Shown here: in pieces, positions 1-64,000 of the stretch
How the letters are laid out: every line of letters begins with the position of its first letter
Numbering within the stretch: position 1 is the stretch's first letter
Source of the DNA: Yuukianura sp. NJ FZ-2021
Taxonomy: Eukaryota
Length of the DNA stretch: 64,000 nucleotides
Direction of reading: 5' to 3'
NCBI GenBank assembly: GCA_046563655.1
Contig: CM102287.1
Span: forward strand, 6,572,001-6,636,000
Notes under the pieces: generated by a model
Seen by the model: only the letters and a program-made list of their open reading frames with translations
Told to the model about the DNA's origin: nothing
Databases searched by the model: none
Program-made: the position numbers and the translations under genes

Positions 1-3000
1 GCTCATGGGCTGAAGGAACTGGCAGCCAGTTGGAGTCATCTGAGACTTGGCCCTTGAAGGGGCCTTCAAAAACTCGGACAATGTCGGACATACTAAAGGC
101 ACAAATTGCTGATGCTCCAATTGAGTTTTCTCCGGTGGTGAATACGGCGTATAGCATTTCAGTTTTTCGCGTTTCGTCGACAAATACGGCACTTGTTCCC
201 TCTAGAATAAGAAAATACGCTCATTTAGAGAATTTTGGTATGAAAATTATAACTTTTGGTGAAAGGAAGCTTCCGCTTGACTTACGAATATGGTCAAAAT
301 AAAACGGAAATTCTCCAGGAACGGAACAATTTAGTCTTGCTTTGAGGAACGTCGTGAACCGATCTTTGTGTTTCTTGCTTCCCGAATCATGGCGGCAAAT
401 ACGCGCCACTCGGCTATAAACAGCTTTTCCACAATTCGTGTGTTCTATGGCCAGTTCACGGAAGAAGAAAAGCGCAAGGTCGTCGTGGGTCACGGATGAT
501 ACAAACGTCGGGTCTAGAAAAATCAAAGAAAATTTTACATTTCATAATTTCGGTCCTGATTGGAATTCAGCGAGTAACATTGTGACAAATTCTTACTGTT
601 CAAATGTCGCACGTCGTGTTGTTCCGTGCGAAGTGGACTTTTGTAAATGAGAGCGTCAGAGCCACCGAAGTCTGCAACCGTGGCAGCATAAACGGCTCCA
701 TGGTGAAGGAGGGACGTTGACCTCTGTCGCGGGTCAAACGGGCTGTATCCCAAGCCTGAGAACTCGTGACTGAATCCTTTTAGGTCCTGATCGTAGAGGC
801 GGCAAAGTGGTTTGAATGCATTAGTACCACAAATGATCCACTTTTGAGTCTGCTCTTCAATTAAGTCCGTTCCGTTTTGCCCGTCACTCCCATTTCCGGT
901 AGTACCGAATCGGTTGGGCGTGCGCGCATGATGGTGATGAATGGGTCCGTGAAAGAGGCGGATGAAATTGTGACAGTCAGAATCCTTCTGACCTTTGAGT
1001 TGACACATTTCCTGGTGGGTTGGAGACACGGTCCAATTCAAAATCTGGAAATAAAGAAAATTACAACAATGAATACAGCGTTATTTGAAGTTTGCGCCTT
1101 CGGGGTCAAAGTCAGCAATTTTTTAAGCCTGAAAAGCACCGCCAAATGCTATTTCATTTCCTTCCGTGTAAATTGAAACAAATTTTGTTGTGATTCGTCA
1201 AGCTCAACAGAACTGACACATTGGGGTTTTTTCAACGCCGAAAGTGATTGATACACGCAAACATAAAACACGATGACACTAAACGCGAAACATGAAAGAA
1301 ACCAATTTTTCACTTTGTATTTCGACCACACACGAACAATCTACCTTTCTCTCAAAATTTTGAAAAAAAAACAAATTTTGAAAATGTTGATAAATTACCG
1401 AGTTAATGCTGAGGTCATGCGCAGACAAGTTGAAAATCGCATCTCTTCCGCCAATCAAAACGTATTCGGTGTTCCACTTCAGCAGAGAAAGGTGTTCGTC
1501 TTCGGAATCTCCAAAACTTCCGAGAAAGTGATTTCCCAGTTTTTCTAAAAGTTAATAAAAAATGAAATATTTTTTATTATTTTAGAATTTTAAAATTCTA
1601 AAATCTAAAATTCGCAAAAAAATCGCTTTGCGAAATATTCTGCTTCAATTTTCTTTGATATTGCATAGCCTTACGCATATTCCTCAAACAAAAATTGATT
1701 TATTTCTCTGAATCCTACGCATGTTTCATGGCCGGATATGTGGGCAGGCATTTACATGAACATTCAACGCCCAATGGAGTCTAAATGATTGTTAATTAAA
1801 CTAAAACAAAAGCATAGCCTTTTAGTAACTTTGCTTCTGTTTTGGTATGATCATCGTGCCAAGGTAATCAAACCATTTGTAATGGAGGCTCTGAGCTTCT
1901 GAGTTTGTTCAAACAATTGCAAATTTTAGACATAGCCTCAAGCAATTTCAAGACTGCACAGTCACTAAAACACAAGCTCATGTTTTATAAGTCACAACAA
2001 TCAACACAACAATGGACTCCTGCCTGGCTCAAGACAATGGGAAAGTCTCAAAAACCGGCAAAAAATAAACGAGGTTTTCGACTTTTCAAAATATAACATT
2101 TTCGTGGGTTGTTGTCTTCTGATGTGCAAAAATTAATTTGCAAGACTTGAGCTTTCAGTTTTTTGACACATGAAAACCTCCGTATGAACACTGAAATAAG
2201 ATCGTTCCCCTCTGTTTCTGGTTCGCAAAATTTACAAATGAGTACATTCCTCTTTCACCTAAAAAGTTTTGAACTGACAGTGAAAACATTTTGGAGAATG
2301 TAAAAACACAAAAATGGTGGTGAAATTTAAGAACTTGTAAAAATCCAATGTCAATACTCTTAACCTTTTGACATCATATTGAAATCATCGGGAAAGTTGC
2401 TCTTATTTCACACTTCAGACAGTTAAGCCCAATACACACTCTAGGAAAATTTGACAATAAAAAAAAACACAATTTTTTCATTCAATGATAAATGACAGAA
2501 CAATAAAATTAAAAGAAGTCGAATCGTCGTAGTTTAAAGCAATAAAAAAAATTGGAATGTTTTTTGGCCAACTTTCCAATGTTTGGAAAAAAAAAGCGTG
2601 TCACTGGTTCATCGTCATTAGGTTCATTTTCAATGAAAAATTTGCAATTTGGAAAAATTGGCAGAAAGTGAGGGATTAGGGTAAAAGGGCAAATGATATT
2701 GACCGTGGGCGTCGTTTTAGCAATTTGCTAATGGTTCTTTACAAGGCAAAGCCATGACTCATTACAGAGGAAAATTATTAATTTTGCTCATGGGTTTCTT
2801 ATGCGGTCGCTATTTATCCCCATTTATCCAATTCGACAGGAATTAGGTGATTAAGGCCTAACGCAAAACGTTCGCCTCGTGACCTTTGACCCATCATAAC
2901 CAAAAACTGGCTTGGATGATACTTATGCTACTTTTTTGTACTCAATTGGATACAACCAGGCAAGGGAGTAATTCGCCCTCTAATGCCTTTTTGCCATTTG

Positions 3001-6000
3001 TTGGTGGCAGAAATGAAGGAGTTGGCTTTCCATTTTCTGTTTCAGTACGTTGAGGGCTTAATTGTAATTAGCTTTATGGATCACTTGTTGGTCAACCTGA
3101 AATTATACGAAATTGTAATTTCACTTAAATTGCAATGTATTGTAATCCGGAGGGAAACTGAAAAAATGGAGACATCGTATTATGGGATTATGCTTCGAGC
3201 AAAATAAGAATCATAAAGGAAAACTTTTTCATTGTTGCATAAATGGCAAAATGAGAGAGTGTGATATGGGCTTATGTTGACAATTAAGATTTAAGAAATG
3301 TAGAAACTTGGAGTTAATTTTTAATTCAGTCAAGGAGTTCACTTCTGCAATGAAATATCTCTATGTGGGCAAAACTAAATTGTAAAGTTGCAAAATCCTT
3401 ATGCAGGATATCGGTGTTCCTTGCAGCAACAAATTTTGAGTGCTGAATGCAGTCATTCAGAACACTTTCAATCTGTCATCATTAAATTTTTAAGGAAGCT
3501 TCTGTTTCATATTTGGTAAAAATTTGCGAAAAGATGAGGAAATGAGGAACTCGCTTTGTTTACTTTTTTACTAACAAGACTTATGAGGTTTTTACCACAT
3601 TTTGGTTTACAAGAACAGTGTTTGATGAACTTTATGATTTAAAAGCAAAAAAACAACTTTTTCAGCGCAATTTCAAAATTTTGAAACACAGAAATTTTAA
3701 TTTGTCAAACTTATTTTTTGAAAATGAATGTCATGAAATTGCTTTGAGGTTTGTGAAGCAAGATCAACCTGACCAGACAACGTTGAGCACTAAAAACCAA
3801 AACTGGATTGAAGTAGTTCAATGTGTAAAGATTTGAAACGTTAATTATTTTTGCGGAAGTGAAAACAAACTGCAACCTGAGATTTGGAGATAAAAAAAAC
3901 TTGATTTTTAAGTTTTCCTCCAAAATATAAAATTTCTAGTCACACTTCATGGGGACTGCTGCGCAGTGTGCCTAATTCAATTTTTGTGTAAACCGGTAAA
4001 CTTTATTTTCTTCCTAATGTTTAAATTCAACAACATAAAATTTTTGCGAAATTTAAAATTCAAGAAGGTTCAGAACTGCTTGGCAATACCATGACTAATA
4101 TGAATGCCTAATGAGCCTTAAACCTGTTGAGTTCAGATGAAACTGTTTTGTTTTTGCAGTAGTTTCGTTCAAAAGAGGTAACTTTTTAGGAAACAGCCAA
4201 ATTACAAAATCCGGTTTTTCTTTTTTGGATTAGTTTACAACTTGGGATTAGGACTAAAAACATTGGCCCTGGGAAGCAGCGCTTGATTTGACTAACACTT
4301 TATGGAGGCAAATTACACTCAAAGATAATGGCGAATTCAGAGAAACAAAAAAGTTGCTCTTCTTGGCATTCATTTTATTGGCAATGGCTGGTGAAAAAGT
4401 TCAAAAGAAAGGTTTTTACTTTGTTTCGAAAACGTTTTTGAACAGCACAGACTTTGCTGAATTATTTCCTTAAAGAGTAAATCCTCAAATCCTATTAAAA
4501 GTTTTGTTCTATTAGTTCTACTCTACGACTGAAGTTTTCAAATTTCTTTTGCTTTCTATACCTTTCACAGAAACCAGTTTTTTAAAAAACTCGGTTTATT
4601 TCTAAGTTTTTTAATGAAAGGAAGTACACGATGACCCGTAAGTTTTGTATGGAATAAAAAAGTGACTTTTTCCATAAAAAGAAACAATGGGAAATGGACA
4701 ATTTTTTTCTTGGTTGTATTATGCTGGATCGTGGGAAGAAAGTATGAAGTAAAACCAAAACGGAGAAGGAGGGAAGATTTAAAAGTAAGATTTCAAAAGG
4801 TAAACGTAAAAGAAAGAAGAAACGAAAATCTACCTTTCCTTGGTTGTAACAATAGAAATGACCAACTTAAATTTTTTGTTTGCCTATTTTCTTGTTAAAG
4901 ATTCAAAGTAAAGGTTAAGGTTTCATTTGTAAAATTCTGTCACTCCATATACAGCTTAGTAGACCATCTGTTGGTTGTCTCTGTTCAAACAATATTTTAA
5001 GTTTTAAAATTGGAAAAAATGTAACATGTTTTTCTACAGTTTTATATTTGTTGAAAATTGACTTTGGGAGAGGAGATGTCTTCATTCAGGAAGTGCAGAT
5101 GAGCTAAGAACTTCTTAGAATTGTAAAAGGAAAATTAGAAAGTAAGCCACGAGTAATTAAATTTAAATTAAGAAAAGATTAAGGTTAACTGTGATATACA
5201 CTTCCTATTCTAATGGAGTACTGCTTGAAATCTTCTAACTTTAATACACTCACATAATTCAAAATTTTGAAATCATATTTTATTTTGGAAACCGCAGAAA
5301 GTTACGGCGTACTGTTTTTTTAAGGAAACGTTCAGTGCGTACCACGCTTAACTTTTTCATTCACGGTGACCACAAACCTACTTTTTTATTCTATTTCGGT
5401 CTTCAGAACAGATTTGACTGTCATCGTGTCACAAAATTGTTGATTCGATGACCTGTGACCTGATAGCTCTCCTTAAAGTAGGACTCTCTGGGCGGGAAAA
5501 TTTGAAAGTGCGGTCCTAATTGGAATTGGCCATTAATCAACGGTGCATTAAGCTATCCTTAGGAGTCAATATTTATCATTCCCTGCCTTTGTATATCTCA
5601 AAGTCTGAAAGAATCCATTTGCAGAACCGGTACTTGGCAGGCCAGCCAACAAGACAATCGGAGACGGCCTTAAGTGTAAATGGGATCACTAAACTTTGAC
5701 TAAATTCAGCCTCGGTGACTAATGGAAAATTAATAGATTGTGGACGTTCAACGGTCTAATCTCAATTTCAGTCTTTTCACATTGTTTTAAATTAAGGCCA
5801 TGCAACACACATTACGCTCAAGCAAAAACTTCCAAGGCTTTTGTTAATTAAAATCAAAGTTAATTTTTTACTCTCAATAATGGGTTCTAAAAGCTAACAT
5901 TTTTGAGTAAGTTAATTATATTAATTTGAGTATAATTTTATTTTACTAATTTGCTAAACCAAAGGTGATATTTCTTGCAACATAAGTGCAAAAGTTCGCA

Positions 6001-8181
6001 ACATTTTTGTTTTGAAAAGTTTGACTTCGGTGACCTTAATCCCCTTTGACTAATTCTGCCTAATATGATATTCGCAAACATAAATCGCATTTTCTTTGAC
6101 AAATATAAATCAATTTCAACGCATAACCCTAAAGAAAATACTTATTTTCTTTCAAAATTGTGACTTTTGCAGGATAAATTTTGAACCTCGTTCAAGTTTT
6201 GTTTTAATTTTCGCTCTCCGTGAAGATTTCGGTTTTCCAAATTCTCGCTTTTCGTCACACACCATAGACGTAGTGTCACATCCAACACTTTTGAAGACGG
6301 CAAAGGGCAGAGGACATGTTGACTTTTGCGTGACGCGTGACTGTCTGCACACGTCAACTAACCGAAAAAGGAAAAGTCAATTTTCACCTAATTTTCGTAT
6401 CCGCAACACGTCACAAAATATTTGAAAACGCGAAAGTTTATAAAGGCATGCAAGAATTCGTATAATGTAGGTAATTTTTGCCAAAATTAGATCCATTTCA
6501 AATCATTTATGGAAGCATCAATTTGTTTTTGTGAAATGTTTTTCTTCGTCTGTTATTCCGTAAATTATGAGTTTTTACTTCATTTTTCAAAATTATTTAT
6601 GTTCCGTGCCTAGCTAAAATTAGCCAAAAACTAGTTTTTTTTTGTAGATGTAAAACGCGTGGGAGGGTTTTCATTTATTCCCATCATCTGCCTCTTTGTT
6701 TTGTTCAGTTTTTCAACGCTTGGCTCACCATCGTATCACTTCACAAGATCTTAATTTTCTCTTCCTGTACATGCAGGAGCACTCACACTTGAACTTCAAG
6801 AAAAGTTCAAAAATAAGTTGAAAATTATAACATCTTTTGGTTTCTCAAGTCCAATCGACTTCTCAACAGCAGAGTTAACAAGGAGTCAAAGCGACTTTAC
6901 AATTTCTCACGGAATTGGATCTGACCAAAAGGATGTGTTAGATTAGCATTTACTTTGGAGAGCAATGATTATCTTGATTATCCACAACATAATTATAGGG
7001 TATGGTTGTTCTTTTCAGTTCCAGATTTTTGGTGGTAATAATTGAAATGGAAATGACAGAAAATGAGAAAATTATGACAAGAGAACAAGTTCCATTTTAT
7101 GGATTCCACGTGGTGGTGATATCCTTGTGTTTGACAGTTTTGGAATGAATGAACTTTGAAGTTGTATTTAACCATCGTTGTAACGTCCGTAGCCACTTGT
7201 GGTGAAGTAACCACTTGGATTGTTACCACTTCTGATTATATTCCAGATTATGACCAATTATCATTTATTTAAATTTGGATCAATTGTAAGTGTCAAGAAG
7301 CCAAGCGTATTACTAGTAGTGCGTAAAGTTACAATTTCTTCAAACTAAAATGGTAAACGCAATGAGAAACGAATACAACGGCGGTAAATATTTTTCGGTT
7401 CAAATTGACCGATTGAAGCAGTCTATATATTGATTGTGATTGGTACTTAATTTATCCTTCGAACGTTAGAATTTGAAATTTAGGTTTTGTTCTCAAATGT
7501 GCAGCATTATCATGGAATTTGTAAAACTAACATTCTTTGAAATGCAAAACTCTTTTTTCAAAGGTTAAATAGTTGGTTCAAGCGTTCGAATTTGAAAAAC
7601 TTTCGCTTTAAATCAAACGACAGGAGACGTAGTTGCGCCAACTATTATTGAAATTGTTATTATATGTTAATAAATTATTTATTAAAAAAATTATTGAAAG
7701 AGAAATTGCCAGCCTTGACATTCAAGTTTGAAATTGTGCAAAGTTGAACTCGTACGTGTCAAATTCGTGTCGAACTTTCAAATGTCAAAATCGTGTCGAA
7801 TTCGCAGATAATTCCTTTCAGTGAACAGCCTGAAGCTATTCGCAGATAAATCCTTAGCAAATGTCAAATGTTACAGAACAATATCATATTCAATGTCAAT
7901 CTCAAATTGTAATGATCTTCATTTTCACATTTTCAATCTCTCAAATTTACAGACGTGTGAAAGCTAAAAGTAGTTTGACACCTTGCAGAACAACAAGATT
8001 CGATTTTAGATTCCTGTTGTAATGACATGGATTAATTTCAGAGCAATTAAAAATTTCGATTAAGAATCAATTCAAATCACTCACCTTTGGACAAATGAGA
8101 ATAAATTTTTGCTCCATCTTGCCAACGCCCAAAAGCCAATCCCGTCCAAATCAAAAGAAAGTGTAACTCTCGCATTTTCAT
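1..8181 (-). CDS. Semaphorin (class 1/Sema-1-like), 5' portion; runs off the window start. Exons 8181-8085, 1544-1399, 1044-597, 513-286, 201-1
   Basis: Phase-consistent GT-AG splicing gives a signal peptide (MKMRELHFLLIWTGLAFG) followed by Sema-domain motifs LIGGRDAIFNLS, CHNFIR, CGTNAFKPLC, SPFDP, FFFRE, SRVARIC, FLKARLNCSVPGEFPFYFD, SAICAF, FEGPFK and SNWLPV. Intron 1 is about 6.5 kb. Confidence 0.92.
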
Positions 8182-8894
8182 CGGTTGATTTCAAACTGAC
8201 TTTCTTTTTTTGCGGTCAAATTTGTTTTTGTAAGTTCTTCAAAAATCTGTTGAGTTCTGGTTGACTGCCTCCATAGTGGTAGTTGGCCTTTTAACGATTT
8301 CTCGAGAACTTCCGAATCTAAAATTAATTCGAAATTTAAAGTGCGTGAGTAACTTTCGAAATTTGATTCTTCTAATTCTTAGGCTTTTATTTAAAGAGGT
8401 TTTGTTGCAGATATGCTTTGGGTTACATTACACTGAAACGTTTGGAGTGAAATTGATTTTTGTTGTATTTTTAAATTTAACAATGAATTGAATGACTCAT
8501 ATTTTCAAAAAATAACAATCACAAATTCGTCCTTGGTTTTGCGTTTAGTATTTTGCACGGTTCATAGTGCAAGTCTTAAATTTTTCCTTCTGTGATGATG
8601 AAGTTGTAATTACTAAATATCCAAAACTGCTTATTTCCTTTGTAGTTAAAATTACTTAATTACTGGCATCCCTTCATTCTTTTTCTCAGGTTACTATCAC
8701 TTTGTGTGTAAAGTGCTTCAAGGAACAGCCCTTGTACGCACCACATCGTTAAGCGTTTAAAATTTCCGCATGCAATGCAAACTATATACTCACAGTTGTG
8801 CCAAGTATTTAGCATTATTTTGCAACTATAATAATAATTATGAATTACACAAAATGAAGAAGCTGGGGGGCGAAAGAACGAAGAGTTTTACCAA

Positions 8895-9497
8895 TAAACC
8901 GGTTGTAAACCGCATAGAATGAAGATGGCTCAGCGATAACGTTTTTTTAAAAGCTAACAATGGAGTTAGAATGTCCCGGGAAACAGAAACCAGTATTTAA
9001 ACGGAGGACCTGGAGAACAACCGAATTCCCACCGAGGGTGTGGGGGCAGGTTCCCCCGTGGGTCTGGGGTTGGGTTCTCCCGGTGGTGTCTGAGGGTGGG
9101 TTCCTCCCACTTTCCCACTAGCAGGACGTTAAAATGAAAAAGTTGACCTTTGACCCGGAAAGAGGTCACTTGGAGTCATGTGATGTACACAAACGTTGTT
9201 GGTCTCGGTGAGATGAACAACTTTTGTAGAGGTCATTTTCCATGGTACCGGGGAAGAAACTGGTTGCCCTTGACCTTTGACCCGGAAGGAGTTGAGCCAC
9301 CGGGGTAATATTCAATAGTGACCAGGTAGGGGTCATGGGATGTTGATTGGTGAAAACCGGAATCAAATCCGTCCAGTAGTTTCTGAGATAATTGCACTGG
9401 ACAGACGGACAGACGGACAGACGGACAGACGGACAGACGGACAGACGGACAGACAGACATGAATCCGAACATAAAGATAGCTTCGCCATCTTAATAA
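8895..9497 (-). mobile_element. DINE-1/HINE-like non-autonomous Helentron-type element, copy 1
   Basis: On the minus strand: 5' hairpin AAGATGGC-GAA-GCTATCTT (9474-9492), a (GTCC/GTCT)n microsatellite (~9398-9458), two CCGGGTCAAAGGTCAA blocks, a 3' inverted copy GCCATCTT (~8922-8929) and a terminal stem-loop (8900-8912). Visibly homologous to 53970-54275. Confidence 0.7.
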
Positions 9498-12400
9498 CTC
9501 CTGTCTTGTTTTTGCTAAATAGTCATCACAGCTTTACGTTTTTCTACACCGCAAAAGAACAAAGCCAAAAGCAAACAAGTTTCAAAATTTTGAATGTAAA
9601 TCGAAAATTTGAAATTCTAAACTGTGCTTGTAGTGCCGATACAAAGGCTACTGCAGTGCTGTAATGGTTACAACTGGTGTAGTGATCTTCACAGTGCAAC
9701 GCGGTTACATGAGCTCCAGTGGGTTTTGCATTTTGAAATTAAACTTTTTGAAATTGAGATTTTTTTGAAATTTTCCTTGTGCTTTGGATGATGATACGAC
9801 CGTATTTAAAGCCCTATGTCCATGCTAACATATTTTTCATAAAAGCGATAAAAATTAACTCCAATATGACGAAATTTCTAAAAAGTTGTATCTTTAGTTC
9901 ATAGAAAAGTTTTTGGTACTTTTTTGAAAGAAACGTCAATGTGAATTCCAATTTCTTTTTCATTTTCACTTGTTTCTTCTATCGTAAAAGTGTTTAAGTG
10001 AACTGGCTTTGGTTTGAAAAAGTCCAGATCCGTTCAGCAGCCTAATGAATGAGCATGCTGACTTTTGACCTAAAACTGAAACATTTTTTTTTGAAATGTA
10101 GCGGAGCATAATGCATACTGCATAAAGCGTGTGGTTTTACTTTTGCACTAACCAGCGTAAACCCATTCAACGTTAGGCAATTAATGGGGATGTCTTACAT
10201 CCCGAGTAACATATGGCTTTTTGATAAGATAAAACAAGCAAAGTGTAAAGTGTCATCAAAGTCAAATGTGTCAAAGCTTTCATTTTCTTTGGCTCTCTGG
10301 TCGTGTGGATGTGCCTCTTATCGTGCCAATTATGGACATTTTGACATTTGACACGTATGCTCTTTCCTTTGTTTGTTCTGTGAAAGTGTGACGTGTTAGG
10401 TTACAAGAACTGCTTTTGTGCAAAACAAACAGTGGACAAATCAATTATAAGCTTGTTTTAGCAGAACATTTGTTAGCAAATACTTATAAATTTTGAAGAT
10501 AAGTGTTTGCCCAAAAATGGTGACCTTGGGATTTCCTAGAAATTTGAACTTTCTTGGAAAGTGTTTTATGAAGATGTCAATGTCAATGAACGGTCATCAA
10601 AGTGGTCAAGGTGTATGTAGGCTCCACTAAGGTGACAAGGAGTATGGTAAACAAGCCTCCCTTAAACCATCAGGGGTAAACAACCCCTTAAAGTACCCAC
10701 CCCCCAAGAAGACAAGTCCCAGACAACTGTCACTTTGGTTAGGACAGGTTTCTGTTTTGTTGAGATTTGGTTTAGAAGCTTAAAAGCTGTAAAAAAAAGC
10801 GACGCTTCCATTTTTTTTTGTTTTAGTTCAGTGTTTTACCAAACCCTGATGGATTCAAGGGAGTGGGCCCTTAGTACACAAAAAGAGGGGCCCTTAAATC
10901 CACTTGCCCGTATGCTCGGAGGTAGTACCTCAACAGGAAATTTACTCGAGCCCTTCTGCTACCCTCCTAAGTAGTGTAAGCACTTAGGCTACCCTCAAGG
11001 TACGCACAAGGTACCCTTAAGTGCCCATTTACGCAGAGACCCTGAACCTACTAACTTCCTTAGCTTTATGAGTCAACGGTGGAGGGGAAGATAGGGTCAA
11101 GAGTCACGAACTCTGAAGATGGCTGCTGTGTTCATCCCTTTTGAAATTTCCCGCCACTCTTAAACTAGAGAGAGATTTCAAATGAAACAAAATTCAATTT
11201 TATGTCAAAAGTGAGTTACAGTTTTCTACTTTATTGCGGTTCTAAAAGTTGCAAACTCTCCTACCATACTGTAATAAAACTGTGCCAAAATGGACATTAA
11301 AAGAAACAGCTCCGCAACTTGTTACAAAAATTAACTGTTCAAAAAACAACTGCGTAGGAGAACCATTCAACAGCTTTCTCGATAAAGCTTTTCTGAGAAC
11401 GTTAGGTCATAGGTTAAATCTTGATTGATTATAGTCAGTTGAAGTAAAAACAAAACCAATTTTAGCATTTGTGTTCCCATTTTCAATGGACCATACCGCC
11501 CAATTCTGTTTTATCATTTGTTTAACCAAACTCTATTTGAACAGTGTTCATGCACACTCTTGATTTGAAAAGTTGTCAAAGAGCACTTTCTGCTCTGTAT
11601 AGCCACTTTGTGGCCAATTCATCATTTTGTAGTTTAAAAAAGTTAATCCCAGTTTAAATTGACAAACAAAGTAGCATACATACGGTATTTAAAGCGTCCT
11701 AAGCTTATCTGAGAGTCGAAATTAAGCAACAACTAACTCTGATCTTTACGGTATTCAATCTATCTTTATTTTGTTCATCGACTCCAAGAGTTATGTGGAT
11801 AAGTGCCAACTTCAAATGAATAATAACCAATATCCATCCATTTATCCACCACTTCACTTTATGGAAATATGAAAATTTTAAATATAAAAAATTGCGACAA
11901 TGATTTTCCAATTTTTGGGTTCCATTTAATGCTCAAACGATTTTTTCAGTTTAACCTAATTCATTTCTTTAATTCATTAATTTAAGTATTTATGTGTAGT
12001 TTGTACGATTGAGCTCCTGCTCATGGCCATTACCAGAGCTTGAGTTTGAACTGCAGTAAAAGATAGTTTTTTTTTTAATTTTAAACTTTTTCTTTACGAA
12101 ACTTTACGAAATTTTATGTTATTACAAAATGGATTCCCTCGTGTATTAGTTCTTGTAAATTCTGAGCGTCGCTCTGCCTTCTTGCCCGTTAGCTTTAATA
12201 CCAGGTATACAGCGTGTTTCAAAAGAAATTATTTCCAGCCACGCACACATCAACCAAAAGGGCCCATAAACCTCAAGCGTATTGTACTGTTTTGTGTCCC
12301 ATTTTTTGTGTCTGGTCTGCCTTTACTCCTGGAGCCATTTTCCCCCCGGGAGAATTCAAGCTTTACAATATCAGAGGGGACTGTAGGCATCATGATCATG

Positions 12401-13933
12401 TTGGCTAGCCATTTTGTTCCCTTAACTTGTACACTTGAAAGTTAGGGATTAACCCTACAACAGGTGAAAATGATTCAAAAATATAAGGGCTTGAATCTAT
12501 GGCTCCCTATCTAAATATACCAACCTAACTTATAGTCTGTCTACAAGTACAGCTAGCGCATCATTCTAAAGTATAGGTTTTCAAAGAACGGAACACAGAC
12601 CCTTCGAAAGTCTTTTTTCAATTTGGTTTTTTTTCATGTTTCAAGGCCCCCCTCCCTCAAGCTTCAACTGTCCAATTTGGCTTTTCTAAAATTTTAAACC
12701 ACTTAAGAATCCCATTTCCAAATCTTGACAGACTCAGCTTTGAAAGTTTAGAACTTTTTAGTACACGCGCTTTAAAATTCATTTTTATTCAAAACGTGTT
12801 GCGTTTCTTGTAAGTTTTTCTAACTTTTTTTAAATTAAAGTTATGAAATTTTTAAACATTATGAATATGGTGAGATTTGGAATTGAATTGAATAGATTGC
12901 CTAATATTTATTGCTTCATACACACGTTTAAGCCTAAAGTTGAATTTGAGAGTGACTTATGGAGTGGAGGATACTTGAACCTAAAACTGCGTAAACGAAA
13001 GACTGATTTAAATTCTCGAGGAGTTCTTACCATGTAGGACTTGCAAAAAAAATTTGTTTGAAGATTTTTTTTGTGTCTGATGAATGAACCTACGAGTGGT
13101 TAAAAACGTGGGAAGTTGCTTTTTTTGATTGATGTGTTTTAGTGAGGTAATTTATCCTTGCGACTACTTCAACTAACCGTGATTGGATGGACATGCAGTC
13201 GCGGCAAGTAGTCGCGGCAAAAGTTGGAATTTTGAACCAAATAATTAATTGTGCTCCTCCATAATAGGACACTTTCCATTTCATACTTCAATTAAGACTT
13301 AAAAAAATATGTAATTGATGGGTTGGAGTAAGGCTGAAATGTAGTTCCTGTAGTACCGGAACGGTGAGTGCAAGACTACTGCAACGAAGAAGCTCACTGT
13401 ACCTGTCATTCACCCCCAGTAATTAATTTAAAAGTTGCCTCACTAACGTTTTAGTAAACAAAATTACTTGAAAATTTTTCTTAATTATGTATAACTACAT
13501 TTTTTTAAATCGTGTGAATCGCTTACCTGCTCTGTAGATCCATCCCACTGAAGTGACAGTGCAGTAAAAATTTTTAGTCGGCTTTATAAAAACAAATTTT
13601 TGAAATTTTCAAAATAGAGTTCAAAATATTTTAACATGTGTAGTGAATTAGGTGAAATAAATGAAACAAATCTTCCACTACTAATGTCTTTGCAATGTTT
13701 TGCAATAGGAAAGGTTATTGAACTTTATTCAACGGACAAAGTTTGTGACAAGGCATAGGAGTAGGAGTAGGACACTAAGTCCTATTGACCAGAGGTCAAG
13801 AGCAGAAAACAGAATGAATCTTGCTGGCCGGACTGAGCCCTTTTTATAGGGTCTCAGCCGGAAACCAGCGGAGTAAAACAACGTCGAATTCTACCCTACT
13901 TGGAATATATGTAAATCATTTGTAGGCTTAAGT

Positions 13934-13996
13934 TCTAATTACAACAAAAGACAAGTTGTAGACAAAGCTCTAATTACAACAAAAGACAAGTTGTAT
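13934..13996. repeat. Local tandem duplication of TCTAATTACAACAAAAGACAAGTTGTA
   Basis: Two identical 27-nt copies about 35 nt apart. Confidence 0.85.
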
Positions 13997-16900
13997 GCAA
14001 GTTGTGTTTGTTAAGTAAGTTTAACAATGATCTGATTTGACAATGACAATTTGACTATGAACTCAAATGAACTTTCGTTATTATGAAAATGTACTGTTTC
14101 ATAACACATGTAATGTGTAATAACAAACAAGGTGAGTTAATTAGCATTAATCATTCTGTCCAGTACCGAAGTGTAATCAAAACTGAAATTCAAATTTCGG
14201 AAACGTGCAGCACATTTTAACTTCAACTAAAAGTTTACTCAAAATTTAAATATTAACAAACTCAGAGCTTTTTAAACTGCGGTTTAAATTAAAAACTTGT
14301 GCATACGCATTAAAAACTGTTTTTGTACTTGAAATTCACATGTTGCCTTTTGTGTACCAATTCTTCTTTTCACACCTCTGCGTCTGGCTTGAGATCTTTG
14401 AGAACTGAACGCTTCTCTGCACTGAGCGACGCACAAAAGTCCATCCCAACTTTTTCTATTCTTTCACGGGGCTTCGTTCACATCTTCTGTGATCTTCCTG
14501 AGGCAGTCTTCTGCTAACTCACAAACAATAACACAAAGCCAGCACACAATGGAGGGTCAACTCTTAGGGGTGAATCACTTCAAAAACTGAAAAACTACAG
14601 ATCACATCACAAAAAATTCAAGCTCACGGAGTTGTTGGTCAAACTGAGCTGAAAGTAGTTCTCGAAGAATCAGTAGTTATTAAAAAATATTGTAGACGTT
14701 TTACGTAAATCCAAAGTAATGCTAACTAATGCATCAAATTTTAAAATTTTGTTAAATCGTGAAAAACAGAATTAAGAAAAACTGTCAAATTTAAATTGAG
14801 GCAAGATTGTGCTAAATTAGTGAAGAAATCCGGAATTATTGAACCTGACCCGAATCCATTTGTATGCGTCAACTCCTTAACCACAACAGGACTGGGCGAA
14901 CTGACGGCAACGTTTTGAAGCGGCGAAATTTTAAAAACGGTTGAAACAGTTTCAGTGTTTTGGATCTTGTCTCTTCAGCAAAAATTTTGAAATCTATGTT
15001 CAAAACCAATTGAAAACAGGATGTTTAAAAATCAAATTGTTTTCAACAGCTTCAACCACAGCTTACCTAGATTAAACGTGAACATGAACATAATAACAAA
15101 GGAAAACATTGGCAAACGACATTCCAAGCACGTTCAATTCAGTTATGGAACTCTTTACCCCCAGAAATAACAAACATCAAGAATTACCAAAAGTTTAAAG
15201 ATTCTGTTAAAACGATGTTAATTAAGAAGCAAGGACATTCCTTAGGTATAAGTGATTAGGAATAAGTAATTAATTTTATAGGATAAGTATAGGATAAGTT
15301 TGCAATGTCATTAACTTTTAATTTTAATTTTAATTTTAAGCGAATACTTTTAAGGAAATAAGTCTTAGGGTTAAGTTAACGAGTAATTTTCTTTTTATTT
15401 TATTTTAAACGTTAAAAAAAACACAATCGAACGGGTTAATGAAAGATTAAAGACTGATAATTCAATTGACAAGATGTAAAGCCACTAGCGTGGGTATCTT
15501 GTCACTAACAATTATGAAAGAAAAATGACAAGAATAAATGGCAAATAAAAAATAAAAAAAAACGTGATTTTTTTTTTTGGTAAATTCTGCTGCTGCACCT
15601 TGAGACAAATTTTGCAATATCTCCAATCTTTAATAATTTTTCAATTTTAAAAAATTTGAAGTGTGCACACCTTCTTTTCAATTGTCAAATTTACGACGGC
15701 TTTTTAAAATTTCACTTCACAGAATTGTCAGTCACAATTTTGACAAGTGACACCGCCATTGCAACTTACTTCTGTTGCAAATTTTTTGACATCCCAAGGC
15801 TGAAAATCTTAAAAAATTAGTTACCAATTTGTTACGTTTGATTTTTTTTTTTCAAAAACTGTGTCCTTGTTCTAAAAAATTGTTGAAACGGATTTTAATT
15901 CGCTTAATATTGAAATCTGACTTGACATCTCTGAGCATTGGACAACTTGAAGATAAAGATCTTTTTCGTAGCAACTTGTGCTGACAAGAACGAAAAAAAT
16001 TGCAACAAATTTTCCCCTTGCTGAATTCAAGTTTTGATGTTTTTGAATTAGTCAAGACAAGAACTTAAATTAAGTAGGGAATCTTTACGATGATCTTAAC
16101 TACAATTAAAGTCTGCAGATGTAAAAGAACAATGAATTGCAAACTGCGCAGAACTTGTTTTTGGTTTTACGCAGCCCGAAAAAATTTCAAGTTTGAAAAA
16201 TTTGTAATAACCCCTCCACATGTGGTGAATTTTGATGTCATTTCCCGTTAACTTACACGAGCAAAGGCAAGCTTAATTAACTACAATATTGAACTAATTT
16301 AAATTTGTTTCGGTTTCGCCGTTACCACAAGACACTTACAAGCCGGATACTAACGGAAAAGACATTGAAGTGTAAAATTAAACTAACTTGTCAAAAAACC
16401 TAACCCAGTATTATCAATCTAACTAACCTAACCCACCCGAAACCAAACGCTACCTTCGTGGCATTCTCGTCAAGCTAACTTCGAATCGTAACTTTGAGTG
16501 CTTAAGTCAGGACAAAGTCATATTTGAATTGAAGTTAAGTTAAAACAAAAGGCTACTCCCAATGAAAAGTTCATAGGAATTAAATAGTAACTTGTTTCAA
16601 TTTAATATGAAGTTAAATTACTTCTCTGTTTGTTGTAAATCTTTTGGAAATATTTTAATTTTCAGTTTTTGTGTGAGGAAGAAAGGCCTCCACCCAGTTT
16701 TGACTTTTTTTCAATTTGCAATTTCCCTCCGGGAACAATAGGCAGGAGGCCCCAGTCCCTCCTACATTAATAATATTGTTAAAAACGTTAATTGCATTTT
16801 TGGAGATTGAACGTTTTGCCCAGAAGGAAAGCGGCGCAGGCGTAGTGGTCAGGCAAGGCAATTTCACAGTCACAAGATGAAGGGCTTTCTGCAACTCTGC

Positions 16901-18868
16901 AACTGGTTTTGGTCTGATTTAAGTAACTCACTAAACCATAAACTAAGTTCACTTAAATGTTGTTCAAGTTGAGTAATTACTTACGATAAACTACCAACAG
17001 TTGTAGAGAAAATAGGAATTTTTGGCGAGGTCAATCGATCTACTAAAAATTCGAATGGCAAGGTGTGGCCAAAAACAAACTAAAAGGACAAGACAATCTA
17101 CAAAAATGGACTCGAATATCGAATTAAAAAATTCGATTGAATGATATCCTGTTACCAATAAAAATTATTGTGAAGTTTCATAGAAAATCGACGAATTGGT
17201 TTTCTTTCACAATCTTTAAAAACTTGGATTTATAAAACTTACTGAATTTTGTTGGCGGCTAGGAATGTCTTTCTCCGAAATTTTTGACTTTGTAAAAATA
17301 AATTATTGAAAAATACATTAAGAAATGAATGAGTGTGGATCAGTTGAACGTGTCGGAATTACTGTTATTGTTCTTTTTGTCTATGTTGATTGATTCTCAT
17401 GATAATTTCTAATCTTAAGTTGCAGTTTTTGCATTCGTATTTCTAGTCTGTTGATACTTGTTCAACCAGTATACTTGACCTTTACTTTATCAAGATGACC
17501 TCTGAGCCTATAGCTACATTTTGAGCAGGCTTAAATCAGTCGGAGGCTGAGGAGAAGGTGTTTGATGGAAAAGTGTGATAGACAAATCTGACGAATAAAA
17601 AGACGTTGATTGATAGCTGATCACTAACCACAAATGACAAACAGTGTTAGATACACACGTTGCACCAAACCACAAACACAGTCTGTTCGAAATTTTTTGT
17701 AAGAAAAAAGTGTTTTTGAACATTTTCTCCAATTACGTATTATTTGAAAAACAAGTTTAAATTGTCTACTCATTTAGAAAAGACGGTACCACCGTCATCA
17801 AAAGACGACACTTCATCTGCTACTACTTTTCTTGTCAAGTTTTTTCCCGAAGCGACATTTTTTGAAATAAAAAATTACACTGTTCATCTGACAAAAATTG
17901 GCTCGTCCCGAGTTAGCTAGTTCGCAGATTTTCTCAGAATTTTATTACGGTAACCTGTAATTTTATGACAAAACTGAAAACCTTTGACCTTGAACTTCTA
18001 AAGGTTTTGTGTTCAGTACAAATGAAGAAAATTGGAGCAGTAAAATGCAGTTCGCACTTAAGTTTGCGAAAAAATGAAACGCAAGTGCGGATTCAAGTTC
18101 ATGCTTCGTTTTTATTTGAAAAAAAAAATACTGCAAAATTGGTTCCTCCGCCTTCATTCTTTTCATAAACTTCAAGATAACTGTTCTGATTTTATTTCTG
18201 TGCAACCCAACGGCACATCATGTAATTGAAGCCTTAATTATAAATTTTCTGCAGACCGAGACAGTTTTCCGTCGCTGATAAGGAAAAAACGACTATTCAG
18301 TTTTTTCCTGCCAAAAAAAAAATGCTTCTTTCCACCAGAATAAAAGTTCAACGAAAATAAAATCGATAGTAAAAATCCGGCTCTTCTGAATAAGTTTTTA
18401 ACTCGAACGTAACAAATCGTTAAAATTGCAGAGAAGAGAAAAATAAACGACCTACTCAATTCGACATCTTAACAATTAAAAACGATCAAAAGATCAAGGT
18501 CTAGTTTCAAACAATTGAAAGTTGTCCTTGTTTGGGATTGAATTTAATTGAGTTTTCAGATAAGTCGCAATTAATTTGCTAATGTCAAATCACATCCATT
18601 TCCTGGTGTTTAATAGAGTTCAAGTCCTGTTTAGTATTCTAGTCCATCGCACGTGGCTCCTCATCTGAGATTTTAAAGAAGACGTCCATTTAGTGACAAC
18701 TTTATGAGAATCGTTGTGTCCATTGTTGTTTCTCTGTCCTCATTCACACACTTCCCTTATAAATAATCTCTTGTACACGGTTTACAAAAGGATAATTGAA
18801 AGTTATTCACCTCATGTTTTGTTGATTTTAATTAAAAACGAAAAATTAAAAATGGCAATGTGTAAAAT

Positions 18869-20796
18869 TTATAATGCAATGGCTAGTCGCAAAGTTGCGT
18901 AGGCAATGATACCAAGTGTAGCAAATGTCGTTGTGCGCCTAAATACTGAGGACAGGCCCATGTCCACTTGAAGCGGGCGACATGACCTCAGGAAGTATTT
19001 CGTATAAAGGCGACCGGTACCCTCTTCCCGCCAGAACCTAACATAGGCCATTGAACTCCGCGTAACATGTGCAGCCAATGGAAAGGTGTAAATCACTCCG
19101 ATGATGGACACGGCGGAAAAGAAAGTAAATAGCAGGAAGTAGAAGATATGGATACTATGATGGAAGCGAATGATCAGTACGTTGCCTAACACAGTCGTGG
19201 TCAACATGAAGGTCAAGCTCATAGGAACTATTCTCCGGCCGAAGAGGCAGTTGAACTCCAAGTTCAGCAATTGGAGTGATCGGTAGATCCGGAAAGATCG
19301 TTCCTCCATGAAAATTCGCCTGAGTCTCCCGCCAGTAGCGTCTTTTCTAAAAAGTCATTGCAAATGGAAGTATTTTAGACTTTGGTTTTGGTTCAAGTCA
19401 TTGAATCACTTACCTGATTCCTTGAATCCATTTTGAGTTGAAGTATAAATACAAAGTTAGAATAATTCCATGGAAGACAAATGCCATAAAAGGTACACTC
19501 AGAATTGCTGCTTCAAAGAGAAACATCAACAACAGTTCAAATACACCACTGTCCAGTTGGTCACTGCTCAGCAGCACTGAAAAAACAGACCTGGAGGATC
19601 TTCTGGATAACACATTTATGAGGAGTATAATTGTCAACATTCCATAACAACCAATCACAGTCACTTTTAGCAACAAGGTCACATTCAAGGTAGGATGCTT
19701 TCGAAGTGTGGTCGAGATCGACTTGACAGGCCATTCTGCGGAAAAAATTAACTGTTAATCTTTATTAAGCCGCGAAAGTAGTTCGCTACTTGATGTTTTT
19801 GTCCGTCCGTCCGTCTGCCTGTGTACTAGTCACAATAACTCTGCAACCGCTGGACCTATTTTCAATCTGTCACACAGATCACTTCTCACAGATCGATACC
19901 TCATGGTCTGGAGTTGATCAAGTGGTTTGCAAGCGGTGGAATTGGGCAACTTCTGGGTCAAAGGTCAAAGTCAAGTACATTTTTGACAAAAATAAAAAAA
20001 ATCACATCTACAAAAGTTCAACTCATCGAAACAATTTACTTTCGTAGCCTTGACCTTTGACTTACAGTTTCGTAGTTATACACGTCACAAGCTTCAAAAC
20101 GGGGTCGCTCATGCTACGCCCGTCTATAACTCTGGAACCACTGGACCGATTTTTAATCTGTCTTCCATATGTAACTTTGCATGGTAAGGAGATGCCCAGT
20201 TCCCATCCGATTGAACCGGAAATGCACAACCGGGTCTGAGCGTACTCCAATTTTCTTCCGCTACTTTAGATACACAGCGTTTACGGCGGTTTAAGTTCAA
20301 GTTGTACTTGTACACACAAATACAGCACTCCATTTAGATTTAAAATTTTGATGTTTCAAAGAAAAATTATTTTTTTACAGATTTCAACTGAAAACATGTT
20401 GAAGTTTCTCGTTTGCTTACTTTGATATCTCGTTTGAAAGTGAATGAGCCGATTCAGAAATGCAGAAATGGAGTCTCTTGAATTAACAAAATGGATGTAG
20501 TAGAACAGACATACTGTGTAACCACTAACCCACAAGTAGTCCAGCACACGTTTTTCAAATTCGGGTTGGTGAATTGAAATTTGGAAAAATCTGATAATTT
20601 GAAAACTAATTACACCCACATTGCTGAGTCCAATAATATAAAACAATAACATTCGAGAGTCTAGCTGATTCAAGGTCGCAAAGTAGCCATCTTTCTTTGG
20701 AATGTACAGTACGTTCACCAAAACAAATTTTGAAAAAACGTTTAAAACAACTCTCAAATCATTAGACGCTGAAGTTGGAAGAGCTGAGCTAGCCAT
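18869..20796 (-). CDS. Gustatory-receptor-like multi-pass membrane protein (~391 aa). Exons 20796-20421, 19735-19414, 19346-18869
   Basis: Three GT-AG exons join in frame (1176 nt) and give about 7 hydrophobic segments. The C-terminus FLRSCRPLQVDMG...TTTFATLGIIAYATLRLAIAL resembles the TM7 region of the arthropod GR/OR superfamily; this family call is an inference. Confidence 0.7.
19762..20297 (+). mobile_element. DINE-1/HINE-like element, copy 2, in intron 1 of the GR-like gene
   Basis: 5' hairpin AAGTAG-TTCG-CTACTT (19776-19791), (GTCC)n at 19801, GGGTCAAAGGTCAA and CTACAAAAGTT blocks shared with the other copies, and a 3' inverted copy CTACTTT (20261-20267). Confidence 0.62.
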
Positions 20797-21774
20797 TATT
20801 TCTATGGCACAAGAAAACAAACTGCCTCGACACTAATGTTCTTCAACAAAAAAATCGATTGATGAACTCTGGAAGATAGCGCGTGGGTTCTATTTCCAAT
20901 GGATCAAGGGCGGGGTGGAATAATTACGAACGAAACCCATTTATAGGGAATCACACGAAATTTGGGGACATCTTTTTGAAACAAAGCTTCAACAAGTCCG
21001 CCATATTCGGTTTACACTGATTATAATCTAATGAATCATTGAGATTAAAGTCTAAATTTCTAGTATTAGAAACAACTTCTTAAATGACACAAACAAGGAG
21101 CGATTTGAATCGATTGAGAAAGTAAACTCAGGGACAATTGCACTAAATTTGGAACTCGTAGGCGAAATCAATACCACTAGAACCTAGGTATCATATTTTT
21201 TTTACTACACAAGCTACACTTGCAGTCGGTATGTTACTAGTTCCAAATTCTCAAGATTCATTATACATACAAGTTGTTGCGTAATTACACAATATAATAT
21301 GCAATTAAATATGTTCATCAAATAATGTTCGCCATAGCGTAAGTTATGCACGTATGCGGACCATATATATTTACTGAAGGAGTTCAAGCAAGAGAAAGAG
21401 TGTGTTAATTACAGACGTCAAAATGGACAAGTTTGGTCGTCTAATTCTGGCTTTTGCTTTTCTACCGCGAATTCTGACATAACTAATAACAAAATATTAC
21501 GTAGGCCTAGGCATCGGGATTTTGTGACTCATTCATCCGAACGGCTGTCTAATAATGCGGAAAATTTTTTGCAGCCTTTTACCGCAAAATTTTTACCACC
21601 AAAGCAGTGATTTTGGCGTAATTAGTTGTGTTTCCTTGTCGGTGTAATTAGTTTATAGATAAAATGAAAGAGGAAGCTTCTTCTGTTAAAATGTAACAAT
21701 TTAATTATAATTCTTATGAAATTTAAGTTTTGGAGGTGTAGGCTAACACTGTAAGTCTGGATTGAGCTTCGGCC

Positions 21775-22929
21775 ATGGAGTCATCCCCGTTGTCCAACGT
21801 TTCGAGCTCACAAGAAATCGTTTCAGCTACCAGCGTTCCTTCTGGATTCTTAATTCTCTTACTTTTAGTTTGTATTTTGGGCTTGATTGGAAATGCAATC
21901 AGTGTAACCATTTTCACGAGACCTGCGCACAACTCTGCAATTGATGCCATTCTACTCTACCTTGCAACAGCCGATTCTTTGCTATTGGTTGTTATGCTAT
22001 TCATGCAATCTGTCGGGTTGGCACGAAAGTGGACAAAAGTTCCACAGGAGTTCATCACTTCAGTATTTCCAATTGCAGCTACCATGGGTAGCATAGGTAA
22101 GGTCAAAGGTCAAAAGTTAATATTCCAATGTTATATTGTATTGGTTTATTTGTAGCTCTCACTTGTTCCGAGTGGCTGATCACCGCGATGAGCCTGGAGC
22201 GACACTTCATCGTCTGCTACCCGCTGAGGGCACGACGCGTCGTTACTCGTCGCAACGCCCTCTACATCATAGCCACAATTGCAGTCGTTTCTGTAACTGC
22301 TAATCTGTTTCATCATTTTTTCCTGGAAGAAGCTCCTGAAGCATCCAATTCGAGTGAAAGGGCAATTTCATCCAACAGCACAACTTCTGTTATGTTAACC
22401 CACGAAGTTTCGAAAACTGCTGCCGTGGTTCATTTTTTGATGAATACAATCGACTCTGCAATTCCAATTGGAATAGTCTTCTTTTGCAATGTCCACATTC
22501 TTATCAAGGTACTGCAGAAATATATCTGTTTTATGAACTAGTATGCTTCTTTCACAATTTAATAAATTTTGATTTTTTTAATAGATTTCTGAAGCGAACA
22601 AATCACGAGCCAATTTGACGAGTCATAAATCAGAGGACATCAATTTGACTAAGACGCTGCTTAGTGTTGCATTTATTTTCCTAACAACCAACATTACGAA
22701 TCTAGCCATTGCAGGCAACTACTTGATCAATCAGAAAAGAATTATCCCATTGGAATTTTTGTCTAACTTCATGTACACTCTCAACTCGGCCATAAATTTT
22801 CTCATTTATGTTCTAACTGGGAAGAAATTCAGAAATGAGGTTTACCAACTTTTGTTTCCTTCAAAACATGTTCAAATGGGAGCATCATCTCTACGACGTT
22901 ACGATACAACTCGCACAACGATTACATAA
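21775..22929 (+). CDS. Class A GPCR, FMRFamide/peptide-receptor-like orphan (~339 aa). Exons 21775-22096, 22156-22508, 22585-22929
   Basis: GLIGN (TM1), LATAD (TM2), SLERHFIVCYPLRA (DRY-like) and NSAINFLIY...GKKFR (TM7/helix 8). The exons sum to 1020 nt in frame. Confidence 0.9.
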
Positions 22930-23014
22930 ACCAGCCGCATGTTCCCGCAAAGTTAAATATAATCTTAACTTGCTTCTGAAATACTTTCCTCTTCTTCAAT
23001 ATACACGTAACATA

Positions 23015-23325
23015 GGGTGTGGCAGCCAAAACTAGACACCTTAAATTTGTTGTTAGGGGTAACCGACGAAAAATGGTAAATAATGGGGGGAGAATTTAGC
23101 CAAATTCAAAAATTGTCAAAAGTCAAAACAATTTTTTACCTACTTCTTTTCTCAACCTGCCTTTGGCAGGTGACTGTGAAACTAAAATAAACTTTTTGGT
23201 TTTGAAAAAAAAATTTTTTACCGAAGCGCAAAAAATTTTTGCGCTTCGGTGCAAGTTTCCTCCCAGAGTTACGAAAATAAACAAAATATTTATAATTGAG
23301 GTGTCTACTTTTGGCTGCCACACCC
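23015..23325. mobile_element. Tourist-like (PIF/Harbinger-type) MITE, 311 bp
   Basis: TIR GGGTGTGGCAGCCAAAA(C/G)TAGACACCT at both ends, a 3-bp flanking duplication ATA (23012-14 and 23326-28), and no coding capacity. Confidence 0.8.
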
Positions 23326-23466
23326 ATACATAAAAACATTAATAATGTTTTATTAAATGTTGCGCTGTAACTATCATCGATGGAACCGAGTTAATTTTAC
23401 AATTAATTTTACCATATATAAATTACATAATAATGTTTTAAAAATATATCTGTTACATCATTCAGT

Positions 23467-26400
23467 TTAGTACTTTGCGTAGATACCGATTTCTGCTTCA
23501 ACAGCTTCTTTGAAAATATCGGACTTGGCTGTAAACGTATTTTCTTGGTTAAAAAAATTCTGCTCCAATTCGTTCATTTTTTCTTGAATTTCGCCTTCTT
23601 TACGAATTTGATTATACAAGCCTTCATGAATTCTATACAGCTCGTGCTTTCCTGTTGCTGCTTTTGACTCTGTAAATTTCGTGCTGGCAATCGACGTTAA
23701 AGAACCAAATACAAATGGCTTGAAAATAGAATATCCCGAGTTCGCAGTTCCTGTAAACCAGTGTACGCACAATCCAGAGTTTCTCAAAACCGAAACTTGA
23801 CTCGACGTCGTCGCGAATCCACCTAAAAAATACCAGCATTATGATCACGTTAATATTTCATGATCAACTTGTATTAAATAGTACTACTGCTCTTCGTCAC
23901 CTCCGTAACCACCCATGTTGATCTCCTTATTGCGAAGAATATTCATCATTCTTTTGGCATCCAGTTTTTGATCAGCGGAATTTTGCCGCAGAAGCTCACG
24001 TCCTTGACGAAATCTAAAAAATTAAAATGATTCGAATGCATCAAACAGTATTGGTATTTGCAAATCCACAATCTCACCTTCCACAAGACTCTCCATAGCC
24101 GAAGATGCTAGCAAAATTAAATTCCGTGGACGGATTCCATCCAAAGTGCAACTCCGCCTCTGACTTCAAGCTGGGACTCATCAGATCTACTTGAGATCCA
24201 ATTGTTAGCCCATTGGAAATGTTCCGATAGCCTTCTTGTATGCGTTCAGCTGCCCAGTACTTCCCAACTGTTTCGAGGATCCACGCCTCATTAGGATCAG
24301 CAATGAGGAAACTGTTGTGGTACGTCAAATCTTTCGTATTCGAGCACGGGCCTCCTTGGCCATGCACGTCAAGTAGAGTCGTTATTACGTCCAGTGCTTC
24401 TCGAGCAGATCGTCCACGTTCTAGTCCTAATCGAACCAAATCCATTCCAAGAAGTTTCTTCTCTTCTTCCGGCTCCACTTTACCCCAAACGGCTTCATTC
24501 CCAATACACACGCCGGAGCTGTTTGATCCCATTTCCGCCCCCCACATCCAGTTCGGTTTACTCAAAATTACTGCAAGTGTTTCTGGAACCTGAAAATTTG
24601 AAACATTAGGTTAAGCCCCGGTTACAGGACAGCCTGGCAAAAAAAAGGTCCTGGCAAAACAAAATAGTTTTGACTAGCCAAAACACACGCTAGCAAAACG
24701 GTATGCAAAACTGAGAATGCTACCTCGCTTTGCCAGGGCCTTTGCTATGCGGTTTACATGACTTTGCCATCATATGATTTTGGTTGGCAGACTGAGATTG
24801 CCGGAACTCTAAATTTAAAAAAATAATTGGTTAGTTCCATTTTTGATTGTTTAATCAGCTATTGAATTATAAGTACTCGTAATTGTTTAATTCATCTAAC
24901 CTAACTAATAAACCAATTATCATGAGTGACAACAGTGACGACGAGAGCTTAATACTCCTGACTGCTGCGACAATTTTGTTAAAGAAAAGGGGACGATCAG
25001 TAAGAAGAACTAGGGTAAACCCGTATCTACGAGATCGGCCAACCAAGGGAAGATATTTCACGGATGTAAGATGTTTTTAAAGATAAAAATATGAAAAATT
25101 CTTCTAAATTTTAATTCTTCTAAATCTAAAACTCTTCTAATTTTCTAACCTGTAACAGTTTGAAGATATGCGAGCAGTTGAACATACTTTCAAGGAGAAT
25201 TTTCATATGAGTCCTGTACAATTTGATGATTTACTTGAATTGCTAACTCCACGACTAACTCCGAAGAAATTATCAAGACCGGATAGTATATCAGCGAGGG
25301 AGAAATTAGCAATTACTCTCGAGTAAGTAATTGGGTCGTATTATCTAACCTATCCAAATCCAAATTAATCTAAAGTTTGTGAACAACCCGTTTTCTGTAT
25401 CTACTAGATTCCTTGCTTCCGGAACTTTTCAAAGGCATATTGCTTCTTGCTATCGTGTGAGCAAGGCGACCGTCCGGGGCATTATTGAGTCTACATGTCA
25501 GCATATCTACGAGATTTTGTCTCAGCAGTTTCCTAACGTTGCAACAAATAATGGAAATGGGTTAACATACCGTAAATGCTCTAATGCAAGCGCGTATTCT
25601 AATATAAGCGCATACTCTAATGCAAGCGCGGTTTCAGCGGGGGCAAATTGCGATATAAGCGCGGTAGATAACATGAGTTTAAAGCAGAGCCTAGAGCAAA
25701 GTGACATCATCTGTTTAACTTCTATGTTGCTAATTTGACTCAAATCAAAATGTAGCACTTAAATACAAGTTTTAAAAATGGTGTAAGTAAAAGACGATCG
25801 TTTGATCTCAGTTTTAAGTTAAAAGTGGTTCAGTACGCTTCTACTAATACCACGGATGGTACCGCAGCTCACTTCGGAATAAACCGAAAACAAGTCTTCA
25901 GTTGGCTGAAGCAAAAGGATAAAATCGGTAAAAATTAAACTAATTTTAGCTTTCGACTCGATAAAACAACTTTCTAAAAAAGCAGACAAAATGGTTTACG
26001 ATTGGATTTTAAATCAGCGCACCAACCAGCAAAGTGTCTCCTTCAAATCTATTCGTGTGAAAGCTAGGGAATTCTACTCTGCAGTGCTTCAAACAAACGA
26101 ATTTCAGGCCAGCAGTGGTTGGGTACAAAAATTTATGAAGCGCCATGACCTCAGTTTGAGAAAGAAAACGTCGTTGGCTCAAAACGGTCCACATTCGTTA
26201 TTTGAGAAGTTTGTTGAGTTCGTCATGTACACTTCCAACCTCGCTGTTACGAATAAAATTTCCAACCCAACTATTATTGCCATGACTGGAATATTTTTTG
26301 ACATGCCAAGTATTACTACAGTGGGCACAGTTGGAGGAGGCTTGAAGAAAGCAACAGTGACACCAGCGACGAATGGGATAACTATTAATTGAATTTTGGC

Positions 26401-29400
26401 TCACTTAAAACTTATTAATTATTCCGGTAATAAATAGTGTTCTAATAGAGGCGCGTCCGAAAGGTCGAAAATTCTTATAAGCGGCGCGCTTATATTAGAG
26501 CATTTACGGTAACACTGGATGCTAATTCTCAACTTTTATATAGGTTAGCTCAGAACGAGAGTGGATACGTCATTCAAATGAATTCAATTCACTGTGGCAG
26601 TTCCCAAACTGTTTAGGAGCTATAGATGGAAAACATTGTGCCATCAAATGCCCGCAGAATGCTGGGTCGCTCTTCTATAATTATAAGGTTACAAGCATCT
26701 TAACATTGAATACAACCAAAATAACCTATATAACCTATGACACATTATCCAACTTAAGTATGCAATATTTACAGGGGTTTCATAGCATTGTACTAATGGC
26801 CGTAGCCGATGCTCGTTCCCGTTTCACCTTCTTTGATGTCGGTGCTTATGGGAGTGAAGGCGACTCTGCGGTTTTTGCTTCTTCTGTTTTTGGAAAATCG
26901 TTAGCTTCGGGAAAACTAAATCTGCCATCGGACCAGAAAGTCTACGGGAAACTCACGCCGTTCGCTTTCCTCGGCGATGATGCATTTCCCCTTCATAAAA
27001 ACATACTGAAGCCGTTCAAGCCAGCTAAAAACAAGCCTACATTGGATATTCCGGAACGAATATTTAATTACAGGTTATACAAACCTAATTCTTGAATGCG
27101 CTTGTTTATCGAATAGGTTAGTAACTGCAGTACCTGATCTAACCTATTTTTTATATAGACTCAGCAGAGCTAGGCGGTGTGTGGAAAATGCATTCGGTGT
27201 GATGTGCTCGAGATGGCAATGTCTGGCCCGAACAATGTTTCTCAACCCAGAAAAAGCTCAAAAAGTTATAGCCGCCTGCTGCCTCCTGCATAATTGGTTG
27301 ATGCAAGACAGAGAAACGTATTGTCCCCCTGGCTTTATGGACACATACGATGACGATGGAAATCTTGTACCCGGCAGCTTTCGGCAAATCCTTCCAACCG
27401 ACTCCTTATTCCACGCTTCGGTTTCTCAGTCGAGTGGGTCCGGTGGAAGGCCGCCTGCAGACCCTCTAAAGCAACGTGACCACCTGAAAGCCTTCTTTAA
27501 TTCGTCCGAGGGCAAAGTGGAATGGCAAAACCAATCAATTTTTGTGGGATGAATTTAACATTCTGAATTTATTCGTACTTTTAGTAGGTTAGGTGCTATT
27601 CTGGTAGGTTAGGTAATGAATGAGTACAGTTGGCTTGTCTAATAAAGAAAAGCTAACCTATGTGCTAACCTGTGTGCTACTGCTGTCTATTCTTGATAAA
27701 AAACTGTCGTTCCCTCATACTCTTTCAATGTGCTGTGTGTGGCAGTGAGGATCTGCATGTTTAGGTCCTCGACAACATTCTCAGGAAGTTTTTTCCACAT
27801 TCGATCTAGGTTAGCAAACATTGAGTAGTACTTGAGTGACGAAGGCGCTGTCTGTGTGTCATCTGACGTTTTCACAGTTTGAAGTTGATGCCTCTTAAGT
27901 TCCACAAAATTTGACAAGGATTCGGCCAACTTCTCTGACGTGTCCGCTTTGCGTTTGCGAGATGCCTGATGAAAGTTACAGATCACTTTAGTCATCTAAC
28001 CTATATAATACTAGAACGCTATATGCTTACTTACAAAAGCGTAAACTGGAGTAGAAGTAGAATCGGTTTTACGAGCCGGAGCGTTCTGCTGTGTGGATGG
28101 TCCAGGCTCAGATGGAGAGGCCAAAGTTTGTACAGAATTTTGGGAACATTCCTGCTCTACGTCGACTAGGCCAATTTCGTCAGGAGTGTTTGGAGGAGAA
28201 TATTCAGTATCGACAGAATCAAGTGTCCTATTAGTACAGACGAGATATTTAACATGATTAGTACACATTACAGCATTTGGTCGATAGGTTAGGTTCAGGT
28301 AGGTTAGGCTAACCTTCGGGCTGGTTTAGATTCGAGTAGGAACTTCATTTCCTCCCATAACTCCCAGTCTGTGTTCGACTCGATTGAGGTAGCCTCGTCG
28401 TTGTCATTCGTTCCATCTTCCAGTTCAGCCGGTTCACCGGATTTACCCTTCTTCTTCTTGTTTGACTTATTCCGATATCGTAGGCATTGACGCATAGACC
28501 TCCAGGCGCGCTTGCAGTCAGACTCTGCATAATAAAAAATTAGGTTATTATTAGAAAAAAGAAAGCAATCGGAAATAAATAAGCCAAACGAGGTTTCGGT
28601 ACGTATATGCACTCGGATTGTAATAAATAACTACTAACCTATGCTGCATGTGGTCAGACTACAGTTATGATTTTATTTTAATACTTACCCGATTCGGATA
28701 ATGTCCTTGCCACTGATTCCCAGGCAGCTGTTTGAGCTAAATTATTCTGATGATCACCGCTAGTGAGGTCCCATAAGCAGGGAAATGACCTGACTTGTCT
28801 TGCTAGGTCTCTTTTCTTGTCAGTGTCAAACGATTTCAGTGAACCTGTTTCTTTTTTCCCCATATTAATTGGTTAGGACCACTGCACGGGAATAATGGAA
28901 GAATAGTAATTGACAAACTTCTAAGACTATTCTAATTTCTACTATATCGTAGTTCTATCCAATCAACAAAAATAATAGTTTAATTATTGGGTCAATTTTA
29001 AAATTTACAAATTTCGCGGGCAGATTTTGCTTTGCCTAGCCAAAAATAATGTCCGGGTAGTTTCTCGATTTTGCTAGCAAAAAGAAGTGTTTTTTTGCGT
29101 AGGCAAAGGTTTTGGCTAGCAAAAGCGTGTAAGGTGTAAACTGCGTGGCAAAATCTCAAACACGCGCATGGCAAAATGACCGATTTTGCTAGCATGCGTG
29201 TATTGCCTAGGCAAAACTCTGTCCTGTAAACCGGGCTTTAGAAAAAAATCAGATGATTTTTATTTAAGGTTTCAAAAGTTTTGATGAGGACAGAAGGACA
29301 TTTCGATATTATAAACTAGCTTCGCGCGTGGGCTTTATCCGAGGAAAACATAGGCATGGAGTAAAATACGCCAATGAAAATGATGTACGAAAAAATCCGC

Positions 29401-29773
29401 GGAGTTGTAATCCGTGTATTAGAGAGACCCTATTTTGTCACCTCTTTTCTCCTTTTACAAAATTTGATGGCTTTAGCTAGCGACTATTCATTTCTCATAA
29501 ATTATAGACATTCAAGCGTTGTTCTGATTGCAAATATTTCAGCTTTTTGGACAGGTTCGGAAAGTCCGAATTACAGCAATTTCTTACTTGATCAATTTCA
29601 ATGTAGGTGCATTTCACTTTGTGATTATTTCCAGAGTAGCAGGCTGCAGGGATGTAAACGATATCCTGAACCTCATCACATGGTCGATCCGAATTTTTAC
29701 CAAATATTACGGTGTTATCGTCGGTTAATGGAGGAAGGCAAACAAAAGTATCACACGATTTAGGACATTCCAT
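23467..29773 (-). CDS. SCRN: Secernin family protein (peptidase C69 / Ntn hydrolase, ~388 aa). Exons 29773-29588, 24589-24078, 24013-23901, 23822-23467
   Basis: [56 protein letters not shown] and HWFTGT. Exons are in frame (1167 nt). Intron 1 is 5 kb because of the transposon insertion. Confidence 0.93.
24922..27552 (+). CDS. Harbinger (HARBI1-like, DDE_Tnp_4) transposase, ~424 aa. Exons 24922-25065, 25159-25322, 25408-25537, 26544-26687, 26775-27073, 27159-27552
   Basis: [69 protein letters not shown] and CCLLHN. The spliced ORF is 1275 nt with no stops. The exon 3 donor (AAC|GTTGCA) is weak and was inferred from phase. Confidence 0.9.
25570..26509 (+). mobile_element. Internally deleted pogo-family (POGK-like) element nested in transposase intron 3
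   Basis: TA duplication (25568-69, 26510-11), 25-bp TIR CCGTAAATGCTCTAAT(GC/AT)AAGCGCG, and subterminal TCTAAT..AAGCGC direct repeats. Confidence 0.9.
25789..26392 (+). pseudogene. Pogo transposase remnant (Brinker-like DBD, CENP-B HTH and start of DDE_1)
   Basis: [17 protein letters not shown]...[18 protein letters not shown], then VYDWILNQR...[23 protein letters not shown]. The region of the first catalytic Asp is degenerate ([12 protein letters not shown]) and the rest of the DDE domain is deleted. Confidence 0.82.
27687..28863 (-). CDS. Harbinger DNA-binding protein, MADF (Myb/SANT-like) with a BESS-like C-terminus, ~285 aa. Exons 28863-28689, 28524-28314, 28227-28035, 27965-27687
   Basis: [21 protein letters not shown]...AAWESVA...[19 protein letters not shown], an NLS-like RKRK, and a BESS-like [24 protein letters not shown]. 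Exons are in frame (858 nt). Confidence 0.85.
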
Positions 29774-31632
29774 TGCTTCTGTAAAAGTTTGGAAGAGCTT
29801 AATCACAGAGCGTAAAGTATAAACACCGAAATATGTACCTACCTTATGCAAACTTATAAAAAGGAGACGGAGATAGGGTTGAGTTTAGGCGAAATTGTAT
29901 CCGGTGTAACCGCAGCGATTGGCACAGTCAGCAGAGCATGTCCAAATCCCGAGAAATTAACTTTACTTTGTTAGTGATTAACTACCGACAACCTTAAATA
30001 GGGCAGGACAATGCTCAATGGTTGAGCACTGGTCTTCTGGAAGAGTAGGCAATCGATACGGCTTCAGACATGTCGGAGCGGGTACAAAACCGAAGAAAAA
30101 AAGAACGAGAAACCGTTTAAACGAGTTTCGTGCACCGAAACGTCGCTCATAATTTTGAGTGGCGAAATGATGTCTTTTTTGTGCGAATAGGTACAGCAGG
30201 AATTTACCGCGTTGGTAACACCTCACTTGAGAGGAAACGAAACATAAATTCAAAACCTCCCGCCCGGAATGTTACAGCTCAAATGTTATCTAAATCTATA
30301 GAATTTTGATTCGTTACCACCGTCGTTAGACTTTGTGCGGAAAAATGACTTCAGTTTTCTAATCAATCACCCTCTGAAAACATAGTTATTCTGCATCGTT
30401 CACCAGTCTATACGCCATGTCATCAAACCTTTTGTTTTCCAAAGAACGTGAAAGGTACCCCGGGAATTTCCCCGTTGGTGACAACAGGAATAGATTATCC
30501 ATTTAGTAAGAACGGAAATTGTTCGGACAACGGAAAAGTTACTACGCATTTTTACATCGTTAATGTAGTAATAAAATTTTGAGTTGAATGTAGACCTACA
30601 CTTAAAGAACTTGAGCGAAACGTAACCCCCGAACAGAATGGGGCGTATGGTTCAGTGCAAAAAGTGGCAAACAACGTTACACATGTACGGACAGACGGAC
30701 AACGTCGTATGAATAGTCTTTTTCAGCATGTCCTAGACATTCGTCTCCCAGAAGACTAAAAATGGCACCTATAAAACTTGTTTTGTCCAATCATTTCCAC
30801 TTACCATGACATGACACATGAAACCAACGAATGAGGTCAGGGGTTAGATTTGGTCGTTTTGGTGAGGCTTCAACCAAACAATTTACAAATTAAATTAGCC
30901 ATAAAATTTCTATTATAACGTTTTAAATCCGTTTTCACTGGTGACTACAATTACTTAGAAGATATCACATCAATGTGCTACTAGTAGGGATATGCAGTTT
31001 TATTCAATTTACGTTATGTGAAGTCCAGTTTTATGGTAGCATGTTCCGTTCCAGTTTCACTTCCAGAAGCATCCCATCGAGCGACGCAAAATTTGAAGAA
31101 GGATAAGGCAAAACAGGATGAGGCAGGTACGTGATCGCAGAACGCAGCGGAAGCAGTAGTAGTCTTATTTTAGAAAATCGATGGAACCGTGGCGTGGCGT
31201 AGACTTCTCATGACTTTCACCCTGCTTACAGAAATGGCCTTTCTCTACTTTCTCCCTAATCCAACAGGGGATTCTCCGGGTTGAAGCAGCCACCAACATC
31301 CAAAGTAGGTCACCGTTCCCAAGCTGCTTTGCCTCACCCAGAAGGTTATTCGCCTCTTCGTCTTCGCTGCATGACTTGCCTCGTGCACTACTACCCGAAT
31401 TCGGGTAGTCGTCTAACCCATTCGCTCCCTGGAGCTCCGTTCAGGCACACACGCTTCTTCTCCACCACCGGTTCACGCCAAAACTACCTTGGCGAAGATT
31501 CATCTTTCAGCGAAGGTGGCATCTCCACTACATTAGTAGGGTGGAGGTCATTTTCAATGGTTTTCTAGTATCGTTTACTTATCCAACCTTCGTAACATTA
31601 CGCTAGGCTACTCCTGACCAGCGAAATTCGAC

Positions 31633-34272
31633 ATGGCATTGACACTTGGAGATGAGTCGTCTCCAGGCAACATCCTTGCTCTCCTGGACAGAAACGACGA
31701 CGAAAATCGGCGTCCCTTCAAAGTGGTCAACTCCACTCGCGAGATACGAACGGGCCTGACTGCAACATCCCTTATTGACTTGATTGCCACAGCAAAGGAC
31801 AAACTGGAGTTAGACCCCGAGCACTATATTCGGGTTGTACTTGAAGCCGACGGAACTGAAATTGACGACAACGATTACTTTATTACACTGGAACCGGGTA
31901 ATTTGAATATTTTTATAGCCTTCCGCGCTTCTTGTGTTGTCATTTTGGATTCCTGCTGCAATTTAGCTCTCTTTTATTAAATGTTTTAGTAAAAAATTTA
32001 TTTATTTTTTTCATATTTCGGAACAGACACGACGCTCATGATACTTGTTGAGGAAGAGAAATGGACTCCGTACAGATCATTCTTGACGTGAGTTTTCACC
32101 TTGCACTTTGCCATTTAAGCACGTTTTTTGTTGTCTCCAACTCTTTATGAAGGCGAGAACTTTCACCAAAGTCACTTATCGCATTTTTCCTGTTTCGCAA
32201 TTGTTGCCAACTCGAAACTGAAGTGTACAAAAGGCTTTATTTGTCTTTAGAAACCCATTTTTTGTCATTTCTTTTTTCTTTTTGTTACAAAATGGAACCG
32301 AACTTATTGTCCCATCTCAAGAGAAAGTTTTTTTTTGGGCAGAAATTGCTGACAATGAGATGTGATGTGAGTCGCTTCGGCGTAACCACTTTCATTTGTA
32401 GTACAACGACTCTCTCGGCAGGCGTTATTACGTCATGGCTACTGTTCCTATTAGAACAGAAAATGATGCTGACATAACATGAAAAGAATGTTGCACGTAA
32501 CTGTGCTTCGCCAGCACAAGAAATATATAAACATTTCCAAAATTCTGATTCAATTAAAGTGTACACGAACTTTCTCTTGGACGCGAACCATCCGAAAATT
32601 GAATTTACAGCAATTTATTGTGCTGGCTATAACTACATTACTAGACTGACATTTAATAAATTATTACTAAAATAAAGCAAGTTAATCCTACCGTTCATTT
32701 TTCATAAAAGGCTTAACTAGAAAGACCTAATCCTTGCGTGCTTTAGTTTTCACTTTCATTTCGGAACTCCTTCTCCTACTCTTTGTTTTGAATTTTTCAA
32801 TTTACATCAACCCGCTGTCTGAATTACTTTAAATTAAAACTTTTTAAGAAAAATTTTCTCAGATATTCCTTTGATATGAACAGAACAAACACCTTTGAAA
32901 CGTAAAGTACTATTCATTTTATTTTAATCATGAATGAACCGAACCAATGAACCGACTGATGGGAGATGGTTTAGCTTTGTAAATAATTGATTCGTCTCAA
33001 CTGTAAGTTGTTGGCGAAGGGCATAGATATGTCTCTAGAGACTGCAATTTAAATTTCAAATGCCATGTAATGTCTACAACAATTTTGGAACAAGGTAATT
33101 GAATTCCAGTGTAGAAACCGCTGCTGGAAAACAAGAAACTGCAGCAGGTTTAGTGTGTTTTCACGTATCCTAATAAATGCTCGTTCACCTTTGTTTCCAG
33201 ATTCGATTCTGTAGGCGTGTCTCCTTGGAGTTCATTGACAGAGCTTATAAAAGCTTTACATGGACATGTAGGCATTCCTGCTGGAACATAAAAATCAATA
33301 GGGATTTTACTTTTAGTAGAAACTCTTGGTAACATGACTACTGCGAGTTTCCTGACAGTGATTATCATGAATAGAGAAACTGGAGTTTGCACTTTCCCTT
33401 GACATGAAGAGACTGGAAGTTGATTAAAATTGGCATTCGAATTCGCAATGTTCGATTTCTGGAGAGTAATTTTGCGAATAACCTGGATTTGGCATGCTAA
33501 ACCCAAGGGATTTTCCCTTCCAGAGATTGAACAAGTTCAAGCTCTTAGATTAATTTGCCAAACAATTCCAGTTTTACAGATGGAATAACAAAATTTTATC
33601 AAAATCAATACTTTTTTCAATTTATGAGCTGTATGTAACTTTGTGTAGGCTTGGTCTTGCTCTGGAACCGAGAGATGAACATGGAGAAGGAAGGCAAAGT
33701 GGGTCAAACAGTACGCCAGCATCTCCGGTCGAAGAATTGGTCTGGAGACTCCACCAAGACTTGTCATTTTTTCCGTGGCTCACGCCCATGGAACTGGAAG
33801 TAAGGAGTTAATGCAGTGAAAGTTATTTAAAATTCAAAATCAAATAATCACCCCTCTTTCTCAAAAAACCACTCAAAAAACTTTCATTCCAAAGCAGTTA
33901 GATTAAAAATTACCATGAAAATAACGTTTTTGCTTCGGAAGAAGCATCTTCCTGATTCCAGTAGAATGACGATGCATGTGCCTCTAACGATAAATGACAT
34001 TTGACATTTTGAAAAGTTGATGGTAAAAAACTGTGTACTTAACGTCTTTGTAGACTATTGCCAAAATGGATCGAGACGAGATGAAAAAGGTGGTTCCAGA
34101 TGACAAGTTCCTGGAATTTTTGCAAGACTTGTGTGAACGGTACCTTCAGGACAAAGAAAAAGACGGCGTCACTACTATACTCAACGATCCAATCAAATTG
34201 ATCCGGATGTACTCCAAGTACAATCACGTTCTACAGAATTCGTTCGACCAAAATATACGTCGTACAAATTAA
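31633..34272 (+). CDS. CIDE-N domain protein (DNA fragmentation factor-related, Drep-like), ~231 aa. Exons 31633-31897, 32027-32087, 33649-33799, 34054-34272
   Basis: CIDE-N motifs RRPFKV...GLTATSL...VVLEADGTEIDDNDYFITLEPDTTLMIL...KW. The downstream exons are phase-compatible and resemble Drep2-type helices. Confidence 0.82.
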
Positions 34273-36399
34273 ACACCACAAATTACAACCTTGACATTGT
34301 CAGTTGACTCCCTTACTCTTTGTATACTATGTGACCTCCTCATGATTTTAAACCTTGAAGCAAGTGCTTTGAAATTTACACTCTCAATTGGGAAGTGTTG
34401 CACAATTTAGTTGCTCAAAACAATTCGAAAGCAAAAATGCTTCTCACTCAAAGTTCCGTCTGCATTTCAAAAGGGAAAATTCACGGCCGAAAAAATCTAC
34501 AGTCCAAATGGAAATCACCTCTTCTTAATGTACCTTTAAATTAAATACAATTAGGTTGACACGTTGTAACATAGGTTAATTTTCGCAAAATTATTGATGT
34601 GTTTGTGTTTAGTAAGGCTACAAGATTGATTTGGATAGAAACAGCTCAAAGCTAGTCAGAAAATTATGAGTTTGTCATTTTGGTTGAGGTAAGATGGAAT
34701 TTCACCGGTTGCAACCACACAGTTTAGCCATTGTATCCACTCAAATCAGTGAGTTTTACTTTCTGGACCTAATCAATCCTAACCTGGTTAAATGTGGAAA
34801 TATCTAATTTAGCCATCCATTGTATTACCAACCGGGTGGTTATAAATATGGTTGTAATGCCGGTGTTACACTGTGTATGCAGCGGGTGCAATTCCGTTTT
34901 ACCGTAACCAAGCTTTTTAAAGTTAAACTTTTATTAGTGTTTGGAAGGTTTGGAAACAGAAGAATTGCATCTTGGACAATCAAAATGTACGGGCGAATTC
35001 AATGTGTAAAAGCGTACAGGAATTACAGAGTTGTTTCTAAAAAAAATTGATTTTGGCAATCGAAAGTTCAACAGCTCGTGTAAAATGGTAGTCAACGCTA
35101 ATTGTAATTAGTAACTAGGCAATTTCTTAACAGTTTTACATTTTGTCTTACAAGAAAATAAGCACCATCACCTCATTTTTGCCAACCAAAACTTAAAGAG
35201 GGATACATTTAGTAGGTTTAGTTGGAAATTACTTCCACTGGATAATTTCCACACTGATTCGTACGGTGCTATTTGTAAAATGCCACACTTTTGTAGTAGC
35301 CCAAATTAAGTTAAAACTTTGACTTCACAAGTCAAAAGTCAGTGAACACTGATGTGTGAACTTTCCATAACACGAAACAATTATGGTGAAAGTTACTCCT
35401 TGCTAACACTAGCCAATCTGTATAGTTAGGTAAGTTTACAAAACTTTATGGAATTTTGGTGTTAAGCGTGGTGGTTTAGGATAACTTTTCTTTTTGAGTT
35501 TCAATGCAAAATCATGTTTGCATCTCTTTGAAGCATACCTGTGATTATTGCTAAGGGTGGAAAGTTGGTTACAAAATCAATCGAACCTCTTTCCATATGA
35601 ATCAATTGTAAAAAGCAGTCCGAATGTAGTTTTAGTTAAGTAAGCCAAGCCAACACATTGCAAAATTCTTTTATTGAGCTTAGAAAGTCAATAATTCAAA
35701 TTTCAGAACTTTGTTTTTTCGAAAAGTGAGTCAGAAACAGTATTGTCTTTTCCCGAGCATTTCGGATTGATTTCCTATAATTCCGATTTTGAAAAGTGCT
35801 TAATTGGCAAAAATTGTCGCTATTTCTGCTAAAATTATGTAATTAAGATGTTGCAAAATTTTGTTTGAATTCTTTAGTGAGTTTTTAATAGTGTAAAATA
35901 GGTGACGGTAACTCATTTTGATGGGGGGAAACCTTTCATTAACCACTCTTCCGATACTTCCCACTTTGAGTAAAAAAAAACAAAGTTTTGCACAAACGGG
36001 GTCGAGGAAATGTGTGAATTTATTAGGGAATGAAAACTTTGAAATCCGAGGTGTAATAAATCTAAATTCAAATTTGAGAGCCACAAAAGTTCTCTTCTTT
36101 ACCTATTCAATATTTGAAACTAAAAATCAATGTAGTGATTCGTTTGTGTGAGATTCATTCATGCGATATTATTCATGTCTCATTCATCATACTATATATT
36201 TCAAAAATGCTGAAGTTGTAGTTAAAAAACTGTGAAAACCGTCGTCATGCCACTTCTAAAACAGCAAGTTTTGATAGTAAACAACGTTTAAAACAAGTAA
36301 AGGAGCACAACTTATTTTTGAAATTCGACGAATGCGCGCATGCGCTAAAAATTCAGGCGTCATCGAGTACAATGATCATGTAGACTTGAACAAACAGAG

Positions 36400-37589
36400 A
36401 TGGGGGTACTCGACAAGTACTTTATTCAAGTTCGTGAGTACTTAGATCATGCGCGAACTGAATTTGAAGACAGATGGACCAACCAGCGGAAATCTACAGT
36501 CAAATTGGCCGACTTCAATCGAACCAAAACCCTTGGAGCTGGCGCCTTCGGGAAAGTGATTTTGGTCCAGCACAAATCGTCAAAGGAGTTCTACGCCATG
36601 AAGATTCTGGACAAAGCTTACATTGTCCAGCTCAAACAAATTGACCACACTATGAACGAAAAACGGGTCTTGGCAGCAGTCAACTTCCCATTTTTAGTCT
36701 CTCTCAAATTCCATTTCAAGGACAACACGAACCTGTACATGGTCATGGACTGTAAATGCGCATGCTCATCAAAATTTATGAAACTTTTGTGTTGTTTAAC
36801 TTTTTAACCTTGCACTTTATGTATGCAGTTGTCAATGGCGGAGAAATGTTTACGCATTTGCGCAAAGCGAAGCGGTTCAGTGAAGAGTTGTCCCGATTTT
36901 ACGCTTCTCAAGTGGTTTTGGCTTTTGAGTATCTTCATTACATGGACATTGTCCATCGTGATTTGAAACCAGAAAACTTACTGATTGACAGCAAAGGCTA
37001 TGTGAAATTGACTGATTTTGGATTTGCAAAGCGAATCAAAGGAAGAACTTGGACTCTATGCGGGTAAATTCCTGGAATTGGTTTTTGTACTTATTGAGTT
37101 ATTGGAAAACTAAAGTAAATCAATTTTGTTTTCAGCACGCCCGATTACTTTGCTCCGGAAATCATTTTGTCCAAAGGTTACGGAAAACCAGTTGACTGGT
37201 GGGCAGTTGGCGTGTTGATATTTGAAATGGCTGCTGGCTACCCACCATTCATGGCTGATGAACCAATCAAAACATACGAGAAAGTAACTGCTGGCAAATA
37301 CAAGTTTCCAAGTCATTTTTCACATGAGATCAAGGACCTTGTGTTCAATCTTCTGCAAGTTGACCTGAGCAAGAGGTTTGGAAACCTGAAGGAGGGCGTT
37401 AATGACATCAAGTCACACCGTTGGTTTGCCACTACTGACTGGGTGGCCATCGTCAACCGTCGTGTCCAAGCCCCATTTGTTCCAAAAGTCAAGGGAGCTG
37501 GAGACGCCACGAACTTTGATCAGTATGCCGAGGAAACCATCCGAGTTGAGCCAACGGATCGATTCGCAAAGGAGTTTGCAGATTTTTAA
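36400..37589 (+). CDS. cAMP-dependent protein kinase catalytic subunit-like (346 aa). Exons 36400-36751, 36829-37063, 37136-37589
   Basis: [44 protein letters not shown] and C-terminal FADF. The spliced CDS is 1041 nt in frame. Confidence 0.95.
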
Positions 37590-37754
37590 ACAAAACGAGA
37601 TTTTAACTGAACTTTGACCTTGACTTTTCAAAATTATTTTTAAATTCTAAATTAATTTTAAAATTTGGAAAATACACTGTGTTTAAAATACTTTCATTTT
37701 ATTGTACCACAGTAGTCAAGGTTTGAGCATAGTTATTTAAAATGAGTTCTTTCT

Positions 37755-38991
37755 TTAATCCTTGGAGTTCTTGCACTTCTGATACAAGTTTACCACACTT
37801 CGCATCACCGGGCTTGGCGTGACACTACAAAGACAAAAAAACGATTAGAACTTTGCAGAATTTAAATTGTTGCAAAATGTTGAGCTTGGAAGGGGTGCTT
37901 ACGCTTTGAGAAACGTCAGAACGCGTACACCCCAGCATGGAATCAAAAAGTTATCGTTGGTTAAAATGGCGTCGACCATTTCGTCCACGACAGGTTCAGG
38001 TTCCCTGATTGGCAGAAAAAACGTGGACGGAGGAATGCCTTTGCTTTCCGTCACCATTGGCGTTTTGCAGAAGTATGGACAGATGACAGTCGTCTCAACC
38101 TTTGCTTCAGGATAATTTGCCTAGAAAAATCATAATGTCCAAAAATTGTATAAGGAACTTCATTTAGGAATTTTGAAAATAAAATTGTATAAATTTCGTT
38201 TTGAAAATAAAAATTTGTGTTTTACCCTAAGCTCGGCAGTCAGTGCTTCATGGAATCCCACTGCTCCATGTTTGGTGGCACAGTAAGTCGTCAGTTTTGG
38301 CGCGCCTACGAGTCCTGCTGTTGAAGACATTGTGACAACATGTCCAGAACCGGTTGAGATCATTGCTGGAAGGAATGCTTTTGTGGTCTACGTAATTTAA
38401 ATTACAAAAAAGTTTTCAAAATCCGAAAAATGCTTTAACTAATTCATTTTTAAAAAAAAATTTCTTACCCAAAACATTGACAAGAGATTGATTTTCATCA
38501 TTCTCTCAATAGCTGCATCTTCACCATCCACTAGATTGTAGCCCTCTCCAATTCCAGCATTGTTAATCAAAATATCTACTTTGCCTACTTCCTTTTGTAC
38601 TTTGGCAGCGGTTGCGTAGATTTCATCCTTGGAAGACACGTCCACCACATAGGAATAGCACTTCCCGCCTCCATTTTTGATTATTTTGACAGTTTCAGCC
38701 AAACCTACAACCAAAATTTTGGATTTGGGGTGATTTTGGTTTAAAATTTTATGTTCTGGAAAACTTACCGGCCTTGTTAACATCCCAGACGACAGCAATG
38801 GCTCCATGGTCCAAAGCGAACTTTTTGGCCAGCAGTCTTCCGAATCCCGAAGCCCCTCCGGTGACAAGGACGACTTGATTTCTGACTCTTTTGTGCATGA
38901 ATCTCTTGGGAAACCATGGAGCAATTATGGAGTAGATGATGGCAAGAAAAATTAGGAAGGATCCTATGATGAAATCTATAATTGGGGACAT
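37755..38991 (-). CDS. Short-chain dehydrogenase/reductase (SDR16C / retinol dehydrogenase-like, ~302 aa). Exons 38991-38769, 38704-38469, 38387-38226, 38120-37903, 37824-37755
   Basis: N-terminal hydrophobic anchor, TGGASGFG, DILINNAG, SSTAG and catalytic YCATK. The spliced CDS is 909 nt in frame. Confidence 0.93.
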
Positions 38992-39597
38992 GATGAGATG
39001 TTGAATTGGCGTTTGTAACTGGAACACTAAAGAAAGTGGATGATGATCCTGTACTATCTAATGCATGTCTATTTTATACCAATGGATTCACTCGATTCCA
39101 TTCCACTTCAGATGACCTTCACTTTTTAGCTTTTAAGCTGTAAGCCATAGGTAATAGTGTGACTCTGAATAAGCATCCACTCCACCAACACTTAGTTGCT
39201 ACTTACTCTATTGTGTAATTGTGACCGGTTTGCTAACGTGAGACGCATTCGCACCCTGCCCCACCTTTTACTTTTATTTCCCATAACTGCATACTATACG
39301 GAACAAATCATAGAGCATGGAACAGAGTCCGGACATGTGGAATTAGGGATAAAGTCCAAACATAAGTCCAATTGTAACTTCAGTTAATCACGTTTGATTT
39401 TACAAGTATGCGAATGCCAAAGCTAACAACAAGTTTGTTAATCACGTTAGAAATTGGCGAAAAACACTTTAAAGTTGCAAAACATGTTATGCGGAAAGAG
39501 AAAATGTCTTGTGAAATGCCTGGAAATACGGTCATGCGATTTTCTGGGGGCATTGTGTTACCTTTCTTAAGTTTTTGTGAAAACAGATGGAAATCTT

Positions 39598-39668
39598 TTG
39601 AGAAAATTGGAATATGAGTGCGCTTTGGGGTATTGTATTTTAACCGCACATGAAATTAATAAAAGGCG
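39598..39668 (+). repeat. Interspersed repeat, also present at ~54620-54690
   Basis: GGAATATGAGTGCGCTTTGG(G/T)GTAT(T/C)GTATTTTAACCGC(A/T)CATGAAATTAATA(A/C)AAGGCG is nearly identical at both sites. Confidence 0.8.
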
Positions 39669-39679
39669 AGCACTTATTT

Positions 39680-39905
39680 TAATAGACTATTGAAAGTTTA
39701 ACAAGGACGAAATTTTAGAGTTTGAATAGACATTTGAAAACTTGGCAAGGACGAAATTTTGGAGTTTGAATAGACTTTTTTAAATTTCCTAGGGGTTTAA
39801 TATACTTTTGAAAATTTGACAAGAATGAAATTTTAGTTTGAAATGACTTTTGAAATTCAGGATGAAATTTTATAGAATTTCAATAGACTTTTGAAAATTA
39901 GACAA
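39680..39905. repeat. Degenerate minisatellite, ~40-44 bp unit, about 5-6 copies
   Basis: Recurring AATAGAC(T/A)TTTGAAAA...CAAGGACGAAATTTT(A/G)GAGTTTG units. Confidence 0.8.
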
Positions 39906-39968
39906 TTATTATTACGATTGAACAGATCTCGGGCGTAGCCCCAGCAAGCATGTGCAGTATGCTCGAGG

Positions 39969-40596
39969 GTGGTTGGCTTCGAAAGAACGCCGGAACTACG
40001 CGACCGACCTAACATGCCTTATACGGAGTGTGTCACCTTGGACATATGTCGCTCCTGTTTCTTTTTCATTGTGTCATTGCACAATAACAGACGTTGTCAT
40101 TGGTGGGTATCGTATCCCAAAGGACACAGTTTTCACGCCAAATCTCTATGCTGCAATGCACGATCCCGAAGTTTGGGGCGACCCGGACGTTTTCCGGCCG
40201 GAGAGATTCCTAAATCCGGACGGAACGGCCAACAAGTCACACGAATCATTCATTCCATTTTCATTTGGAAAACGAATTTGCCCCGGTAATCAAAAAAGAG
40301 AAAGTTTTTGTATTCAAAAATTTTCGTTTCCTAAATGTTTTGGGGCTTTCGAATTCTAGGCAAGAAATTAACAAAAGAAGAACTCTTTCTTTAATTAATA
40401 ATAACTACACGTATTTGCTTGTTACCAAAATTATGAAAAGTCGTATCTTGAAATTTACGAGTTTTCTGAAATTTTTAGTATTTTTAAAAATTTTCGTGTC
40501 ACGACAAATCCAGGACGTCCGCCGCCTAGTTTGACTCCCATTCCTACCATTGTCGTTAGCCCAAAGCCACATGAACTCATTTTCCACGAGAGGTAG
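39969..40596 (+). pseudogene. Cytochrome P450 (CYP2-clan-like) 3' fragment, pseudogene
   Basis: DRPNMPYTECVTLDICR (degenerate ExxR), a frameshift, then FRPERFL and the heme motif FSFGKRICPG. The next exon has an in-frame TAA (40392-94), and the last exon reads ...PKPHELIFHER*. No 5' half is visible. Confidence 0.85.
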
Positions 40597-41074
40597 ATCG
40601 ATTTTCGCCAATGAACACAACAACATATTAACATATTCTTATGTAGATTGTAAACAAAAAAACTCATAACTTTTATCACAAGCACATTTTCATGTAAAAT
40701 AAATTTTTATGAGTGAATGTGAGGTTCAGAGGTGATTGGTGAAGGATTCCACTAATGATTCGTTTTCATTCTCAAGATTGAAATTTTCAATTTTCAACGT
40801 GTTGTATAACACGATGGAAATTTTCAAAAATGAATTCCCAGCCAGTTATTTAAAAAATTAATCCAATCTCTTCAAAGCCAAAGCCAGCATTAGTTCAACG
40901 AATCTTTAAAAAACAAACGAAAACAAGGTTTGTCCATCTTAGTCCCTCCAAAGTACACGAACCATTTTAACTGGTCATTAAATTATAGACGTTTGCCTTT
41001 AGGAAGTTTGATTATTTAGAACCTTTATTAACGTTTAGGATAATTTGGAGTAGTTAATATTTGGAATTTTGAAC

Positions 41075-44000
41075 TTAATTGCGGTAACCAGACGTGTCAT
41101 TTTTGATCGCTTGGAGATCTGAATAGGGCGGAAGAAGCCCTCCATTCCCAGTTGCCAAACGTATTGCTCGAATTCGATTCGGAAGCATTCGGGAACTCGT
41201 TCGAGAGGAATCACGAACCGCAGAGGCAACGCCTGATGCCAAATCAAGGACTCCGACGGCCGGCTTCGTCACAGCACCAACAATTCCTTTTCCTAGTCCA
41301 GAAACAAGACCCTGGAACAAAAATATCACTTATTAGTCCAATTGCAAACTCAAAATTTTGTTCCAAATTCAAAATATACCGCAAATCCGTCATTCACGAC
41401 TCCATCATAGGTTTGAGAAAAAACAGACGTCAGTCCTCCAACGACACCAATGGTCAATCCTTTGACTCCTGCCGTTAGCGGTGCCGATGAGCCACTACCA
41501 TCCCAAACCGTACGTCGCAACTCTTCATGTTTGGCGTCCATCGTTAGAGTCCGTGTGAGTCCATCTCCAAGAGATCCAGTGACTTTTGCCGCCGAATTCG
41601 AAATTCCATGTGTAACGTTTCTTACTAGAGCATCCAACGATCCTTCACTGATTAATGACGATACTCCAACGGAGACATCGGTCACAAATCCCACCGGATT
41701 TCCTAAAAAGTCCACCGATCCCAATACAAACAGCGCTTGAGAAGTTAGCTCGCTCCGGTAGTGTTTCAGTACGGAGGCCACAAGAAAATCGAATGTTTCA
41801 AAAGGATGCTGCTTAACGCAATCTGTAAACTCAACCAGCGTATCTTCAAAACGAATCAGCGTAAGACCAAGTCGACTTTTGATTTGAGCCAGTTCAGGAG
41901 TAAGCCTGGATGCCGTAAGCAGACTGAGACGTACAGATTTCAAGTGAATTCTTAGTTGTCCAAAGTAGAAACGCTTCGAAGTGAGAGAAGTAGAGTTAGT
42001 AAGAGCTTTTTGAACGTCAACTGGGACATCGACGTCGTCATTAGTTTCATTAGGTGTTCCAAATCCAAGCCACTGACACATCTTGAGTAGCAATTTCTCT
42101 TCAGCAATGATATTCAACGGTTTCAGGCGAAGTTCCCATTGTTTATAAAGATATGCATTCAATTTTGTTTTAAGTCGTTTCCACTTCAATGACACAGCAG
42201 GAGCTTCATCTTCAGGTTCCGTTGACTTCTTCATGTAAATTACCACAGTCATCTCCGCGTCCTGAAGCTGATTATCAATTTGAATGTTGTCGACGGAAAT
42301 GTTGACGGTTTCTGCCTCTCTGGTATCTACCATCTGAATGGCGAGGCTTGATAAAAAGACATAGACGAGCTCTTCTCTTGGATTACAGTTGATGACACTC
42401 AATCCCAAGCCTCGCTGCAAATCTAAATTAAGTACCATCTTTGGTATGACATTGATTGAGTTCTCTTGATAAGTGTGGTTCAGAAAACTGAACGGTGGCT
42501 TCTCCGTGTCAATGATTCGGAGCACACGCGTAGGTCCGTCAGTGTCAACATAAACAGAAATTCTACCAGATCCAGGTCGCAACTTTTGCTTTACAATTGT
42601 CTGTTCAACTGGAATTCCACACTTTGTTCGAGTGAAGCACACAGGTTGGTCTGGGCCTAATACTGCTTCACTCCCTACAACAAATACACAACCTCAAGAA
42701 CGACTGGGCAGGTAAGGTTTAGAACTTATAATCAACTTGTCCAAATATATTCTTACACATTTGCCAAGTTGCAACAGAAACATCTTCTTCAGGGGTGCAT
42801 TTACTTCTATCCAGAAGGCCAAACCCATCCATAGCCTGGACATAAACATTGAGCAAGTTTTTGCACTTGAGACGGCCGTCGACCGTGAATTCCCAATGTT
42901 GTGTTAAACTTCGTCTTTTGTCTGGTTTTCTAAGCATCAGAGGAACGCATTGCGTAGGTTGTGTTGCTTGTCCTGCAATGTCTAGAACCAGTGAGGACAA
43001 TGGAATCCGTTTTCTAGGATCACGAGGTGGACTTGACCCTTCATGCTCAATCATTCCGTCAGCATTTACTCGCCAAAGCTGGTTCCTGATTTATATATAA
43101 ATGTTAAATAATAATATGTCCAGTAACGAGATTTTTTGTTAGTTGAGAAGTACCTGTTTCCAGCTTCCTTCTTCCTTAGCACAACCTTGCTGCCTTCTGG
43201 AACATCCAGGACCAACTGAAGCGTTTCCATACCAGAACCTCCTAATCCTCCACATTCGCTTCCTGGAAAGGTGGCTCTGAGTGCAATGTAGAAAAAGTTT
43301 TCATACGTCATGTGAGCGACCAGACCAAGCGACGAATTATCCATTTTGACAATGACGGAAGTTCCTCCAGGGGCTGCCAATGTCAGGTTTGAAGGAAGAG
43401 TTGGTTCATCCCAAGCATACGGCACTGACGACTCTCCCTTCACTGTCAACTTCAACCGCTCCTCACCAACATTGGTCTAAAATATAGCCAGTTTTTATTA
43501 GATTTACGAAAGTACGATCAAATTAACTCTTGAAATAAAATGTACCTGGTGAACTATGATCGGAACCAGTGAGAAATTATCAATTCGAAATGGTGGAGGT
43601 AGATCTGTTGTATCACTGAACACCACAAAATACGTGGGACCTTCCACGACAGTCTCCACTCGTATAAAGTAGTATCCACCCTCAAAATCTCTAAGAATCC
43701 ACATATAATTTAACTGTTTGCATTGTCAAATATTACAAGCTGATTGAGTTGCTGTTGCTAAAGTTGTTACCTGACGTTGAGATGAAAAGATGACACATTT
43801 TCAATAGGGAATCCACCGGACCAAGTTCCACCAGGGAAGTCTAGAAGTCGGACACACAGCAGTTCATCTTTGTCCAGCCTTGGCCAATGGAATGGAAGTG
43901 TACAAGCTGGGGGTAGTGTCAGATACGTCCCTTCGGCTGCTGGATCATGAAAACTCGTTGCAAAATTCCTTTGAGAGATTTGCATTCTCCAAGACGATCG

Positions 44001-47000
44001 ATTTTCAATAATGAAGCGAGGCGCAATTGTAACAATTTTGGAATCTCTGTATCTTCCTTTTCCATCAGTCACTTCAATACCAGTCAAGTAAACTACTTCG
44101 GGTTGAGAATTAGGCAATCCCACGATCAGTTTCCGTACACGCGTTCCATTCTGCAGTGGATAAGGGCGACACCAATGTGGTTTGGCTGGAGCAGGATGCA
44201 GTCCAGTGCCAACTCTCATAGTCACGTTTGTACCCCCTTCTGGATCAGCAAAACTAAACAGGAGAGGTACTATCATTCGTGCGTGCTAAATATGAAAATA
44301 AAAGTTTAAATATTAAATTAAAACAATACAAATCATTGAAAAATATACACAAAATTACCTCGTTTTCCTGAAATTGTCCTGCTGCCTCAGCTGTTACCCC
44401 CTCTTGCTTAATCATCAAAGGCAGTCCACTTTTGTTGACCATCCAATATTGACAGGAGACTCGAATAATAATTGTTCCGCCTTCTTCACGACTCACTTTT
44501 GCAATCAAATACAGTGCTCGCTTTTGCGTATCCAGCAGTTTTAGCCTCGTCAGAAAAGATGATGAATTTGCATTCACTACTACAGAGGTCCCAGTTGGGA
44601 AATTTTCCGTGCTGAAGGTAACTTCCAGTGGCTCTGTTGTGTCCAACTACGAAGAAAATATAGACATAAAAATATAAACAGAAAACGAAAATTTTGGTTT
44701 AAAGGAGATCATACCTGTGTTACAGGGAATTCCTTTCCAGCAGCAATATGCCCGCTCAAAGATTGTTTTCCGTTTTCTTTGATTTCAAAAGCCACCTCGA
44801 ATGGTAATAGATTGACAAGCATCAGGGGGCTGAGTATGCTAATTAAGTTTGCTCGTTTCGCTAGACCAATTGCGACGTTGTTGCACATCAGCGACCTGTT
44901 GTAATTCGTAGGTTCGTTGATATTTGTCGGGAATTCATCTCTTTTTACTGCTACACAGAATCGGTATGGTTGAATCTGTGAATTAATTTGTGACGTGCAA
45001 GTCCGAAGGCCTTCAGAATCTTTCCCAAGTGGTAGAGGTTTGGAGCAATATGAATAAATAGTTTCACGTTGCTCAGTGCCAACGATTGGACGAATCCAAA
45101 TCTGAGAGCAGACGGAATGTAGAGGAATGGGACATGTTTGAAGAGGTGGAACGTAGATGCAGTAAGAACTGCCTCCAGTTTGAATCATCTCGACTAATAA
45201 AGAAAAGAAACAAACGTATCATGTGAACAACAGCATTCTAAATTAAAAAAATGTGCAAATCTCTTCATTCAAAAACTTACATGCTGGATAGATTATAGTA
45301 TTTTCCAATTTCAGTTCCATCGTATGTAATAATGTATTCTTCACCATCAGCGCTGACCGAATTCGTACTAACTTCTGAGCAGATCCTTGGAGTGATACGT
45401 CAAAAACGAGTCGTGTCGTAGGCAGGTTGGCCATTTCCTAGTCAAATATTTGCAACAGTTATGATTAAGTTATTCCGCCACTAAAACAGAAATTTTGAAC
45501 TTACCGTTCCATAGTGGGAGGGAATGTTCGATATCGGTATGATTTCCCTGAAATAAGTGCCCACACGATCGACTGACACAGGATAACAATCCAACCATCC
45601 GTTCACACGTACAATTAACTGGTGCATCTTCAGTTGATGTGTATTTCGGTGCCTCAATTTCCCCCTTCCCTCAAAAATGAATGTTTGTGTTGCTCCATTG
45701 TCAACTTGAATCCAACTTGTTCCATCAGCATGTGCTGTGCCTTCCCTCGGCTGCTTCAAAATGTCTTCCTGACAGGAAATGACTGTACAAAACCAGAGTA
45801 CAGATCCTGTTTCATTCTTGAGAATGAATGGCACAAATGGAGACCTTCGCTTGACTTGGTGTCCATACTCGGAAGACCACTTTGAGGAAACAGTTTTGTA
45901 CAAACTGAGAAGCGTTGATGTGACGTTAATATTCATCACTTGATGAGACGATAAAGAAATTTCCAGCTCAGGAGCCTTTGTTGGAAATTCGCTTGATGGG
46001 GTCTGTCTTCCTAGTTGCCCGCGCTCATTTCTCTGGACATTTACAAAACATTTCCATGCTTCCAGGAGTGGTTCCCAGCCGCCAAGGTCACGATTGTAAT
46101 AATCAGCTGTGATGGTTGCTTCTGCTTTGGCCGAACGCTTGGTACAGTCTTGATGTACTTCCAATCCAGATAGGTTTAGCTCAGTCAGTGGCACATCAAC
46201 GTCCTTACAGTCGTCTATTATACAAATAGAAACATTTGTGCACTTGACTTCAATCCCACAAATAGCACTACTCTCGGCCTCTTCATTTTTCAAATTTTCA
46301 GTCTGTTGCTTCTTTTCGTTGTAGTTCTCCGTATCAGTTGTCTGCTCTATTCTCTCCTCAAATTCACGAACTTCTTCCATAAAGTCATTCGTTGGGGAAA
46401 TAAGTAGAAATGCTGCGTCTTCCACTCTTCCATGACAATGTGACAAGGCCACAACGCAAGACGCATGCGGGAAACCCATTGATAGCAAATGTTGAACGGA
46501 ATCCTCATTGGCATGATACCTTCGACTGCCAAACTGGAACGCAAATGTGCAAAAATGTAATATGGAAATGTACTCAACACATATTTCAAGGAATATAGCT
46601 TGTATTTTCGATGTTATTTTTTTCGTATTACCCGCCTATGCGTGGTATTCCCAAAATCTGCATTGACAGTTGTTGCAACTGCTAGTTGAGACGGTCGTTT
46701 CTTGAGCTGGACTTGAGCATCTTTAGAAAACCGTTCCAGGAGTTGGAGGAACATTTTCATATCATAGTAAGACAGACGAAGTGAAATTTGTGAACTTTGG
46801 ATTCTAACTATGCTTTCCGTAGACGATGGAGGCAGAGTGGCATCCATAATTCCTGGCGGCACGTCTTTCGTTTTCCTTACAACTTCAATACAGACGTTCG
46901 TTGGATCAAGAATTGAAAGGGCCGTTCCCGTTTCAATGCCGAGAACGCATGAAAAAAGTTCTGATTCCATAATGTTGCAAGAGATTGGGCGTTCCAAATA

Positions 47001-50000
47001 TGGTCTCCATGTCAAGGTGGCTGTCATCTACAAATGGATTTTGCATATATTATAGAGCACAGAAGTATAATGTTAACTTCCTTGCTTAACGACATGCCTA
47101 GTTCAGTTACAAAATTCCAGATTTCTTAATAAATCTTTACTAATTAATTACCTTTAGAATGACTGCGTTTGTATCCCACGCGGATGTATCTTCCACAACG
47201 ACGAGTTCACAGTCGCAGATATTCAATTTGAAGTCAAAGGTTTTCTGTGGCACGTTAAGGACAGCGGCTCGTTTAGTCACAATACCAGCCGAAATTGTTA
47301 CTGGTTGCATAACCTCTTGCGGTTGGTAATGTCGCGGAGAAATGCTGCCATATCGTTTGTCATTCCCAAACTGCGTGTCGTTCCAGGAAGGTACTTCGTC
47401 GGCAACTGCTACTTGGAGCGGTGATGGTTCTGGAATATTTTGACTGAGAAATGCTTGTACCTCAATCCACCAATCTAGAATGAGCATTAGACGCATGCTG
47501 TTTAGCAGAATTGTGACATTTGATCCTCGTTTTGTTTCTCGAAGGTGAACTTCGGCTCGGAGTTTTAACTTGCTTTGATGATGAGAAGAAGATTGATCGT
47601 CCGGTTGATGTTGTGCTCCACCCTAGAATTGTAGGATTCGTTTTATACATTTCATAACTTTATCGACATACCCAATACCAAACCATAATCTTACCTTTCG
47701 CTTCGCTTCCAAAATTGAACTCTGTTGCAAAATATTTTTAAAAACATTACGTCTGTTGGATTCTCCTTCTCCGGTAGTAGTAGTTGCTTCCGGGAATACT
47801 CGGATATCCGATATCATAATTTCTTGAGAAGCCAAGTCAATATCTCGCGTTCCGTCGGAATAGTTTTGGAATGTAAACTTGGATCTCGTAAAATCCACTT
47901 TACAGAGCTTGTGATTCCCTGCTTTCAGAACTTCTACTGTTACGTTTAGCAAGTCCAACTCAATTAGCAACTCTACTCGAGCTACGGAGTTGGCAGCTTG
48001 AATCGAATGTCTTGTGATCATGGACGATGACAGTTTACTGGAATGCAGCCGATGGTGGTGGTAATATGATGCAGGCTGCATTGCTCTAGGAGGAAATTGC
48101 TCTCCAATATTGTACTGCAAAAGTCCACAAATCAACTAAAAAAATACAAATAAAAAAAATCACTTTGCCTCCGCATCATTCCATTGTCAATACTTTCCCA
48201 TAGTTCCAGGTCATAAGAGCTAAACCAAAAAGAGCTACTGCATATATTACTGTACTCACCTTGTATTTCTCCAGATTAACAGTGGCATGTACCGCAGATA
48301 GCGTTCCTTGGATACTCATTGACGCTTGCGTTGGATTCGTTTGGGAACGTCTGTTTAGTAACCGCTTAATTTTGAGGTTCAATGCACATTTGTTCCTTAG
48401 TAGTGATGACCAAGGCGTTGTTTTCGAGATTGTATGTCGCCCATCAAAAACCCATGACTTCCGGTCTCCGTCTTCTGGAACTTGCATCTCTTTGTACTTA
48501 TCTGCATCTCGTAATTCAGCAGAGTAAAGGTCCATTTCGACTAGCTCAACGGAAATATAGTCAAATACTTTCGAGGCATCACGATCTTTCAGAAACTTGT
48601 TCCTTACTGACAGGTGACCCAGGTCAGCTACCAATAAGGATGAAGTTGTTGAACTGTACGGAAGAAATATAACTGGGGCACCAGCCTGGATATTCAGAAC
48701 TACACGGGCAATATCTTCATCTGGCCCATGACAAGATCCGGTGTCAGTTTCACTTCCTCCGAATCCGGTGCTTCCGAACAGTAATGTTATGAGGGCATGA
48801 AATTCAGTGTAAAAGCGATGCGTGTGAATATAAAGTACGGAGGCCATTTCCAATCGAAACTTGGCTTCATTTTCTGTTCGGCAAAAAAAAAACACCAATT
48901 AACCGATAATCATTCACGATACGATATGGTAAACTGCTTCGATTTAAAAATACCTCGTCTGCAATAATCAAAATTGAGCGCTTGTCTTCCTTGAAAACTA
49001 AATTTGATAGGATACTTCCCAGCATATGGAGTTTTGTCTTTAATCGTCAACGATCCCATATGTCCATCTATTCCATGAAAATAGTTCCCTTGATTCACAA
49101 TGCGACACATCACGTCCGTTACTTCAGCCTCCGCCAGCGTTCCACCAAAGTCCGCAAGTTTTACTCGTAGCGCCTTCACATTTATTTCAACTTCAGAATT
49201 CGTCTCCAAGTCTTCTTTACGATCCGGAAGAGGAGAACTGATGCTGTGTCGTTTTGACATGCCTTCGCCATGACCTCCGTCTCGTCTCAACGGCGAGTGT
49301 CTTTCACTTTCGCTTTCAAAATCAGCATGAGAAAAGGCTTCACTGAAAAACTTTCTCAGGCAAATGAACGTGTCCGGAGTGAGAACTAAATCCAAGGTGT
49401 TGAACTCCACATTAGTTGTTTTATGTACCCCTTTGTATTTTGTCAGAAAGAGTGGCGATTTCCTGTCGACCAGAGTGATTTGAATTGTAACCAAATTGTC
49501 CGCAAGGTCCACCGGTCTTGGGGATGGTGGCGGGGTGGCAGGACATGAATCGGACGGAGTAGAAGGACTGCGATACTCTCTGACTGACTGTCGCCTTCTA
49601 CTCTGGGGCCTGACTCGACTCCTTGATAGACGTAATTTAGAACTTGCGCGAAGATTTTTTGAATTTCCATGCTGATGAAACCTTTCACTGAAAATGTCAT
49701 TTGGATCTAAATGGTCTGGCAAGGAAGACGTCTCCGTACGTGCACATGAAGATTGAAATGCCAAAGAAAATCCAGGAATGTTTATGGGGCTCGAACTGAT
49801 CAAATCTGGACATGATTCGGATATGTTCGGATTTCTGTGGAAGACGGAGCTCAACAACGAACTTGAAGTCAGGAACGATGTGTTTTGAGCTTCAGAAGAT
49901 TGTGACATGGCCAGGAGGCGATACTGGGATTCCTTCGGAACGCTAGTATCTTCAAGTATTAAAGATTTAAGAGACACCTTCATTTCGGTTACGAGTCCAG

Positions 50001-53000
50001 TTTTCTCACATTCAAAAGATAAGTCAGAGCATGAGAGGCTCAAGTGCGGGATTTCGTCTTTCCCAACTTTCAGTTCTTCTTGAAGCACCAGCTCCACAAC
50101 GACGTTAGGAATTTCAAACGTAGCTGAAATTGAAATGGAATCGTCATCTGATTTTGTGGGAACTTCATCATTTTGTCTCGAAGGTAAATATGAACGAAGT
50201 ATTGTATAGAGAGTATGGATTTTCGCCTTATTGAAATGGAAATTCAGTTCCGGTAATGTCGCCATCACTGTTAGTGTAGGCCATTCAGGATCTTCAGTGT
50301 AAACAACCCGTCGCCCCAGCTAAAAAGATTCAAAACGCCGAGTCATGATTTAAATAAGGTCACAAATCTTATAAATAGTATTCCGACAGTGTGATTACCT
50401 GCAAGTTGATGGAGAAACGATCAACCACATGAAGAAATGAAGTGCATTGAGAGTTTGCAATTCTCCAGCTTTCATCTTTAGGTGACTTCTTGTCTACAAC
50501 AGTGATTTGAATGTCAGTAATCTCGAGTTTATATTTCTTATAAAGTTGAGTTTGGAGTTGATCCAAGGACTCTGTGAATGCAATGCCAGCAATGTTCTGA
50601 GGGGCTTCAAATATCGAAGGTCGTGATGAACATGAGTCGCCATCTGATGTCATTCGTTCTGGAACAGGCGACGAGCAAGGTGTCAGAAATTCTTCATTTT
50701 CGTCATCGTCGATTTCTTGACCTGACAATAAATCAGAACAAGCAGACACATGACAGTCCTCCTCCTCATGTTCATGGTCAGTGTCATTTGTGAATCGAAA
50801 ACGGCCGAGATCGAACACAATGAACTTAGGAACTACTCCGTTGATGTCCGTTCCGTTTCCGCTAACTCTTCGAAAGCACTTCGGTCTCGTATTATTGTCG
50901 ATATTTTTCGTCGTTGGAAGTAACCCGATACCATGGATGACAATTTGTGGAGCGGCAATATCAAGCGTAATTTCCCAATTAGAATGATGGCCTCCAGTTA
51001 TGGAATTTGTGTTTGTGCTGATCAGTCGTTTCCAGTAGGTGCGTAACTCTTCTTTTGTCTTTTCCTTCATAATTTCGTAACGATTTTGAGAAACTTCCAA
51101 ATAATCTGAAACAAAATGTTTCAATTTAAAGATAAAAAATTTACAATTACATCAATTATACGTTCAATAACAATTTTACCTTCTTCAACGTCGGAAAATT
51201 CGAAGAATGAAGACACTTCATTCCATAAACCAGGATAAATGACTAGATCCAATGGTTTCGTTGTTATGCTAATTCGATGTCCAGCTTTTCGGTGTGGACG
51301 TCTTTCATAGACAAGCTTGAAAATTTGGTCATTTGAAAAACTGGGTTTGCGTTGATCTTGACGTTTTCCTCCTGCCACAGTGGTAGGAAATGTTGAATGA
51401 GGTGAAACAATGAGAGATTTGGTAGAACAGTCGCGAAGTGACAAGGCAGCTAAAGACATATTGAATTTGTGAGCACCGGTTCTCGGACGAACTTCTGTAG
51501 AGATATTGACATCACAGAAATCCATCTCCAAGAATTGCTTAGTTTGTCGATGTAGAGTAATAACAGCCTTTTTGAGCACAAATTTGAATCTTGCAAGAAC
51601 TGCATCTCGTCCGTAGGATTTCATGTCATCCAGTATCGACTCATCCAGTTCTGATTCACTCTTTCGAAGTTGAATAATCTCATTCTCAAACTCTTCACTA
51701 TTGGCATCTATTGGTGCAGTTTCTGACGATGCTGTTGTAGTATTTGCAGAGTAAACCCAATTTGACCACGATGGAAAAATGTAAGAAAAGGCTCGACCGT
51801 ATGATGTTGACGATTCAACGGTGGCATTTGGATCCGTTGTTGACGGTTCCTCTTTGTGCGAAAGAGCAGCACTTTCTTTCAAAATCTTTTCCTTGTCCAG
51901 AGTGATGTTACTTTTAACCTCTACTCGTCGCATAGCAACTTGTCTGAGAGCAACGATTTCGTCAAAATGGAGCTCAGCTTCCATTCGATCTGAAAAACCA
52001 GAGTTATTTTAGAAACAGTGAATGACTTCCATACATCATTCTAAAGTGACACTGATCTGGATCAGCTGTTTTTTTTACCTTTGAGCTTCCGTTCTTCAGG
52101 CAGTAGCATCTCTTGCTTCAAGTACTTCTCATACGCTGCTACAAATGCAACATTTTCAGTAGCACGCGTTGCCATTTCTTCATAAGTTTTCAGCACTGTT
52201 CTGCGTTTATAACCTCGATGAGCCAAGATTGCCCGAACTGCGTATGTCCACCAGAGAAACGGAGCCTCCTTGACAGATTCTACAAAAGGTCGATAGTGCC
52301 GAAAACGACAATTCCGATAAAGACGGGAGTAGGACTTGTAGGATCTGAAAGCTGTTCGAAACTGAGCTTCGGAAAGTTGAAATGGAACTGTGTTCAATGA
52401 TAGTTGAACATCAAATCTAGGTTTTGTGGAACTGGAAATAGGATATGCAGAATTATTTTTGGAAATTCTTGCTTCAGCGGAGACAGGACGTAGAAGATAT
52501 TCGTGAGTTCTGGAAGTTGTGTCCATCGCACTCTGAAAAACGATCGAAACAGTGAGGGGTGCATTGTAACATAAACAAATTATATTTTGATAAAGCTACA
52601 ATAATATAATTGGCTCACTATTAAATCAACTGGACTGAGATCGCTGAATTTCTTAGCTGTAGTATCACAGTAGATTCCAAATTCAGTTAGCTGTAGAGTT
52701 TTGAAAGAACAGTCTGAGTTATTTCCGGTTGAAGATGTGGAAAGAGGAGTCCAAGCTGCGTCGCAACTTTGAGCAATCAAACTTTTTAAAGTAATTCCAA
52801 CGGCGACAACGAAGTTTGACTTGACGTCTTCAAACCTGATATGAACATTACGTACATTGAGTTGCAGGTTCTCGACAACTTTGGTAACTATTGAAGCTCC
52901 GATCTGCATCGATGAAAAGTAGAGCGAAGAATAATACGAGGAAGCATTTGAAGCCAAATCGAATTGTGTCTTCCATCTTCCTTCATGAGAATCCAAAGCA

Positions 53001-53529
53001 CTCATCTTTATCTCATGAGCCAACGCTGCTTCCTGGACAGGATCCCACTGCAAGTATTCCGCAATTTACAACTAAACTTTCCGACAGATTTAGAAAGAGT
53101 GTAAATGTGCCCTACCTACCTCAGCCAAGTTGAGTGGAACTGCAACCAGGTAGACATTCTCGATAGTGATAAGAACCGGCTCATTACGGAAGTATTTCAG
53201 AAGATTGAATTCAATTTTAATCCTTCCAACAATTCCTGACGTAACTTCAATTGGCAATCCCCAACTTCTGAAAATGTTTTTCTTTAGTGGTACGTTCTCC
53301 AGTTCCAATTCACCTTTTAAACAGAACACGAATCAAACCAAATATTTACCAAATAAGACGCAAATACTGTCAAGTTCACACAATTACACATCCCAGCTGA
53401 TTTTCGAAGTTAGTAATTAATTAAGAACATACCTTGTCGCAGGGCAAACGACAGTTGTTGTGAATTGAGATTCTCTACATATTTGCCCAAGTAGTTGTTG
53501 ATATACCAGGATATAAACGTTTCCCACAT
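41075..53529 (-). CDS. VPS13D: Vacuolar protein sorting 13D-like lipid transfer protein, ~21 exons
   Basis: Chorein-N start MWETFISWYINNYLGKYVENLN...GELELENVPLK, a UBA-like segment LLSMGFPHASCVVAL, DYYNRDLGGWEPLLE, VAB/SHR-BD repeats, a ricin-like segment (IEHEGSSPP), QKLRPGSG, LGSVDFLGNP and ATG2_C-like GLGKGIVGAVTKP. All junctions I traced are GT-AG. Confidence 0.93.
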
Positions 53530-53967
53530 TGTCACCAAGTGGCATTGGAAGAGTAATCCTCAATTTTGGAAACCAATAATTATTAATTTAATTACATAAA
53601 CACAGCATTTTTATGTCTTTTACTCACGGTGAGAGGAAAGTTATTGATTCAGAATCAGCAATCAGCTGATGCAACTCATTCAAAAGCAAACTCAATTTTG
53701 GGTTGAGATAAGGTTTAGCGACCGTCATTGTAGCCCAACATTGTAGCCACTCCCCCATTGTTAGTGGCTGCAATGGGTGGCTACACTGTGCGGCAGCTTA
53801 TGTTGCCACTTGAGCAGAGCTTAGGTTAGGTTAAAGTTAGGTAAAGATTAAAGTAAGTTATCTACATTGCATTGCATTAAGTTTAAAGTTTTCTAGCGAA
53901 AATTAATTTCTAAAATTAGCGAAAGATAAAATTTTTCTAAAAAGGTAAGCTAGCAATAATTGTTTTC

Positions 53968-55010
53968 TAAGTAGCGAAAGCTACTTTATATTCAGATTCA
54001 GTCTGTCTGTCTGTCCGTCGGTTTGTCCAGCTCAATTATCTCAGGTCTACCTGGTCCGATTTCTTCCCGGTTTTCACCAACCGGCATCTTATGACCCGGA
54101 CATGATCGCTATTGAATATGATCCACTTTGGATAATCTCTTTCCGGGTCAAAGGTCAAGGTGAACCGGTTGGTTTCATCCCCGGTAACAATGGAAAATGA
54201 CCTATACAAAAGTTGTACCTATATATCATGTGGCCCCAAATCACCTCCTTCCACCTTCCGGGTCAAAGGTCAACCGGGGAGGGAAACACAACCCCACTCC
54301 TCTGGGGGTAGGAAAGTTGGAGAAACGGGGGTAGGGCGGGAAATTTGGAGGAACCCACTCCCCCGGAGGGGGCGAGAAAGTGGGGGGATCACACCCCCAC
54401 ACCCGCGGGTTAGGTTAGGTTGGGTCAGGTTGCTTTTTATAAATTATTGCATCTTATATTTATATTTATATTATTATAACCTCATCAAACCTCCCCTAGT
54501 AGAAATATAAATTTTTACTAGATGAGGATCTGCTAATTTCCAGGAATGCATAAAAATTTCTTGATATGTATTTTTTCCAGTTGGGCACAGAATGTCTTGA
54601 TCCGGACGGACATGTCCTTTTGAAAAAATAGGAATATGAGTGCGCTTTGGTGTATCGTATTTTAACCGCTCATGAAATTAATACAAGGCGCTTTAATAGT
54701 AACATAACTGTTACTTTGTTATTTCTCGCTTTAATCCTAATTTGTTGTTCTAACCCTAATTTAACGAAGCAATGTCTTGTTCAATTTTCAATTACTTTAC
54801 TACTAAAAGTTGATCTCCCCTGGTTTTATTTGTAGTAGCGACAGATTAGAAGTGACCTTGTCAAGACAAAATTGTCTCCCGAAGAAGATAATACTTAATG
54901 TATAGGTCACAGTTGTTAGATTAGGTTCTTCAGTTCCAATGTTAAGTGTTGAAGTGAAATTGTTCTGTTCGAACGAGAACGCATTGCTACTTTAGTAAAA
55001 TTTTTACTTT
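53968..55010 (+). mobile_element. DINE-1/HINE-like element, copy 3 (core 53968-54430; 3' end tentative)
   Basis: 5' hairpin AAGTAGC-GAAA-GCTACTT (53969-53986), a (GTCT/GTCC)n tract and ~300 nt homologous to copy 1. A candidate 3' inverted copy GCTACTT (~54986) is followed by the stem-loop AGTAAAA-T-TTTTACT. Confidence 0.62.
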
Positions 55011-55325
55011 TACCGCACAGTTCCCTATTACGACAGAATTATAGCCAAAAATTCTTAAAGCTATCTATCATATTTTATTTTTCTAGGTTAAGCAGAAGAT
55101 CTGAATTTCGTGACACACTGACAGTGAATACTTATTGCTTTCTTTTAGTGTGAACCAGCAACTTATGCACAGACACAACTAAAGTCAGACAAATAGTACT
55201 AATTTTGCAAAATTTTTGCGGTGTACGTTCATATCACAATGGTATATGCGCCGAACGTATTCGGACGGTTGAACACTTTTCGTTTGACGGGAAATCAAAA
55301 TATTGCAAAACATCTTCATATTCAA

Positions 55326-58149
55326 ATGGACCAATGGCGTTTGAGAAGATCGCCAGTTTTTGCAACTCATGGAGCTGTAGCGTCTAGCCAGATAAGTACC
55401 CTGTTTTCTCACCTAATAAGACGCTCTCGCGTATAAGACGCACCCCGAAATTTTCGAAAAATCCTGAATAGCGCCAAAATGTTAAGCTTAAAGTTAAAAA
55501 TTTACTTTTTTGACCAGGCTTCCTAAATAGGTGATGAAGTTAATTTCTACAAATTTAACGTTTAAGTTTTAGACAAAAGAATATGAGAAAAAAGTCAGTA
55601 AAAATGCATTCACAGTAGAATTCCAAAACGAAGGTGTATAGAAAATTTCGTCATTCCGAAATTCTGATCTAATGAAATGTCGGTTCACACTAGCGTTAGG
55701 TTCAACCAAATGTTGTCAAACTCACAGCATTTAGAATTTTGTTTTCGACTCCTCTTTTCCTCGACTTGAAGTATTTTGCTGCAAAAAAAGTTTCTAATAA
55801 AAAGTAAAATTCCCACAAAACTTCATTTAGGTATGCACAAAAATACGTCCCAATTCGAATTGCCTGAACCAGAATATTGCGAAAATGCTCGATTTGATAA
55901 ATTAAAATTAGTTTGAAAACAAGCAAATAGAGTTTAGCCGACAATTCCTACAGACTTTTAACAAAAATCGTCAGTTTTTCAGCGAAAGAAGTTTTTTTTT
56001 CTTCCCAGATTTTGCGAAATTTCACAGATAAGACGCGTCCTTTCTGCGAGAAAATAGGTAGTCAGTTTTCTTTTCGGTGTACTGAGGATAACTATTTAAT
56101 TTAGCTTTGTTGTTTAAATTCTTGCTCAATTTACCCTCTGGCGAGTGAAATTGGTGTTTCGATTCTGAGAAAAGGAGGAAATGCTGCTGATGCGGCAGTC
56201 GGAATCGCGGCGGCCCTGAATGTGACTCAACCAATGTCAACAGGTGAAAGCCAAATACATGGTTCATACAATTTAAGTTAAAATTATTAAAATTTTCATA
56301 GGTATTGGAGGCGATATGTTTTGTTTATTTTTCGATAGCAAGTCCAAGAAAGTGAAAGGTCTCAACGGAAGGTAAGCGTAAACTGTTTTGGTGCGTTCAA
56401 GTTTGTTTTAAAAAAATTGAACTATTTTCTGCTTCACTTTGGAAGTTTTTTTCTCCAAATTTTAGTGGTCGCTGTCCAGCGGGCTTGTCCATAAATTTTT
56501 TAGAAAGTTTGGGATTTAGCGAAGCAAATCGGCCACCGAAACAGTCGCCGCTTTGGATCACAGTTCCCGGGTATAAATATTAAGATTTTTTGAAGAAATT
56601 TTGTCATTGTACGATTTAATTTTTCTTCACGTTTGTTTCCATAACTCGCTACAGTGCTGCTGCTGGTTGGATTGACACGGTGGAAACATTTGGAAGTGGA
56701 AAGCTAACACTGCAGGACATCTTGGATCCAGCGATTACGTTAGCTGAAAATGGCCACCCTGTCAATATGTGTTCAGCGTATTTCTGGAAAAGAGCAGAAC
56801 CTATGCTGCTGGAAGCATCGAAACACGGACATGAACTTCTTATTGACGGCAAGGCTCCAACTGCAGGCCAAATCAAGCCAATGCCCAACTTAGCCAACTG
56901 CTTTCGACTACTGGCGTCGGAAGGCAAAGCGGGATTTTATAAAGGGCAAGTAGCAGAAGCCATTGTGCAAACAGTTAGAGAATTGGGCGGAGTAATCACT
57001 AAAGAGGATCTGGAAGCACATTCAAGTACATTTGTAGAACCAATTTCTACAAACTATCGCGGCACTGAAATATTCGAATGTCCACCGAATGGACAGGGAA
57101 TCACTGCTCTGGTGGCTTTGAATATTCTGGAGGGATTTGATATCCCTGCTCTTGCGTTTCATTCGCCTGAACACGTTCATCTTGTCATCGAATCCCTCCG
57201 ATTAGCGTTTGCCGATACTCGTCACTATGTTGCAGATCCTGACTTTTTAAAAGTTCCTACACAAGAACTTTTATCGAAACAATATGCCGCTAAACGCCGA
57301 GACTTGATTTCACTGGATAAGGCAGCAATTGGAATTGTAAGTTGAAAATCTTTTTCTTTTTTCGAGCTTTCTGGAAAGTGTTAGCATTTTTTTTAGAAAC
57401 ACGGGTACCCTGAACGCTGTTCCAATACAGTGTACTTTTGTGTTGTCGACGGAGAGGGGAATGCTTGCAGTTTCATCAATTCTAATTACATGGGCTTCGG
57501 AACTCACATTGTTCCAAAAGGTTGTGGATTTACGCTACAAAATCGTGGAGACAATTTTTCATTGGACAAAACTCACCCCAACTGCTTGCAGCCAGGAAAA
57601 AGACCGTGAGATTTAACATTGATTTACTTTTAAAATTTATTGATAATTTTAAATTTATTAACAAAAAAAAATTTATAACAGGTACCACACAATTATACCA
57701 GGAATGGCCATGAAGGATGGAGAATTGGCATTTGCATTTGGCGTCATGGGTGGATTCATGCAAGCGCAGGGTCACGTCCAAGTTGTGTCCAACATGGTTG
57801 ACTTCAACCTGAATCCTCAACAGAGTACAAAAGCTACCTCTGAAAATTATATTGTTATGATTGGGTCAATTAATTGCAAAATTGTGTTATCCCAGCTCTG
57901 GATGCTCCAAGGTTTCGGATAGCCGACGGAACAGCTAATGGAATTATCGAGATTGAAGAAGGAATAAGCAGCGACGTTGGTAAGAAGCTTAGAGAAATGG
58001 GCCACGCTGTCACTAGGGAATGCACGATTAGTGGATATGAAAGAGCTGAAGAATTCGGTGTAGGGCAAATCATAACAAGGAATCCGACGACGGGCGTTTT
58101 ATGTGCTGGAAGCGATCCTCGACATGATGGACAAGCAATTGGTTTTTGA
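55326..58149 (+). CDS. Gamma-glutamyltranspeptidase / glutathione hydrolase, YwrD-like (~545 aa). Exons 55326-55391, 56135-56243, 56302-56371, 56466-56570, 56655-57336, 57397-57605, 57682-57824, 57896-58149
   Basis: RRSPVF...SSQPLAS...GGNAADAA...STGIGGDMF, TVPGAAAGW, PPNGQG, the autocatalytic Thr site [29 protein letters not shown] and GSDPRHDG. The spliced CDS is 1638 nt in frame if intron 1 is AT-AC. Confidence 0.93.
55392..56134 (+). other. Non-canonical AT-AC intron (GGT intron 1)
   Basis: CAG|ATAAGT...CAATTTAC|CCT CTG restores the conserved SSQ-PLAS junction exactly. Confidence 0.8.
55399..56058. mobile_element. Degenerate pogo-type MITE inside GGT intron 1
   Basis: TA on both flanks, imperfect TIRs CCCTGTTTTCTCACC..AAGACGC / CCTATTTTCTCGCAG..GGACGC, and subterminal ATAAGACGC repeats (three copies). 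Confidence 0.68.
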
Positions 58150-58697
58150 ATTGACTGAATATTAAATTCTAAAGTGGACATTGGGGTTTTACAACTTGAC
58201 TTTTGAGTGTAAAAATAAAACTTGTGCTTTTTTGCGTCTTCGATTTTCGAGGCTGAATTTTTTCGAGGCTGACAATCGACGCATGGATTTACGCTAGATC
58301 CTCAGCGTGTTTGGGAGTCAAAGTGGAGGAAATTAAATTGTTGTGGCTTGGTTAATTAATTTTTAATTAACGTTGAATTGTTTCTCCGCTATTCTAGCAT
58401 ATTCGATGCTCCAACGGTTCAGATTGCCCTCGGGACAGCCAATATGAACCTCATAGAAATGACCGAAAGAATAAGCAGCGAGTCGCTTCCAGTGACGCTA
58501 TGAAGAATGCTCCGACTGATGGTTTCCCAGTCAACCAAAATGCAACTGAAATTCTAATTTGAATCAACATTTTAGTAAATAAGACACAAAAGTCATGTCA
58601 TCTTATGATATTTACATATCTCGATTCCATGTCGTCGCTGGAGACTGAATTTTCTGAAATTCACAATTGCCCGAGTACTGACGACATTGATTTCAAA

Positions 58698-60102
58698 ATG
58701 GCATCTTCAGAAAATGGACCAACAGAGTTATGTTGTGCCAGACCTCCACCAGGTTTCGCACCTATCTTCAATGTAAAAAATACTGCATTCCACCTGAACC
58801 ACCATTGTATTGCTGTCAACAAGCCTGCGCGTATGAATCGACTTGTGTACCCAATGAAATTAATTTGTCTTTTCAGAACTGCCATTGCGTTTCTTGCGGA
58901 GTTGCAAACCTGTCGAGTCAAAGTTCAACTCCTTCTAACCCATGGACGAATTCCGGCCTGAAGTATGATGAGTCTTGGTTGCAAGAGGGTGACAACGCTA
59001 TGTCTGATGGCCATGCATCGCTTGGAATCTCGAGGTAGTTCACTTCGTTTCATTTATAGTGCTAAGCGTTTTCGCGCGTTTTCTTTGACACTTGTTCTCC
59101 TATACGAAAGTGCACTCCTACGAACACCGCCACCGCCTGGATTTCACTCATGTCAGCATGAAGGTGACAACTCAACGTCTAATAGTCATGCATCGCTTGG
59201 AATCTCGAGGTAATACACGCTATACTTCGCTTCATTTTCACTTCTAAGCGTTTTGACCCTCTTTCGTTGAAAATTGTTCTCCATCCAGCGCAAGCGCTCT
59301 GCAACAAACACCACCGCCGCCTGGATTTCGAGCATTTCAGCCTTCCCTTGACTTTCGTCAAACACGAAGCTACGAGGAGCTTCAGAAAAAGTGGGACGAA
59401 GAGGCTCATACAAAGCAAGATCCAATTGCAGCTCAGATAAATGCTAATATTGGACTTGCTATTAACTTATGCTTGCCCAGCATTTTTGAGGAAGTGGTCC
59501 CAAGCAAACCAAGTATGAAAATTGATACTCTTAAAATTACATTGGTAGAATGCTACCAAAGCTACAAAAGAACTAATTGTCACGAATTCATTCTTTAGCC
59601 ATCGGTTTCTATCATTCAATCGAAAAGGAAATTGGAATATCAGGAATGGAAACGGATATGATGTTGACTGAAACGAGAGGCTCGGGAACAAAAACTACAC
59701 AATTTGAGAATAAGTTGAAGACGCTTCTGACGGATTTCCTAGCAGATCAAATGGACTTTGACTTCGAAGGACCTGCAGATCTTGAAAACGCGCAGTTTAC
59801 AAAGTTTGAGCCCAAGCCTTACAAAATCCAATTCAAAGGAATTGTTCAAGACGTTCCAGAGTTTAGCTGGACTTTCCTGGTCGACATTGGATGGGACACA
59901 ATTTGGGTTGATTGCACTGCAGTGGACCATGAATGGTCAGGAACGTTCATTTTGTACCAGGTGAATTCAAAAAAATCTTTAATATTTTGATAGAATTTTA
60001 TATTTTGATTTTGACCTTCTTTCGTTTTTTTTAATCAATTAACAGGGATTTCACACTAATTATGTCGCAAACGTTTATGGAAAACTTGAATGTGTAGATT
60101 AG
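58698..60102 (+). CDS. Uncharacterised protein (~324 aa) with three PPPGF motifs. Exons 58698-58772, 58877-59034, 59111-59209, 59289-59512, 59599-59960, 60046-60102; 5' end uncertain
   Basis: Six GT-AG exons join in one frame (975 nt). No family was recognised. Confidence 0.6.
58981..59330 (+). repeat. ~176-bp tandem duplication spanning an exon-intron-exon unit
   Basis: GGTGACAAC...CATGCATCGCTTGGAATCTCGAGGTA...CTAAGCGTTTT...TTGTTCTCC...CCGCCTGGATTTC occurs twice. Confidence 0.88.
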
Positions 60103-61184
60103 TTGCAAAATTAGAATTAGACTATAACATAATGAAAACAAATAAGTGTCAATTAATCGTAAGCAATAAAACGTATATAATAATAAACATATTTTCCAAT
60201 CAATTTTAGACCTGACCAATGAAATTTTTGTTTAAAATTTTTTGAAGTAATTTTAAAATATGGAAAAGCGTTTTGAATTAGAATTTCCTTGAAATTCAAA
60301 GTTTGAACGGATGAGTGACAAAATAAGTAAACTTGAAAAGGTGAGTTCATATTTGACAGAAAAAAAATTTCGTATGAAATTGTTGACAATGGGCGTCTGT
60401 GATGACACAAATTCCGTCATTTTGATACGCACTGTCACGCTAGCATCAGTGCAAGCATAGATGCGTACTCGTAACCTATTTTTCCAAATAAAAAAGGTTC
60501 ATATTCTCCCATAATTTTTATGTCCATTTTCATTTCGTTGAAAATTTTACGACGGAGTCAAGAGTTCTGAGAATACTTGTAAGATTTGTAAAAGTAGTCG
60601 AGGCTTTTATGTATTAGTGTCAGAGATTACAAATTGTGAATTCTCTTGATTCATTTTGGAATAAATTTTCCACAATTTTTTTTTCTGGATTTACAAGTGG
60701 GATTTTATGGAGGTGTACGTGTAACTACTAGACAGTAGACATAACGCTCTTGTTAAAGTCAGAATTGACTCGACGCTTAGTTGATAACTATACAAAAGTA
60801 AAAGCTTAGAAGAAGAGGGTGTAATTCCTTTGCAGAAATTCAATATTGCAAATAGCATTAGCAAGTGGATCTCCCCTGGGAAGCCAGTTTTTGCTGGAGG
60901 ATAGACACCACCACCACCAAGGAATAAAGCAAAAGAGGCCAAACCACTTTGCAGACAGCCGAATTTGGCTTGCAAAAAAAACTGATCCCAGTTGCCATCC
61001 CAATTTGTGCTTGTAGTTTCAACGCTATTTGGCCCCGCATTGACATCATCCCAGAATCACACAGGAATTTGAGCAGTTGAGCAGAGGACAAGGTGTGTGC
61101 AGAACTTTCAATCTTTTGACCGGGTTTTCTTCCATTGTTTTTCCAGACGCCTTTATATCCAAACCTTGACTTGAGAAATAAGAC

Positions 61185-63449
61185 ATGGCTGCAACACGAG
61201 CAACAAAGTCGGGATTTGCCGCCGAAGCACATCGGAAGGTAATAAACTTAAAATTTAATAGTTCAAATCAACTAAAATTCCAAAATTAGCCTGGACGTTG
61301 AAGTCCAAAAGTCATCGACTAATTCCATCCAGTCTGATAAATACTTATCTAATGACAAATTGACAACTCGCTTCCTGATTTCTAGGGCTTGTCTTGATAT
61401 TTCATGTCAACTCAAAATTATGTCGATCGAATCCGGTTGCAAGGTCACATTATAGGATTAACACTGTAGAAATTCTCGGTTTTCTTAGGCCATGGTTTAC
61501 GTCAGGCTAATTATCATCATCGGTAGGGGGCGTTTCGTTAATTTTATAGCCAATTTGCAAGCGTGTCATTCACAGCTATGTCTTACCAAGCCTTGAGCAT
61601 AGAATTGGTTTTGTCCAAATATGGTCATCCCCATCCCATGACATGAGCATTTTCTAAAGGCCAAAACTGTGACATTTCGAATGTAACGAAAAGGAATTTA
61701 CTGCATGCAGGGGATGAAGGGGAATATAGGTCAAAGGAACTTTTGTCAACTACAAAGAAAGTTAGCGAAGTACTTGAACCTTGAGTACTAACATAAGATG
61801 GTCGTTGAATTTGACAAGGTCCAATCAATACTTCAATGTCATTGACAGAATGCAATTAAGCACATTCAAGCAATTGTTAGTTAGCACAATGCTGTGTTAT
61901 ACGCCTGCTTCGATTATGGAACCAAAGAGTATAGCCTATTCCATTTGTGTGTCATTTGTAACAACTATTTTTAAATTTTCCACTTAAATTAACCGTAGTA
62001 TGGTAACTTAAATTGAGATGCGAAACAGTTCTTGTTGTAGCAGCATAATTTTTAACCTAAAACATTTGTCACAGGAAAAGAACTTTGCGGTTTTCCTCCT
62101 ATTTTCAATTCCTCTTCAGCGTTTTGTGCATTTAATGCATGTACGAATCTTCTCAGCTTCAGCCCCTAAACACTGTTTTCATTTGGCGTGCCCCCTTAAA
62201 CGACTCTATCAGCCTAAATGTCATGAGGTCACTCTTAAATGTCTTCGTAGAATTTAAAACCTTCAAACTTAAAGATCCAGACCACGCATAACTTTATTCA
62301 ATGTGCAAACACAGTCTTTGATGCTTGATTTTCGATGTGAGTCAGAAGTCCAGGGACGAATTTATAGGAATCCTATTTGGTCATTACATCATCAGTAAAG
62401 ATGAAGATGACCTCATGCCAAAGAGGGCTAAAGTGAGTAGGGGTTAGAATGATGACAGCTAGACTCTGATATTTGATTTCAACCAATCTTCCTAAATGCA
62501 ATGCATTTAAATGTATGTGCGTTTGTAAATGTGTAAACAATTTGATCACAAACATTAGCTGGGAAGGCCCCGTGATTTATGTGATTGGTGGAGTGACAAC
62601 TCGGCCTTGGCTGGAGGAAAAGGTTGCATTCGCAAAGAAATCATGATTCACTTACTACCGTAGTCATGTTCATGATTTTGGATTTTTGAAATTTTTGAAA
62701 AACAATGTTCAATTTTGATTGTTTTTTAGATTATGAGCAAGTACAATGAGGAACATGCTCATGAAGTTCTGGATTGGATCAAAGTCGTGACAGCGGAGGA
62801 CATCAACACCTCTGGAGACGCAGACAACTTTTACGAAGTCCTCAAGGACGGAACTCTCCTCTGCAAGTAATAAAATCAATTCTACTTAATTTGGAAATAC
62901 AAAATTATGATTTGATTTTGAAATTGAGTTTTTTGACAAAATTTATTCACGTGTGTTGAATTTCAAATTTTCAGATTGGTGAACAAGCTCCAGCCAGACG
63001 TCGTCAAGAAGTTCAACCAGTCCACAATGGCGTTCAAATGTATGGAAAACATCAACCATTTCCTAGCCGCTGCGACGACGCTTGGTGTCCCCTCTCAGGA
63101 ACAGTTCCAGACTGTGGACTTGTGGGAGAAGCAGAATCTGAACTCCGTCGTCGTTTGCCTGCAGTCACTCGGCAGAAAGTCAGACAAATTCGGAAAGCCA
63201 AGCATTGGGCCCAAAGAAGCTGCCAAAAATGTCCGACATTTTTCTGAAGAGACGCTCAAGGCCGGTGAAACCGTAATTGGCCTGCAGAGCGGCTCAAACA
63301 AGGTAAGCAACTTCAAAAACACAAGGACTTTGCAAATATTTACTTCCAAAGAATCTTGTTGATTGTTGTGCTTATGAATTTACGTTTGAATTTTGTCATA
63401 GGGTGCGACTCAATCCGGAATCAACTTTGGAAACACCCGACACATGTAA
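61185..63449 (+). CDS. Myophilin / Mp20 / calponin-transgelin family protein (188 aa). Exons 61185-61238, 62730-62866, 62975-63302, 63402-63449
   Basis: RATKSGFAAEAHRK, CH-domain motifs (LKDGTLLCKL, FKCMENI, FQTVDLWE) and the calponin repeat IGLQSGSNKGATQSGINFGNTRHM. The spliced CDS is 567 nt in frame. Confidence 0.95.
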
Positions 63450-64000
63450 AACGCCTCCACTTCCATTGACGAAACCAGACAACGAGCAATATCGCCAAAG
63501 AAAAACTTCCAACTTTGCAGAGAGTTTATTACAAGAATTTATTACAAATAATAACAATTCATTTGAATTCAATTGTTTCAAAATTTTGAAGATTAAAGAC
63601 CACTTGAAAGCTTCCTGTCCATAACAAGCAATGCAAAATTTGGTGAAAATAAAGAGAGTAAAGATCAGGTACTTTAGTATACTGGTTTGGTATAATACTA
63701 ATGGAATCCGCCATTGTCTTGACACTGACAAGCATCGAAGGGCCCACCGGACACTGGAGCCCAATTTGAAGTCAAAGCATCTCTGCCGGACACTGACATG
63801 GAAGTGCCCCAGGCTCCGCCACCTTTAAACCAGAACAAGAAGTTATCCATTTCAAATTGTGAAAAGATTTTAGCAAAGTCATGTCAGAGACATTTTCTGG
63901 TCTCTCGGCCATTTTTCGTGTTTGATCACTCTGACCTACGTCGATTTTGACATTCATCGTCACCTTAACCTAAAAATTTCATGAATTCGCGCCAATGCTT

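Follow-up and report, generated by a model that had tools for sequence, protein, structure and literature searches.

The window, the whole 64-kb stretch of DNA that was analyzed, is from an arthropod-like animal genome and contains on its plus strand a gene of eight predicted exons whose first intron would begin with AT and end with AC. The coding part of exon 1 (55326..55391) comprises 22 codons from ATG to CAG and ends with TCT AGC CAG (55383-55391). It is followed by a putative phase 0 AT...AC intron of 743 nt (intron 1, 55392..56134), proposed from the sequence, the frame, and a homologue profile, and by exon 2 (56135..56243), which begins with CCT CTG GCG AGT and was located by the same profile and by a match to Pfam family PF01019 (E = 1.9e-7). 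Exons 3 to 8 lie at 56302-56371, 56466-56570, 56655-57336, 57397-57605, 57682-57824, and 57896-58149, all on the plus strand and the last including the stop codon. The reading frame is intact across the eight exons and specifies a protein of 545 aa. The other six introns of the gene are all of the GT-AG type, with lengths of 58 to 94 nt. Matches to PF01019 were detected on exons 2, 5, 6, and 8, exon 1 alone having none. Judged by its sequence, the gene is a member of the gamma-glutamyltranspeptidase family (PF01019) and of its YwrD-like subgroup, with both SQPLA and GGNAxDA present; the label YwrD is the NCBI name of the best named matches. When the gene model was compared with 98 full-length homologues, 213 of the 221 columns conserved at a level of at least 90% agreed with it and no insertions or deletions were found at the exon junctions.

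The closest relative of the gene product in the protein databases had 66% identity, and among named sequences those nearest to the gene were from springtails (Collembola) and sciarid flies (Diptera). Sequences P0153 to P0156 (62 to 66% identity) were exon-5-like ORFs reading into introns at the places of introns 4 and 5. A metagenome scan yielded 65 loci, all with identities of 50% or less; the one distant relative examined among these (L048) has introns, none of which is located at the position between Q and P that intron 1 occupies. Just downstream of the gene, at 58372-58482, a weakly matching remnant (E = 0.016) of a duplicated piece of the last exon was observed, and the locus therefore has a history of duplication.

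Junction of exons 1 and 2

A profile of 103 homologue N-termini was utilized to define the junction. Exon 1 aligned with profile positions 2 to 21, the last match falling on its final Q, and exon 2 aligned with positions 22 to 58, starting at P (E = 6.6e-21), with no profile position lost or gained between them. The residues on either side of the junction are highly conserved among the 103 homologues (Q in 101, P in 100, L in 99, and A in 102). As the profile runs without a gap across Q and P, the predicted mRNA junction must be 55391|56135 and the intron would, hence, have AT and AC termini. The ends of both exons, ATAAGT at 55392-55397, and the TTTAC preceding exon 2 read as described in the initial annotation, and its proposal that this junction restores SQPLA agreed with the gapless profile.

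Donors between 55340 and 55519 were combined with acceptors between 55990 and 56199. This enumeration produced 26 in-frame, stop-free GT-AG, GC-AG, or AT-AC pairs, of which 55391|56135 alone restored ...VASSQ|PLASEIG. The pair GT(55396)-AG(56104), the nearest GT-AG alternative, adds 4 + 30 = 34 nt and is absent from the 26 combinations, confirming the earlier statement that it is out of frame. The frequency of TAAGT in the window is 0.0011 per position (143 in 128,000 positions on both strands), and the occurrence of this motif directly behind the last profile-matching codon is, on a reading of the sequence, more than chance.

The transcript could start elsewhere, with the match of exon 1 being fortuitous or exon 1 being a rarely used alternative 5′ exon. 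Exon 1 is short (22 codons) and lacks a Pfam match, and its profile match is modest (E = 0.0026, rank 2 among 3,259 six-frame pieces of the window). Nevertheless, no other piece among the 3,259 matched profile positions 2 to 21, the next E value being 2.7, and exon 1 lies upstream on the correct strand, starts with ATG, and ends one profile position before the start of exon 2. Upstream of exon 2, the frame is open back to a TAG at 56102-04 and contains no ATG. A start elsewhere is, therefore, considered highly unlikely.

A second alternative is that the AT donor is joined to another acceptor, or a cryptic pair is used, so that the predominant mRNA is not the one modelled. An AG at 56103..56104, located 30 nt upstream of the terminal AC, is the first AG past plausible branch sites and is in frame with the AT donor; an AT(55392)-AG(56104) "hybrid" would be stop-free and would insert 10 codons before PLAS. 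This in-frame pair had been missed by the initial annotation. Hybrid AT-AG introns are described as probably U2-type (PMC6280755). The pair GT(55403)-AG(56145) is also in frame and stop-free and would place ISTL where PLAS stands in the model. Several observations argue against these options. An insertion between Q and P is absent from all 103 homologues, P-L-A is kept in 99 to 102 of them, and "intronic" letters would have to spell exactly PLAS by a large coincidence. The GT at 55403 lies within a transposon end in a poor donor context (CT|GTTTTC), and an intron with A at +1 and G as the last base was reportedly defective in the second step in the rescue experiments cited in PMC1557818. A main transcript of either kind is unlikely. 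Retention of intron 1 would stop translation 15 codons further on.

A transposon within intron 1

Most of intron 1 consists of a 660-nt MITE-like nonautonomous DNA transposon (55399..56058) with long imperfect terminal inverted repeats; the inverted-repeat alignment of its two ends extends for about 110 nt. The element is flanked by TA at 55397-98 and TA at 56059-60, a one-base-shifted AGT/AGT reading being equally possible. Contig depth at the transposon ends was about 10 times that of the flanks, indicative of a high-copy element, and the contigs of other copies broke off at 55416. No second copy was detected in the 64-kb window, and the longest stop-free stretch in the element is 81 codons. 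The transposon accounts for 89% of intron 1 (660/743 nt), which had not been noticed in the initial annotation.

The length of intron 1 is 743 nt only because this element inserted 5 nt past the donor. Prior to insertion the intron would have been about 81 nt long, consisting of ATAAG and TA plus 74 nt of unique sequence (56061..56134) that is represented by contigs of single-copy depth and contains the pyrimidine-rich tract and the AC. Introners and the MITE-derived noncanonical introns of some tunicates are examples of introns derived from transposons. Intron 1 also consists mostly of a MITE-like element, yet this lies inside a preexisting intron that has splice sites of its own: intron 1 reaches 7 nt to the left and 76 nt to the right of the element, and the right part is of single-copy depth. 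As both the 5-nt donor part and the 74 nt of unique sequence at the 3′ end are outside the element, neither splice site was supplied by the transposon. The transposon was also considered directly as a source of the donor, AAG or AGT being present before TACC in the consensus of the flanks of other copies in some runs (contig ends at 55416), with an agreement of 0.6 to 0.69. A transposon-borne donor was rejected because this sequence is missing from the right end of the element at intron 1.

Splice signals of intron 1

The 5′ splice site, CAG|ATAAGT (55389..55397), matches the U1-pairing consensus except for the A at +1 (55392). Counted as consensus matches rather than as a SpliceRack weight-matrix score, this donor agreed with CAG|GTAAGT at 8 of 9 positions, more than any other among the seven introns of the gene, the six GT-AG introns having 3 to 7 matches of 9. 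At the 3′ end, pyrimidines occupy 14 of the 20 positions from −22 to −3, and the TTTAC at 56130-56134 places the terminal AC at 56133-34. U12-type introns have the donor ATATCCTT and a branch box, TCCTTRAY, about 10 to 15 nt from the 3′ end. The intron 1 donor, ATAAGTAC, had only 3 of 8 matches to the U12 donor consensus, and the last 50 nt of the intron contained no TCCTTRAY when up to one mismatch was allowed; the best matches, with two mismatches, are at distances of 5, 9, and 35 nt from the 3′ end. Intron 1 combines AT...AC ends fixed by homology with a U2-like donor and an absence of U12 motifs, and carries neither ATATCCTT nor the TCCTTRAY box. In the survey of Sheth et al. 2006, an AT-AC II intron is one with A at +1 and a score of at least 75 with the GT-AG weight matrix (PMC1557818).

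AT-AC introns are mostly of the U12 type, with 353 such introns versus 24 of the U2 type in five species (PMC1557818, Table 1), and intron 1 could be a minor-spliceosome intron with degenerate signals. The 3/8 donor and the lack of a branch box argue against this explanation, as does the finding that the nearest named relatives belong to Collembola and Diptera, groups described as having undergone extreme loss of minor introns (PMC10639083); we regard it as extremely improbable. The assignment to the U2 rather than the U12 type in the initial annotation agreed with every sequence test (8/9 versus 3/8 and no branch box), while splicing itself is a prediction.

These observations suggest that intron 1 is probably a U2-type ("type II") AT-AC intron of an intact YwrD-type gamma-glutamyltransferase gene, spliced at 55391|56135 by the major spliceosome. 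Both the use of this junction and the involvement of the major spliceosome are inferred, with dependence on U1 and U2 read from the motifs. In the proposed mechanism, CAG|AUAAGU would be bound by U1 snRNA in the same way as a consensus donor, leaving +1 alone unpaired, and the major spliceosome would perform both splicing steps on intron 1, an A in first and a C in last position being the sole non-G/G terminal pair known to permit the second step. Joining of CAG to CCT would generate the conserved ...VASSQPLAS... N-terminus. The original intron, of about 81 nt, would have resembled its six GT-AG neighbours, and the 660-nt MITE-like element would have inserted later without altering donor positions +1 to +7.

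The initial annotation had also raised the possibilities of a converted U12 intron and of relaxed splice-site rules in this lineage, neither of which gained support. The 64-kb window gave no sign of relaxed rules, as the gene has plain GT-AG introns at its six other positions. In a VPS13D-like neighbour, 15 gaps between long ORFs were ranked with a crude score of low power and lacking a homology control; the top candidates were GT-AG introns of 68 to 124 nt in 7 gaps and were ambiguous in the other 8 (long GT-AG introns, or GC-AG or AT-AC ranked first). Exact matches to CAGATAAGTAC numbered 2, versus 0.04 expected. The second, at 48494-48504 on the minus strand, was rejected as meaningful, since it is in frame within a VPS13D-like coding ORF and was treated as a coincidence. 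A search of the 64-kb window with Rfam gave 0 matches, and hence no snRNA.

Contig evidence and comparison with known AT-AC introns

Five public sequencing runs contained this DNA, and none of them was an RNA run. The termini of intron 1 were compared with contigs from public runs, which are derived from DNA as they cover introns and which contain no 55391|56135 joint. On the donor side, record 1 of X1 exhibited no differences over 55250-55445, while the X5 contig had one mismatch and one gap of unplaced position over the same interval. On the acceptor side, no differences were present in the X1, X2, and X4 contigs (from 56010) or in the X5 contig (from 56068). Contigs of two studies confirm the AC, and those of a single study, possibly the source of the assembly itself, confirm the AT. 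The second study carries another organism label, and its contigs, about 2% diverged, contain both the AC and the left junction of the transposon.

Among the best-supported 40 of 130 contig variants, 19 were exonic, comprising 11 synonymous and 8 nonsynonymous changes, small numbers that may mix alleles or paralogues. Introns varied much more than exons, with 8 of these 40 variants occurring in the 60-nt intron 5 alone. The listed variants suggest that the coding sequence is under constraint.

The gene could, alternatively, be a young pseudogene or a recently disabled allele, in which a GT-AG intron was mutated at both ends and splicing was lost. The duplication relic at 58372-58482 and the presence of a transposon 5 nt from the donor would fit such a history. 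A number of findings are, however, at odds with it: the frame of 545 codons is open over eight exons and agrees with 213 of 221 conserved columns, the exonic variants listed are synonymous in 11 cases and nonsynonymous in 8 while introns are far more variable, and both the AC and the transposon junction on the left recur in contigs of the second study under its other organism label. Two independent mutations would, furthermore, have been required at exactly the two terminal bases, producing exactly the one compensating pair (A...C), and the remainder of the donor is a perfect consensus. A disabled gene is, thus, improbable, and a functional AT-AC intron remains the preferred reading.

Knowledge of AT-AC II introns dates back to 1997, and a survey from 2006 listed 15 for human, 6 for mouse, and 3 for Drosophila melanogaster (PMC1557818). 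Those of human SCN4A and SCN5A require the major snRNAs (Wu and Krainer 1997, cited in PMC1557818 and PMC6280755), and one in TAF2 is common to human and D. melanogaster (PMC1557818). Intron 1 resembles these introns in its AT...AC ends, its otherwise strong U2 donor, the absence of U12 motifs, and its GT-AG neighbours; it differs from them in its host gene, which encodes a YwrD-type gamma-glutamyltransferase, in carrying a transposon of 660 nt that starts 5 nt past the donor, and in being known from sequence. With U12-type AT-AC I introns, for which an ATATC donor is quoted (PMC6280755), intron 1 shares the terminal dinucleotides but not the ATATCC donor or a properly spaced TCCTTRAY. When the G at +1 of yeast and human pre-mRNA introns was changed to A, replacement of the last G by C gave rescue, less efficiently than the G...G pair (PMC1557818). 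These engineered double mutants, which provide the mechanism proposed for intron 1, have the same compensating pair on an otherwise normal U2-type intron, whereas the pair in intron 1 is natural and occurs in a gene apparently under constraint.

A more speculative proposal, which we consider quite improbable, is that intron 1 is a frozen intermediate in conversion from the minor to the major class, in which an ancestral U12 AT-AC intron gained a U1-pairing donor and kept its ends in a lineage shedding minor introns. Type II introns may then be more common in such a lineage than the 0.003 to 0.008% found in model animals. Extreme loss of minor introns is described for both Collembola and Diptera in PMC10639083.

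The class, the A...C mechanism, and the rarity of these introns are already described in the published sources (PMC1557818; PMC6280755), and intron 1 is probably a new example. Gene finders limited to GT-AG and GC-AG introns will cut this gene short or predict a wrong N-terminus for it, and the conserved RRSPV...SSQ segment will be lost. If spliced as predicted, intron 1 would be a U2-type AT-AC intron that occurs naturally in a gene other than the sodium-channel and TAF2 genes, the home of nearly all known cases, and would demonstrate that the insertion of a 660-nt transposon at a distance of 5 nt from the donor can be tolerated by an intron of this type.

Structure of the GGT gene and its surroundings

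A gene on the forward strand encodes a gamma-glutamyltransferase (GGT) of 545 residues in eight exons (55326-55391, 56135-56243, 56302-56371, 56466-56570, 56655-57336, 57397-57605, 57682-57824 and 57896-58149). A Pfam search of exons 1, 2, 5, 6 and 8 detected the domain PF01019 on exons 2, 5, 6 and 8. A protein homologue search yielded 5,091 matches with E ≤ 0.001 among 8,000 scored, and the best 120 of these were used. Among the matches listed, the closest named relatives were labelled 'glutathione hydrolase-like YwrD proenzyme' or similar and came from the springtails Allacma (59% identity) and Folsomia (58%) and from sciarid flies (57%). The gene model agreed with 213 of the 221 columns showing conservation of 90% or more among 98 full-length homologues, with no insertion or deletion relative to these at any of the seven junctions. 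Four open reading frames from metagenome or run assemblies (P0153-P0156; 62 to 66% identity to exon 5) run on into introns whose positions match those of introns 4 and 5 here, indicating that public data include related animals that share this gene structure.

A start at a further ATG, at 55239 (+), would lengthen the protein by 29 residues, since the frame stays open from there (55239-55325) to the ATG at 55326. Homologues begin level with the ATG at 55326, which is thus the likelier start. A faint relic resembling the start of the last exon (FDAPTVQIALGTANMNLIEMTERISSE; tblastn E = 0.016) was detected at 58372-58482 (+), ∼220 nt past the stop codon, and is probably a decayed partial duplication. 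The best-supported 40 of 130 variant rows from DNA contigs comprised 21 non-coding and 19 exonic variants (11 synonymous, 8 non-synonymous), with 8 in the 60-nt intron 5 by itself; these small counts, from best-supported rows only, point to purifying selection on the gene.

Elsewhere in the window, a VPS13D-like gene forms a long chain of reading frames on the reverse strand (41350-53065) with VPS13_M, UBA and Hobbit-like C-terminal matches; its top named match among 32 hits was a dragonfly protein (38%), and its many short introns (68 to 124 nt) were seemingly GT-AG in a crude check of low power. A second exact copy of CAGATAAGTAC at 48494-48504 (−) (two in the window versus 0.04 expected) was rejected as a coincidence because it lies in frame within this coding sequence. 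The other features were a reading frame with a DDE_Tnp_4 domain of a Harbinger/PIF-type transposase (26544-27095, +; E = 4.7e-11), a secernin-like Peptidase_C69 exon (24074-24610, −) and a weak match to a 7tm_7 chemosensory receptor (18869-19354, −); the last two suit an arthropod-like source. The window as a whole is animal DNA, probably that of an arthropod.

The junction and splice signals of intron 1

Introns 2 to 7 of the GGT gene are GT-AG introns of 58 to 94 nt. Intron 1 (55392-56134, phase 0, 743 nt) begins with ATAAGTAC and ends with AATTTAC, confirming the AT-AC termini reported in the initial annotation. The accompanying suggestion of relaxed splice-site rules found no support in this gene, with six of seven introns being plain GT-AG.

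An N-terminal profile was built from 103 of the 120 listed homologues, 17 being dropped because fewer than 34 residues preceded the GGNA(A/V)DA motif or the motif was absent, and was run against the 3,259 six-frame pieces of the entire window. Exon 2 aligned with profile positions 21/22 to 58 (E = 6.6e-21) and exon 1 with positions 2 to 21, the final Q of exon 1 being the last matched residue (E = 0.0026); the third-ranked piece had an E value of 2.7. No profile position was skipped or doubled across the two exons. The residues at the junction are near invariant in the 103 homologues (Q in 101, P in 100, L in 99 and A in 102). Enumeration of GT-AG, GC-AG and AT-AC pairs near both exons produced 26 in-frame, stop-free joins, and only 55391/56135 restored ...VASSQ/PLASEIG. 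Profile and enumeration thus bore out the claim that removal of AT...AC restores SQPLA, and the pairing GT(55396)-AG(56104) was indeed out of frame. Two rival joins do keep the frame: GT(55403)-AG(56145), with canonical ends, gives ISTL in place of PLAS, while AT(55392)-AG(56104), not considered previously, adds 10 residues. Both break the near-invariant motif. Retention of intron 1 would lead to a translation stop after 15 codons.

The donor of intron 1, CAG/ATAAGT, agrees with the U1-pairing consensus CAG/GTAAGT at eight of nine positions, differing only at the first intron base (+1), and the gene's other introns, all six of them GT-AG, have donors that score lower (3 to 7 of 9). Agreement with the U12 donor consensus was three of eight, and no match to the U12 branch-site consensus TCCTTRAY with up to one mismatch was present within the last 50 nt of the intron. 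These values uphold the annotation of ATAAGT as a U2 donor altered at +1 and of U12 signals as absent. A donor with ATATC is quoted for U12-type introns (PMC6280755). Pyrimidines occupy 14 of the 20 positions from −22 to −3. As TAAGT occurs in the window at a frequency of 0.0011 per position, its location exactly after the last homologous codon is no chance event. Sheth et al. defined U2-type AT-AC (AT-AC II) introns by this donor pattern, with +1 alone deviating (PMC1557818), and intron 1 has the three sequence features of the class. The sequence observations of the initial annotation stood, and its reading as a major-spliceosome AT-AC intron is, in our judgement, probably correct.

In the mechanism that we propose from sequence for intron 1, the near-perfect donor would be bound by U1, the major spliceosome would carry out the first step using a branch site within the single-copy 3′ segment, where putative candidates are readable, and the second step would be allowed by A(+1) and the final C as a compensating terminal pair. 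Such a pair is described as rescuing splicing of yeast and human pre-mRNAs, at lower efficiency (PMC1557818).

Five public DNA sequencing runs contained this region; four derive from a single sample and the fifth (X5) from another study with a different organism label. Four of the five were compared. A contig of run X1 spanned the donor (55250-55445) and contigs of X1, X2 and X4 (from 56010) and X5 (from 56068) the acceptor, all with 0 differences. As the X5 contig across the donor had one unplaced mismatch and one unplaced gap, the AC dinucleotide is backed by two studies and AT by one, which may be the source of the assembly itself.

A transposon within intron 1

Intron 1 contains a MITE-like DNA transposon of 660 nt (55399-56058), inserted 5 nt past the donor and flanked by TA at 55397-55398 and 56059-56060; flanks of AGT/AGT, shifted by one base, fit equally well. 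Its ends pair as imperfect inverted repeats across ∼110 nt. It lacks a long reading frame (maximum, 81 codons), and the window holds no other copy of it. At 55349-55547 and 55943-56041, contigs were ∼10 times as deep as in the flanks, indicating a high-copy family in the genome; numerous contigs of other copies end at 55416, and shorter, internally deleted copies appear as 'joints', e.g., 55451 to 56028. An X5 contig passes from exon 1 into the transposon, indicating that the insertion is common to the second data set.

Minus the transposon, intron 1 would have a neighbour-like length of ∼81 nt and would start with ATAAGTAG, indicating that positions +1 to +7 were unaltered by insertion. The 74 nt ahead of AC were at single-copy depth; hence, neither splice site came from the element, and an origin of intron 1 as an 'introner' was ruled out.

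Class and origin of intron 1

Extreme loss of minor introns is reported for springtails, flies and mites, with conversion given as one route (PMC10639083). Intron 1 might be a converted U12 intron, as had been suggested. No intron interrupts this position in the one intron-bearing relative read, a distant metagenome locus (identity of 49% or less).

AT-AC II introns were shown in SCN4A and SCN5A by Wu and Krainer in 1997 (cited in PMC1557818 and PMC6280755), and the class is likewise named by Frey and Pucker (PMC7072748). A 2006 survey counted 15 such introns in human (sodium-channel genes accounting for 10), 6 in mouse and 3 in D. melanogaster but none in C. elegans or A. thaliana, amounting to 0.003 to 0.008% of introns, with one in TAF2 common to human and fly (PMC1557818). 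Intron 1 of the Yuukianura GGT gene is probably a newly found case of this rare, already described class.
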